Below are positions 1 to 14,848 of a stretch of 14,848 nucleotides of DNA, piece after piece. Below the pieces are notes generated by a model. That model saw only the letters and a list, made by a program, of their open reading frames with translations, was not told where the DNA came from and did no database searches. The stretch lies in the NCBI GenBank assembly GCA_964437785.1, contig CAYTJL010000046.1:32439-47286 (forward strand), read 5' to 3'. This DNA is from an uncultured Polyangiaceae bacterium (GTDB lineage: Bacteria; Myxococcota_A; Polyangia; Polyangiales; Polyangiaceae). The position numbers and the translations under genes are program-made. Numbering within the stretch: position 1 is the first letter of the stretch; each line of letters starts with the position of its first letter.

Positions 1-1259
1 CGATCGAGCCCAAGATCCTCCACCGCCTGGTGGAGGAGCTGCCCGCGCAACGGGTGATGAAGCTCTTCGAGGGTCTGCGCGTGAGCGCGCCCGAGAGCGG
101 CGTCCGCAAGGCGAACAACGCACGTACGCGCAAGCTCATCCTGCGGACCATCCTCGGCTCGCCGCGGCTCGAGCTGTGGTCGGTCAAGTACCGCGCCAAG
201 ATCGTCTCGGCCCTGCGCCACGCGTGGGGCGAGCGGAGGCTCGGTATCGTCCGGTCGATCCTGCAAAAGCCCGATGAGGCCCGCGACGCGAAGGAGCGCG
301 CGATCTTGCGCTCGCTCATCGACAAGCACGCTCCGCTCGACCGCGAGCGGGTGTACGAGTGCGTCGCGTTCATCCTCGGGATCCGCGAGCGCGTCACCCT
401 CCCTCTGCTCCTCGGCTTCCAGCTCGCCAAGGTCGATTTGACCGCCGGCCACAAGCTGCCTCCCGAGGTCTTGGAGGGTATCCGCGGCCGTTACCACAGC
501 GGCGTCGACAAGGCAGAGGTCCTCCGCCTCACCGCAGGATCGCTCACCAAGGCACAACGGCTCACCGTCCAGAAGAGGGCGGCCGAGGCGGGCGTCGTGG
601 TGGAGATGGACCCCTCGCACTACGACGCGGTCAAGCTCTATGTCTACGCCTTCGAGAACGGGCTCACCCCCGCCATCGAGGAGGCGCTCGACAAGCGGGC
701 TCGGCGCGCGGCGGCGGCCTTCCCGGCGCGTTTTTCGCGGATTGGCATCCTCGTCGACGCGTCTCGGTCCATGATGGGCGGCGGTGATCAAAAGCTCCGT
801 CCCATGGCCATCGCGCTCGCGCTCCGCGACATGCTCATGCACGTCGCAGACGCGCGCGTGGTCTACGCGGGTGGCGAGTCGGGCGCCGTCAACGGCAGCG
901 CGAGGCTCATGCGGCCGAGCGGGGACTCCTCGCTCTCCGAGGGGCTCTTGACGCTGCTCGGCGGCGACGCCGAGGCCATCTTCGTGATCAGCGATGGTTA
1001 CGAGAACCGCCCTCGCGGCCGCTTCGCGGAGACCCTCTCCGCGGCGCGGAGCATCGGTGTGAGCACGCCCGTCTACCACCTCTCTCCGGTCTTCGCGGCC
1101 GAGTCGGGCGGCGTGCGCGCGCTCGCCGAGGGCCTCGCGCCGACCCTCCCCGCGGTAAGCCCGGAGGCGCTCGGTATCTCGATGTTGCGCGGCCTCCTCG
1201 CGGCCGATCCCATTCGTGGGCTCGTGTCGCTGGTCCACGCCGCGCTCCCCCGTGTCTAA
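1..1259 (+). CDS. vWA-domain protein with MIDAS motif, 5' end probably outside the window
   Basis: The frame is open from nt 3 through the GTG at 30, so the gene likely starts upstream. The C-terminal half has GILVDASRSM (DxSxS MIDAS) and later IFVISDGYEN, typical of a von Willebrand A fold. The N-terminal part is helical and Arg/Leu-rich. A TROVE/Ro-like relationship is possible but cannot be shown by eye. Confidence 0.6.
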   Translation, partial: IEPKILHRLVEELPAQRVMKLFEGLRVSAPESGVRKANNARTRKLILRTILGSPRLELWSVKYRAKIVSALRHAWGERRLGIVRSILQKPDEARDAKERAILRSLIDKHAPLDRERVYECVAFILGIRERVTLPLLLGFQLAKVDLTAGHKLPPEVLEGIRGRYHSGVDKAEVLRLTAGSLTKAQRLTVQKRAAEAGVVVEMDPSHYDAVKLYVYAFENGLTPAIEEALDKRARRAAAAFPARFSRIGILVDASRSMMGGGDQKLRPMAIALALRDMLMHVADARVVYAGGESGAVNGSARLMRPSGDSSLSEGLLTLLGGDAEAIFVISDGYENRPRGRFAETLSAARSIGVSTPVYHLSPVFAAESGGVRALAEGLAPTLPAVSPEALGISMLRGLLAADPIRGLVSLVHAALPRV

Positions 1260-1273
1260 AGGAGGATCAAACC

Positions 1274-2227
1274 ATGTCTCTCACCGTTCATGAGATCCTT
1301 CGGGGCACCGGCGTTGGGCACGTGCAGAGCGCGGGCCTCATGCAGGTGATCCCGATCCTCGGCGAGGATGACGACACGTTTGCTCCCCCGGAGCTCACGG
1401 TCGGCACCTCGGGATATGGCACCGTCCTTCTGCGCAACGACAGTGACCGGCCCACCATCGTCCCCACGGCGGCGGGCTGGGTCGTGGCGCAGAGGGCACA
1501 GGACCACGCGATCGGCAGCGGCGTCTTCTTGAAGCCCAAGGAGAGCCGCGCCATCGACACCGCGATGTGCGTGCAGCAAGGCCAAGGCGGATACATCGCA
1601 GAGGACAAGCACGGGATGCTCATCCTGCCTGCCGCCCTCCGGCCCAAGGCGCTCAGCGTGCGGAACGAGAAGAGCTTCAACAAGCTCTGGGCCAGCATCA
1701 CCGAGCTCAACAAGAGCGTTGGTCTCACCGAGGCTGGACATCTCGAGTACTTCCTCAAGGGCTTCCAAAAGGAGCTCGATGAGTTCGTCGCCGAGTTCGA
1801 GATCGTGCCGAAGCAACGCGGCGCGATCATCCTCATCGGCGGCGAGATCGCGGGCGTCGAGATCGCCCCTTCGAGCGCCTATTGGGAGGTCGTGTGGACC
1901 CCGCTCATCCGGGTCTGCTACGGCTCTCTCGCGGCGAGCGCGCGCAAGCGCGGCCTCCAAAGGCCACAGACCCGCGCGCCGCTGCGGCTCGTCGATCGCT
2001 CGATTGACGGCATCCGCGACGCGCTCGTTCGCGCCGAAGAGGAGGAGGGTCGCTCGGTCATGCGCACGTTCGCTGCGCTGCACGGGCTGCCCTTCGAGGT
2101 CGCCGGGGCCCCCGACGACCGCATCAACGGCATCCTGCTCACCACGGTCGCGAACGCGCGGCTCAGCGGGCAAGTCGTGAGGACCGGCTTCAAGGTCCTC
2201 TACGCCTCGCTCTGCGCGGCCGCCTGA
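1274..2227 (+). CDS. conserved hypothetical protein, coupled to the vWA gene
   Basis: AGGAGG (1260-1265) lies 8 nt before ATG 1274 and directly after the TAA of the upstream gene. The codon bias is GC3-rich. Motifs GLMQVIPILGEDD, LLRNDSDRPTIVPTAAGWVV and AMCVQQGQGGY resemble, from memory only, an uncharacterised bacterial family labelled ARPP-1-like or DUF in databases. No catalytic motif was recognised. Confidence 0.6.
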   Translation: MSLTVHEILRGTGVGHVQSAGLMQVIPILGEDDDTFAPPELTVGTSGYGTVLLRNDSDRPTIVPTAAGWVVAQRAQDHAIGSGVFLKPKESRAIDTAMCVQQGQGGYIAEDKHGMLILPAALRPKALSVRNEKSFNKLWASITELNKSVGLTEAGHLEYFLKGFQKELDEFVAEFEIVPKQRGAIILIGGEIAGVEIAPSSAYWEVVWTPLIRVCYGSLAASARKRGLQRPQTRAPLRLVDRSIDGIRDALVRAEEEEGRSVMRTFAALHGLPFEVAGAPDDRINGILLTTVANARLSGQVVRTGFKVLYASLCAAA

Positions 2228-2247
2228 CGCGACCTTCACCCCCGAGC

Positions 2248-2275
2248 CTCCCTCTCCCGCTCACGGGAGAGGGGG
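2248..2275 (+). terminator. GC-rich hairpin after the two-gene operon (terminator-like, no U-tract)
   Basis: CCCTCTCCCG (2250-2259) pairs with CGGGAGAGGG (2264-2273) around the loop CTCA. Two further pairs are possible. The hairpin starts 21 nt after the stop codon at 2225-2227. Confidence 0.45.
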
Positions 2276-2287
2276 AGTCGGGATCTC

Positions 2288-2361
2288 GTCCCTATCGGCT
2301 ACCTTGGATAGGCTTTCGGAACCTCACTCCGAAGAAGCGGGTTCGACTCCCGCTGGGGACG
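2288..2361 (+). tRNA. tRNA-Glu(CUC), C33 variant
   Basis: Acceptor GTCCCTA/TGGGGAC with one G.U pair. D-stem GGCT/GGCT (two G.U) with a 10-nt GG-containing loop. Anticodon stem TCGGA/TCCGA, loop ACCTCAC, anticodon 2323-2325. T-arm GCGGG-TTCGACT-CCCGC. Discriminator G followed by CC. The ends (GTCCC...GGGGACGCC) resemble bacterial tRNA-Glu. Confidence 0.8.
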
Positions 2362-2411
2362 CCGTTACGCCGAGCTGCCGAGAGACCTCTCGCTCGCGGC
2401 AGCTCTCCTTT

Positions 2412-2481
2412 CTCTCTGTCTCAGCGGACTGAGCACCGGGCTACGAACTCGGTTGTCGAGGTTCAACTCCTCGCAGAGAGG
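2412..2481 (+). tRNA. tRNA-Arg(ACG) with minimal D-arm
   Basis: Perfect acceptor CTCTCTG/CAGAGAG. D-arm CTCAG-CGGA-CTGAG (2420-2433), a tetraloop. Anticodon stem CCGGG/CTCGG, loop CTACGAA, anticodon 2443-2445. T-arm CGAGG-TTCAACT-CCTCG. Length 70 nt. Confidence 0.7.
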
Positions 2482-2487
2482 CTATGT

Positions 2488-2558
2488 ATCCCCGTCCCGG
2501 CGGCCCCGGGCGCGAGCCTCCGAAGCTCGTTGTTCGGGTTCGACTCCCGGCGGGGGTG
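2488..2558 (+). tRNA. tRNA-Arg(CCG) with minimal D-arm
   Basis: Acceptor ATCCCCG/CGGGGGT with one G.U. D-arm CCCGG-CGGCC-CCGGG (2496-2510). Anticodon stem CGAGC/GCTCG, loop CTCCGAA, anticodon 2520-2522. T-arm TCGGG-TTCGACT-CCCGG. Discriminator G followed by CC. Length 71 nt. Confidence 0.7.
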
Positions 2559-2568
2559 CCGTGATTTT

Positions 2569-2649
2569 GGGGCGAGCGCCGGCGCGCAGGTTGGTCTGTA
2601 AAACCGACGTCTTTGGACATGTTGGGTTCAACTCCCAGGCGCCCCACCA
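2569..2649 (+). tRNA. tRNA-Tyr(GUA), class II variable arm, minimal D-arm, CCA encoded
   Basis: Acceptor GGGGCG(A)/(G)CGCCCC. D-arm GCGC-CGGC-GCGC (2576-2587). Anticodon stem TTGGT/ACCGA, loop CTGTAAA, anticodon 2598-2600. Long variable arm GTC-TTTG-GAC (2609-2618). T-arm TTGGG-TTCAACT-CCCAG. A73 followed by CCA (2647-2649). Confidence 0.7.
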
Positions 2650-2655
2650 ACGTTA

Positions 2656-2724
2656 TGCAGGAAGGGAAGGTCCCGGCGGAGGCTCATACCCTCGGCTCTG
2701 CAAGTTCGATTCTTGCTCCTGCTA
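2656..2724 (+). tRNA. tRNA with CAU anticodon (Met or Ile2 type), minimal D-arm, U1.U72 mismatch
   Basis: Acceptor (T)GCAGGA/TCCTGC(T). D-arm GGGA-AGG-TCCC (2664-2674). Anticodon stem (G)GAGG/CCTC(G), loop CTCATAC, anticodon 2685-2687. T-arm GCAAG-TTCGATT-CTTGC. A73 followed by CC. Length 69 nt. Confidence 0.6.
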
Positions 2725-2725
2725 C

Positions 2726-2794
2726 CGCGATGACTCATGGTGAGGGGCGGCTCTCATAAGGCCGGCCGCGAGGGTTCGAATCCCTCCATCGCGA
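2726..2794 (+). tRNA. tRNA with CAU anticodon (Met or Ile2 type), minimal D-arm
   Basis: Perfect acceptor CGCGATG/CATCGCG. D-arm CTCA-TGG-TGAG (2734-2744). Anticodon stem CGGCT/GGCCG, loop CTCATAA, anticodon 2755-2757. T-arm GAGGG-TTCGAAT-CCCTC. A73 followed by CC. It starts 1 nt after the discriminator of the previous tRNA. Confidence 0.7.
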
Positions 2795-2798
2795 CCCT

Positions 2799-2875
2799 CT
2801 GGGTGTGGCTCAATTTGGTAGAGCGCCGGCGTCGGGAGCCGGAAGTTGGGGGTTCGAATCCCTCCATCCAGACCA
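2799..2875 (+). tRNA. tRNA-Pro(CGG), canonical cloverleaf, CCA encoded
   Basis: Acceptor CTGGGTG/CATCCAG. D-arm GCTC-AATTTGGTA-GAGC. Anticodon stem CCGGC/GCCGG, loop GTCGGGA (U33, G37), anticodon 2833-2835. T-arm GGGGG-TTCGAAT-CCCTC. C1-G72 and A73 as in bacterial tRNA-Pro. CCA at 2873-2875. Confidence 0.9.
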
Positions 2876-2876
2876 C

Positions 2877-2949
2877 GCGGGATGAGCGAGCTGGCGAACG
2901 CAGCGGTCCCACACACCGCCTCCGCAGGGTTCGATCCCCTGATCCCGCA
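2877..2949 (+). tRNA. tRNA-Val(CAC), C33 variant
   Basis: Perfect acceptor GCGGGAT/ATCCCGC. 3-bp D-stem GCG/CGC with a GG-containing loop. Anticodon stem GCGGT/ACCGC, loop CCCACAC, anticodon 2910-2912. T-arm CAGGG-TTCGATC-CCCTG. A73 followed by CC. Confidence 0.8.
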
Positions 2950-2962
2950 CCGAAGAACCAAC

Positions 2963-3038
2963 GGGGTATGATGGCCTGGTTGACCTGAGCTCTCCGATAA
3001 AGAGCTCGCGCCGCGTTCGATCCGCGGATACCCCACCA
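2963..3038 (+). tRNA. tRNA-Ile(GAU), C33 variant, CCA encoded
   Basis: Perfect acceptor GGGGTAT/ATACCCC. Weak D-stem with a TGGTTG loop. Anticodon stem GCTCT/AGAGC (extendable to 7 bp), loop CCGATAA, anticodon 2996-2998. T-arm CCGCG-TTCGATC-CGCGG. A73 followed by CCA (3036-3038). Confidence 0.8.
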
Positions 3039-3045
3039 TCACGAT

Positions 3046-3118
3046 GCGGGGCTCGCTCTCTGGCGAGAGCACCGGCGCGACGAGCCGGCCGAGGTGGGTT
3101 CGATCCCCACGCCCCGCA
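3046..3118 (+). tRNA. tRNA-Val(GAC), C33 variant
   Basis: Perfect acceptor GCGGGGC/GCCCCGC. D-arm GCTC-TCTGGCGA-GAGC. Anticodon stem CCGGC/GCCGG, loop GCGACGA, anticodon 3079-3081. T-arm GTGGG-TTCGATC-CCCAC. A73 followed by CC. Confidence 0.8.
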
Positions 3119-3123
3119 CCCAT

Positions 3124-3200
3124 GTCCATGTGGCGAAACTGGCAACCGCAACGGTCTCAGAAACCGTGATTTGAGGGTTCGAATCCCTCCGTGGACACCA
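3124..3200 (+). tRNA. tRNA-Leu(CAG) with short (5-nt) variable region, CCA encoded
   Basis: Acceptor GTCCATG/CGTGGAC with one G.U. Leu-type D-arm GCG-AAACTGGCAAC-CGC. Anticodon stem ACGGT/ACCGT, loop CTCAGAA, anticodon 3158-3160. Variable region GATTT only. T-arm GAGGG-TTCGAAT-CCCTC. A73 followed by CCA. Confidence 0.8.
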
Positions 3201-3223
3201 ACGCATCCATCATCGTCTCTCGC

Positions 3224-3298
3224 GTCCGTGTGGCGAAATTGGCAAACGCAGCGGCCTCAAACCCCGCCAATATGAGGGTTCGACTCCCTCCATGGACA
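3224..3298 (+). tRNA. tRNA-Leu(CAA) with short variable region
   Basis: Close paralog of the previous gene. Acceptor GTCCGTG/CATGGAC with one G.U. D-arm GCG-AAATTGGCAAA-CGC. Anticodon stem GCGG(C)/(C)CCGC with a C.C at 31:39, loop CTCAAAC, anticodon 3258-3260. 6-nt variable region. T-arm GAGGG-TTCGACT-CCCTC. A73 followed by CC. Confidence 0.75.
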
Positions 3299-3311
3299 CC
3301 CGCAATTTTAC

Positions 3312-3396
3312 GTCACCGTGGCGGAATTTGGCATACGCGACGGCCTGAGAAGCCGTGCCCGAAATGGGTATGTGGGTTCGACCCCCACCGGTGACA
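3312..3396 (+). tRNA. tRNA-Leu(GAG), canonical class II with long variable arm
   Basis: Perfect acceptor GTCACCG/CGGTGAC. D-arm GCG-GAATTTGGCATA-CGC. Anticodon stem ACGGC/GCCGT, loop CTGAGAA, anticodon 3347-3349. 15-nt variable arm CCC-GAAAT-GGG. T-arm GTGGG-TTCGACC-CCCAC. A73 followed by CC. Length 85 nt. Confidence 0.88.
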
Positions 3397-3471
3397 CCGC
3401 GCGAAGCAGCGCCCTTTGGAGAAAAACAAGCCATGAAAAAGAAGAGGTAGAGGTCAATAAACCTCGAGGAG

Positions 3472-3999
3472 ATGGAGAGTATGAGCGCGCAGACATTGCT
3501 CCTGACACCGTGGATGATGCCCCACAAGGTCATCTCCTGGCAGACCGCCGTCACCATGACATTTTTGGGGAAGGTCGAGGTCATCGCCGAATACGACGAG
3601 GCCATCTGCTCCCCCAGCACCAGCATCCGCACGCCGTCCGTCGTCCGGCTCAAGAGGCCGCTCGGCGACATGAAGCGTGGAGTCAAGTTCTCCCGCGTCA
3701 ACGTCTTCGTGCGCGACGGGTTCCGGTGCCAATACTGCGGTGACAAAAAGCGTGTCTCCGAGCTCAACTACGACCACGTCGTGCCCCGCGTGCAAGGCGG
3801 AAGGACCATCTGGGAGAACATCGTGACCTCCTGCTACGGCTGCAACTCTCGCAAGAGGGGCCGCACCCCGGAGCAGGCAGGAATGATGCTCCTCCGCAAG
3901 CCGGTCAAGCCGAAGTGGCTCCCGATGACCCCCGTCCTCCCACGGCACGGCAACGTGCCGGACGCGTGGGCCTCCTACTGCGCGGGCATGCTCCAGTGA
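3472..3999 (+). CDS. HNH endonuclease (small stand-alone HNH/McrA-like family)
   Basis: CQYCG...LNYDHVVPRVQGG...WENIVTSCYGCNSRK is a classic CxxC-H-N-CxxC HNH zinc-finger nuclease motif. The alternative start ATG 3481 has better spacing to GAGGAG at 3466-3471. The gene sits inside the tRNA array on the same strand. Confidence 0.88.
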   Translation: MESMSAQTLLLTPWMMPHKVISWQTAVTMTFLGKVEVIAEYDEAICSPSTSIRTPSVVRLKRPLGDMKRGVKFSRVNVFVRDGFRCQYCGDKKRVSELNYDHVVPRVQGGRTIWENIVTSCYGCNSRKRGRTPEQAGMMLLRKPVKPKWLPMTPVLPRHGNVPDAWASYCAGMLQ

Positions 4000-4015
4000 C
4001 CCGCGGCTCAAAAGC

Positions 4016-4053
4016 ACCTCGCTCGCCCCTCCCCAACGAGGGGCGAGCGGGGT
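4016..4053 (+). terminator. strong GC hairpin downstream of the HNH gene (terminator or processing structure)
   Basis: CGCTCGCCCCTC (4020-4031) pairs perfectly with GAGGGGCGAGCG (4038-4049) around the loop CCCAAC. The stem is extendable to about 16 bp. A T5 run lies at 4068-4072, 18 nt further on and not adjacent. Confidence 0.5.
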
Positions 4054-4072
4054 CGCCTCTCAACATCTTTTT

Positions 4073-4160
4073 AGAAGGTGAACCGGCCGGGGCGCCGGGC
4101 CTGTCTGGAACACAGCGCGAACGGCGATGACCGTTTGAGGATCGAGACCTCCGCCTTCTG
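4073..4160 (+). tRNA. tRNA-Ser(GGA), 8/4 (Sec/allo-tRNA-like) architecture
   Basis: 8-bp acceptor AGAAGGTG/CGCCTTCT with one G.U. Linker AA. 5-bp D-stem CCGGC/GCCGG with a 6-nt loop. Anticodon stem CTGT/ACAG, loop CTGGAAC, anticodon 4107-4109. Variable arm AACGG-CGATGA-CCGTT. 4-bp T-stem GAGG/CCTC with loop ATCGAGA. G73 followed by CC. Confidence 0.75.
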
Positions 4161-4205
4161 CCCGTCCTTACGAATGGGACCCCATCGTGAATCAGCGTCG
4201 GAATT

Positions 4206-4292
4206 GGAAGCGTGAATCGGCCGGGGCGCCGAGCCCGCCTTGAAAGCGGTGCGCACCCTTCGGGGTGTGGGGATCGAGACCTCCACCTTCCA
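4206..4292 (+). tRNA. tRNA-Ser(UGA), 8/4-like architecture
   Basis: Acceptor GGAAG(C)GTG/CACCTTCC, 8 bp plus one bulged C. D-stem TCGGC/GCCGA. Anticodon stem CCGC/GCGG, loop CTTGAAA, anticodon 4241-4243. Variable arm CACCC-TTCG-GGGTG. T-stem GGGG/CCTC with loop ATCGAGA. A73 followed by CC. Confidence 0.72.
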
Positions 4293-4316
4293 CCCCTCGT
4301 TTTTTACTGAACCTTT

Positions 4317-4404
4317 GGAAGCGTGAATCGGCCGGGGAGCCGAGCCTGCCTCGAAAGCAGTGCGCACCCCTTCGGGGTGTGGGGATCGAGACCTCCACCT
4401 TCCG
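4317..4404 (+). tRNA. tRNA-Ser(CGA), 8/4-like architecture
   Basis: Near-duplicate of the 4206-4292 gene. Same acceptor with a bulged C. D-stem TCGGC/GCCGA. Anticodon stem CTGC/GCAG, loop CTCGAAA, anticodon 4352-4354. Variable arm with a TTCG-type loop. T-stem GGGG/CCTC with loop ATCGAGA. G73 followed by CC. Confidence 0.72.
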
Positions 4405-4409
4405 CCTCT

Positions 4410-4494
4410 GGAAGCTGAATCGGCGGCGGCGCCGAGCCCGGCTGCTAACCGGTGTGTGCCTCATCGGCATGGTGTTCGACTCACCCTGCTTCCG
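4410..4494 (+). tRNA. tRNA-Ser(GCU), 8/4 architecture with 6-bp D-stem and tetraloop
   Basis: Acceptor GGAAGCTG/CTGCTTCC, 8 positions with one T.T. D-arm TCGGCG-GCGG-CGCCGA. Anticodon stem CCGG/CCGG, loop CTGCTAA, anticodon 4444-4446. Variable arm TGCC-TCATC-GGCA. 4-bp T-stem GGTG/CACC with canonical loop TTCGACT. G73 followed by CC. Confidence 0.75.
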
Positions 4495-4499
4495 CCTCT

Positions 4500-4574
4500 G
4501 CGGGGCTCGTTCAACGGGCAGGACAGTAGGCTTTGACCCTATCAATCGCGGTTCGAATCCGCGGCCCCGTGCCA
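4500..4574 (+). tRNA. tRNA-Gln(UUG), canonical cloverleaf, CCA encoded
   Basis: Acceptor GCGGGGC/GCCCCGT with G1.U72. D-arm GTTC-AACGGGCA-GGAC. Anticodon stem GTAGG/CCTAT, loop CTTTGAC, anticodon 4533-4535. T-arm CGCGG-TTCGAAT-CCGCG. G73 followed by CCA. A weak 1:72 pair plus G73 fits bacterial tRNA-Gln. Confidence 0.85.
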
Positions 4575-4732
4575 TCACCCGACCGCGACCGCGACACGGC
4601 TGCCATGCCCGCTCGCGCGCCGCCCGCATAATCAGCCCCAAAACCAGGCCCCAAACGCGCGGCACGAGATATGGAAAGCGTTAGGATGGATGGTAGGATG
4701 ACTTGATTCTTCCGCTTCCTCTTCGCCGCACC

Positions 4733-5632
4733 ATGAAGCCCTCGCCCCGACTCTCCCCTTCGATCCTCATCATCGCCGCGATCACCTTCGCCGCCGTAGG
4801 CTGCGGGAGTTTCCGGATCGTCGCGAACGAAGACAACCCCGATGTCAAAGGGATGCCGGGCGGGACCTCGTCAGGCGTCGGATCGAGCGGCAGCTCCTCG
4901 GGCCAAGGCGGCGCGTCGAGCGGCGGATCAGGGGGCGGATCGGGCGGCAACATCCCCATCGATCAACAAGAGGACCTGCTCCCGATCGACGGGAGCTACA
5001 GCTACCTCTGCGGCGCGCCCACGGACATGTGCGTCCCGGGCCCCGATGACTCGTGCGCGCTCGGCGGCGATCCCCAAATGGGCGCCCCAGACAGCAGCGT
5101 CGTCGGATGCCAGCTCGTCCCCTCCGGCAACGACGTCCACGCGGTGTGCGCAGCGACAGGCACGTTCGGCGTCGAGCAACCGTGCACGACCTCCGCGGAC
5201 TGCCAACCCGGCCTCGGGTGCGTCGAGACCGCCGCCCTCGGCAAGTGCAGGCCCTATTGCTGCGGCGATCTCGAAGCGTGCGCCGCGGACAGCTATTGCG
5301 CGCCCGCCAAGATGAACGGCGAGAGCATCCCGATCCCCACGTGCACGCCCGTGATCCCGTGCGAGCTCTTGAACGACGTGACGTGCCCGACCGGCCTCAC
5401 GTGCGCCATCGTCCGCACCTCGGGCCTCACGAGCTGCGTCAAGCCGGGCGACGGGTACGACGATCAGGCGTGCCCGTGCGCGGCCGGCTACTACTGCCGC
5501 CCCGCGACGAGCACGTGCGTCAAGCTCTGCCACACGGGCCCGGGCTCGGACGACTGCGGCCCGACCGCGGTCTGCCAAGGCGGCGTGAACGGCATGTACC
5601 CGAACGGCTTCGGCACCTGCGTCCCGTACTGA
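4733..5632 (+). CDS. secreted cysteine-rich lipoprotein
   Basis: From ATG 4733 the sequence is MKPSPRLSPSILIIAAITFAAVGC: a positive N-region, a hydrophobic core and a lipobox AVG-C. It is followed by a Gly/Ser linker and a domain of about 200 aa with about 30 Cys. The TTG at 4703 in the ORF track is less likely to be the start. Confidence 0.7.
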   Translation: MKPSPRLSPSILIIAAITFAAVGCGSFRIVANEDNPDVKGMPGGTSSGVGSSGSSSGQGGASSGGSGGGSGGNIPIDQQEDLLPIDGSYSYLCGAPTDMCVPGPDDSCALGGDPQMGAPDSSVVGCQLVPSGNDVHAVCAATGTFGVEQPCTTSADCQPGLGCVETAALGKCRPYCCGDLEACAADSYCAPAKMNGESIPIPTCTPVIPCELLNDVTCPTGLTCAIVRTSGLTSCVKPGDGYDDQACPCAAGYYCRPATSTCVKLCHTGPGSDDCGPTAVCQGGVNGMYPNGFGTCVPY

Positions 5633-5651
5633 AATCAGCGCAAAAACAAGC

Positions 5652-6587
5652 TCAGAACGAGCCCACCGCGAAGGCGCCGACCGACGTCGCGGTCCACGCG
5701 GGCATCACGATCACGCTCGCGGACGCGGGCTTCTTGGTCGCGCGCGCGAGGAGCACCGCGCCCGTCACCACGCCCGCGATCCCGAGGCCGCCGAGCACCG
5801 CGCCGCTCGCGCGGAGCGCGTTGATCGACGTCACCTCGCTCGTCACGTGATCGCGCTGATCCGCCGGGCACGAAGGCCGGGTCGGGCCCCCGCACAGATC
5901 ATCGAGCTTGCCGCCTTTGACGTACGAGAGCGCGAGCAACGTCGCGCCCGTGATGAGCGCCGCGCCCGACACCCCCGTGATCACCGCGCCCGGCACCACG
6001 AGCTGCGCGCCGCTCCCCGCCCCGCCCGCCGCGGGCGCGAGCGCGAGCGCGAGGCTGCGTTTGTCCTTCTCTTCGAGCGTGAACGGGAGGTCCTGCGGCG
6101 CGAGCCCAGGCGCCTCCGCGTGCAGCGTGTGCGCCCCCGGATCGAGCGGGATGCCCGCGTTGAGCCACACCTGCTTGCCGTCGATGGTGATCGTCAACCC
6201 AGGCCGCTCGTCGCCCTTCACCGTGACGATCGGGATGCGCGGCGAGAGCCCGGCGATGAGCTCCTCGGCGACCTTCGCGACCTCTTTTTGCGACGACGCG
6301 TTGGCCCGCGCGAGGCCGCGCTCGTACGACGCCTTCGCCGCCACGAGCTTGCCGAGCTTCTCGTGCGCAGCGCCCGCGCGGAGATGGAGCTGCGGCGTCT
6401 CCTTGATGGCGAGCGCGGCCTCGAACTTGGCGAGCGCCGTCGCGTAGTCCCCCTTCTTCTCGGCGTCCTCGCCCTCTTTGAACGCCTGCTTCGCGGCCGC
6501 GATCTCGTTGGGGGTCTGCGCGGTCGCAACGCTGCTCGATACGACGATCGCGAGCGCCGCCGCGCACAGGAACGTGGTGCGCTGCAT
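5652..6587 (-). CDS. exported TPR-like / membrane-anchored protein
   Basis: N-terminal signal peptide MQRTTFLCAAALAIVVSSSVATA-Q. One or two TPR-like helical pairs (KKGDYATALAKFEAAL, LVAAKASYERGL). Gly/Ala-rich hydrophobic segments near the C-terminus. Divergent from the kinase gene. Confidence 0.6.
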   Translation of the reverse strand: MQRTTFLCAAALAIVVSSSVATAQTPNEIAAAKQAFKEGEDAEKKGDYATALAKFEAALAIKETPQLHLRAGAAHEKLGKLVAAKASYERGLARANASSQKEVAKVAEELIAGLSPRIPIVTVKGDERPGLTITIDGKQVWLNAGIPLDPGAHTLHAEAPGLAPQDLPFTLEEKDKRSLALALAPAAGGAGSGAQLVVPGAVITGVSGAALITGATLLALSYVKGGKLDDLCGGPTRPSCPADQRDHVTSEVTSINALRASGAVLGGLGIAGVVTGAVLLARATKKPASASVIVMPAWTATSVGAFAVGSF

Positions 6588-6678
6588 TAGGGGCCGAGGA
6601 TGATAGCGGATCTCGGGGCGCGCTTCGCCAGGTTGCTTGACCCGAGCAGGGGCGAGCCTTCACGATGGACCGGCCCTG

Positions 6679-8856
6679 ATGAAATCCGGCGAGGTCATTG
6701 CTGGCAAATACCGGCTCGACAAGAGGCTCGGTGTCGGGGGCATGGGCGAGGTCTGGCGCGCCGCGCACACCGGCACGGAGCGGGCCTACGCCATCAAGTT
6801 CTTGCACGCGCACGCCGCCGAGTCCGCGAGCGCGCGGCACCGCTTCACGCGGGAAGCAAAGGCCTCGGCGAAGATCAACCACGCGAACATCATCGACATC
6901 TTCGACGTCGGCGAGCTCCCCGAGGGCACCCTCTACCTCGCGATGGAGCTGCTCGAAGGCGTGTCGCTCGCGGACGCGTTCCACGCCTCACCGCCGCTCA
7001 GCGTTCAAGATTTGCTCGTCGCCATGCGCGACACCGCCGAGGGGCTCGCCGCCGCGCACGCGGTCGGCATCGTCCACCGCGACGTCAAGCCGGCGAACAT
7101 CTTCCTCCACAAAGACCGCGCGACGGGCTTCGTCGCCGTCAAGCTGCTCGACTTCGGGATCAGTAAATTCGGCGACGAGACGGGCTCCACCAAGGCGGGC
7201 TCGGTGCTCGGCTCGCCCCGGTACATGAGCCCCGAGCAGACACGCCACGCCTCCAAGGTCGACGCGCGCACCGATCTCTGGGCCGCGGGCGTGATCTTGT
7301 TCGAAGGCCTCACGGGCACCTTCCCGCACGAGGGCGACAGCTTCAGCTCGCTCGTGGTCGCGATCATCACGCAGGAGCCCATCTCGATCGATCAGCTCGC
7401 GCCGGGGTTGCCCGAGCCCGTCCGCGCGATCGTGCGCGACCTCATAAAGCCGATCGACGAGCGCATCCAGACCGCGACCGAGCTCGTCGCGCGCATCAAC
7501 CAAGCGCTCACCGATCCAGCGATCGCGCGCATCCCGCTCCCTCGCCCGCTGCACCCGCCCGCGGGCGAGAGCGTGCGCACCGCGACCGGCCTCCGCATGA
7601 GGCCGCTCGGCGATCCGGGCAGCACAGGCGCGATCCGCGTCTCGCAGCCGCTCGTCGATCCAGGGAGCACAGGCGCGATCCGCGCCGCGCAACCCGGCCT
7701 GCCCGCGCCGAGCGCGACGCAAAACAGCGCTCCTCAGCCCGCGTCACGCATGTCATCGCCGGGCTTCAACGCCGCGTCCGCCGACCAGCCGCGCGCGCCC
7801 ACCTTCGGCGCTCCGCCCGCCGCGCCTACGTTCGGCGCGCCTCCGGCCGCTCCGTCGTTCGGCGCACCACCGCAACCCGGCGCGCCGATCAACCCCTACG
7901 GCGCCACGCACAAAGTCCAGAACCCGGTCGAGCTGCTCCGCGAAGCGCAGGCGATCGCCTCAAAATCAAGCCAAGCGGCGCCATCTCCGCCGCCGCCCGC
8001 GCAGGCTTCGCAGACCGAGCGGCCCGCGGCCCCGGCGATCGAATCACCGCCCGCGCCGCCGCCTCCGCCGCCGCGGCCGCCGTCCTCGTCGCTCCCCGAC
8101 GAGGCGACCGCGATCGTCGCCGACCCGAGGATGCAAGGCGATTCGCGCGCGTCCATCCCCACCGACATGCGCGCGTCGAGCGTGGGCTTCGGCGCTCCCT
8201 CGGCGACCGGATCGTTCCGCGCGACGAACAAGACGCTGCCGATCAGCGCGACCGCGCACCTCCAAGCCGAGCTCGCCAAGGCGCGCGAGGAGTTCGAACG
8301 ACAACAGTTCACCAGCGCGCCGACGACGCCGGCCTTCGATCCGCGCATCTCGCAGTCGGCCGCGCGCGTGTCCATGCCCGACCCGCTCGTCGGGACGGCG
8401 TCGGCGATGAGCCTTCCTTCGCCCACGGATCCCCGCGCGCAGGCCCCGAACGCGGTGGCGCCGATGGGCGCGCCGGCCGCGATCCCGCCTCACGACGCCG
8501 CGCCTCCGGGCACGGGATCGGCGCTCAAGATCGCGGCCCTCGTGCTCTCCGTCGTGCTCATCGGGATCGTGATCGCGATCATCGCGACGCTCCGATCGTC
8601 GAGCGGCGACGAGCGCGCGCCCGCGGCGTCCGCGTCGGCCACGCCCGTGTCGAGCGCGCCCGCGCCCGCTCCGTCGCCGACCGAGAGCGCTCCGCCCGCG
8701 CCGACGGCGAAGGCCGAAGAGCCCTCGCCGGCCGCGAGCGCGAACGCGCCCGCGCCGTCCGGGACCTCGACCTCCGCGCCCACCAAGACCAAGGCCGAGA
8801 AGGGCAAGGCGGGCTCTCCGTCGTCCAAGGTAAAGAAGCTCGGTTCGGGGTTGTGA
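6679..8856 (+). CDS. Hanks-type Ser/Thr protein kinase with Pro-rich linker and one TM helix
   Basis: G-loop LGVGGMGEVW, YAIKFL, catalytic loop HRDVKPANIF, DFGISK, GSPRYMSPEQ. These are followed by about 350 aa of Pro/Ala/Ser-rich sequence, the TM helix ALKIAALVLSVVLIGIVIAIIATL and a PAS-rich tail. ATG 6679 is preferred over TTG 6637. Confidence 0.9.
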   Translation: MKSGEVIAGKYRLDKRLGVGGMGEVWRAAHTGTERAYAIKFLHAHAAESASARHRFTREAKASAKINHANIIDIFDVGELPEGTLYLAMELLEGVSLADAFHASPPLSVQDLLVAMRDTAEGLAAAHAVGIVHRDVKPANIFLHKDRATGFVAVKLLDFGISKFGDETGSTKAGSVLGSPRYMSPEQTRHASKVDARTDLWAAGVILFEGLTGTFPHEGDSFSSLVVAIITQEPISIDQLAPGLPEPVRAIVRDLIKPIDERIQTATELVARINQALTDPAIARIPLPRPLHPPAGESVRTATGLRMRPLGDPGSTGAIRVSQPLVDPGSTGAIRAAQPGLPAPSATQNSAPQPASRMSSPGFNAASADQPRAPTFGAPPAAPTFGAPPAAPSFGAPPQPGAPINPYGATHKVQNPVELLREAQAIASKSSQAAPSPPPPAQASQTERPAAPAIESPPAPPPPPPRPPSSSLPDEATAIVADPRMQGDSRASIPTDMRASSVGFGAPSATGSFRATNKTLPISATAHLQAELAKAREEFERQQFTSAPTTPAFDPRISQSAARVSMPDPLVGTASAMSLPSPTDPRAQAPNAVAPMGAPAAIPPHDAAPPGTGSALKIAALVLSVVLIGIVIAIIATLRSSSGDERAPAASASATPVSSAPAPAPSPTESAPPAPTAKAEEPSPAASANAPAPSGTSTSAPTKTKAEKGKAGSPSSKVKKLGSGL
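7603..7684 (+). repeat. 45-nt tandem coding repeat (two copies) inside the kinase linker
   Basis: CCGCTCGGCGATCCGGGCAGCACAGGCGCGATCCGCG (7603-7639) versus CCGCTCGTCGATCCAGGGAGCACAGGCGCGATCCGCG (7648-7684). They encode PLGDPGSTGAIR and PLVDPGSTGAIR. Confidence 0.85.
7795..7872 (+). repeat. three roughly 24-nt tandem coding repeats (APTFGAPPA) inside the kinase linker
   Basis: The translation reads APTFGAPPA-APTFGAPPA-APSFGAPP. The DNA copies have diverged at synonymous positions. Confidence 0.8.
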
Positions 8857-8886
8857 CGGCCATGCGCCGCTGGTAGGCCCGCGGCC

Positions 8887-9669
8887 ATGACTGCCTTCGA
8901 GCTCATCTCCGTCGAGCGATCGGGCGCGATCGCGACGGTCACCGTGCAGCGCCCCGACAAGCTCAACGCCCTCAACAGCCGCGTGATCGCGGAGCTCTCG
9001 CGCGCGTTCGGCGACCTCGTCGCGAGCGGCGACGTCCGCGCCGCGATCCTCACCGGCGCGGGCCGCGCGTTCGTCGCGGGCGCCGACATCGCCGAGATGG
9101 CCGAGCTCCCGACGGCCGAGGCCAAGCGCTTCTCGGACGCGGGGCACGCGCTCTGCGCGCTCATCGAGTCCGCGCCGTTCCCCGTGATCGCCGCGGTCAA
9201 CGGCTTCGCGCTCGGCGGCGGCTGCGAGATCGCGCTCGCGTGCGACTTCATCTACGCCGCCGACAACGCGAAGCTCGGGCAGCCCGAGGTGAGCCTCGGC
9301 GTCATCCCCGGCTTCGGCGGCACGCAGCGGCTCCTTCGACGGGTGGGCGCGGCGCGCGCGCGCGAGCTCATCTACACGGGCGACACGATCACCGCCGATC
9401 AAGCCCTCGCGATGGGCCTCGTCAACGCGGTGCTCCCCGCCGCCGAGCTGCTCGATCGCGTCCGCGCGGTCGCCGAGAAGATCGCGCAGAAGGGCCCGAT
9501 CGCGATCGCGTACGGCAAGCGCGTGATGCTCCGCGGCGAGCCGCTCGACATGCCCGCCGCGTGCGAGCTCGAAGCGCAGGCGTTCGCGTCGCTCTTCGGG
9601 ACCGAGGATCAACGCGAGGGGATGCGCGCGTTCCTCAGCAAGAATAAGCCTGCTTTCAAGGGCAAATGA
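8887..9669 (+). CDS. enoyl-CoA hydratase/isomerase (crotonase family)
   Basis: LTGAGRAFVAGADIAEM, AAVNGFALGGGCEIALACDF, QPEVSLGVIPGFGGTQRL and EGMRAFLSKNKPAF form the typical crotonase-fold signature, at the typical length of 260 aa. Confidence 0.9.
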   Translation: MTAFELISVERSGAIATVTVQRPDKLNALNSRVIAELSRAFGDLVASGDVRAAILTGAGRAFVAGADIAEMAELPTAEAKRFSDAGHALCALIESAPFPVIAAVNGFALGGGCEIALACDFIYAADNAKLGQPEVSLGVIPGFGGTQRLLRRVGAARARELIYTGDTITADQALAMGLVNAVLPAAELLDRVRAVAEKIAQKGPIAIAYGKRVMLRGEPLDMPAACELEAQAFASLFGTEDQREGMRAFLSKNKPAFKGK

Positions 9670-9672
9670 GGA

Positions 9673-10912
<1,240 letters not shown>

Positions 10913-10923
<11 letters not shown>

Positions 10924-12991
10924 CCTTCTCCACGGGCTTCATCGAGGGCGACTCACCATCGCGAAAATCCGTCACCCCAGGCGGGGGCTCGGGGCCGGCG
11001 CTCGATCGATCGAGATCCAGGATCTTAGCGGCTCCCACGTACGTCTTGGTCTCGTATCGCGTCATCTTACCGATTTTGCGGACGATGTCGGCCATTCGTT
11101 CGGCTTCTTGAAGGATGATCCCGGCCGCGTTGTAAAAGGGCGTGCCCTCACCCCCGCCCCGGCGGCGGATCATCTCGGCGTACCCGAGGATGCTGGTGAG
11201 CGGCTGGTTCAGCTCGTGCGCAGCCGCCCCGGCCAGCTCGGCGATCAAGGCTTGTCGCTCGCGGGTTCGGAGCTCCTCCTGCGCCTCGGCGAGCTTCGCC
11301 TCCATGCGCATCCGATCGCGCAAATCGGTGAAGATGCCCACGGTCGCGACCGGGCGGCCGCTCTCCAAAATCTGCGCCGCCGACAAGAGCACGGGGATCT
11401 TTTCGCCGCCCTTGCCGACGACGTCGGTGCGGTAGCCCTCCAGGCGCTTGCCCTCCTTGCGCCGGATGAGCCGCATGATCTCGGTCGCGACGCCGGGCGG
11501 GTAGAGATCGCGCGCGTTCATGATGCCCACCGCGCTCCTCGCGTCGTAGCCCGTGACGCGCTCGGCCGCGCGGTTGAAGAGCAACACCTGGCCGCGCATG
11601 TCCGCGGAGATGATCGCGTCGACCGAGCTCTCGATCACGCGCTCCAAGAACTCCTTGGTCTTCACGAGCTCGGCCGCGGTCTCGCGGTCCGCGGTCACGT
11701 CGCGAAAGCTCACGAGGATGGCGCCCGAGTCCTCGCGCAGCACGCGTCCGAAGCTCACGCTGAGCACGCGCCGCGCGCTCGGATCGCGCCCGTCGCGGAC
11801 CTTGATGTCGACGAGGTGAGGGAATTCTCCGCGCCGAAAACCCTCGCGGATCTCCTCCAGCCGGCCTCGATCGGCGGGGTCGACGAGGTCGCGGAGCGTG
11901 AGCTTGCCGAGCTGCTCCTCGGTGCGCCCGACGATCGCCCGCGCGCGCGGGTTCGAGAAGAGCACCTGCCCCTCGACGTCGACGACCGCGATGCCGTCCG
12001 CGGCCGCGTGAAAGAAGTCCGCGTACGGCTCGATCGCCTTGAGCCTGCGCTCGGCCTCGACGCGCGCGAAGCTCTGCTGCTGCGTCTGATCGCGCATCGT
12101 CTGGAGGATGCGCGCGTTGCGGAGCGCGATGGCCGTCGCGTTCGCGACCGTGCGCGCGAGCGACAGCTCGTGCTCGCGCAGCGCCATCGGCTGCCGCCCG
12201 CGCAGGAAGAGCACGCCCATCGGCCGCTCCTCGTAGAGGATCGGCAGGAGCGCGAGCGATCGAAACGCGTTCTTGGGCAGGCCCTCGCGCACGATGTCGA
12301 AGAGCGGGTGCGTCGCGGTGTCCTGGATGACGAGCGGCTGCCCCGTCACCACGACCTCACGGATCTCAGGGTATTTGTCGAGGTCGATGGGCAGGTCGCG
12401 CAGATCGCGATCGTCGCTCGCGGCGACGACGTAGCCCGTCGAGTCGCCGTCGCGCACGAGCACGATGCTGCACCGATCGACGCGCGCCACCTCGGCGATG
12501 CGGCGCACGACGGTGAACAAGATGTTGCGAAAATCGAGCGTGGACGAGAGCGCCTGCGTCAGCTCGAGCACCACGCGCGCGTCGCGCTCGCGCCGCCCGA
12601 GCGCCTCGACGTACTCGCGCATGCGGAGCTGGCCGCGGATGCGCGCGATGAGCTCGGTCGGGCGGAAGGGCTTGCGGATGAAATCGTCCGCGCCCATCTC
12701 GAACGCCTTCGCGACGTCCTCGTCCGAGTCGAGCGCGGTGAGGACGAGCACCGGCACGTCGGAGAGCCTCGGATCCGCGCGCATCGATCGGAGCACGGTG
12801 AAGCCGTCCGGCGGGGGCATCACGAGATCGAGCAGCACCAGGGCGGGCACCGCGCGCGAGAGCCACGCGAGCGCTTCGCTCCCGCCGCTCGCGATGACGG
12901 TCGTGATGCCCGCGCGGCAGAGCGCCTGCGTCAACACATGGCGGCTGACCGCGTCGTCGTCGACCACCAGGACGGGGGCCTCGTTGGGCAC
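10913..12991 (-). CDS. response-regulator receiver / GAF / PAS-PAS / DHp protein lacking an ATPase domain
   Basis: REC motifs: VLVVDDD, LVLLDLVMPPPDG, VLVLTA, IRKPF. GAF-like middle region. Two PAS-like segments (ADGIAVVDVEGQVLFSN, VDAIISADMRGQVLLFN). H-box AAAHELNQPLTSILGYAEMI. No N, G1 or G2 boxes are seen in the last 100 aa or so. GTG start at 12989-12991. Confidence 0.85.
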
Positions 12992-13061
12992 GAGGTCAGC
13001 TTATCCGGTGACGGGCGCCGCAGATAGATCGAGCGCCCGCGCTCGTGTACTCTCGGCGCGC

Positions 13062-13706
13062 GTGGAGAACGAGCTCGAACAGTCTATCGGCGTCTTCGGC
13101 GAAGAGATGCTGCTTTGGATGTGCGTGCTGCGGCAATCGCCCCGCAGGCCGCCCGCGGATCACGTCATGCGCCAGGCGAACCTCCTGCTCGACGAGCTGA
13201 AGGCATCGAAGCTCGCGCAGGAGCTGCCGGTGCAGTCGGTCGACGACGGCATGTTCGCGATCGCGGCGCTGCTCGACGAGTGGGCGATGGCCCTGCCCGA
13301 TCTGCGCCCGCACTGGGCGAACTACCCGCTGCAAGCGACGCGCTGGCTCACCAACAACGCGGGCGTCGAGGTCTTTCAGCGGCTCGAGCGCGTGCGCGGC
13401 GGCCCGAAGACGATCCTCGCCACGTACATGGTGATCTTGGGCATGGGGTTCCAAGGCAAGTTCGCGCTGCCGGGCGTCGACAAGTACCACTTGGTCCAAG
13501 CGCGCAAGGACCTCGGCCTCCAGCTCGGCCTCGATCCCGATCGCGATTGGAAGGCCGGCGTGCTGCGCGCGGTGCGCATCGACCCCGAGGCCGCGCCCAA
13601 GGAGCCCTTCCACAAAACGGTCTTGTTCGGCCGGATTTTGGCGATTTTCTGTGCGGTCTCGGCGGTGATCACCTTGGCCATCATCCTTTACTCGAACCTC
13701 GCATGA
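13062..13706 (+). CDS. DotU/TssL-family protein (type VI/IVB secretion membrane anchor-like)
   Basis: FAIAALLDEWAMAL...W, GVEVFQRLERVR, ILATYMVILGMGFQGKF and a single C-terminal TM helix (ILAIFCAVSAVITLAIILY) match the DotU/TssL pattern. The start is GTG 13062 or ATG 13107. The upstream part of track ORF 12465-13706 is antisense to the REC gene and not coding. Confidence 0.7.
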   Translation: MENELEQSIGVFGEEMLLWMCVLRQSPRRPPADHVMRQANLLLDELKASKLAQELPVQSVDDGMFAIAALLDEWAMALPDLRPHWANYPLQATRWLTNNAGVEVFQRLERVRGGPKTILATYMVILGMGFQGKFALPGVDKYHLVQARKDLGLQLGLDPDRDWKAGVLRAVRIDPEAAPKEPFHKTVLFGRILAIFCAVSAVITLAIILYSNLA

Positions 13707-14848
13707 GCGCCTTCAGCTACGAGCTCGCAGCGGTCCTCTCGGCGGTCACGCGCGTTCACCCTGGTCCCGAGGGCGCGTACGCGATCCCTTGGTACCTCGT
13801 CATCGGTCACCCCGGCTCGGGCAGGACGAGCGCGGTCCGCGCGATGAGCCTCACGTGGGACGGCAACGAGAGCCCCGTCGCGACGGGCGCGCCCGCGCCG
13901 CTCTGCACGTATTGGATGCCCAAAGAGGCGGTCTTCATCGAGCCGGAGCGCCAAGTGCTCGGGCAAGATCGACAAGCCGGGCTCCTCGGCGAGCTCTGCA
14001 CCGACCTCAAGACGCTGCGCCCGCGCGAGGCGCTCGACGGCATCCTCCTCGTGCTCAACGTCGCCGACTTCATCGACTTCACCGAGGGCACGCTCGACAC
14101 CTACTCGAACGGCCTGCGTAAATTCTTGGTCGAGGTCGGCCAGGCGCTCGGCGAGGACGTGCCCACGTACGTGGTGCTCACGCGCTACGACACGCTCTGG
14201 GGCTTCGCCGAGGTGTTCCAATGGAACCACGAGCGCAAGCGCGAGGAGCCGTGGGGCTTCACCCTGCCGCCCGACACGCCGAGCCAAGACTCGCTGAAGC
14301 GCATCGAGAAGGAGCTCGACGGCCTCAACGCGCGCTTCGAATCGTTCTGCATCGAGCGGCTCTCGTCGGAGGATTTGCCCGAGCACCGCATCCGCGCGTT
14401 CCAACATCTCGCCGAGGTGCGCGCGCTGATCCTCAAGCTCAAGCAGGTCTTCACCGTGCTCGGGATGGCCAACGCCTACGAGCGCGCGCCGTGGTTCCGC
14501 GCGCTCGCGGTGGGCAGCGCCCAACCGGGCACGGGCGACAAGATGCGCGCGGGCGTGCAGCGCTTCTTCAACATGGGCCTCACGCAAGGCCCGTCGCAGC
14601 TCGCGAACAGGCCCGGCGGCCTGCCTTTTCATGCGTTCACGAGCACGGTCCTGCTCGCCGAGAAGGACATCGTCCCGACCAAGAAGCGCTGGCGCGACGA
14701 CATGATCATCATCATCTGCTTCGTCGTCGGCGGCCTCTTGTGGCTCGGCGCGATCGTCACGGGGATCGTGTTCGCGTCGATGGGCCCGCAGGACAACAAA
14801 CCGGCGCCCATCAAGACCACGCCCGCCAAGACCGCGCCCAAGAAGTGA
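13703..14848 (+). CDS. IcmF/TssM N-terminal NTPase-like P-loop protein, short form with C-terminal TM helix
   Basis: ATGA start/stop overlap with the DotU-like gene. IPWYLVIGHPGSGRTS (Walker A), TYWMPKEAVFIEPE, LDGILLVLNVAD (Walker B-like) and PTYVVLTRYDTLWGFAEVF follow the TssM/IcmF NTPase pattern. TM helix MIIIICFVVGGLLWLGAIVTGIVF. The TGA stop falls exactly at the window end. Confidence 0.7.
   Translation: MSAFSYELAAVLSAVTRVHPGPEGAYAIPWYLVIGHPGSGRTSAVRAMSLTWDGNESPVATGAPAPLCTYWMPKEAVFIEPERQVLGQDRQAGLLGELCTDLKTLRPREALDGILLVLNVADFIDFTEGTLDTYSNGLRKFLVEVGQALGEDVPTYVVLTRYDTLWGFAEVFQWNHERKREEPWGFTLPPDTPSQDSLKRIEKELDGLNARFESFCIERLSSEDLPEHRIRAFQHLAEVRALILKLKQVFTVLGMANAYERAPWFRALAVGSAQPGTGDKMRAGVQRFFNMGLTQGPSQLANRPGGLPFHAFTSTVLLAEKDIVPTKKRWRDDMIIIICFVVGGLLWLGAIVTGIVFASMGPQDNKPAPIKTTPAKTAPKK

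Follow-up and report, generated by a model that had tools for sequence, protein, structure and literature searches.

In cyanobacteria, long supernumerary tRNA arrays (L-arrays) carry linked HNH and RNA-repair genes that are co-induced, and the array helps survival in translational stress (PMC8421152). HNH-linked tRNA arrays are also found in phages and on a plasmid of M. intracellulare, and because the same HNH family is present in the array described here, we class it as an L-array, in agreement with the original prediction that it belongs to a known class of accessory arrays. It is thus of a known kind, but one that is apparently undescribed in the phylum Myxococcota.

The window, which is the whole stretch of 14,848 nucleotides that we analysed, comes from a member of the Polyangiales, closest among named organisms to Minicystis, Byssovorax and Sorangium, as its earlier description as myxobacterium-like had suggested. 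We put a probability of roughly 0.65 on our best explanation as a whole, namely that the tRNA genes of the window are the right-hand part of an L-array that forms a conserved island on Polyangiales chromosomes, has relatives among the tRNA clusters of large phages and would act as a backup tRNA set.

Eighteen tRNA genes in the window

The region 2288-4574 holds 18 same-strand (+) tRNA genes, listed below with the percentage of stem pairs kept in orthologues, a value inflated by the use of ARAGORN, which favours cloverleaf pairing, to gather them.

2288..2363, + strand: tRNA-Glu(CUC), C33; ARAGORN default; RF00005 38.8 bits; 99.4% in 16 orthologues
2412..2482, + strand: tRNA-Arg(ACG), small D loop, 6-bp anticodon stem; ARAGORN default; RF00005 35.6 bits; 94.6% in 16 orthologues
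2488..2560, + strand: tRNA-Arg(CCG); ARAGORN default, missed by RF00005; 96.9% in 16 orthologues, 17 compensated pairs
2568..2648, + strand: tRNA-Tyr(GUA), long variable arm, irregular T arm; ARAGORN -ps only
2656..2726, + strand: first tRNA(CAU), 1:72 mismatch (initiator-like); ARAGORN -ps, missed by Rfam; 94.3% in 7 orthologues
2726..2796, + strand: second tRNA(CAU); ARAGORN default; RF00005 32.7 bits; 93.7% in 16 orthologues
2799..2875, + strand: canonical tRNA-Pro(CGG) with C1-G72, A73, G37 and encoded CCA; RF00005 62.1 bits; 99.7% in 29 orthologues
2877..2951, + strand: tRNA-Val(CAC), C33, G8; ARAGORN default, missed by Rfam; 100% in 5 orthologues
2963..3038, + strand: tRNA-Ile(GAU), 6-bp anticodon stem; ARAGORN default, missed by Rfam
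3045..3122, + strand: tRNA-Val(GAC), C33; ARAGORN default; tRNA-Sec model 34.9 bits; 98.6% in 10 orthologues
3124..3200, + strand: class-I tRNA (short variable arm) with Leu anticodon CAG, tRNA-Leu-type D arm and A73; RF00005 60.9 bits; 98.8% in 20 orthologues
3224..3300, + strand: class-I tRNA with Leu anticodon CAA; RF00005 51.9 bits; 100% in 13 orthologues
3312..3398, + strand: class-II tRNA-Leu(GAG); RF00005 52.7 bits
4073..4162, + strand: (8/4) tRNA-Ser(GGA), 8-bp acceptor stem, 4-bp T stem, 5-bp D stem, long variable arm, G73, T loop AUCGAGA; R1 84.6 bits
4206..4294, + strand: (8/4) tRNA-Ser(UGA), A73, bulged C (or two mismatches) in the acceptor stem; R1 79.0 bits
4317..4406, + strand: (8/4) tRNA-Ser(CGA), G73, same acceptor irregularity as Ser-UGA; R1 82.7 bits
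4410..4496, + strand: (8/4) tRNA-Ser(GCU), G73, canonical T loop, U-U mismatch at acceptor pair 7; R1 80.6 bits; tRNA-Sec model 35.3 bits
4500..4574, + strand: canonical tRNA-Gln(UUG), encoded CCA; RF00005 52.6 bits

ARAGORN found 12 of the 18 genes by default, the -ps setting added tRNA-Tyr(GUA) and the first tRNA(CAU), and -ps80 added the four tRNA-Ser genes to reach the total of 18. Since -ps80 gives about one false match per kb in the coding DNA of the window, the tRNA-Ser genes required independent support. R1, a covariance model built on 8/4 tRNA-Ser genes found at other loci, with two of the four window genes in its seed, scored all four as listed, with E of about 1e-14. The gathering score of Rfam RF00005 was reached by 8 of the 18 genes and the tRNA-Sec model gave sub-threshold matches for three further genes, while seven had no match in the Rfam search, which is consistent with the view that few of these genes look canonical. 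For 17 of the 18, same-anticodon orthologues from other genera kept 92-100% of stem pairs, a range subject to the same inflation, and showed 7-18 compensated pairs each; the compensated changes, like the spacer/stem contrast given below, are unaffected by this selection bias. The tRNAs are thus mostly atypical yet well paired, as predicted. The least secure of the 18 is tRNA-Tyr(GUA), which is weakly supported: it scores 32.8 bits with the tRNA-Sec model (sub-threshold), is kept in L004, a contig 96% identical to the window, and has a single orthologue in another genus with 83% of pairs kept. Altogether, ARAGORN, the covariance models and the orthologue comparison recover the predicted array with its coordinates, strand and anticodons, and the block consists of real tRNA genes. 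The spacers, first given as 1-23 and 5-45 nt, measure 0-23 nt upstream of the HNH gene, except for 48 nt between Glu and Arg-ACG, and 3-44 nt downstream of it.

Several structural oddities recur in related arrays. C33 is conserved across genera in tRNA-Val(GAC), where it occurs in 10 of 13 array genes, and the eighth acceptor pair in the ARAGORN fold of this tRNA is probably a chance U:A pair. Position 33 of tRNA-Ile(GAU) is C in the window and U in L004. Of the array Leu-CAG genes 19 of 26 are class I, as are 12 of 16 array Leu-CAA genes, and array Leu-GAG genes are class II in 30 of 30. In the 8/4 tRNA-Ser genes, pair 8-85 is GC in 21 sequences and AU in 11, always paired, whereas the canonical alternative would pair in 0 of 32; the fifth D-stem pair forms in 100% of cases and shows 15 double changes. 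The 8/4 structure is supported by these paired changes.

The HNH gene and neighboring protein genes

An HNH gene interrupts the array, as first proposed, and two further protein genes precede it:

3..1259, + strand: Ro60-like vWA protein, C-terminal 418 residues of 530 aa, truncated by the left window edge
1274..2227, + strand: ARPP-1 domain protein, 317 aa; PF20208, E 1.8e-29, 103.5 bits (cutoff 27)
2249..2276, + strand: GC-rich hairpin CCCTCTCCCG-CTCA-CGGGAGAGGG, between ARPP-1 and the first tRNA, read from the sequence
3418-3421, + strand: Shine-Dalgarno GGAG preceding the mini-ORF
3433-3450, + strand: mini-ORF ATG AAA AAG AAG AGG TAG (M-K-K-K-R), conserved upstream of HNH
3481..3999, + strand: HNH endonuclease, 172 aa; PF14279 2.6e-14, PF01844 5.4e-14
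4020..4061, + strand: strong GC hairpin then a T run (terminator-like), 3' of HNH

The HNH protein likely starts at ATG 3481, with the in-frame ATG 3472 as an alternative. It has thousands of homologues at 65-80% identity, and all of those with a named organism are from Polyangiales. In L004 the protein is 99% identical, against 3.6% nucleotide differences, and the gene is under strong purifying selection. Of 87 loci, 29 have a polybasic mini-ORF with a Shine-Dalgarno sequence 20-100 nt 5' of the HNH start, and these 29 comprise almost every locus with an HNH identity of about 62% or more; in the background, 0.17% of 135-nt windows contain such a mini-ORF. The leader RNA at the mini-ORF was no more structured than usual. 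We do not call the hairpin at 2249..2276 a terminator because it has no T run, and terminator-like sites with a hairpin and T run were no more numerous than expected from shuffling. A search for a promoter at the array identified none.

The original prediction had placed a vWA operon upstream of the tRNA genes. A vWA gene with a MIDAS motif is indeed present, but it is a Pfam orphan with a Ro60-like predicted fold, and its partner encodes ARPP-1, a family of predicted enzymes of ADP-ribose-related conflict systems (PMC9503650). The vWA protein combines a helical repeat region with a vWA domain (DASRS, matching DxSxS), and a Pfam search gave no match, TROVE included. The AF2 model (pLDDT 87, pTM 0.82) retrieved Ro60 in all of its top seven Foldseek PDB matches (E 6.8e-6 to 2.5e-3, TM 0.34-0.49), and hhalign against array Ro60 proteins gave 77% probability (E 2e-5) across the vWA/MIDAS region. 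From TM values of 0.45-0.49 and this hhalign probability, the product is predicted to be a divergent Ro60-like protein. A full-length copy of its gene is present at L004:1898-3490, and in the three other contexts examined (L092-L094) the gene lies inside a tRNA array and is followed by ARPP-1 each time. In relatives, Ro60 is followed by a 124-nt tRNA-like RNA whose anticodon arm is elongated.

Conservation of the array across Polyangiales

The window covers only part of a larger array, as L004 has at least 11 extra tRNAs upstream of the vWA gene. The full island runs in the order tRNA block, Ro60, tRNA block, Ro60-like vWA protein with ARPP-1, tRNA block, polybasic mini-ORF with HNH, and tRNA block, and it encodes a near-complete second tRNA set of 30-50 genes. 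Its unusual features include 8/4 tRNA-Ser, class-I tRNAs with Leu anticodons, recurrent C33, Ro60-family genes and the mini-ORF.

Homologous arrays with an embedded HNH gene and shared gene order are widespread across Polyangiales. Since this order is common to the group, the architecture appears to be old and inherited, and genome comparison shows both the gene order and the predicted structural oddities in several genera. Between 96%-identical relatives, spacers differ at 0.213 per site and stems at 0.013 (about 16-fold less), with 0 of 54 anticodon positions changed. Differences in spacers far exceed those in stems, so the genes are being maintained, and the earlier view that they are not decaying holds. 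The alignments show strong purifying and compensatory selection on the tRNA structures. The accompanying proposal of local duplication and diversification does not account for the block-wise deviations: for 15 of the 18 genes the nearest relative is an orthologue in another genus (identity 0.76-0.93, versus 0.63-0.75 for window neighbors). Recent paralogy is suggested only for Ser-UGA/Ser-CGA (0.93) and Leu-CAG/Leu-CAA (0.82). Between the two Ser genes, which are 93% identical, one anticodon-stem pair has changed from C-G to U-A with pairing kept.

Full arrays hold tRNAs for all 20 amino acids, and that of a Minicystis MAG has at least 51 genes (48 by ARAGORN default and 3 further 8/4 Ser genes). 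Content is variable, however, with 6-13 genes in Sorangium and 2 in several Polyangiaceae MAGs. The flanking genes show no synteny between genera, and GC is 0.60-0.65 in the array versus 0.68-0.75 in the flanks. Minicystis rosea has 88 tRNAs in total (PMC8436480). Outside the arrays, related Myxococcota have canonical tRNAs, among them a class-II Leu-CAA. The variable content, the Sorangium reduction, the Minicystis rosea total, the canonical non-array tRNAs and the lower GC are indirect accessory signs.

Among 858 array tRNAs surveyed for identity elements, discriminators fit bacterial rules, Pro G37 is present in 80 of 80 genes and His G-1 in 30 of 38. Ochre-anticodon (UUA) tRNAs occur in two related arrays. 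Array tRNAs thus retain their synthetase identity marks, yet many depart from canonical shape (8/4 tRNA-Ser, short-armed tRNA-Leu, C33, non-U8, odd T loops).

Possible roles of the array

We infer an accessory role, in which the array is probably a backup translation kit and not the main tRNA supply of the cell. The opposite reading, a housekeeping operon that is the main or only source of these tRNAs with odd shapes as the lineage norm, is possible in principle given the coverage of all 20 amino acids, and it agrees with the strong purifying selection and with conservation that tracks taxonomy across the order. It sits poorly with content that differs so greatly among related genomes, and the tRNA total of Minicystis rosea leaves room for a separate normal set. 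Canonical non-array tRNAs in relatives, the escape of 7 of 18 genes from RF00005 and the same HNH and class-I Leu module in phages also make this reading quite improbable. In addition, no C33, non-U8 or G55 is known in housekeeping bacterial tRNAs. Homologous HNH and tRNA modules, present in Mx1, in Rctr197k and in a 168-kb phage-like contig that also carries RtcB, could instead mark the array as selfish cargo, left over from a large phage, whether domesticated or parasitic, kept by HNH and of little use in host translation, and the lower GC and non-syntenic flanks would suit such an origin. We consider this unlikely, as a homing nuclease alone would not maintain compensatory stem evolution and synthetase identity elements, the HNH gene is itself under strong purifying selection, and neither the window nor L092 contains an integrase or other phage genes.

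Two further readings concern what the RNAs do. They may be tRNA mimics outside translation, acting mainly as a decoy or sponge that draws off tRNA-targeting nucleases or as Y-RNA-like ligands or regulators of Ro60-family proteins, and not as ribosomal adaptors. The Ro60 and Ro60-like genes embedded in the array and the tRNA-like RNA after Ro60 point this way, as do bacterial Y RNAs, which mimic tRNA (PMC4201824), the sponge role proposed for the Anabaena array (PMC8421152) and the irregular polycistronic tRNAs that Mukai et al. found to be charged yet unused in translation (PMC5389517). However, the unchanged anticodons and the anticodon, discriminator, G-1 and G37 conserved per isoacceptor are needs of decoding and charging that a generic decoy would not have, and the nearly complete, non-redundant set resembles a decoding set; we give mimicry little chance. 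Least probable by far is deliberate recoding, in which some members, for example class-I tRNAs with Leu anticodons or the rare UUA-anticodon members in related arrays, would carry a different amino acid for regulated mistranslation or stop-codon read-through. Allo-tRNAs with 8/4 or 9/3 structure set a precedent by mis-inserting Ser or Ala at Leu codons, among others (PMC5389517), but the class-I Leu tRNAs retain the tRNA-Leu-type D arm and A73, the 8/4 tRNAs of the window bear Ser anticodons, and discriminators match anticodons throughout.

For the backup kit that we favor, the tRNA blocks would be transcribed as polycistrons and excised by RNase P and RNase Z, with CCA added afterwards, since most array genes do not encode it. 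Upon damage to the housekeeping tRNAs, or whenever translation is impaired, the array could step in as a pool of backup or toxin-insensitive tRNAs. Ro60-family and ARPP proteins may handle damaged or misfolded tRNA-like RNAs, HNH may be a homing-type nuclease through which the island persists in the population, and the Lys/Arg-rich mini-ORF may couple HNH expression to Lys/Arg-tRNA supply.

Comparison with phage, plasmid and cyanobacterial arrays

By homology, the HNH family and Ro60-type cargo are shown to recur in phage and plasmid arrays. Myxococcus phage Mx1 encodes a TROVE protein and has class-I Leu tRNAs flanking an HNH gene of the same family, the 11-tRNA array of virus Rctr197k ends in Leu genes followed by such an HNH gene, and the 168-kb phage-like contig carries a homologous HNH and tRNA module. 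The M. intracellulare plasmid has its HNH gene of this family inside a 26-tRNA array, and the family also matches plasmids of Nostoc, Acaryochloris (the cyanobacterial ones by sequence match alone) and Mycobacterium as well as large phages. The Polyangiales array is therefore a relative of the tRNA arrays of large phages and of plasmids. On the other hand, L-arrays have been described as sporadic and horizontally spread, whereas the Polyangiales array tracks taxonomy across the order and looks more like a case of stable vertical inheritance.

Detection of the tRNA genes

The original prediction described 18 same-strand tRNA genes interrupted by an HNH endonuclease gene, and this architecture was recovered with the features listed here.

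Features at the left of the window and in the array
3-1259, +: gene for a 530-aa vWA protein, candidate Ro60-like, cut by the left edge
1274-2227: ARPP-1 gene
2288-4574, +: 18 tRNA genes
3433-3450: polybasic mini-ORF
3481-3999: HNH gene

Taken together, the ARAGORN tiers returned exactly the 18 + strand tRNA genes with the anticodons that had been claimed: 12 at the default setting, Tyr-GUA and a second CAU tRNA at a relaxed threshold, and the four Ser tRNAs at the lowest threshold. Since the lowest threshold also yields about one false hit in each kb of the GC-rich coding DNA nearby, we did not accept the Ser genes from ARAGORN alone. Only 8 of the 18 pass the gathering score of the general Rfam tRNA model, with Pro-CGG (62 bits) and Leu-CAG (61 bits) scoring highest, and seven go unseen by Rfam even at E = 10. 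The claim that few of the genes are fully canonical is fair, since Rfam passes eight and misses seven entirely. The tRNA-Sec model gave sub-threshold matches to Ser-GCU, Val-GAC, and Tyr.

Gene density reaches 7.9 per kb (18 in 2.29 kb, HNH gene counted in). The short spacing that had been predicted holds, at 0-23 nt before the HNH gene and 3-44 nt after it, with the exception of a 48-nt gap 3' of tRNA-Glu. All array genes lie on the + strand, and their within-block spacers of 0-48 nt would be close enough for co-transcription. The gap of 48 nt that separates tRNA-Glu from tRNA-Arg(ACG) is unusually long and is filled by a 9-bp inverted repeat, GAGCUGCCG...CGGCAGCUC, at window 2372-2405.

Four candidate features were rejected. 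The 8-bp acceptor that ARAGORN gives to Val-GAC probably reflects a chance U:A pair, its orthologues being 7/5. A sub-threshold Rfam YrlA match at 2747-2845, from the T arm of CAU#2 (one of the two CAU tRNA genes) to the D arm of Pro-CGG, is the dimeric-tRNA artefact that Chen et al. 2014 (PMC4201824) describe. Two ARAGORN calls, a "tmRNA" in L004 (a contig 96% identical to the window) and a "Gly-GCC" at L017:16682, are false positives.

Extent of the island and its spread across Polyangiales

The window holds only part of a larger island. Its nearest sequence matches are 96%-identical Logan contigs, and the metagenome contigs L004 and L005, which are 96-97% identical to it over 5-7 kb, carry at least 11 more tRNA genes 5' of the gene truncated at the window start. 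The L004 island has at least 29 supported tRNAs (22 from ARAGORN default plus Tyr, CAU#1, four Ser, and Thr). The island of L092, a Minicystis sp. MAG, runs in the order 13 tRNAs, Ro60 (TROVE + vWA_Ro60), 16 tRNAs, a 534-aa protein and ARPP-1, 16 tRNAs, HNH, four Ser tRNAs, Thr, and Gln, for a count of 48 tRNAs by ARAGORN default and at least 51 with our Ser covariance model.

A scan with the HNH alignment, using one genome per species, returned 80 loci. Arrays with 23-35 tRNAs at the ARAGORN default lie around the HNH gene in Byssovorax, Polyangium, Labilithrix, and many MAGs of Polyangiaceae and Myxococcota. Their gene order recurs: on the left, Lys Lys Gln Asn Thr Glu Phe Pro His and then protein genes; on the right, Trp Asp Ala Gly Cys Arg Glu Arg Met Met Pro Val Ile Val Leu Leu Leu, HNH, Ser... 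Gln. The arrays of Sorangium strains are reduced to 6-13 genes, and the distant HNH homologues in Thermodesulfobacteriota and Nitrospirae have no array beside them. The array, the order of its genes, and the identity of HNH all track taxonomy inside Polyangiales.

Single loci showed further peculiarities. In five more distant Myxococcota loci (L043, L045, L046, L047, and L050), a lone canonical tRNA-Arg(CCU) lies about 175 nt upstream of the HNH match, without an array. HNH and tRNA genes may thus have been linked before the array arose, or the linkage may point to a tRNA gene as the target. Two related arrays (L023:3451-3523 and L036:8318-8390) include well-formed tRNAs that carry the ochre anticodon UUA, and tRNA-Ile(UAU), which is rare in bacteria, occurs at L008:9323, at L092:13750, and in the array of a M. 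intracellulare plasmid. In the Sorangium locus L001, a gene 2.4 kb downstream of the array HNH (8909-9484, -) encodes a Ribosomal_S30AE domain, a ribosome hibernation factor domain, fused to a cold-shock domain.

To the right of the array (4703-14848), we found no integrase, and the genes there are ordinary chromosomal ones. In the synteny check, the flanking proteins (kinase, enoyl-CoA hydratase, and others) had no orthologous neighbours at the arrays of other genera.

Genes in the right flank
4703-5632: orphan ORF, conserved only in L004 and L005
5652-6587, -: weakly TPR-like ORF, below the Pfam cut-off
6637-8856: Ser/Thr kinase
8887-9669: enoyl-CoA hydratase
9673-12991, -: two histidine kinases
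12465-13706: DotU (type VI secretion)
to window end: TssM/IcmF (type VI secretion)

Selection on the array

We compared the window with its 96%-identical relatives site by site.

Differences per site between the window and its 96%-identical relatives
Spacers: 0.213
tRNA loops: 0.039
HNH: 0.036
tRNA stems: 0.013
Anticodons: 0 of 54

The HNH changes are almost all synonymous, leaving the protein 99% identical. For 17 of the 18 window tRNAs, 92-100% of stem pairs are kept in same-anticodon orthologues from other genera, with 7-18 pairs per tRNA in which both bases have changed. Together, these substitution patterns indicate that the array genes are kept by selection.

Block-wise oddities among the tRNAs had originally been attributed to local duplication and diversification. 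Since the nearest relative of 15 of the 18 genes is an orthologue in another genus and not a neighbour in the window, these oddities are inherited and not the product of recent local duplication. Exceptions are Ser-UGA/Ser-CGA, which are 93% identical and one compensated anticodon-stem pair apart, and Leu-CAG/Leu-CAA. The original interpretation is partly supported: the array is real and maintained, and few of its tRNAs are canonical.

Architecture of the Ser and Leu tRNAs

We aligned 32 array Ser tRNAs drawn from over 20 loci. An eighth acceptor pair is formed in all 32 (GC in 21, AU in 11), in an alignment whose seeds were picked through the ARAGORN 8/4 call, and the canonical alternative, a fifth T-stem pair, is formed in none. 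The D stem has 5 bp with covariation in all five pairs, the fifth being paired in 100% with 15 double changes, and 92.5% of the cells in the variable-arm helix are paired. With a covariance model built from this alignment, more than 30 loci gave about 80 strong matches, none off the array strand, and the four window genes scored 79-85 bits. These four carry the anticodons GGA, UGA, CGA, and GCU, with the SerRS identity base G73 in three and A73 in Ser-UGA; in Ser-UGA and Ser-CGA, the acceptor stem is interrupted by a bulged C or by two mismatches. From their alignment and covariation, the window Ser tRNAs have the (8/4) tRNA-Ser/allo-tRNA architecture.

Two of the Leu tRNAs in the window, Leu-CAG and Leu-CAA, are 77-nt class-I molecules with a tRNA-Leu-type D arm (GUGGCGAAAYUGGCAA) and A73, and Leu-GAG has the ordinary class-II form. 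The same division runs through the arrays: 12/16 CAA, 19/26 CAG, and 13/16 UAG genes are class I, and GAG is class II in 30/30. A non-array tRNA-Leu(CAA) in related Myxococcota is ordinary class II.

Identity marks and departures from tRNA rules

We surveyed identity marks in array tRNAs with good support, 858 in all, taken from 43 loci. In each isoacceptor, the discriminator base obeys bacterial identity rules: A73 in Ala and Leu; G73 in Asn, Asp, and Trp; U73 in Cys and Gly; and C73 in His. Array tRNA-Pro has A73, with G37 in 80/80, and array tRNA-His has an encoded G-1 in 30/38. By these marks, the array tRNAs look like chargeable tRNAs.

Many array tRNAs also break otherwise near-universal rules at U33, U8, and position 55. 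C33 replaces U33 in 83 of the 858, concentrated in Val-GAC (10/13), Pro-GGG (13/23), Pro-UGG, Gly-GCC, Glu-CUC, and Val-CAC; position 8 is not U in about 30%, and T-loop position 55 is G in about 12%. CCA is encoded in only about a quarter. The C33 carriers in the window are Glu-CUC, Val-CAC, Ile-GAU, and Val-GAC; that of Ile-GAU is a recent change, since L004 has U33.

The HNH gene and its polybasic mini-ORF

The predicted HNH gene was confirmed by matches to PF14279 (E 2.6e-14) and PF01844 (E 5.4e-14), and its homologues begin at ATG 3481. The HNH alignment has an invariant CxxC...DHxxP...N...CxxCN. Thousands of homologues share 65-80% identity with the window protein, and the named ones are all Polyangiales (Sorangium, Chondromyces, and Polyangium); looking up the exact sequence of the window HNH gave no record. 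The gene holds a fixed position within the array and is strongly conserved, both of which are neutral on homing activity.

Homologues were also found outside the phylum. Using tblastn, we found genes 30-50% identical on plasmids of Nostoc, Tolypothrix, Acaryochloris, Mycobacterium, and Mycolicibacterium, as well as in large phages, including Virus Rctr197k, Myxococcus phage Mx1, Rhizobium RHph phages, S-TIM5-like cyanophages, PA5oct-like jumbo phages, and Gordonia phages. Scanning viral_contigs with the HNH alignment gave 22 pattern matches with none confirmed, and the phage relatives came instead from GenBank phages. In Mx1, a class-I Leu tRNA stands on either side of the homologue, and genes for a TROVE-domain protein and a peptidyl-tRNA hydrolase are close by; in Rctr197k, the homologue follows an 11-tRNA array that ends in Leu genes; in the M. 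intracellulare plasmid, it splits a 26-tRNA array (39.7% identity); and in a Rhizobium phage, it lies 3' of a vWA protein gene. Across phyla, the module of HNH and array is shared with phages and plasmids.

Thirty nt before the HNH gene lies a mini-ORF, ATG AAA AAG AAG AGG TAG (M-K-K-K-R), preceded by the SD GGAG (window 3418-3450). Of 87 loci, 29 have a polybasic mini-ORF with an SD of its own ahead of HNH, and these are essentially all those with an HNH at least about 62% identical; the background is 0.17% per 135-nt window, and requiring the SD leaves about 10 other instances across all loci. The peptides are MKRKRR in Sorangium, MKKKR in Polyangium, MKKRRR in Minicystis, and KKRKRR in Labilithrix, and Byssovorax also has one; the codons vary and the composition is conserved. 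We considered attenuator-type RNA structure in the HNH leader and rejected it, with z-scores of -1.0 to +1.7. As the leader folds no more strongly than usual, a hairpin of the classical attenuator kind is improbable. The mini-ORF may work through translational coupling or through stalling at rare Lys/Arg codons, either of which can be tested.

Our scan for sigma-70 promoters and terminators returned nothing above chance, a hairpin 3' of HNH alone being notable. PADLOC gave only generic HNH-domain matches among the island proteins (best PtuB, 1.7e-7) and none for the Ro60-like protein, ARPP-1, Ro60, or neighbouring ORFs, and assigned no defence-system membership.

The Ro60-like protein, ARPP-1, and a candidate RNA

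Upstream of the array, the original prediction had placed a vWA operon. The second gene of the pair encodes ARPP-1 (PF20208, 103.5 bits vs a cutoff of 27), a family predicted to act on ribose/ADP-ribose moieties in conflict systems (PMC9503650). The vWA designation fits the truncated gene before it, a Pfam-orphan with a DxSxS MIDAS and a Ro60-like predicted fold.

No Pfam family, TROVE included, matched this 530-aa protein at E up to 1; BLASTP found no similarity to the array Ro60 proteins, and phmmer against PDB was empty. Its sequence has the motifs DASRS (the DxSxS MIDAS) and VISDG. All of the top 7 PDB matches to its AlphaFold model (pLDDT 87) are Ro60 (E 7e-6 to 2.5e-3), with TM only 0.34-0.49, and hhalign with the array Ro60 proteins gave 77% probability (E 2e-5) for the vWA part only. 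With the signal coming from fold and profile comparisons only, we call the protein Ro60-like with moderate confidence.

The pair found at window 3-2227 recurs inside a tRNA array in all three other contexts examined (L092:10001-12571, L093:10001-12595, and L094:10001-12547). One of these, L093, is a phage-like contig of 168 kb (ENA contig k141_2200410) in which the pair lies inside a 19-tRNA cluster, together with many small ORFs, lysozyme, endonuclease V, and RtcB. The ARPP neighbourhoods listed in PMC9503650 do not include this Ro60-like/ARPP-1/tRNA-array neighbourhood. The equivalent place in other arrays is taken by true Ro60, by Ro60-like proteins that match only weakly, or by SPFH proteins; an SPFH/Band 7 gene is embedded in the place of Ro60 at L055:7632-9389, L040:3786-5132, L066:11456-12952, and L044:3829-5007.

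In relatives, a true TROVE + vWA_Ro60 gene is followed by a tRNA-like RNA. This 124-nt gene lies just 3' of Ro60 at L092:7392-7515, at L001:4564-4687, in all Sorangium loci, and in L021, and part of it in L008. The RNA has normal acceptor, D, and T arms, with an irregular hairpin of about 60 nt replacing the anticodon arm; Rfam YrlA gave only a sub-threshold match next to the gene. We consider it a candidate Y-RNA-like partner of Ro60.

Possible roles of the array

Two observations would agree with a housekeeping role for the array: complete arrays cover all 20 amino acids, and arrays are inherited like a core feature. However, array content varies widely and Sorangium arrays have shrunken, non-array tRNAs in related Myxococcota are canonical, and GC is lower in the array than in its flanks. 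Minicystis rosea is reported to have 88 tRNAs in total (PMC8436480), about 40 beyond an array of L092 size, and the array module itself is shared with phages and plasmids. On balance, this indirect evidence favours an accessory role over a housekeeping one.

The blocks would probably be transcribed polycistronically and cut by RNase P and RNase Z, with CCA added later. By analogy, the array would most likely serve as a spare, partly toxin-insensitive tRNA pool, a role suggested by the Anabaena data and the proposal that phage tRNAs escape anticodon nucleases (PMC10264068). The Ro60-family and ARPP proteins could provide surveillance or repair of tRNA-like RNAs.

Our fullest reading, to which we give a probability of only about one in four, is that of a phage-derived tRNA immunity island kept since before the genera split. 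It would comprise a complete, structurally divergent second tRNA set that escapes tRNA-targeting toxins (8/4 Ser, short-armed Leu, and C33), two Ro60-family proteins, ARPP, and a candidate Y-RNA for surveillance or repair, and a Lys/Arg leader peptide that senses loss of Lys/Arg-tRNA and switches the island on. Lys- and Arg-tRNAs are classical anticodon-nuclease targets.

Long tRNA arrays are known, and to our knowledge Anabaena is essentially the sole organism in which their function has been put to the test. The Polyangiales offer a lineage-wide natural experiment, with the same array in the same order in many genera and abundant covariation data, which show that the non-canonical 8/4 Ser, class-I Leu, and C33 shapes are kept by selection in bacteria. 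The shared HNH family, class-I Leu tRNAs, and Ro60-type gene tie chromosomal arrays directly to phage tRNA clusters. We did not find the pairing of Ro60-like protein and ARPP-1 in tRNA arrays described, and it points to unstudied chemistry of tRNA surveillance or repair, while the polybasic mini-ORF is a concrete, testable candidate sensor of tRNA supply. Since Sorangium is described as genetically tractable in PMC12391302, the backup-tRNA and nuclease-escape hypotheses could be tested in a bacterial host and not a phage.

Comparison with known systems

Tran et al. 2016 define a tRNA array unit as at least 20 tRNA genes per region at 2 or more per kb. With 18 genes in the window alone, at least 29 in L004, at least 51 in L092, and a density of 7.9 per kb, the Polyangiales array is such a unit. 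The traits of L-arrays are a shared orientation, supernumerary tRNAs, a sporadic distribution that reflects horizontal spread, and a linked HNH-family gene (Santamaria-Gomez et al. 2021, PMC8421152). In cyanobacteria, this HNH gene is conserved and co-induced, RNA-repair genes such as rtcB are adjacent, and the arrays give a survival benefit under translational stress (PMC8421152).

Like the trn operon of PCC 7120 and other L-arrays (PMC8421152, PMC4758250), the Polyangiales array has dozens of close same-strand tRNA genes, a linked HNH gene, many atypical members, and RNA-repair or processing genes nearby, and a role in translational stress is proposed for both. L-arrays add to a normal tRNA set, and the Polyangiales array is probably similar in this. 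It differs in that L-arrays are sporadic, whereas its gene order is kept order-wide; in size ("up to 43" reported vs at least 51 in L092); in having HNH inside the array behind a polybasic mini-ORF; and in its cargo of Ro60, Ro60-like protein, and ARPP, as opposed to RtcB/DpsA. Its HNH, a putative homologue of Anabaena all8564, gave tblastn hits to Nostoc plasmids. Myxococcota are unmentioned in both array surveys (PMC8421152, PMC4758250), and in the literature we searched, no paper links tRNA arrays with Sorangium, Myxococcota, or Polyangia.

tRNA arrays are also known in Mycobacterium plasmids and chromosomes and in cluster C1 mycobacteriophages (PMC5966550, PMC10264068, PMC4201824), and phage tRNA arrays are proposed to resist anticodon nucleases through changes in the anticodon loop (PMC10264068). 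The mycobacterial plasmid array is similar in its internal HNH homologue, class-I Leu-anticodon tRNA, and tRNA-Ile(UAU). On the other hand, it belongs to another phylum, its Ser-GCU is a normal 7/5, and it has no polybasic mini-ORF; mycobacterial arrays lie on mobile replicons, whereas the Polyangiales array is chromosomal and without mobility genes.

Among phages, Mx1 and Rctr197k carry the same HNH family directly 3' of a class-I Leu-anticodon tRNA, and Mx1 also has a TROVE (Ro60) gene near its tRNA cluster. However, phage tRNA clusters are smaller and interspersed with phage genes, and the stretches examined in Mx1 and Rctr197k contain no 8/4 Ser. SegB of phage T4 is a GIY-YIG-type enzyme, so its likeness to the array HNH is functional and not by homology. 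It is a homing endonuclease of a phage tRNA cluster (as cited in PMC8421152).

The (8/4) tRNA-Ser/allo-tRNAs are described from phages, proteobacteria, and polycistrons of irregular tRNAs in the main text of Mukai et al. 2017 (PMC5389517), which does not name myxobacteria. As presented there, they share with the Ser tRNAs of our arrays a 12-bp acceptor branch of 8/4, a long variable arm, an extended D stem with a small loop, a mostly G73/U73 discriminator (SerRS identity), Ser anticodons, and matches to the tRNA-Sec model. Compared to that account, four Ser isoacceptors stand together 3' of HNH at a conserved position in more than 30 loci, and the Polyangiales arrays have neither missense anticodons nor toxin-antitoxin neighbours.

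Bacterial Ro60 (Rsr)-Y RNA modules (PMC4201824), including the Ro60 of phage phiLo (PMC12135203), resemble the arrangement in relatives, where a Ro60 gene is followed by a tRNA-like RNA, and mycobacteriophage genomes carry Ro60 and Y-RNA genes as well (PMC4201824, PMC12135203). By comparison, the window protein fails Pfam TROVE and is paired with ARPP-1 in the contexts examined, and the candidate RNA, a putative partner, is unlike YrlA: its ends lie in the acceptor stem, and its anticodon arm is elongated.

Given the shared HNH family and the comparison of structure and literature, the window array is of the L-array kind. Altogether, these sequence comparisons indicate a very large L-array that extends across the order and is related to those of phages; its tRNAs are non-canonical but under selection, its cargo is of the Ro60 family, and a conserved mini-ORF stands in the HNH leader.

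Follow-up and report, generated by a model that had tools for sequence, protein, structure and literature searches.

Gene content of the tRNA array locus

The window, i.e. the complete stretch of 14,848 nucleotides analysed here, contains at least 18 tRNA genes within 2.3 kb together with three associated protein-coding genes, all of them on the forward strand. The first two genes are located directly upstream of the tRNA genes and are predicted to encode a divergent Ro60-like protein (positions 3-1259), whose predicted fold comprises a helical ring and a C-terminal vWA/MIDAS domain and whose N-terminus is cut by the window edge, and a protein of the ARPP-1 family (1274-2227; Pfam PF20208).

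The tRNA genes were predicted using ARAGORN unless stated otherwise. The array starts with tRNA-Glu(CUC) (2288-2363; 38.8 bits with the Rfam tRNA model), followed by tRNA-Arg(ACG) (2412-2482), tRNA-Arg(CCG) (2488-2560), tRNA-Tyr(GUA) (2568-2648; detected at the relaxed threshold and tRNA-Sec-like in Rfam with 32.8 bits) and two tRNAs with a CAU anticodon, the first of which has a 1-72 mismatch (2656-2726) and shares one base with the second (2726-2796). The next genes encode tRNA-Pro(CGG) with G32 (2799-2875; Rfam, 62.1 bits), tRNA-Val(CAC) with G8 (2877-2951; below the Rfam tRNA threshold), tRNA-Ile(GAU) (2963-3038) and tRNA-Val(GAC) (3045-3122), in which the canonical 7-bp acceptor stem begins at 3046. 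They are followed by tRNA-Leu(CAG) (3124-3200; Rfam, 60.9 bits) and tRNA-Leu(CAA) (3224-3300), both with a short variable loop, and by tRNA-Leu(GAG) with a long variable arm (3312-3398). Downstream of an embedded HNH endonuclease gene (3472-3999) we detected tRNA-Ser(GGA) (4073-4162; relaxed threshold), a Ser(UGA)-like (4206-4294) and a Ser(CGA)-like tRNA (4317-4406), tRNA-Ser(GCU) (4410-4496; Rfam tRNA-Sec-like, 35.3 bits) and, as the last gene of the array, tRNA-Gln(UUG) (4500-4574; Rfam, 52.6 bits), beyond which ordinary chromosomal genes follow. The Ser(UGA)- and Ser(CGA)-like genes, whose acceptor stems each contain a bulged C, received no ARAGORN call; they were placed by eye and confirmed as class II cloverleaves by RNAfold. 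An Rfam scan of the window detected tRNA-type families only, the matches to serC and YrlA being far under threshold (YrlA: 29.7 bits versus a threshold of 69), and no Y RNA was identified in it.

Although the array is situated in a Polyangiales-like chromosome, the region 2288-4574 represents an auxiliary, phage-derived tRNA array unit and not a housekeeping set. The window edge cuts the array upstream, and close relatives carry 11 further tRNAs upstream of the protein pair. A tRNA array unit has been defined as a group of 20 or more tRNA genes with two or more of them per kb (Tran 2016, PMC4758250). Taken together, the window, a close relative with the same backbone (L359; 27 ARAGORN calls in 6.8 kb) and locus L010 (55 tRNAs in 20 kb) reach this size and density. 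Homologous islands were detected on 29 IMG/VR contigs and in the huge phage LR756500, and in locus L016 phage helicase and HNH genes adjoin the array. The island family is thus encoded by phages or mobile elements, as are the nuclease-resistant phage tRNAs. The HNH endonuclease (Pfam HNH and HNH_5; PHROG HNH endonuclease, E 2.9e-29) is conserved in 17 other loci carrying the island according to tblastn. It obtained only weak, generic PtuB-like matches in PADLOC and resembles a homing-type endonuclease, as found in T5 arrays.

The Ro60-like and ARPP-1 gene pair

The Ro60-like gene was found directly upstream of the ARPP-1 gene in all 32 loci examined. Searches of the window ORF at positions 3-1259 against Pfam (including the TROVE and vWA_Ro60 models), NCBIfam, PADLOC and PDB yielded no match, and it shares no sequence similarity with the Ro-like proteins of the phages Bxz1 and Genie2. 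The full-length protein of the relative P0121 comprises 530 aa and is 97% identical to the window ORF. Its AlphaFold2 model (pLDDT 85.8) retrieved the Ro60 structures 2i91, 9l5y and 9nen as best full-length Foldseek matches, with a probability of 1.0 for these top three and a best E of 6e-5, but with TM-scores of merely 0.31-0.46. The homologues share an invariant DxSxS motif (MIDAS) and show weak matches to VWA_CoxE. Based on the structural model, the protein is assigned to a divergent Ro60-like family that is recognisable by its predicted fold alone. Canonical Ro60 genes are also present in related arrays: a second Ro60 gene in L010 matches both the TROVE and the vWA_Ro60 models, and the canonical Ro60 encoded in the array of Minicystis rosea shares 47% identity with gp220 of Bxz1 and 40% with gp131 of Genie2.

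The ARPP-1 protein of the window matched PF20208 with 103.5 bits (cut-off 27). A total of 460 homologues were detected, and C99 and Q104 are invariant; a conserved Cys and Gln of ARPP have been described previously (PMC9503650). Its neighbours are the Ro60-like protein and tRNA genes, while neither an ADP-ribosylglycohydrolase nor a rhodanese-phosphatase gene adjoins it, and the pairing with a Ro60-like protein is absent from the ARPP contexts given in PMC9503650. Neither protein had a match in PADLOC. The two genes are described here as a conserved pair predicted to function in RNA handling.

C33 in four tRNAs of the window

U33 is among the most conserved nucleotides in biology, with textbook exceptions only in eukaryotic initiator tRNAs and in one Candida tRNA. 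Four tRNAs of the array had been noted in the first-pass annotation to carry C33, and both ARAGORN and direct reading of the bases bore this out for tRNA-Glu(CUC) (C at 2322, loop ACCUCAC), tRNA-Val(CAC) (2909, CCCACAC), tRNA-Ile(GAU) (2995, CCGAUAA) and tRNA-Val(GAC) (3078, GCGACGA). The remaining 14 array tRNAs retain U33, as had likewise been stated for the neighbouring genes; they comprise 12 genes called by ARAGORN with either its default or a relaxed threshold and the two Ser-like genes (U33 at 4240 and 4351). Assuming a background frequency of 1% non-U33 tRNAs, finding at least four among 18 has a probability of P = 2.7e-5.

The suspicion that C33 might reflect a misalignment was dispelled by the folding analysis. 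RNAfold predicted anticodon arms with stems of 5-7 bp and 7-nt loops with the C at loop position 2, in agreement with ARAGORN, and no alternative fold shifting a U to position 33 was found. An assembly error was ruled out as well because identical bases recur in five other, independent assemblies from other samples, with C33 at all four sites in L001, L002 and L360 and at three of the four in L124 and L359. Apart from lacking U33, the four tRNAs show the features of canonical elongator tRNAs according to ARAGORN, i.e. a 7-bp acceptor stem, a 5-bp anticodon stem, a 7-nt loop and a GTTCRANYC-type T-loop. Their acceptor stems are complete and the discriminator bases suit the anticodons (A73 in Val and Ile, G73 in Glu). 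They are not of the initiator type, their anticodons being CUC, CAC, GAU and GAC, and U33 is retained in the two window tRNAs with a CAU anticodon.

Within the lineage, C33 of tRNA-Glu(CUC), tRNA-Val(CAC) and tRNA-Val(GAC) is present in all six assemblies, whereas tRNA-Ile(GAU) has C33 in four of them (the window, L001, L002 and L360) and T in L124 and L359. The anticodon arm is otherwise identical in the latter two and, in L124, so is the whole tRNA. As judged from these alignments, C33 of tRNA-Ile(GAU) is a very recent polymorphism and not part of an old systematic change. The first-pass description of a systematic U33C change thus holds for the Glu and both Val tRNAs, in which C33 is fixed, but is overstated with regard to tRNA-Ile(GAU). 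Position 37 of tRNA-Val(GAC) is also variable among the six assemblies (G or A). Between the window and L124 the tRNAs differ by 1-3%, the spacers by 11.8%.

Recurrence of C33 in other arrays

C33 was detected in 35 of the 278 array tRNAs of 12 genome loci and the window, where it is enriched in Val-CAC (5/6), Val-GAC (6/8), Gly-GCC (5/10), Leu-GAG (5/9) and Tyr-GUA (4/9). Extending the analysis to all loci linked to the Ro60-like/ARPP-1 pair, which originate from Myxococcota genomes, huge-phage contigs and metagenomes, revealed C33 in 61 of 630 distinct tRNAs compared with six cases of A33 and one of G33. These C33 tRNAs are spread across more than 20 anticodon families and therefore do not point to one specific attacker.

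The trait is also found in arrays unrelated to the island. In two samples of IMG/VR arrays, which were chosen by their Val-CAC pattern, C33 occurred in 48 of 252 and 38 of 378 other tRNAs (about 10-19%) and a purine in only three, with up to 12 of 37 and 10 of 30 tRNAs in single arrays. The mycobacteriophage Bxz1 carries C33 in exactly tRNA-Val(CAC) and tRNA-Val(GAC), both of which have it in the window as well. These tRNAs are present in 142 and 144, respectively, of 161 C1 phages (Infernal scores of 61.3 and 58.9), where their loops are listed as altered in comparison with those of the host. Not every phage rich in tRNA genes shows C33, as T5 (0/22) and Genie2 (0/28) illustrate. When the window region 2799-3200 (Pro, Val, Ile, Val, Leu) was compared with cultured phages by BLASTN, only a generic tRNA-Pro match was obtained. 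Since viral contigs with C33 span 30-69% G+C and the same trait occurs in a mycobacteriophage, a quirk of the Myxococcota host lineage seems unlikely.

Position 33 in such arrays is held to a pyrimidine rather than to U, with about 10% C33 and nearly no purine. C33 has also persisted through long divergence in Val-CAC, Val-GAC, Gly-GCC, Leu-GAG, Tyr-GUA and Glu-CUC. C33 in viral-type tRNA clusters is hence real and recurrent, and it looks like a maintained variant.

Structural constraint on the C33 tRNAs

In the Val-CAC family 97.6% of the pair cells are paired and 15 of the 21 pairs show compensatory changes, which was matched in none of 500 shuffles. Several C33 tRNAs score 45-63 bits with the Rfam tRNA model. 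This stem covariation, together with a conservation above that of the spacers, largely rules out tRNA pseudogenes.

The loop flanks are more variable. One Val-GAC backbone (82-97% identical) is combined with three different loops (GCGACGA, TCGACAG and ATGACAA), and the canonical C32-U33 occurs in none of approximately 18 distinct Val-GAC and Val-CAC tRNAs of the loci linked to the Ro60-like/ARPP-1 pair. Positions 32 and 38 evolve two to three times faster than the tRNA body, while position 33 does so at about the rate of an average body site (0.14 versus 0.155 per site at 10-20% divergence).

Possible role of C33

The C33 array tRNAs may serve as a functional back-up pool that is poorly recognised by host enzymes reading U33, a reading to which we assign a probability of roughly 45%. 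The C33 tRNAs would still be charged and still decode, since C can take over part of the role of U in the U-turn, which also happens in eukaryotic initiator tRNAs. At the same time C33 would turn the anticodon loop into a poor substrate for U33-reading host enzymes, candidates being tRNases that cut at 32/33 or 33/34 and, furthermore, the bacterial t6A37 (TsaBCDE) and queuosine (Tgt) machineries. Tgt requires U33-G34-U35. The array may thereby provide tRNAs that survive an attack on, or a marking of, the host tRNAs, and any cost in ribosomal efficiency would be tolerable, the array tRNAs presumably duplicating the housekeeping copies.

Several published observations are consistent with this scenario. 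The U33C exchange abolishes t6A formation by TsaBCDE of E. coli, and with C33 in place neither the bacterial nor the yeast enzymes form t6A (PMC8887486). The toxin CdiA-CT EC536 cuts between positions 32 and 33, tRNA-Ile(GAU) included (PMC11724271), and phage tRNAs with changes in the loop or stem resist AriB (PMC12409363). Arrays of mobile elements have already been proposed as suppliers of nuclease-insensitive tRNAs (PMC10264068, PMC12803027). Escape from U33-reading enzymes therefore appears plausible and fits published ideas, but is unproven. The first-pass annotation had suggested C33 as an escape signature and a search for anticodon-nuclease toxins. C33 has turned out to be non-random, heritable and recurrent, and the affected tRNAs are structurally constrained, which partly supports this suggestion, but the Pfam and PADLOC scans detected no anticodon nuclease in the window, and neither the window nor its relatives yielded a nuclease or modification enzyme specific for U33. 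The spread of C33 over more than 20 anticodon families, its absence from T5 and Genie2 and the young age of the tRNA-Ile(GAU) polymorphism also speak against an escape role, as do the dependence of C33 on G+C, the body-average rate of position 33 and the relaxation of U8 considered below.

In a broader and more speculative version, which we consider rather unlikely in its entirety, position 33 would be a battleground: element tRNAs with C33 would decode and yet escape anticodon-loop tRNases as well as the t6A and queuosine machineries, and together with the Ro60 paralogues and ARPP-1 they would constitute an attack-resistant back-up translation kit.

Alternative explanations

A serious rival, if on balance an unlikely one, is near-neutral tolerance, i.e. 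redundant array tRNAs would have relaxed to any pyrimidine at position 33 and T-to-C transitions, favoured by a high G+C content, would drift to fixation without an adaptive role of C33. The frequency of C33 in the Ro60-like/ARPP-1 set climbs with G+C from 4.3% via 6.6% to 14%, which leaves mutation pressure at a weakly constrained position as a live alternative. The roughly body-average rate of position 33 and the drift-like polymorphism of tRNA-Ile(GAU) fit this explanation, as does the description of Mycobacterium array tRNAs as redundant with the chromosomal ones. Other conserved features are relaxed likewise, such as U8, which is kept in just 82% of 343 parsed tRNAs independently of C33 (a value to be used with caution), and in the same array some Leu tRNAs have short variable loops and some Ser tRNAs show odd T-loops or bulges in the acceptor stem. 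On the other hand, Val-CAC and Val-GAC keep C33 at only 66-82% identity while their stems covary, although a slightly harmful state would be expected to revert, and the Val loops avoid the canonical C32-U33 altogether. The second IMG/VR sample showed little dependence on G+C (9%, 7.5% and 11%), and the absence of C33 from Genie2, a phage of high G+C, also argues against drift.

C33 might alternatively act as a decoding tuner, altered decoding having been the second idea of the first-pass annotation. It would change the geometry or rigidity of the loop so that tRNAs with G34 or C34 read the abundant C- or G-ending codons differently, e.g. with less wobble, at another speed or with different frame keeping, to the benefit of the genes of the element. 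In the decoding site, U33 is in contact with bases 35 and 36 (PMC5041475), and in high-G+C loci C33 is found next to G34 in 24 of 106 and next to C34 in 10 of 113 tRNAs, but next to U34 in merely one of 55. Nevertheless, C33 precedes U34 in viral contigs of lower G+C (Ser-UGA, Pro-UGG, Thr-UGU) and several G34 or C34 families lack it (Asp, 0/15; Pro-CGG, 0/13; Leu-CAG, 0/7; Trp, 0/9), which makes such a role improbable.

Slightly less probable still is a function outside translation, in which the C33 molecules would divert tRNA-targeting enzymes as decoys or sponges, or would associate with the Ro60-type proteins of the island as partners resembling tRNA. Such proteins are indeed encoded within these arrays, bacterial Ro60 partners (YrlA) mimic tRNA (PMC4201824) and a decoy role of viral tRNAs has been raised (PMC12409363). 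However, a C33 tRNA is often the sole copy of its anticodon in a near-complete set (Val-GAC, Val-CAC, Gly-GCC and Leu-GAG in L009). The full acceptor stems, the anticodon-matched discriminators and the far sub-threshold score of the only YrlA match in the window are further arguments against a non-adaptor role.

C-to-U editing of tRNAs is known elsewhere, e.g. at C8 in Methanopyrus and at C32 of tRNA-Tyr in Vibrio, precedents for a post-transcriptional deamination of C33 that would render the mature tRNAs canonical. Considering that no deaminase was found among the conserved genes of the island and that the loop contexts of the C33 tRNAs are highly varied, we regard editing as very improbable. 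Decaying pseudogenes or a gene-finder artefact, as might be suspected from the failure of the window Val-CAC and Ile-GAU to attain E < 1 with the Rfam tRNA model and from Val-GAC matching the tRNA-Sec model only, are hardly credible in view of the strong stem covariation, the far higher conservation of tRNAs than of spacers, the 45-63 bits of other C33 tRNAs in Rfam and 59-61 bits of the Bxz1 versions in tRNAscan-SE, and the unambiguous loop register.

Implications

The analysis points to hundreds of structurally sound, elongator-type C33 tRNAs, concentrated in the mobile tRNA arrays that phages, huge phages and bacterial islands carry. Provided that they work in translation, the requirement for U at position 33 is weaker than assumed, and C33 would provide a simple sequence marker for phage tRNAs tuned to avoid host enzymes. 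Culturable systems for testing are available with Bxz1 on Mycobacterium smegmatis and with Minicystis rosea DSM 24000. In addition, the previously unplaced pair of Ro60-like protein and ARPP-1 is now tied to tRNA arrays, which offers a lead on the role of ARPP-1.

Comparison with known systems

The island resembles the known tRNA array units (Tran 2016, PMC4758250; Morgado and Vicente 2018, PMC5966550; Santamaria-Gomez 2021, PMC8421152; and the M. avium plasmid arrays, PMC12803027) in its dozens of densely packed tRNA genes on one strand that cover most amino acids, in the single conserved HNH endonuclease inside and in its occurrence in chromosomes, plasmids and phages; the known units are redundant with the chromosomal tRNAs. 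These papers feature neither Myxococcota arrays nor the Ro60-like/ARPP-1 pair and do not mention position 33.

With the Ro60/Y RNA quality-control modules, which include Ro-like proteins encoded by mycobacteriophages and by Streptomyces phages, the locus shares a Ro60-type ring protein encoded amid tRNA genes. In contrast to these modules, the window protein is divergent and always paired with ARPP-1.

With regard to escape from U33-reading enzymes, the closest parallels are the nuclease-insensitive phage tRNAs, i.e. those of C1 mycobacteriophages acting against VapC-type tRNases, the tRNA-Lys/Thr/Asn of T5 against AriB of PARIS and the tRNA-Tyr of T5 against the retron PtuAB. They are likewise auxiliaries of mobile elements that are altered in or around the anticodon loop, and they duplicate host anticodons, as the array tRNAs presumably do. 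Moreover, Bxz1, which has C33 in the two Val tRNAs of the window, is a member of the data set behind the nuclease-insensitivity hypothesis. The published cases, however, involve changes at the known cleavage sites 36-41 of identified nucleases, whereas in window-type arrays the near-invariant U33 is changed across many different tRNAs. The literature searched does not mention C33 or U33 in the context of nuclease-insensitive phage tRNAs, and reports on C33 in viral-type tRNA clusters are apparently absent.

The eukaryotic initiator tRNA-Met with C33 and the Candida tRNA-Ser(CAG) with G33 work on the ribosome (PMC5041475) and thus demonstrate that a tRNA lacking U33 can be usable there. Yet these eukaryotic exceptions are single special-purpose tRNAs, whereas C33 in the window and its relatives resides in ordinary elongator types of bacterial and viral elements.

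Cytosine at position 33 in four tRNAs of the array

ARAGORN predicted 12 tRNA genes in the window at its default threshold and 16 at a relaxed threshold, all located on the + strand and spanning positions 2288-4574. In four of the tRNAs cytosine occupies position 33, directly 5' of the anticodon (C33): tRNA-Glu-CUC (loop ACCTCAC, C33 at 2322), tRNA-Val-CAC (CCCACAC, 2909), tRNA-Ile-GAU (CCGATAA, 2995) and tRNA-Val-GAC (GCGACGA, 3078). This assignment, proposed in the first-pass annotation, was confirmed as written by ARAGORN, RNAfold and the bases at these positions. According to RNAfold each anticodon arm has a 7-nt loop with the C as its second nucleotide, and none of the four arms has a competing register that would place a U at position 33, an alternative which the annotation itself had raised. 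Its further claim that the array neighbours keep U33 also holds, as the remaining 14 of the 18 window tRNAs carry U33. With an assumed background of 1% the probability of at least four C33 in 18 tRNAs is 2.7e-5. Elongator tRNAs are described as nearly always having U33; eukaryotic initiator tRNAs (C33) and the Candida tRNA-Ser(CAG) (G33) are given as exceptions (PMC5041475). The C33 observation therefore stands.

The tRNA calls are those of ARAGORN, with partial support by Rfam: several C33 tRNAs reach 45-63 bits with the Rfam tRNA model, the Val-CAC and Ile-GAU tRNAs of the window fall below its threshold, and the Val-GAC tRNA matches the tRNA-Sec model only. In an alignment of eight Val-CAC sequences, of which six have C33 and one comes from mycobacteriophage Bxz1, the cloverleaf is formed in 97.6% of the pair cells and 15 of the 21 pairs show a compensatory change. 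None of 500 shuffles equalled the observed pairing values, and sliding the structure by one to three columns lowered the pairing to 38-47%. Furthermore, the tRNAs of the window differ from those of its 95%-identical relative L124 at 1-3% of sites, compared with 11.8% in the spacers, and the discriminator bases suit the anticodons (A73 for Val and Ile, G73 for Glu).

Genomic context of the array

Upstream of the array the window encodes a putative Ro60-like protein (positions 3-1259, 418 aa, truncated at the window boundary) and a member of the ARPP-1 family (1274-2227; PF20208, 103.5 bits), and an HNH endonuclease gene (3472-3999) lies inside the array. The tRNA-Gln gene is followed by ordinary chromosomal genes predicted to encode a Ser/Thr kinase, an enoyl-CoA hydratase, histidine kinases and an IcmF-related protein. 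ARPP-1 homologues sharing 37-63% identity were detected in Minicystis rosea and many other Myxococcota assemblies, and in nearly all these genome loci the gene is located inside a large array of tRNA genes on the same strand, which in M. rosea comprises 55 tRNAs in 20 kb. In the close relative L359 the protein pair is preceded by 11 further tRNAs, including a second Glu-CUC with U33.

The protein pair was also found on 80 metagenome contigs, on 29 IMG/VR viral contigs, many of them 100-435 kb in length, and on the uncultured huge phage LR756500.1 (462 kb). On one pair-carrying viral contig a phage-type helicase (phrog_1967, E 4e-117) and HNH genes adjoin the array. The two genes are neighbours in all 32 loci examined and usually lie inside or beside same-strand tRNA arrays, as at 3-2227 of the window and in L003-L043 and other loci.

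The Ro60-like ORF of the window had no match in Pfam, NCBIfam, PADLOC or the PDB sequences. Its homologues give weak vWA matches and share an invariant DxSxS motif. For P0121, a full-length relative 97% identical to the window ORF, the AlphaFold2 model (pLDDT 85.8) yielded Ro60 structures as the best Foldseek matches over the full length, namely 2i91 (Ro60 with misfolded RNA), 9l5y (Ro60 of Thermus phage phiLo) and 9nen (human Ro60), with a probability of 1.0 for the top three and 0.99 for 9nen, a best E-value of 6e-5 and TM-scores of 0.31-0.46. The window ORF is thus predicted to be Ro60-like by fold, which is not proof of membership of the family.

A canonical Ro60 with TROVE and vWA_Ro60 domains is additionally encoded in the M. 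rosea array (locus L010 of CP016211, 3278-4972). It shares 47% identity with the Ro-like gp220 of Bxz1 and 40% with gp131 of Streptomyces phage Genie2. This similarity links the islands of myxobacteria to the tRNA regions of actinophages and suggests a shared ancestry. Further Ro60 proteins of about 25% identity occur in L006-L009 and L014. ARPP is, according to a published description, probably an enzyme that acts on ribose moieties within conflict systems centred on ADP-ribose; a Ro60-like neighbour is absent from the contexts listed there (PMC9503650).

Other features of the array

Four Ser-type tRNA genes are arranged in tandem at 4073-4496, three of which have A at T-loop position 54 (ATCGAGA). 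The two Ser-like tRNAs at 4206-4294 and 4317-4406 (+ strand) fold into a class II cloverleaf with a single C bulging from the acceptor stem (RNAfold); neither was called by ARAGORN, and the bulged C is conserved in L124. The tRNA-Leu(CAG) (3124-3200) and tRNA-Leu(CAA) (3224-3300) are only 77 nt long with a variable loop of 5-6 nt, and the long variable arm that is normal for bacterial Leu tRNAs is present in Leu(GAG) (3312-3398). Similar short Leu tRNAs occur in the M. rosea array and in L011. Two tRNAs with the anticodon CAU (2656-2796) overlap by one base (2726), the first having a mismatch at pair 1-72, as in initiator tRNAs.

G+C-rich inverted repeats follow the ARPP-1 gene (2245-2277) and the HNH gene (4019-4056) and could be terminators or processing signals; the latter gives a weak, sub-threshold match to the serC leader of Rfam. 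The 3' end of Val-GAC (3119) reads ACCCA in the window and ACCA in L124, a difference of one base. Many array tRNAs do not encode the full CCA end, so that CCA addition would be needed.

C33 in related and viral arrays

The 12 genome loci and the window together contain 278 array tRNAs, of which 35 have C33, one has G and one A. C33 is clustered by anticodon family in this set, being found in Val-CAC (5/6), Val-GAC (6/8), Gly-GCC (5/10), Leu-GAG (5/9), Tyr-GUA (4/9), Pro-GGG (2/4) and Glu-CUC (3/12), and in none of the Asp-GUC (0/15), Pro-CGG (0/13) and Trp (0/9) tRNAs. When every locus with a link to the protein pair is counted, the distinct tRNAs number 630, of which 562 have U, 61 C, six A and one G at position 33; these loci are related by descent, and identical tRNA sequences alone were removed. 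C33 is spread over about 20 anticodon families in these loci, and its share is 14% at high, 6.6% at middle and 4.3% at low G+C. In Ile-GAU it recurs in several viral lineages (loops TCGATAA or CCGATAA).

Among phages, Bxz1 carries C33 in 2 of 28 tRNAs, Val-CAC (TCCACAC) and Val-GAC (TCGACAC), and LR756500 in 1 of 17; the cultured phages T5 (0/22) and Genie2 (0/28) have none. Of 161 C1-cluster phages, 142 and 144 carry the two Bxz1 sequences, respectively, which have Infernal scores of 61.3 and 58.9 and loops flagged as mutated relative to the host (PMC10264068 supplement). Two exact-pattern scans of IMG/VR for the Val-CAC loop joined to the T-arm, a sample leaning to high G+C, yielded 14 genes confirmed to have C33, and the canonical ones among the matches listed number at least 58. 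Of the other tRNAs of those loci, likewise among the matches listed, 48 of 252 and 38 of 378 have C33, as against three with a purine, and in the second set C33 depends little on G+C.

Single IMG/VR arrays reach 12 of 37 (L170), 10 of 30 (L159), 7 of 18 (L136) and 5 of 10 (L302). In these high-G+C viral arrays C33 accounts for up to one third to one half of the tRNAs. L170, L159 and L302 share their gene order in the Val-CAC region (Arg-CCU, Cys, Arg-CCG, Tyr/His, Val-CAC, Arg-ACG, Val-GAC, Asp, Asn, Met), and the Ro60-like/ARPP-1 pair is absent from the examined stretches of all four.

Judging from its occurrence in other genomes, viral contigs, Bxz1 and the IMG/VR arrays, C33 generally characterizes mobile arrays of this kind and is unlikely to be a peculiarity of the host of the window.

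Evolution of position 33

C33 is fixed in Glu-CUC, Val-CAC and Val-GAC of the six window-lineage assemblies, and Ile-GAU is polymorphic, four of them having C and two T; between L124 and the window, position 33 is the sole difference in the Ile-GAU gene. Closely related Val-GAC backbones carry the loops GCGACGA, GCGACAA, TCGACAG or ATGACAA, and Val-CAC backbones CCCACAC or ATCACAA. The canonical C32-U33 was found in none of about 18 distinct Val-GAC/Val-CAC tRNAs in pair-linked loci.

In pairs of tRNAs whose bodies differ by 10-20%, the change rate per site is 0.14 at position 33 and 0.13 at position 37, compared with 0.42 at position 32, 0.31 at position 38 and 0.155 in the tRNA body. Taking these rates together with the few purines, position 33 toggles freely between U and C and is nearly closed to purines; the constraint thus acts on a pyrimidine and not on U.

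Only 82% of the array tRNAs that were parsed have U8, independently of C33, and the Val-CAC family has G or C in its place (window 2884). Comparison of the window with the near-identical relatives L124 and L359 revealed G or A at position 37 of Val-GAC (3082) and C or T at position 32 of Ser-GGA (4105), besides the polymorphism at position 33 of Ile-GAU. Several of the few differences therefore lie at loop-flanking positions, an excess that by a rough count (two observed, about one expected) is not statistically significant.

Possible role of C33 and comparison with known systems

The analysis shows that phage-type arrays maintain a pyrimidine at position 33 in auxiliary tRNAs whose structure is constrained. 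C33 may keep such a tRNA usable while enzymes that read U33 act on it poorly. We assign escape from such enzymes a probability of about 0.45. Tgt needs U33-G34-U35. E. coli TsaBCDE fails to place t6A on a U33C tRNA (PMC8887486), and CdiA-CT EC536 cleaves between positions 32 and 33, tRNA-Ile(GAU) included (PMC11724271). PrrC and RloC cut 5' of the wobble base according to a published table, and AriB is resisted by phage tRNAs with differences in loop or stem (PMC12409363). No attacker specific for U33 was found in the window and its relatives.

The many tRNA families affected, the G+C trend in one data set and the relaxation of other invariant positions count against a specific escape role. 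A near-neutral tolerance of C33 is a less probable but serious alternative. Decoding effects, non-translational roles, editing and an artefact jointly share the remainder.

In the literature surveyed on arrays and phage tRNAs we found no discussion of C33 versus U33 in phage or array tRNAs, nor of tRNA arrays of this kind in Myxococcota; Bxz1-type Val tRNAs appear in a published table with position 33 uncommented (PMC10264068 supplement). The general idea of nuclease-insensitive phage tRNAs has already been published (PMC10264068). The element itself belongs to an established type, the tRNA array units or phage tRNA clusters. Its architecture matches the "tRNA array units" of Mycobacterium, which comprise 26-27 tRNAs with one conserved embedded HNH gene; in Mycobacterium the tRNAs of these units are redundant with the chromosomal ones, and an antidefence role has been proposed (PMC12803027). 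The architecture also resembles phage T5, in which HNH genes are scattered among the tRNAs.

What the first reader, a model, noticed from the sequence alone, without database searches (positions are those of the whole stretch)
2412..2794. Block of five consecutive tRNAs with a miniaturised D-arm (3-5 nt loop)
In Arg-ACG, Arg-CCG, Tyr-GUA and both CAU tRNAs the D-arm is a 4-5 bp hairpin. Its loop is only CGGA, CGGCC, CGGC, AGG or TGG, against the canonical 7-11 nt. Usually a single linker nucleotide replaces positions 8-9. This gives 69-71 nt molecules (78 nt for Tyr with its long variable arm). All five keep perfect or near-perfect acceptor, anticodon and T arms and a GG in the mini-loop. That argues for selection on a functional but atypical L-shape. 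Such D-arm reduction is familiar from metazoan mitochondria and is not expected in bacterial cytosolic tRNAs. It would remove D-loop identity or recognition elements (for example A20 for ArgRS) and contact sites for D-arm-binding nucleases or modification enzymes.
Basis: seen in the sequence. Interest (0 to 1): 0.8.

Follow-up and report, generated by a model that had tools for sequence, protein, structure and literature searches.

The report
Compact-D-arm tRNAs in mobile tRNA array
Five neighbouring tRNA genes really do have a miniature D-arm, and related gene arrays in myxobacteria and a phage keep this compact shape through compensatory mutations, so they are most likely working tRNAs of a horizontally spread spare tRNA set rather than decayed copies.

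Summary
Arg-ACG, Arg-CCG, Tyr-GUA and two CAU tRNAs (2412-2794) each have one connector base, a 4-5 bp D stem and a 3-5 nt loop containing GG.

They are not an isolated block. The window carries 18 same-strand tRNA genes (2288-4571), split by an HNH endonuclease gene. Ten of them have compact D arms (also Val-GAC and four 8/4-type Ser).

Homologous arrays lie next to Ro60/TROVE and HNH genes in Polyangiaceae (Sorangium, Chondromyces, Polyangium, Minicystis) and in a bona fide phage contig.

- In 28 homologous Arg tRNAs the mini D stem is 99% paired, all four scored pairs show double compensatory changes, and the loop GG is invariant.
- The CAU families behave alike. Tyr could not be tested.
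- Compaction is isoacceptor-specific (Arg, Cys, Trp, CAU, Ser, Val), whereas Leu, Pro, Glu-CUC and Ala keep normal D arms.
- aaRS identity marks are retained across the arrays.

The layout (1-nt connector, small D loop, 6-bp anticodon stem, short variable loop) resembles tRNAPyl and tRNASec more than mitochondrial tRNAs.

Best reading: functional compact tRNAs of a mobile, probably supernumerary, L-array. Expression, charging and the reason for compaction remain untested.

The parts
2412..2481 (+). tRNA-Arg(ACG). Compact core: 1-nt connector, 5-bp D stem with CGGA loop (2420-2433), possible 6-bp anticodon stem (A2435-U2453), 3-4 nt variable loop.
   Evidence: ARAGORN. Rfam 35.6 bits. MFE fold is the cloverleaf. 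Covariation in 28 homologues.
2488..2558 (+). tRNA-Arg(CCG), 5-bp D stem with CGGCC loop (2496-2510).
   Evidence: ARAGORN. No RF00005 hit. Cloverleaf -32.8 against MFE -39.6 kcal/mol. Homologues in alignment A2, including three copies at 70-81% identity in phage contig L120.
2569..2649 (+). tRNA-Tyr(GUA) with long variable arm, 4-bp D stem with CGGC loop (2576-2587), 6-bp anticodon stem, G1-C72, A73 and an encoded CCA.
   Evidence: Missed by ARAGORN. Weak tRNA-Sec hit, 32.8 bits. MFE fold is the cloverleaf. Only two distinct sequences are known, so covariation could not be tested.
2656..2724 (+). Initiator-like tRNA(CAU): 1x72 mismatch, 4-bp D stem with AGG loop (2664-2674), 6-bp anticodon stem with one G.G mismatch.
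   Evidence: Missed by ARAGORN and Rfam. MFE fold. Five homologues all carry a 1x72 mismatch.
2726..2794 (+). tRNA(CAU), elongator Met or Ile2 type, C1-G72, 4-bp D stem with UGG loop (2734-2744).
   Evidence: ARAGORN. Rfam 32.7 bits. Eleven homologues, with compensatory changes in 3 of 4 D-stem pairs.
2288..3396 (+). First part of the array, 13 tRNA genes: Glu-CUC, the five above, Pro-CGG, Val-CAC, Ile-GAU, Val-GAC (6-bp D stem with UGGC loop), Leu-CAG, Leu-CAA, Leu-GAG.
3472..3999 (+). HNH endonuclease gene embedded in the array.
   Evidence: Pfam HNH and HNH_5. More than 100 homologue clusters at 65-80% identity, array-linked in Polyangiaceae.
4072..4571 (+). Second part of the array: four Ser tRNAs (GGA, UGA, CGA, GCU) with an 8-bp acceptor stem, 4-bp T stem and 5-6 bp D stems, then Gln-UUG.
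   Evidence: MFE folds. tRNA-Sec-like hit. 81% identity to unannotated DNA in phiCbK-like Caulobacter phages. This class was described in PMC5389517.
3..1259 (+). C-terminal 418 aa of a ~530-aa protein with a helical region, a vWA domain and a DxSxS motif. It looks like a divergent Ro60-like protein.
   Evidence: No Pfam hit. AlphaFold2 model with pLDDT 86. The top two Foldseek PDB hits are a TROVE domain and a phage Ro60, with E 3e-3 to 8e-3 and TM about 0.37, so the match is weak.
1274..2227 (+). ARPP-1 family protein, always paired with the 530-aa protein.
   Evidence: Pfam PF20208, E 1.8e-29. Synteny in L013, L014, L225 and L226.

Best explanation
These are genuine tRNA genes that are very probably competent for translation, built on a compact core.

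Structure:
- One nucleotide replaces positions 8-9.
- A G+C-rich 4-5 bp D stem closes a 3-5 nt loop. Its invariant GG can still dock on the normal T loop (G18-psi55, G19-C56).
- A sixth anticodon-stem pair and a short variable loop make up for the lost length. This is the solution known from tRNAPyl and, in part, tRNASec.

Genomic setting:
- They belong to a long same-strand tRNA array (L-array type) interleaved with an HNH endonuclease, Ro60/TROVE-family genes and an ARPP gene.
- Such arrays are inherited within Polyangiaceae and shared with phages. They most likely supply a second, supernumerary tRNA set.

Inferred, not shown:
- The compact core folds on its own, without the U8-A14 and R15-Y48 tertiary contacts and without D-loop modifications.
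- It also lacks surfaces used by tRNA-targeting enzymes. The array could therefore act as a robust back-up tRNA pool during tRNA damage or translational stress.
For: Anatomy:
- Sequence and folds.
- RNAalifold on a structure-blind MAFFT alignment of 28 Arg tRNAs from about 15 arrays predicts the same mini D stem and a 6-bp anticodon stem.

Covariation:
- Arg: D stem 99.1% paired, 4 of 4 pairs with double changes (CG/UA/GC, UA/CG/AU/GC and others). Overall covariation score 0.718 against 0.263 in shuffles (0 of 500 reach it) and 0.08-0.19 when partners are slid.
- The GG of the loop is invariant in both the Arg and CAU-b alignments.
- CAU-b: 3 of 4 D-stem pairs are compensatory.
- CAU-a: the innermost D pair flips A-U to U-A, and the sixth anticodon-stem pair is AU, CG or GC in 5 of 5 sequences.

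Family specificity:
- Compaction is specific to Arg, Cys, Trp, CAU, Ser and Val.
- Leu (3 bp with 10-12 nt loop), Pro (4 bp with 9 nt loop, the EF-P motif of PMC5728406), Glu-CUC and Ala stay canonical.

Identity marks kept in the arrays:
- Ala G3.U70 in 17 of 19.
- Cys U73 in 10 of 10.
- Pro C1-G72/A73 in 43 of 45.
- Leu A73 in 76 of 76.
- Trp G73 in 7 of 7.
- Window Tyr has G1-C72, A73 and a long arm.
- CAU-a keeps a 1x72 mismatch in all homologues.

Array context:
-.
- Minicystis sp. has at least 48 tRNAs in 12 kb, while Minicystis rosea has 88 tRNAs in total (PMC8436480).
- A real phage contig carries homologous compact Arg tRNAs.
- L-arrays with a linked HNH and co-regulated rtcB are induced by translational stress in Anabaena (PMC8421152).
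Against: - There are no expression, processing or aminoacylation data.
- Arg-CCG prefers a non-cloverleaf MFE fold by about 7 kcal/mol.
- Tyr has an A7.G66 mismatch and no informative homologues.
- CAU-a has a G.G mismatch in its anticodon stem and only two of the three initiator G-C pairs.
- The sixth anticodon-stem pair forms in only 71% of the Arg tRNAs.
- Arrays sit at a conserved Ro60-HNH locus in four genera. This looks vertical rather than recently mobile.
- The adaptive reason for compaction is pure inference.
Confidence: 0.62

Rival explanations
1. Compaction has no adaptive role. The tRNAs are chargeable, but their D arms shrank by neutral or slightly deleterious drift that redundancy with a housekeeping set (or a phage past) allowed. 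Only the minimum needed for an L-shape is maintained.
For: - Loop length and sequence vary freely between orthologues, from 3 to 6 nt in the Arg alignment.
- The initiator-like CAU tRNA is compact in one clade but normal in others (L030, L032).
- Sorangium's array Arg-ACG has a normal D arm.
- L-array tRNAs are described as supernumerary and mostly silent (PMC8421152).
Against: - The same isoacceptor families are compact across distant arrays and in a phage.
- The 1-nt connector, 5-bp stem and GG loop layout is held with 99% pairing.
- Random shrinkage would not be expected to spare Leu, Pro, Glu and Ala so consistently.
Confidence: 0.2
2. They are tRNA-like RNAs that do not act in translation. 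They could be decoys or sponges for tRNA-targeting toxins, ligands of the neighbouring Ro60-family proteins (Y-RNA-like), or regulators.
For: - Arrays are flanked by or interleaved with Ro60/TROVE, a Ro60-like vWA protein and ARPP.
- Bacterial Y RNAs mimic tRNA and are encoded next to Ro60 (PMC4201824).
- Some irregular polycistronic tRNAs are charged but not used in translation (PMC5389517).
- There are weak YrlA-model hits across tandem tRNAs.
Against: - The arrays carry close to one gene per anticodon, with intact 7-nt anticodon loops and isoacceptor-specific aaRS identity marks.
- tRNAPro keeps the EF-P-type D arm.
- One related array encodes a full EF-Tu.
- The YrlA hits score 30 bits against a threshold of 69, and they span two adjacent tRNAs. 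Chen et al. list this as a known artefact.
Confidence: 0.1
3. They are decaying pseudogenes in a relic array of foreign origin.
For: - Low or absent RF00005 scores, and ARAGORN misses two of them.
- Mismatches in Tyr and CAU-a.
- The Arg-CCG MFE fold is not a cloverleaf.
Against: - Compensatory covariation occurs in every stem, with 95-98% of cells paired across 5-28 homologues.
- The GG and the T loop are invariant.
- Identity elements are retained.
Confidence: 0.04
4. They are this lineage's only (housekeeping) Arg, Met and Tyr tRNAs, so Polyangiaceae translation as a whole runs on compact tRNAs.
For: - The Ro60-array-HNH locus is conserved in Sorangium, Chondromyces, Polyangium and Minicystis.
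- The arrays carry nearly every anticodon.
Against: - Minicystis rosea has 88 tRNA genes (PMC8436480), while a Minicystis array holds about 48. This leaves about a full extra set elsewhere.
- Homologous arrays occur in a phage.
- Sorangium's array Arg-ACG is canonical.
- L-arrays are generally supernumerary (PMC8421152).
Confidence: 0.08

Closest known systems
tRNAPyl (archaeal and bacterial pyrrolysine tRNA)
   Same: - One nucleotide between the acceptor and D stems.
- Small D loop.
- 6-bp anticodon stem and a 3-nt variable loop.
- 7/5 acceptor/T branch.
- Works with EF-Tu and the ribosome despite its compact core (PMC6337575, and established knowledge).
   Different: - tRNAPyl lacks G18G19 and the T-psi-C consensus, has a CUA anticodon and has a dedicated synthetase.
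- Here GG and UUCRA are conserved, the anticodons are ordinary sense anticodons, and identity marks fit the standard aaRSs.
tRNASec, allo-tRNAs and (8/4) tRNASer/tRNAHis (Mukai et al. 2017, PMC5389517)
   Same: - Long D stem closed by a tetraloop, and a longer anticodon stem.
- Found in bacteria and their phages, and in polycistrons of irregular tRNAs.
- The window's own four Ser tRNAs belong to this class.
   Different: - The five tRNAs of the finding have a normal 7/5 branch.
- Four of them have no long variable arm, and their D stems are 4-5 bp.
- They decode Arg, Met and Tyr, not Ser, Sec or His.
L-arrays (Santamaria-Gomez et al. 2021, PMC8421152; Tran et al. 2016, PMC4758250)
   Same: - A long same-strand tRNA array.
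- A linked HNH endonuclease.
- A link to RNA-repair-type genes (rtcB in Anabaena, Ro60 family here).
- Presence in phages.
   Different: - No description of compact D arms was found in those papers.
- Myxobacterial arrays and the Ro60 linkage are not mentioned there.
- Here the locus looks stably inherited across four genera.
Metazoan mitochondrial tRNAs with reduced D arms
   Same: Shortened D loop and loss of canonical core tertiary pairs.
   Different: - Mitochondrial tRNAs lose the G18G19 and T-loop conservation and are A+U-rich and flexible.
- These tRNAs are G+C-rich, keep the elbow nucleotides and lengthen the D stem.
Phage tRNAs that escape tRNA-targeting defences (van den Berg et al. 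2023, PMC10264068)
   Same: - Extra tRNA sets carried by mobile elements.
- Sequence deviations at sites that nucleases recognise.
- C33 and other anticodon-loop oddities occur in this array too.
   Different: - The escape mutations described there lie in the anticodon loop.
- No role for the D arm has been shown, and none was tested here.

Membership tests
Canonical bacterial tRNA (Rfam RF00005) | 7-bp acceptor stem, 5-bp T stem, UUCRANY T loop, 7-nt anticodon loop with U33 and a purine at 37 | tested here: met
   All five, read from the sequence and from folds. Exceptions: 1x72 mismatch in CAU-a and A7.G66 in Tyr.
Canonical bacterial tRNA (Rfam RF00005) | Two-nucleotide 8-9 connector and a 7-11 nt D loop carrying A14, R15 and A21 | tested here: not met
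   One connector base and 3-5 nt loops (CGGA, CGGCC, CGGC, AGG, UGG).
Canonical bacterial tRNA (Rfam RF00005) | Reaches the curated gathering score (29 bits) | tested here: inconclusive
   Arg-ACG scores 35.6 and CAU-b 32.7, so both pass. Arg-CCG, Tyr and CAU-a get no RF00005 hit.
L-array (long horizontally spread tRNA array) | Many tRNA genes on one strand at high density | tested here: met
   18 genes in 2.3 kb of the window. At least 10 more lie upstream in the near-identical L013. The Minicystis array has at least 48.
L-array (long horizontally spread tRNA array) | Linked HNH homing-type endonuclease | tested here: met
   HNH at 3472-3999, array-linked in the homologues.
L-array (long horizontally spread tRNA array) | Supernumerary to a housekeeping tRNA set | not testable with these tools
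   Indirect only: 88 tRNAs in M. rosea (PMC8436480) against about 48 in a Minicystis array.
L-array (long horizontally spread tRNA array) | Patchy distribution or horizontal transfer | tested here: inconclusive
   Homologous compact Arg tRNAs occur in a phage contig. Yet the locus is conserved in four Polyangiaceae genera.
tRNAPyl-type compact core | One connector base, small D loop, 6-bp anticodon stem, 3-nt variable loop | tested here: met
   - Arg-ACG and Arg-CCG fit fully.
- The sixth pair forms in 71% of 28 Arg tRNAs and is predicted by RNAalifold.
- The sixth pair covaries in 5 of 5 CAU-a sequences.
- CAU-b has G.G at that position.
- Tyr has the 6-bp stem but a long variable arm.
tRNAPyl-type compact core | Absence of G18G19 and T-psi-C, CUA anticodon, PylRS partner | tested here: not met
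   GG is invariant, the T loops are UUCRA, and the anticodons are sense anticodons. These tRNAs are therefore not members, only similar in architecture.
tRNASec / allo-tRNA (8/4, 9/3, 8/5) | Acceptor stem of 8-9 bp with a shortened T stem | tested here: not met
   The five are 7/5. The four Ser tRNAs at 4072-4493 are 8/4-like.
Bacterial initiator tRNA (for CAU-a) | Mismatch at 1x72 | tested here: met
   U.U in the window; C.A, C.U, C.C and C.C in the homologues.
Bacterial initiator tRNA (for CAU-a) | Three consecutive G-C pairs closing the anticodon stem | tested here: not met
   There are two G-C pairs followed by A-U (GAGG/CCUC) in all five.

The most novel reading that the evidence does not exclude
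Polyangiaceae and some phages maintain a complete alternative tRNA set. In it, particular isoacceptor families (Arg, initiator and other CAU, Cys, Trp, Val, Tyr, Ser) have been rebuilt on a self-folding tRNAPyl/tRNASec-like compact core. That core is invisible to D-arm- or core-dependent tRNA nucleases and independent of core modifications. The set is genetically coupled to Ro60-family RNA-surveillance proteins (and in one case to its own EF-Tu), so translation can continue when the canonical tRNA pool is attacked.
Probability: 0.2. Interest if true: 0.85.

Novelty: new variant of a known kind. Interest (0 to 1): 0.62.

Why it matters
- It would add a conserved class of ordinary-anticodon, 7/5 bacterial and phage tRNAs with a compact core to the short list of non-canonical cytosolic tRNAs (Sec, Pyl, allo).
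- Standard finders miss or under-score them (3 of 5 here). tRNA censuses of such genomes and phages are therefore incomplete.
- The isoacceptor-specific pattern is a natural experiment on which synthetases and factors need the D loop. Compaction appears in Arg, Cys, Trp, CAU and Val, and never in Leu, Pro, Glu-CUC or Ala.
- The compact scaffolds could serve as orthogonal tRNA chassis.
- The link between a full spare tRNA set and Ro60-family genes suggests a testable connection between tRNA arrays and RNA damage surveillance.

Tried and rejected
- BLAST of the array against phage and plasmid collections gave only short tRNA- or HNH-sized hits.
- The HNH protein found no relative in IMG/VR. In GTDB genomes it found only 8 loci, and only one of them carries an array.
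- A D-arm DNA pattern scan of IMG/VR gave 120 hits. Of these, 118 were chance matches in G+C-rich DNA and only L120 and L203 were arrays.
- An exact 41-mer of Arg-ACG is absent from IMG/VR.
- Tyr orthologues: other arrays carry structurally different Tyr genes (8/4 type, or 5-6 bp D stems with 5-8 nt loops) at other positions. No covariation test was therefore possible.
- A normal D arm was considered and rejected because the segment is too short (15-18 nt). The RF00005 alignments need deletions and non-pairs there.
- The Y-RNA (YrlA) reading was rejected. The hits score 30 bits against a threshold of 69 and straddle two adjacent tRNAs.
- The promoter and terminator scan was uninformative.
- Literature searches found no earlier description of myxobacterial Ro60-linked arrays or of 7/5 tRNAs with mini D arms. 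The library is incomplete, so this is not proof of absence.
- Redundancy with housekeeping tRNAs could not be tested, because no whole genome was accessible.
Full report
**1. The observation**

The region 2412-2794 holds five tightly packed tRNA genes on the + strand. In each one, a single base follows the 7-bp acceptor stem, or 6 bp plus a 1x72 mismatch in CAU-a. A short hairpin follows:

| tRNA | D arm |
|---|---|
| Arg-ACG | CUCAG-CGGA-CUGAG |
| Arg-CCG | CCCGG-CGGCC-CCGGG |
| Tyr-GUA | GCGC-CGGC-GCGC |
| CAU-a | GGGA-AGG-UCCC |
| CAU-b | CUCA-UGG-UGAG |

- The T arms (5 bp, UUCRANY) and the anticodon loops (7 nt, U33, A37) are normal.
- MFE folding gives the mini-D cloverleaf for four of the five. 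For Arg-CCG the cloverleaf (-32.8 kcal/mol) loses to an alternative fold (-39.6).
- ARAGORN finds three of the five.
- Rfam's tRNA model passes only Arg-ACG (35.6 bits) and CAU-b (32.7), against 52-62 bits for the canonical neighbours. Both alignments have deletions and non-pairs in the D arm.
- Tyr matches only the tRNA-Sec model, weakly. Arg-CCG and CAU-a get no tRNA hit.
- The segment between the acceptor and anticodon stems is 15-18 nt. Canonical tRNAs of the same arrays have 18-22 nt, so a normal D arm cannot be drawn.

**2. It is part of a larger array**

- T-loop motifs occur 15 times in the window against 2.1 expected.
- Together with folding, this gives 18 same-strand tRNA genes between 2288 and 4571: Glu-CUC, the five, Pro-CGG, Val-CAC, Ile-GAU, Val-GAC, Leu-CAG, Leu-CAA, Leu-GAG, then an HNH endonuclease gene (3472-3999), then Ser-GGA, Ser-UGA, Ser-CGA, Ser-GCU and Gln-UUG.
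- Ten of the 18 have compact D arms. Besides the five, these are Val-GAC (6 bp with UGGC) and the four Ser tRNAs, which have 8-bp acceptor and 4-bp T stems.
- Upstream lie a roughly 530-aa protein and an ARPP-1 protein.
- Downstream are ordinary chromosomal genes: a Ser/Thr kinase, an enoyl-CoA hydratase, a histidine kinase and T6SS DotU/IcmF.

**3. Homologous arrays**

- The HNH protein has more than 100 homologue clusters at 65-80% identity, named in Sorangium, Chondromyces and Polyangium.
- In those genomes and in MAGs the order is Ro60/TROVE gene, tRNA array, HNH.
- A Minicystis sp. MAG carries at least 48 tRNA genes in 12 kb. Its order is tRNAs, TROVE, tRNAs, 534-aa protein plus ARPP-1, tRNAs, HNH, tRNAs. 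The stretch Glu-CUC, Arg-ACG ... Arg-CCG, CAU, CAU, Pro-CGG, Val ... runs in the same order as in the window.
- A metagenome scan with an HNH alignment added many more arrays.
- The roughly 530-aa protein models confidently (pLDDT 86). Its two best PDB fold matches are a TROVE domain and a phage Ro60. The match is weak (E about 3e-3 to 8e-3, TM about 0.37), so it is probably a divergent Ro60-like vWA protein.

**4. Selection on the mini D arm**

- Arg family. A structure-blind MAFFT alignment of 28 distinct Arg tRNAs (anticodons ACG, CCG, UCG, UCU, GCG) from about 15 arrays shows the D stem switching between CUCAG/CUGAG, CCUGG/CCAGG, CUCGG/CCGAG, CUAGC/GCUAG, GCCGG/CCGGC and CCGUG/CACGG.
  - The D stem is 99.1% paired, and all four scored pairs have double compensatory changes.
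  - The whole-structure covariation score is 0.718. Shuffles give 0.263 (0 of 500 reach the observed value). Sliding the partners gives 0.08-0.19.
  - RNAalifold independently predicts the same D stem and a 6-bp anticodon stem.
  - The loop GG is invariant.
- CAU-b family (11 sequences). Three of four D-stem pairs are compensatory, and GG is invariant.
- CAU-a family (5 sequences). The innermost D pair flips A-U to U-A. The sixth anticodon-stem pair is AU, CG or GC. The 1x72 position is always mismatched, which is an initiator hallmark.
- Tyr. Only two distinct sequences exist. Other arrays carry different Tyr designs, so its D arm is untested.

**5. Pattern across arrays**

- Among 478 unique ARAGORN-detected tRNAs from 32 array loci, 143 have a stem of at least 4 bp and a loop of at most 6 nt. 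Of these, 139 keep GG in the loop.
- Compaction is family-specific. It affects all Arg anticodons, Cys, Trp, about half of the CAU tRNAs, Ser, Val and Ile-UAU, plus some Thr, His and Gly-UCC.
- Truly shortened D segments (17 nt or less) are concentrated in CAU (17 of 27), Cys (8 of 10), Trp (5 of 7) and Arg.
- Leu (3 bp with 10-12 nt), Pro (4 bp with 9 nt, the D-arm motif read by EF-P, PMC5728406), Glu-CUC, Ala, Phe and Gln stay canonical.
- Synthetase identity marks are kept:
  - Ala G3.U70 in 17 of 19.
  - Cys U73 in 10 of 10.
  - Pro C1-G72/A73 in 43 of 45.
  - Leu A73 in 76 of 76.
  - Trp G73 in 7 of 7.
- These results argue against pseudogenes and for selection to be charged and used.

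**6. Phage link**

- A 104-kb IMG/VR contig with baseplate genes carries 30 tRNAs. Many have compact D arms, including three Arg genes 70-81% identical to the window's Arg-CCG.
- Another viral contig has an array that encodes a full EF-Tu fused to an endonuclease VII domain.
- Caulobacter phage CcrBL10 also has His, Ala and Thr tRNAs with 3-6 nt D loops.

**7. How it probably works**

- Shown: a conserved hairpin with GG, a single connector base, a frequent sixth anticodon-stem pair and a short variable loop.
- Inferred:
  - The GG still makes the elbow with the T loop.
  - The U8-A14 and 15-48 contacts and the core triples are given up.
  - The longer D and anticodon stems restore the geometry. 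tRNAPyl and tRNASec do the same, and both function on the ribosome (PMC7609411, PMC6337575).
- Context:
  - The array fits the L-array concept: long, HNH-linked, supernumerary, connected to RNA-repair genes and induced by translational stress in Anabaena (PMC8421152).
  - Minicystis rosea has 88 tRNA genes (PMC8436480). This leaves room for a full housekeeping set beside an array of about 48.
- The idea that compaction gives robust, modification-independent folding or escape from tRNA-targeting enzymes (compare PMC10264068) is a hypothesis only.

**8. Comparison and novelty**

- (8/4) tRNASer and tRNAHis, and allo-tRNAs with Sec-like D arms, are known from bacteria and phages (PMC5389517). The window's Ser genes belong to that class.
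- I found no description of 7/5 tRNAs for Arg, Met, fMet, Tyr, Cys, Trp or Val with such a core. I also found none of Ro60-linked arrays in myxobacteria.
- I rate this a new variant of a known kind. It is of solid interest to tRNA specialists, but there is no functional proof yet.

Noticed in passing
window 4072-4493: Four Ser tRNAs (GGA, UGA, CGA, GCU) have an 8-bp acceptor stem, a 4-bp T stem (loop AUCGAGA in three of them), a 5-6 bp D stem and a long variable arm. Positions 4205-4406 are 81% identical to unannotated DNA in phiCbK-like Caulobacter phages. This matches the (8/4) tRNASer class of Mukai et al. 2017. ARAGORN misses all four.
   Followed up: partly
window 2288-3119 (Glu-CUC, Val-CAC, Ile-GAU, Val-GAC): Four tRNAs have C33 instead of the near-universal U33. 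Across related arrays C33 occurs in 48 of 478 tRNAs, concentrated in Val-GAC (9 of 16) and Pro-GGG (6 of 17). It also occurs in Ile-GAU and Val-CAC of Caulobacter phage CcrBL10.
   Followed up: partly
window 3-2227; L225 5493-12571: A roughly 530-aa protein (helical region plus vWA domain with a DxSxS motif) is always paired with an ARPP-1 protein and sits inside the array. Its best fold matches are TROVE/Ro60, though weak. Minicystis has both this pair and a true TROVE gene in one array. The pair also occurs on a phage-like 94-kb contig (L226) without tRNAs.
   Followed up: partly
L009, L011, L017, L018, L019, L225: The order Ro60/TROVE(+vWA) gene, tRNA array, HNH gene is conserved in Sorangium, Chondromyces, Polyangium and Minicystis. 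I found no description of this linkage between Ro60 and a near-complete tRNA set in the literature searched.
   Followed up: partly
L203 737-2419: An ORF inside a viral-contig tRNA array encodes a complete bacterial-type EF-Tu (E 5.5e-136 to solved EF-Tu structures). It carries a roughly 170-aa N-terminal extension that contains an endonuclease VII domain.
   Followed up: partly
L120 (IMG/VR contig, 104 kb): A bona fide phage contig (baseplate hub gp41-like and Pam3 gp18-like genes) carries 30 tRNA genes and an endonuclease VII gene. About half of the tRNAs have compact D arms.
   Followed up: partly
L018 4425-4864 (Chondromyces apiculatus): Three Arg tRNAs share one scaffold (CUCCCUG...CAGGGAG) but carry different anticodons (UCG, GCG, UCU). 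This suggests duplication followed by anticodon switching. The GCG copy appears to have A33.
   Followed up: no
window 2372-2405: A 9-bp inverted repeat (GAGCUGCCG / CGGCAGCUC) lies in the spacer between Glu-CUC and Arg-ACG. By contrast, CAU-a and CAU-b are separated by a single base (C2725). I saw this by eye and did not analyse it.
   Followed up: no
window 12465-14848: T6SS DotU-like and IcmF-related genes, and upstream of them a histidine kinase, a Ser/Thr kinase and an enoyl-CoA hydratase. This is an ordinary chromosomal context of a high-G+C myxobacterium. The closest named relative of the 530-aa protein is from Minicystis sp., at 64% identity.
   Followed up: no
L225 4100-4180, 9673-9758, 12881-12966: Further tRNA-like genes that ARAGORN missed in the Minicystis array. 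They include a second Tyr-GUA with a 6-bp D stem and CGGU loop, an Arg-GCG, and an odd element with a CUU anticodon loop, a long extra arm and a very short acceptor stem.
   Followed up: no

Follow-up and report, generated by a model that had tools for sequence, protein, structure and literature searches.

Leucine tRNAs with a short variable region are already known from Streptomyces, and phage tRNA clusters commonly contain them. A type I tRNA-Leu(CAA) whose variable loop has 5 nt occurs naturally in Streptomyces coelicolor and is charged by the single LeuRS of this species at approximately half the efficiency of a class II isoacceptor (Fan et al. 2019, NAR, PMC6614811), and attempts to knock out the gene failed (PMC6614811). 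E. coli LeuRS did not charge this Streptomyces tRNA in vitro, so charging of a type I tRNA-Leu by any given host LeuRS is not guaranteed. The leucine identity elements needed by E. coli LeuRS are A73, A15-U48, G18G19 and A20a, with A14 also among them (PMC9976931; also PMC2377443); neither the anticodon nor the long arm is needed, and arm-less variants are active (PMC9976931). Where host defences deplete tRNAs, the tRNA regions of phages have been shown to rescue infection (PMC11555353; also PMC10264068), and mycobacterial tRNA arrays, which are thought to be non-essential, have been discussed as anti-defence elements (PMC12803027).

Here we describe two short tRNA-Leu genes, Leu-CAG (t1) and Leu-CAA (t2), that lie beside a class II Leu-GAG gene (t3) in a 14,848-nt stretch of DNA from an uncultured Polyangiaceae bacterium (hereafter the window). 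A first-pass annotation of the window had regarded loss of the arm in tRNA-Leu as known mainly from animal mitochondria. That view does not hold, given the charged type I tRNA-Leu(CAA) of S. coelicolor (PMC6614811), the abundance of short tRNA-Leu in phage tRNA clusters and an annotated example in a T5-like phage. We consider it likely that t1 and t2 are genuine leucine isoacceptor tRNAs for CUG and UUG that have lost the arm and reside in a horizontally spread, phage-like array of a Polyangiales-type myxobacterium.

Two type I tRNA-Leu genes beside a class II tRNA-Leu

ARAGORN and Rfam both placed tRNA genes at the coordinates in Table 1, in agreement with the first-pass annotation. Against an RF00005 gathering threshold of 29 bits, t1 scored 60.9 bits (E 2.4e-11; 3124-3197, model positions 1-71) and t2 scored 51.9 bits (3224-3298, model positions 1-71), each as a full-length cloverleaf. 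The score of t1 is second in the window only to that of Pro-CGG (62.1 bits). ARAGORN, Rfam and direct reading of the sequence also agree on what had first drawn attention to these genes, namely that only 5 nt (t1, GAUUU) and 6 nt (t2, CAAUAU) separate the anticodon and T stems. The long variable arm of a class II tRNA (>10 nt), which is a structural hallmark of bacterial tRNA-Leu, is absent from both. The adjoining t3 retains it, and direct reading upheld the earlier description of a 15-nt variable arm in this gene (GCCCGAAAUGGGUAU, with a CCC/GGG stem).

Table 1. Features of the window with their coordinates. L123, Minicystis rosea DSM 24000; L136 and L142, two high-GC metagenome contigs.
Feature	Position	Strand	Basis
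vWA/MIDAS-like protein gene, 5' end outside the window	30..1259	+	66% identical to L123 8235-10001
ARPP-1 domain protein gene, upstream array edge	1274..2227	+	PF20208, 1.8e-29
tRNA gene array	2288..4574	+ (all genes)	ARAGORN 12 genes plus ~6 atypical; synteny with L123, L136 and L142
Tyr(GUA)-like tRNA gene, long arm	2568-2649	+	Permissive Rfam scan and sequence reading; no ARAGORN call
CAU-anticodon tRNA-like gene	~2657-2724	+	Permissive Rfam scan and sequence reading; no ARAGORN call
t1, tRNA-Leu(CAG), type I (class-I-like)	3124..3200	+	74 nt plus encoded CCA; ARAGORN, Rfam, fold
t2, tRNA-Leu(CAA), type I	3224..3298	+	75 nt; ARAGORN, Rfam
t3, tRNA-Leu(GAG), canonical class II	3312..3396	+	ARAGORN, Rfam 52.7 bits; ortholog of Leu-GAG (GTCACCG...) in L123, L136 and L142
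HNH endonuclease gene within the array	3481..3999	+	Pfam HNH/HNH_5, phrog_16726
Four tandem tRNA-Ser-like genes	4070..4493	+	Anticodons GGA, UGA, CGA and GCU; long variable arm; Sec-like 8/4-type fold; no ARAGORN call

The three genes share a 3-bp D stem (G10-C25/C11-G24/G12-C23) together with U8, A14, A15, G18G19, U48, U54-A58 and A73, so that the Leu-type D arm and A73 reported earlier for the short genes were both recovered on direct reading (A73 at 3197 in t1 and at 3298 in t2). The D loop of t1 and t2 reads AAAYUGGCAAN and contains A14, A15, G18G19 and A20a, and the T arm is canonical. Consequently, the tertiary-core set listed for LeuRS (U8-A14, A15-U48, G18G19, A20a, U54-A58 and the 3-bp D stem; PMC9976931) is complete in both. 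As read from the sequence, every identity feature checked for tRNA-Leu is present in t1 and t2, the class II arm excepted. Their assignment to leucine in the first-pass annotation is supported by the D arm, A73, A15-U48 and the Leu anticodons, and also by their nearest relatives among 254 tRNAs, which are class II tRNA-Leu(CAG) genes. Type I tRNA-Leu is defined in S. coelicolor by a 5-nt variable loop including nucleotide 48 and by coexistence with class II tRNA-Leu; the loop of t1 has 5 nt, that of t2 has 6 nt, one more, and the class II Leu-GAG adjoins them. The two genes fit type I tRNA-Leu. Within the window, only t1 and t2 match a pattern composed of the Leu D arm, a short spacer and the T arm, with no matches expected from 200 shuffles.

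The two short genes differ in the quality of their predicted folds. The minimum-energy fold of t1 is the cloverleaf (-24.3 kcal/mol). For t2 the cloverleaf (-23.4 kcal/mol) lies 2.1 kcal/mol above an alternative, non-cloverleaf fold. A C31.C39 mismatch shortens the t2 anticodon stem to 4 bp, position 38 is C instead of A38, and the 3' end runs into ACC and then C, with CCA not encoded. In the acceptor stem, A5-U68 and U6.G67 of t1 correspond to G5.U68 and U6-A67 of t2. These differences had been described as reciprocal and as a sign of purifying selection on structure. Pairing is indeed preserved, by way of G.U, but the changes are two single-sided transitions and not double compensatory changes; the sole true compensatory difference between t1 and t2 is at 27-43 (A-U versus G-C). 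The acceptor-stem changes are weak evidence of selection when taken alone, while selection on structure is backed by the family-wide covariation presented below.

A dense tRNA array with a conserved set of protein genes

The short genes lie within an array of tRNA genes on a single strand with spacers down to 1-2 nt. Neither this context nor the horizontal spread of the array had figured in the first-pass annotation. The genes called by ARAGORN are Glu-CTC, Arg-ACG, Arg-CCG, Met, Pro-CGG, Val-CAC, Ile-GAT, Val-GAC, Leu-CAG, Leu-CAA, Leu-GAG and Gln-TTG. Their anticodons are ordinary, cover many amino acids and suit GC-rich codons; the GC content of the window is 62-75%. In comparison with the tRNA array units of Tran et al. 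(2015), defined by at least two tRNA genes per kb and at least 20 tRNA genes, the 12 called and ~6 atypical genes in 2.3 kb exceed the required density, and approximately 18 array genes fall within the window, which starts just upstream of the array. Seven of the 12 called tRNAs reached the Rfam gathering score in a standard scan, which suggests that constraint may be relaxed in some parts of the array. The atypical genes include four tandem Ser-like genes comparable to the (8/4) tRNA-Ser of Mukai et al. (PMC5389517), and the last of these gave 35.3 bits with the Rfam tRNA-Sec model in a permissive scan (4410-4493), below gathering.

Three protein genes accompany the tRNAs. The vWA-like gene lies directly upstream of ARPP-1 in 10 of 10 genome loci. 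Its product gave a weak VWA_CoxE hit below the cutoff, with nothing significant in Pfam, PHROGs or a PDB sequence search. ARPP-1 homologs were found inside or beside large tRNA arrays in M. rosea and in three further loci (L126, L132 and L146). The association does not hold everywhere: in four of the 10 genome loci, the flanks covered (up to 10 kb, with three of the four loci truncated at contig ends) contain no tRNA. The HNH gene has copies of 74-77% identity at the same position in M. rosea and in both metagenome contigs, and more distant copies in viral tRNA clusters. Downstream of the tRNAs, the window contains type VI secretion genes (DotU, IcmF-related) as well as genes for a Ser/Thr kinase and an enoyl-CoA hydratase. 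A sigma-70 promoter scan upstream of the array returned no candidate, megablast of the array against phage and plasmid collections returned no match, and the sole match from exact-protein look-ups was a 4.3-kb Logan contig identical to the left end of the window.

Syntenic relatives and the origin of the short genes

With the ARPP-1 protein as query against one genome per species, the closest relative was Minicystis rosea DSM 24000 (62% identity), where the gene sits amid 54 tRNA genes within 20 kb, most of them upstream of it. Downstream of ARPP-1, M. rosea and the window agree in gene order. Two high-GC metagenome contigs (L136 and L142), retrieved from metagenomes with the T-arm/acceptor sequence of t1 and t2 as query, share this order. 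The short genes thus probably occupy one corner of a large tRNA array in a Polyangiales-like myxobacterium. The order in all three relatives is Val-GAC, Leu-CAG (class II), Leu-GAG (class II), Leu-CAA (type I) and HNH, and that of the window is Val-GAC, short Leu-CAG, short Leu-CAA, long Leu-GAG and HNH. Leu-CAG and Leu-GAG of the relatives are class II genes of 83-85 nt. Their Leu-CAA is short and belongs to a different lineage, with the acceptor sequence GCTCGGA or GCCCGGG.

The class II Leu-CAG genes of these relatives are the nearest neighbours of t1 and t2 (88-91% over aligned columns) among the 254 tRNAs from all fetched arrays. The alignments extend over the full length of t1 and t2 and are interrupted by one clean gap of ~9-10 nt in the variable region. 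Since the Leu-CAG position is class II in three of three relatives, the short t1 points to a lineage-specific loss or replacement of the arm. The acceptor and T arms of t2 are identical to those of the M. rosea class II Leu-CAG, and its anticodon loop, CUCAAAC, is the M. rosea loop CUCAGAC with G36A. These similarities suggest that t2 is probably an anticodon-shifted paralog, converted from CAG to CAA.

The simplest history would begin with conversion of a class II Leu-CAG to type I, either by a deletion of ~9-10 nt or by replacement with a related short copy. Tandem duplication of the short Leu-CAG would have followed, after which G36A may have changed the anticodon of one copy from CAG to CAA, with the older type I Leu-CAA lost and its place taken. 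Replacement instead of deletion may apply to t1, because its D loop (AAACUGGCAA) and its GAUUU variable loop also resemble those of short Leu tRNAs in four unrelated contigs (L141, L144, L145 and L075), one of them viral. The HNH gene was considered as a recent displacer of the ancestral Leu-CAA and rejected, as it occupies the same place in three of three relatives.

Several observations bear on mobility. The window array is surrounded by the kinase, hydratase and type VI secretion genes, and that of M. rosea by TldD/PmbA and an E2 acyltransferase; the first ORFs downstream of the two arrays are not similar. The vWA-like and ARPP-1 pair lies beside 42 tRNAs in a Planctomycetota MAG. It also lies among the tRNAs of a 204-kb viral contig from IMG/VR, for which a matching contig has been binned as Bacteroidales. 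Because the chromosomal flanks differ and the protein module occurs in a viral contig, the array module looks mobile.

Short tRNA-Leu genes in viruses and selection on the family

The D-arm/short-spacer pattern matched at least 120 IMG/VR contigs. Among the 121 matches listed, ARAGORN identified 97 as tRNAs of 74-78 nt with Leu anticodons (TAA 39, CAA 23, TAG 19, GAG 14, CAG 1 and AAG 1), in viral loci whose GC content ranges from 31 to 66%. The commonest short Leu-TAA sequence among the matches listed had no match in cultured phages. Cultured phages nonetheless include an annotated example, the T5-like Salmonella phage S124 (NC_048013), in which a 74-nt tRNA-Leu-TAG lies beside an HNH gene and a normal 92-nt tRNA-Ser. 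A distant blastn match to 'tRNA-Arg(tcg)' genes of Streptomyces phage was dropped as a Leu relative, being an ordinary class I tRNA with G73 and a 4-bp D stem.

Arm loss in these viruses is specific to leucine. The 120 viral loci among the matches listed (median 12 tRNAs each) contain 163 short and 38 long Leu genes, a ratio biased by the choice of loci that carry short Leu. The ratios for the other two amino acids are unbiased, with 2 short and 142 long Ser genes and 1 short and 56 long Tyr genes in the same loci. Short and long Leu genes occur together in 26 of the 120, as they do in the window. Bacterial TyrRS also uses the long arm. The retention of arms in Ser and Tyr genes while Leu genes become short therefore fits with a LeuRS that has no need of the arm and with Ser and Tyr synthetases that use it; the arm would be dispensable in tRNA-Leu and not in tRNA-Ser or tRNA-Tyr.

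The covariation analysis took in 57 distinct short Leu tRNAs, drawn from the window and the other arrays as well as from viral contigs and phage S124. When the alignment is scored against the cloverleaf, 98.2% of cells are standard pairs, and two-sided compensatory change is seen at 18 of 20 pairs. Because the D arm and T loop were constrained by the search pattern, independent tests come solely from the acceptor, anticodon and T stems. The covariation score of 0.83 compares with 0.21 in shuffles and was reached in none of 500, and pairing falls to 34-47% when the partners are slid by 1-3 columns. All 57 sequences have A73 and U48, neither of which had been imposed by the pattern. Taken together, these comparisons provide strong evidence for selection on the short Leu family as tRNAs.

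These data also bear on the possibility that the short genes, and Leu-CAA in particular, are decaying or non-functional copies, in which arm deletion would be one of several lesions tolerated on account of housekeeping tRNA-Leu genes elsewhere. The C31.C39 mismatch, the alternative minimum-energy fold and the missing CCA of t2 point in this direction, as do the several array tRNAs that score poorly or escape the detectors and the presumed dispensability of mycobacterial arrays (PMC12803027). The high Rfam score of t1 (60.9 bits), with its perfect cloverleaf and encoded CCA, is not what decay predicts, and the leucine identity elements are intact in t2 as well as in t1. The short architecture has been kept with compensatory changes across the 57 sequences, and the C31.C39 mismatch itself recurs in phage type I Leu-CAA genes (e.g., the L022 group). 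We therefore regard decay of the pair as unlikely, with the qualification that t2 could be decaying.

The loss of a class-defining feature could also, in principle, alter recognition by synthetases. In that case t1 and t2 would carry some amino acid different from leucine and would recode the CUG and UUG codons; natural CUG reassignments are known in yeasts. A73, the Leu-type D arm and A15-U48 are nevertheless kept, position 3-70 is C-G and not G3.U70, and the anticodons CAG and CAA do not fit the anticodon-reading synthetases. Among the matches listed, moreover, all six types of Leu anticodon occur on this architecture, and other anticodons are few. Recoding by another synthetase was rejected on the identity elements, and we consider this reading highly improbable.

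Proposed function of the array

The reading of t1 and t2 as leucine isoacceptors draws on their gene structure, homology and synteny, and on the covariation and Leu-specific arm loss seen across the family. From these we infer that t1 and t2 are expressed and charged. Given its single strand and minimal spacers, the array would probably be transcribed as a polycistron and then processed. The host LeuRS would charge the short tRNAs, which keep all of the needed identity elements. The array as a whole may act as a second, sequence-divergent tRNA set that keeps translation going when housekeeping tRNAs are depleted or cleaved. By analogy with the phage systems, such a backup supply is the most likely function for the array, although this is a best guess.

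A different use for the short tRNAs would place them outside ordinary decoding, as decoys or resistant substitutes against a toxin that recognises class II tRNAs, or as donors for tRNA-dependent biosynthesis. The neighbouring HNH nuclease and ARPP-1 gene, the latter of conflict-system type (PMC9503650), are in keeping with such a role. So are the ability of phage tRNAs to counter tRNA-cleaving defences and the eukaryotic Schlafens, for which class II tRNAs can be targeted selectively. This analysis identified no bacterial nuclease specific for the long arm, however, and the range of amino acids served by the array, through ordinary anticodons that match GC-rich codons, is what a translation set would have. 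A resistant substitute would overlap with the backup-supply explanation and not replace it. We judge a role outside ordinary decoding to be decidedly improbable.

One could go further and propose that arm loss in tRNA-Leu is no neutral simplification but an adaptive trait of mobile backup tRNA sets, one that hides Leu tRNAs from a class II-recognising effector of the host or of a competitor. On this view the array and its conserved vWA-like and ARPP-1 genes (and HNH) would make up a self-contained module for translation rescue or tRNA maintenance that myxobacteria, planctomycetes and jumbo phages share. We offer this proposal as speculation that is doubtful at present.

Discussion

A short tRNA-Leu is in itself no surprise, and the value added here lies in the before/after comparison across syntenic arrays and in the probable anticodon-shifted duplicate. 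Three syntenic relatives that keep the arm capture the change at one array position, followed by a probable CAG-to-CAA shift that replaced an older isoacceptor, which makes the locus a clean natural example of tRNA gene remodelling. For leucine, the divide between class I and class II tRNAs proves porous in both bacteria and phages, and annotation pipelines and isotype models should allow for short tRNA-Leu in phage and array contexts. With these loci, Myxococcota and Planctomycetota join the lineages with giant tRNA arrays; the arrays of myxobacteria and planctomycetes, with the protein set conserved in them, may merit specialist attention. M. rosea DSM 24000, which has short Leu-CAA and Leu-TAG genes of its own, is a sequenced type strain and could be used for tests of the expression and charging of array tRNAs, the short Leu tRNAs included.

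Judged from its published description (PMC6614811), the S. coelicolor type I tRNA-Leu(CAA) shares with the window genes a 5-nt loop (t1), class II isoacceptors alongside, the CAA anticodon (t2) and A73. The S. coelicolor gene is the sole reader of UUG, has C48 and is charged by a single LeuRS. The window genes differ in having U48 and lying in a redundant mobile array, in that one of them reads CUG and in the 6-nt loop of t2. Animal mitochondrial tRNA-Leu is similar in its short variable region and in the A73 and A14 identity elements; in mitochondrial tRNAs, however, D/T-loop interactions are reduced and charging is by a dedicated LeuRS, whereas the window genes keep the full G18G19/T-loop core.

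The short tRNA-Leu genes of phage clusters have in common with t1 and t2 the D arm GTGGCGRAAYTGGYA, A73 and a variable loop of 5-6 nt whose last nucleotide is U48; CCA is often encoded as well. Their surroundings are also similar, with densely packed tRNAs, often an HNH gene alongside and often a long tRNA-Leu as well. Their identity to t1 and t2 is only 72-78%, and unlike the phage clusters, the window array has bacterial chromosomal surroundings; no phage structural genes are seen in the window.

At the level of the array, the locus resembles the published tRNA array units (PMC4758250; for Mycobacterium, PMC5966550 and PMC12803027) in its high density on one strand, its redundant and divergent tRNAs, the signs of horizontal spread and the proposed anti-defence role. 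Those arrays come from Firmicutes, Acidithiobacillus, cyanobacteria and mycobacteria, and short tRNA-Leu genes are not mentioned in the three papers; the window array belongs to Myxococcota, with related ones in Planctomycetota. Unlike the published arrays, those of the window type are characterised by a protein set of vWA-like, ARPP-1 and HNH genes.

Variable arm and D-loop length in the array tRNA-Leu genes

We aligned the tRNA-Leu genes of these arrays and compared the spacing between A15 and G18 with the presence of the long variable arm. Most class II genes have a single nucleotide at this place (AAUGG), while the short genes, which do without the long arm, have two (AAYUGG) in every case except the Leu-TAG of comparison locus L140. 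Two class II genes, the Leu-GAG of the window (t3) and that of Minicystis rosea, also have more than one nucleotide here. The difference between most class II and the short genes suggests that D-loop length co-varies with the presence of the arm.

A pair of long-armed and armless genes is also annotated for tyrosine. Streptomyces phage Yaboi (NC_048730) carries two tRNA-Tyr(gta) genes separated by ~75 nt: an 83-nt gene that has a long arm and a 73-nt gene that lacks it. The tRNA cluster holding both includes a gene for a VWA-domain protein.

Features of the window and of the comparison loci
Feature	Location	Remarks
vWA-like + ARPP-1 gene pair	window 30-2227; M. rosea (L123) 8235-10957; also loci L126, L132, L146	
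Tyr(GUA)-like tRNA gene	window 2568-2649	long arm; 4-bp D stem with tetraloop; CCA encoded
CAU-anticodon tRNA-like gene	window 2657-2724	68 nt; D stem GGGA/UCCC, loop 3 nt
HNH endonuclease gene	window 3481-3999	inside array, just 3' of Leu genes; conserved there
Strong GC-rich hairpin, then T run	window 4020-4061	both strands; just past HNH stop codon
Four tandem tRNA-Ser-like genes	window 4070-4493	repeat ~90-110 nt; sequence reading
Ser/Thr kinase	window 6637-8856	between array and type VI secretion genes
Enoyl-CoA hydratase	window 8887-9669	between array and type VI secretion genes
Type VI secretion genes	window 12465-14848	DotU-domain ORF and IcmF-related N-terminal domain ORF; right end
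M. rosea tRNA array (L123)	CP016211.1, 8253407-8274360	
Class-I-like tRNA, Ser anticodon CGA	L123 7943-8014	72 nt
Leu-TAG	L123 12289-12363	75 nt; D arm 4-bp and non-Leu-type
tRNA-Tyr(gta) genes, phage Yaboi	L122 5759-5841 and 5916-5988	record annotation

The M. rosea array and the vWA-like + ARPP-1 gene pair

At the M. rosea locus, the 54 tRNAs called by ARAGORN lie in 20 kb and between them serve most amino acids. The genome paper gives a total of 88 tRNAs and discusses no array (PMC8436480).

The ARPP-1 gene is directly preceded by a vWA/MIDAS-like gene in all ten genome loci found; in the window, this upstream gene matches no Pfam family above cutoff. Arrays of 18-54 tRNA genes enclose or flank the pair in M. 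rosea, in a Planctomycetota MAG and on a viral contig of 204 kb. Four of the ten loci have no tRNAs nearby, and the link between pair and array is therefore not universal. The paper describing ARPP leaves tRNA arrays unmentioned (PMC9503650).

tRNA-like genes not called by ARAGORN, and the HNH gene

The Tyr(GUA)-like and CAU-anticodon genes receive no ARAGORN call; the corresponding position in M. rosea is occupied by two Met genes in tandem. None of the four Ser-like repeats is called either. Their anticodon loops read GGA, UGA, CGA and GCU, and each combines a long variable arm with an acceptor of 8 bp, a T stem of 4 bp and a D stem of 5-6 bp that closes a small loop. The unusual T loop AUCGAGA is common to three of them, and the last of the four repeats scores 35.3 bits with the Rfam tRNA-Sec model. 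The hairpin preceding them is possibly a bidirectional terminator that separates the HNH gene from these repeats.

More distant homologs of the window HNH occur in several viral tRNA clusters (loci L026, L065, L089, L103, L120 and L145). In the T5-like Salmonella phage S124, an HNH gene (L133 1038-1499) abuts that phage's short tRNA-Leu, much as the HNH gene follows the Leu genes here. The four Ser-like repeats, in turn, resemble the (8/4) tRNA-Ser/allo-tRNA group of Mukai et al. (PMC5389517).

Follow-up and report, generated by a model that had tools for sequence, protein, structure and literature searches.

A serine block of (8/4) tRNA genes within a tRNA array on a Polyangia chromosome

We analysed a stretch of 14,848 nucleotides (the window), which is chromosomal DNA of a Polyangia myxobacterium. 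It carries 18 tRNA or tRNA-like genes, all on the plus strand, between positions 2288 and 4574 (2.3 kb, ∼8 per kb). The left part of this array lies beyond the window start, and the window begins inside an array-embedded gene. The features of the region are listed in Table 1. The calls in the upstream block were obtained from ARAGORN, a Rfam E-value scan and folds; many of its tRNAs are low-scoring or irregular, and numerous tRNAs of the array scored 32–39 bits against the Rfam tRNA model. An earlier, sequence-only reading had described four Ser units just behind an HNH gene, and both are present as described. That these Ser genes are one block of a far larger accessory tRNA array had been missed.

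Table 1. Coordinates of the array features; gene limits run from nucleotide 1 to the discriminator in the tRNA genes
Feature	Position	Strand	Remarks
vWA-like protein gene, 3′ part (∼530 aa)	30..1259	+	Conserved partner of ARPP-1, inside the array; 66% identical to L245 8400–10004
ARPP-1 (PF20208) gene	1274..2227	+	Inside the array; homologs lie within tRNA arrays in L245–L249
Upstream array block	2288..3398	+	Glu, Arg ×2, Tyr-like unit, CAU unit, Met, Pro, Val, Ile, Val, Leu ×3
HNH (homing-type) endonuclease gene	3472..3999	+	PF01844, PF14279, phrog_16726; directly upstream of the Ser block, inside the array
GC-rich hairpin, then T-run; terminator-like	4016..4061	+	Between the HNH stop and the first Ser gene
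tRNA-Ser(GGA), unit 1 (W1)	4073..4160	+	8/4 cloverleaf; A1-U72; discriminator G; CCC follows, so CCA is not encoded
tRNA-Ser(UGA), unit 2 (W2)	4206..4292	+	8/4 cloverleaf; acceptor-stem C4211 bulged; discriminator A
tRNA-Ser(CGA), unit 3 (W3)	4317..4404	+	8/4 cloverleaf; C4322 bulged; discriminator G
tRNA-Ser(GCU), unit 4 (W4)	4410..4494	+	8/4 cloverleaf; U4416.U4487 is pair 7, G4417-C4486 is pair 8; discriminator G
tRNA-Gln(UUG), final array gene	4500..4574	+	In Minicystis, Thr and Gln hold the same position

The GC content of the array is 62–66%, compared with 68–74% in the flanks, which encode a PknB-like kinase, an enoyl-CoA hydratase and a TssM-like protein. We rejected the reading of the window as phage or prophage DNA on the basis of these host-type flanks, of the PHROG matches, which are confined to the HNH gene, and of the synteny with the Minicystis chromosome. 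ARPP-1 and the vWA-like gene were array-embedded in all six loci examined (the L248 homolog of the vWA-like protein gave a weak VWA_CoxE match), Ro60/TROVE was array-embedded in both Minicystis loci, and RtcB in L248. Rfam 'matches' to serC and to a miRNA near 4016..4061 were merely the GC-rich hairpin. No sigma-70-type promoter was found within the array, which is uninformative for a myxobacterium. Exact look-up of the HNH and enoyl-CoA hydratase proteins of the window returned no record, and a search of the plasmid collection gave just one irrelevant match of 150 bp.

The four Ser units form one direct-repeat family. Their anticodon loops (CUGGAAC, CUUGAAA, CUCGAAA and CUGCUAA in units 1–4) present GGA, UGA, CGA and GCU, a set sufficient for all six Ser codons. 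In unconstrained RNAfold predictions the 8/4 cloverleaf was the minimum free energy (MFE) structure of units 1–3 (−36.1 kcal/mol for unit 1). It comprises an acceptor stem of 8 pairs, an AA linker, a 4-bp T-stem, a D-arm having a 5-bp stem and a 6-nt loop (the sixth position being C.C or C.A), a 6-bp anticodon stem with one 3′ bulge, and a variable stem of 6–7 bp. In unit 4 the D-stem has 6 bp and is capped by a tetraloop. The variable stem ranges from 5 to 7 bp across all four units and is closed by UUCG in units 2 and 3. Units 1–3 share the T-loop AUCGAGA; that of unit 4 reads UUCGACU. Two of the genes reach 8 acceptor pairs only with a bulged C (C4211 and C4322), and another has a U.U at pair 7 (U4416.U4487). 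The sequence-only reading had described the four anticodons, the 8-position acceptor stem with its bulges, the AA linker, the D-arm dimensions, the long variable arms, the T-stem, the T-loops and the discriminators G, A, G and G, and all of these were reproduced here.

G73 is an identity element for seryl-tRNA synthetase (SerRS), and it is present in three of the four window genes, the exception being the UGA gene, which has A73. The pair T54-A58 is universal in T-loops; both the A54/A60 T-loop and the G58 of the Minicystis copies depart from it. An encoded CCA is absent from the window copies, whereas 58 of 85 viral members have it.

Standard tools did not recognize these genes. ARAGORN called none of the four Ser units in the window, and the Rfam tRNA model (RF00005) did not match them even at E ≤ 10. 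The Rfam tRNA-Sec model (RF01852) matched unit 4 only, at 35.3 bits against a gathering score of 47. This is the comparison with the tRNA and tRNA-Sec models that had been suggested as a check of the 8/4 assignment.

A search with one T-arm motif yielded 85–86 distinct members on 61 viral contigs, a sample whose ascertainment depends on the A54-type T-arm. Of the 101 viral matches, ARAGORN called just 10. Each of the 85 distinct viral members has CGA, UGA, GCU or GGA as its anticodon; the discriminator is G in 77 of the 85, and G1-C72, G2-C71 and A3-U70 are nearly invariant among the viral homologs. The D-arm of the family has a 6-bp stem (columns 11–16 with 21–27) and a 4-nt loop, the anticodon stem has 6 bp with one bulge, and both stems covary. 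Direct, unannotated homologs occur in Caulobacter phiCbK-like phages, whose RefSeq records leave three 8/4 Ser genes without annotation, and in Ruegeria phage DSS3_MAL1. They were recovered from the phage collection in a sensitive-mode search; megablast with window positions 3400–5400 against that collection gave no match. When the 16-mer TGRGGATCRAGACCTC was scanned against bacterial genome contigs, all 120 returned loci were chance occurrences with no nhmmer match.

We then used 38 viral homologs to build a covariance model, R1, containing no window sequence. When the window genes were included in MAFFT alignments, their 5′ end fell out of register, as the bulged C there offsets a D-arm shorter by one nucleotide; R1 was therefore built from viral sequences only, and the bulge was placed by Infernal. 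The bulged-C column of the alignment is exclusive to W2 and W3. R1 detected the window genes at 77.5 (W1), 79.7 (W2), 80.1 (W3) and 73.8 (W4) bits (E ∼1e-17), and its next-best match in the window was at 21.7 bits.

Next, we asked which acceptor/T geometry the genes adopt. They could be ordinary 7/5 tRNA-Ser genes, or tRNA-Sec genes, drawn in the wrong register: the overall length and the long variable arm resemble those of class II tRNAs, unit 4 has its weak tRNA-Sec match, and the energies of the 8/4 and a 7/5-like fold tie in this unit. However, the 8/4 fold is better by 2.6–3.3 kcal/mol in the other three units, and the pair 49:65 required by the 7/5 fold is U.C in all four window genes. 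Covariation among the 38 homologs also selects 8/4. Their 8/4 cloverleaf is 96.9% paired, with both-sided changes in 25 of 29 pairs. The eighth acceptor pair (8:65; alignment columns 8:81) is formed in 38 of 38 (GC 23, UA 8, CG 4, AU 3), while the 7/5-specific pair (49:65; columns 65:81) is unpaired in 26 of 38. The near-invariant U in alignment column 65 is engaged elsewhere, since in 36 of 38 homologs it forms a G.U with column 48 that closes the variable stem. In addition, RF00005 finds no match, the tRNA-Sec score lies below gathering, the acceptor branch has 12 bp and not the 13 of tRNA-Sec, and the anticodons are those of serine and not UCA. The homolog covariation refutes the wrong-register reading, to which we attach hardly any probability. 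The 7/5 alternative that the sequence-only reading had set against its own fold is therefore neither equal nor better, and we conclude that the four units are real genes of the tRNA-Ser type whose acceptor/T geometry is truly 8/4.

The same organization exists on the Minicystis chromosome. The order vWA-like gene, ARPP-1, tRNA block, HNH, Ser GGA/UGA/CGA(/CGA)/GCU and Gln is common to the window, Minicystis rosea and a Minicystis metagenome-assembled genome. The syntenic M. rosea locus has 55 ARAGORN-called tRNAs and 5 uncalled Ser genes (∼60); this species has 88 annotated tRNAs overall, and more than half, ∼60, lie in a single array locus. Across 14 myxobacterial Ser genes the helices are 97.5% paired, with compensatory changes in 19 of 29 pairs. 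W4 is 86% identical to the Minicystis GCU ortholog, in which pair 7 is U.G. Within the window, W2 and W3 are 93% identical, and their anticodon stems differ by a double C-G to U-A change. The UGA isoacceptor looks to have been re-created from a CGA duplicate.

These comparisons bear on the possibility that the Ser genes are relics, that is, decaying tRNA pseudogenes of a horizontally acquired (phage-derived) array with no function in translation. Decay might account for the defects specific to the window (C4211, C4322, U4416.U4487, the A73 of the UGA copy and the unencoded CCA) and for the low scores of many adjoining array tRNAs, and the long tRNA arrays (L-arrays) studied to date are mostly silent or poorly transcribed (PMC8421152, 2021). 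It is less easily reconciled with helices that stay paired, through compensatory double changes, across myxobacterial genera, or with the A1-U72 of W1 and the W2/W3 anticodon-stem change, each compensated on both sides. The full set of four anticodons has also been kept, the UGA member apparently having been re-created, and the genes follow the order and spacing seen in Minicystis despite an identity of no more than 62–66% between the neighbouring proteins. The compensatory changes between the window genes and their Minicystis orthologs argue that the Ser genes are maintained, and we regard the relic reading as unlikely.

The HNH gene upstream of the Ser block has orthologs in Minicystis (74–75% identity) and homologs on viral contigs (43–53%). 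The 8/4 Ser genes were downstream of HNH in 12 of 17 loci, and the HNH-then-serine-tRNA module recurs on large phage contigs. The sequence-only reading had missed that this unit is common to phages. The presence of the HNH-Ser cassette in large phages as well suggests that the array derives from a phage or was otherwise mobile.

The tight and directional linkage of the HNH gene to the Ser block may also be viewed differently. The units could be tRNA-like RNAs with a non-translational role in an RNA-repair or conflict island, acting as toxin decoys or substrates, as partners of Ro60, vWA or ARPP-1, or as HNH homing targets. The recurrent company of ARPP-1, the vWA-like gene, Ro60/TROVE and RtcB described above would fit such a role; Ro60 partners are tRNA-like Y RNAs (PMC4201824), and some allo-tRNAs appear to be unused in translation, according to Mukai et al. 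(PMC5389517). Yet the anticodon loop of every family member has 7 nt, includes U33 and displays a serine anticodon, and the arrays keep complementary isoacceptor sets, as predicted by decoding and not by a decoy function. Conservation also extends to the SerRS identity features. Related 8/4 tRNAs are, moreover, translationally active in Escherichia coli (PMC5389517). A non-translational role appears very unlikely to us.

Most probably, the genes are genuine (8/4) tRNA-Ser genes forming the serine block of an L-array on a Polyangia chromosome, where they would act as a supernumerary Ser set. In this class the 12-bp acceptor/T coaxial helix is divided 8+4 instead of 7+5, beside a compact, tRNA-Sec-like D-arm, a 6-bp anticodon stem and a long variable arm. 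The present data directly establish the structure of the genes and their place in the family, together with their serine anticodons, synteny and compensatory evolution. The processing, charging, translational use and supernumerary role of the window genes we infer as follows. RNase P and 3′ processing enzymes would cut the precursors, and the CCA-adding enzyme would complete the CCA end because CC alone is encoded. SerRS would recognize the products by their long variable arm, by G73 and by the acceptor-end pairs G1-C72, G2-C71 and A3-U70, and would charge them with the anticodon left unread. EF-Tu and the ribosome would be expected to accept them because the acceptor/T helix keeps the canonical 12-bp length, and the set would then decode all six Ser codons as supernumerary tRNAs. 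The array would have come from a phage or other mobile source and then been kept by vertical descent in Minicystis-like myxobacteria. Since most L-arrays characterized to date are silent (PMC8421152), these tRNAs may add little to translation, or do so only under certain conditions. The 8/4 set may be called parallel to canonical serine tRNAs, as the sequence-only reading had it, only by analogy with supernumerary L-arrays (PMC8421152). Several departures from the family consensus count against the explanation as functional (8/4) tRNA-Ser genes: the two bulged Cs, the U.U, A73 in the UGA gene, A1-U72 in the GGA gene and the unencoded CCA. The T-loop that lacks the universal T54-A58 pair counts against it as well.

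A wider but doubtful reading is that the locus is a mobile back-up translation and RNA-repair island of jumbo phages and myxobacteria, combining the ∼60-tRNA array with Ro60/TROVE, the vWA-like/ARPP-1 pair and HNH. In such an island the tRNAs would have been reshaped, by the 8/4 split, the compact D-arm and the altered T-loop, so as to escape toxins or nucleases that recognize canonical tRNA-Ser and yet be accepted by SerRS, EF-Tu and the ribosome, and HNH, by homing, would carry the Ser cassette into alleles that lack the array or are canonical.

Irrespective of that reading, the finding is no new kind of tRNA, the 8/4 cloverleaf having been published in 2017. What is new is the context, namely the myxobacterial chromosomal array, its synteny with Minicystis and the HNH-Ser module common to phages. 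The 8/4 Ser family is far commoner than annotation implies. Given that ARAGORN calls only 10 of the 101 viral matches and that the phiCbK-like genes are unannotated, serine tRNAs are undercounted in the tRNA sets published for large phages and for bacteria with such arrays. Natural and complete 8/4 serine sets are available in tractable systems, the cultured M. rosea DSM 24000 and phages of Caulobacter vibrioides (crescentus) CB15. The results also connect the 8/4 class with long accessory tRNA arrays and with an HNH-Ser cassette that is conserved in phages and myxobacteria. This link offers a lead on how arrays spread and on why they hold structurally divergent tRNAs.

Canonical bacterial tRNA-Ser has a 7-bp acceptor stem, a 5-bp T-stem, U8 and a D-stem of 3–4 bp with a large G18G19 loop. 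The window genes differ from this 7/5 form (RF00005) by the AA linker, the compact D-arm and the U.C at 49:65. With tRNA-Sec (RF01852) they share the 8-bp acceptor stem, the two-nucleotide linker, the 6-bp anticodon stem and the long variable arm, and unit 4 and most of the family also share the 6-bp D-stem with its tetraloop. Charging by SerRS, a feature of tRNA-Sec, would be a further likeness. They are distinguished from tRNA-Sec (8/5, 13 bp, UCA) by the 8/4 split of 12 bp, the serine anticodons and the sub-gathering score.

The closest known system is the (8/4) tRNA-Ser, itself a subgroup of the (8/4) allo-tRNAs; Mukai et al. 2017 (NAR 45:2776; PMC5389517) describe it in bacteriophages, proteobacteria and rumen Clostridia, within tRNA gene clusters. 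A serine anticodon sets it apart from missense or nonsense allo-tRNAs, and the SerRS identity elements of the group are the long variable arm and a discriminator G73 or U73. The sequence-only reading had rightly pointed to this paper, although it overstated the novelty, 8/4 tRNA-Ser with serine anticodons being already a class described there; the class is known, and the window genes add a new member. According to that paper, 8/4 and 9/3 allo-tRNAs fold, are processed, are serylated and are used on the E. coli ribosome. The likeness extends to the 12-bp branch split 8+4, the long variable arm, G73, the tRNA-Sec-like long D-stem with a small loop, the extended anticodon stem, the serine anticodons and the location in tRNA gene clusters, among them clusters carried by phages that infect alpha-proteobacteria. 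Unlike the hosts that the paper lists, the window is a chromosomal array in Myxococcota, from a Polyangia relative of Minicystis. Relative to the (8/4) tRNA-Ser described in the paper, the peculiarities of the window genes are the two bulged Cs, the U.U, one A73, the A54/A60 T-loop and the one-nucleotide bulge of the anticodon stem. No (8/4) tRNA-His partner was detected in the window. The 'polycistrons of irregular tRNAs' of the same authors were considered and did not match, being described as acidobacterial, linked to toxin-antitoxin genes and provided with suppressor-type anticodons (PMC5389517).

Finally, the array as a whole resembles L-arrays and tRNA array units (PMC8421152, PMC4758250), the latter defined as at least 20 tRNA genes at a density of at least 2 per kb (Tran et al. 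2015, PMC4758250), with a single orientation as a further mark of such arrays. It is dense, same-stranded and non-periodic, has many different tRNA genes and contains an embedded homing endonuclease gene, for which all8564 of Anabaena is the L-array-linked example (PMC8421152). Supernumerary copies are an L-array trait (PMC8421152) that we ascribe to the window array by analogy. Signs of horizontal origin are seen here as in L-arrays, namely a GC content lower than that of the flanks and a module common to phages. Myxococcota, 8/4 serine tRNAs and Ro60, ARPP-1 or vWA genes within arrays are not mentioned in either paper (PMC8421152, PMC4758250). The Minicystis array, with ∼60 genes, is larger than the maximum of 43 quoted for L-arrays, and, whereas L-arrays are scattered sporadically, the array of the window and Minicystis has been kept syntenically across genera.

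We observed that four mutually related units, recovered in the window by repeat search (units 1–4; Table), carry the anticodons GGA, UGA, CGA and GCU. For units 1–3, the unconstrained RNAfold structure was the cloverleaf proposed in the sequence-only reading: an acceptor stem of eight positions, in which units 2 and 3 carry a bulged C; an AA linker; a D-stem of 5 bp closing a 6-nt loop; an anticodon stem of 6 bp with one bulge on its 3′ side; a variable stem of 6–7 bp; and a 4-bp T-stem, with no other unpaired nucleotides at the junctions. In unit 4, U.U forms pair 7 and G–C pair 8, and the 6-bp D-stem carries a tetraloop. The discriminators are G, A, G and G, and the T-loops are AUCGAGA in units 1–3 and UUCGACU in unit 4. 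Every detail claimed for this serine set was reproduced by repeat search and RNAfold, and the HNH gene placed beside it was verified by Pfam and PHROGs.

ARAGORN called 12 tRNAs at 2288–4574 of the window, in a same-strand array, and none within 4073–4494. The Rfam scan at gathering scores placed tRNAs on both sides of the serine block and none within it. Even a permissive Rfam scan of 3950–4650 gave no RF00005 match in the block, and the tRNA-Sec model matched only unit 4 (35.3 bits vs gathering score 47).

Table. Coordinates of the serine tRNA genes and associated features (L245, Minicystis rosea; L246, Minicystis MAG; L249, Deltaproteobacteria MAG; L247 and L248, further compared loci; L001, phage CcrRogue)
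Feature	Location	Strand	Evidence or remark
tRNA-Ser(GGA), unit 1	window 4073-4160	+	repeat search, fold, R1 77.5 bits
tRNA-Ser(UGA), unit 2	window 4206-4292	+	repeat search, fold, R1 79.7 bits
tRNA-Ser(CGA), unit 3	window 4317-4404	+	repeat search, fold, R1 80.1 bits
tRNA-Ser(GCU), unit 4	window 4410-4494	+	repeat search, fold, R1 73.8 bits
A54/A60 T-loops	window 4141-4147, 4273-4279, 4385-4391	+	
HNH gene	window 3472-3999	+	Pfam, PHROGs
Terminator-like hairpin	window 4016-4061		between HNH gene and first Ser gene
Tyr(GUA)-like class II unit, compact D-arm	window 2569-2646		missed by ARAGORN; tRNA-Sec 32.8 bits, R1 21.7 bits
CAU-anticodon unit, 6-bp acceptor stem	window 2656-2724		missed by ARAGORN
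tRNA-Val(GAC)	window 3046-3118		6-bp D-stem and tetraloop, as in tRNA-Sec
vWA-like/ARPP-1 pair	window 30-2227; L245 8400-10960; L246 8330-10900; L247 8397-10975; L248 8375-10969; L249 8423-10969		
8/4 tRNA-Ser CGA, GGA, GCU	L001 (NC_019408.1) 3502-3588, 3596-3682, 3690-3777		encoded CCA; RefSeq record unannotated

Sensitive BLAST returned matches, none of them annotated, in phage DSS3_MAL1 and in phiCbK-like phages of Caulobacter. The same architecture is shown by three CcrRogue genes and two DSS3_MAL1 genes, each ending in N73-CCA, which occupy gaps in the annotated tRNA arrays; the CcrRogue spot was also matched in CcrBL10, RBC63, RBC8, RBC11, BL64 and BL57. Scanning IMG/VR with the conserved T-arm motif and then with nhmmer returned 143 hits, giving 86 distinct full-length sequences from 61 loci; all 120 loci returned by a parallel motif scan of bacterial genomes were chance matches. 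Among the 85 parsed members of the family, the anticodon is always CGA, UGA, GCU or GGA; 77 have G as discriminator and 82 an AA linker, and the eighth acceptor pair is invariably Watson–Crick (G–C 41, U–A 20, C–G 13, A–U 11). ARAGORN called just 10 of the 101 family hits across the viral loci.

T-loop positions 54 and 60 (columns 70 and 76 of the family alignment) co-vary with one exception in 85: A54 occurs together with A60 (AUCGAGA, AUCAAGA) and U54 with U60 or C60 (UUCGAGU, UUCGACU), in a sample biased to A54 by the search motif. The A54/A60 combination is otherwise best known from eukaryotic initiator tRNA. In Minicystis, G also occupies position 58 of the genes for GGA and CGA (GUCGGGA, AUCGGGA). 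Just 5′ of the CcrRogue genes (~3350–3497) are units resembling His(GUG) and Cys(GCA) tRNAs, likewise without annotation. Directly after the two DSS3_MAL1 genes (MN602268.1, ~3586–3676) lies an odd tRNA-like unit without an obvious standard anticodon loop, the ends of which can pair over 9 bp (CUUCUUCCG...CGGAAGAAG) before CCA; it might be a 9/3-type allo-tRNA.

A covariance model from 38 viral sequences, with the window sequences excluded (R1), matched all four units at full length (73.8–80.1 bits; next match within the window 21.7 bits). The rival canonical 7/5 drawing requires an extra T-stem pair, which is U.C in all four units, and forcing a 7/5-like fold cost 2.6–3.3 kcal/mol in units 1–3 and gave a tie in unit 4. 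In the alignment of 38 viral sequences, the 8/4 structure is 96.9% paired, both sides have changed at 25 of the 29 pairs, none of 500 shuffles reached the observed values, and sliding the partners by one column lowered pairing to ~50%. Pair 8:81 is never unpaired, whereas 26 of the 38 sequences leave the 7/5-specific pair 65:81 open; the conserved U at 7/5 position 49 closes the variable stem as G.U in 36. We consider the homologs decisive for 8/4 over 7/5. The 7/5 drawing was refuted by the U.C pair, the fold energies and the homolog pairing, and the earlier 8/4 interpretation was right.

Allo-tRNAs with 8/4 or 9/3 acceptor branches were defined by Mukai et al. 2017, who showed that both forms undergo processing, are charged with serine and serve translation on the E. 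coli ribosome (PMC5389517). These authors place (8/4) tRNA-Ser in tRNA gene clusters of bacteriophages, proteobacteria and rumen Clostridia, a distribution restated in a 2020 review. Since the geometry, the tRNA-Sec resemblance and the serine identity were all reported by Mukai et al., the window adds new members to a described class, and novelty cannot be claimed for the 8/4 serine geometry. New here are an apparent chromosomal L-array in Myxococcota, an HNH–Ser cassette shared with phages and the widespread lack of annotation.

The flanks show no phage character: the upstream side encodes ARPP-1 (PF20208) and a vWA-like protein, the downstream side a PknB-like kinase, a TssM/IcmF-like type VI secretion protein and an enoyl-CoA hydratase, and PHROGs matched nothing in the window except HNH. 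One database entry matches the window ARPP-1 at 100% identity; the closest named relatives of this protein are from Minicystis rosea and Myxococcota MAGs (~62% identity). The M. rosea locus (CP016211.1) has the same gene order: a protein of 534 aa (66% identity with the truncated first ORF of the window), ARPP-1, a 2.1-kb tRNA block, the HNH gene and a 0.8-kb gap. In this gap ARAGORN called no tRNAs, and R1 found five 8/4 Ser genes (67–85 bits) in the order GGA, UGA, CGA, CGA, GCU, with Thr and Gln after them. The Minicystis MAG shows the same arrangement with four Ser genes, and the Deltaproteobacteria MAG has one. Because these loci match in arrangement, the window probably covers the right-hand end of a long, putatively accessory array of tRNA genes conserved in Polyangia chromosomes. 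The M. rosea locus has 55 ARAGORN tRNAs in ~13 kb, with an embedded Ro60/TROVE-vWA gene, and thus holds more than half of the 88 tRNAs reported for this organism (PMC8436480).

The L-array concept covers long, non-periodic arrays of supernumerary tRNA genes that have spread horizontally, often in linkage with a homing endonuclease (PMC8421152), and the Polyangia array would fit it; neither that paper nor the earlier array survey (PMC4758250) mentions Myxococcota or 8/4 serine tRNAs. The conserved vWA-like (~530 aa) and ARPP-1 gene pair lies, in this order, inside a tRNA array at all six loci examined. Ro60/TROVE-vWA genes occur near it at both Minicystis loci, whereas at L248 its neighbours include RtcB and endonuclease V; we found no paper describing tRNA arrays that contain genes for ARPP-1 or Ro60. 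The GC content is 62–66% in the array (window 2001–5000) and 68–74% in the protein-coding flanks (5001–13000). In Minicystis, unlike in the window, genes for FtsJ and ribosomal protein L3 come after the array, so the genera differ at its right-hand junction.

The array overall is composed of atypical tRNAs (Table). Counterparts of the Tyr-like unit occur in M. rosea (L245 1298–1380 and 1434–1516; R1 38.5 bits). For tRNA-Val(GAC), the tRNA-Sec model (34.9 bits) outscores the tRNA model, and several further array tRNAs reach merely 32–39 bits on RF00005. A weak Rfam match to the Y RNA-like YrlA (window 2747–2845; 29.7 bits vs gathering score 69) overlaps Met and Pro tRNA genes and probably reflects mere tRNA resemblance; it is of note that the orthologous Minicystis array encodes Ro60, the Y-RNA partner.

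When aligned to R1, the 14 myxobacterial Ser genes are 97.5% paired, with double-sided changes at 19 of 29 pairs, and none of 500 shuffles reached the observed value for four of five measures; this pairing is kept despite neighbouring proteins being only 62–66% identical. Orthology with M. rosea is evident: unit 4 is 86% identical to the M. rosea GCU gene, units 2 and 3 are ~80% identical to its CGA gene, and unit 1 is 73% identical to its GGA gene. Unit 2 (UGA) is 93% identical to unit 3 (CGA), from which it differs in the anticodon stem by a compensated C–G to U–A change, whereas its identity with the UGA gene of Minicystis (L245 13802–13883) is just 63%. The ancestral UGA gene seems to have been lost in the window organism and the isoacceptor re-created from a CGA duplicate by an anticodon switch, which would be the expected product of selection for a complete decoding set.

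Both the pairing record and this apparent re-creation argue against units 1–4 being decaying relics. In favour of decay are the bulged C exclusive to units 2 and 3 (an insertion in an otherwise perfect GGAAGGUG/CACCUUCC stem), the U.U at pair 7 of unit 4 where its orthologs have U.G, the A73 of the UGA gene and the encoding of CCA by none of the four copies. Weighing the signs of maintenance against these defects, we consider it likely that units 1–4 function as 8/4 tRNA-Ser genes within an accessory array; relics are improbable, and a non-translational role is even more so. The parallel serine system proposed in the sequence-only reading is plausible.

By tblastn, the window HNH has orthologs in the Minicystis loci (74–75% identity) and full-length homologs in nine viral loci (43–53%). 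Family members lie downstream of an HNH homolog on the same strand at 12 of 17 non-window loci, the first being 6–200 nt away in 7 of these, and upstream only for the two most distant homologs; as the viral loci were ascertained via the Ser T-arm motif, the co-occurrence is partly built in, but the orientation and immediate adjacency are not. Several of the HNH–Ser viral contigs are of jumbo-phage size (100–390 kb). From orientation, adjacency and contig size, we concluded that the HNH–Ser cassette is a module common to large phages and myxobacterial arrays. This sharing agrees with the spread by homing endonucleases that has been proposed for L-arrays and T4 SegB (PMC8421152).
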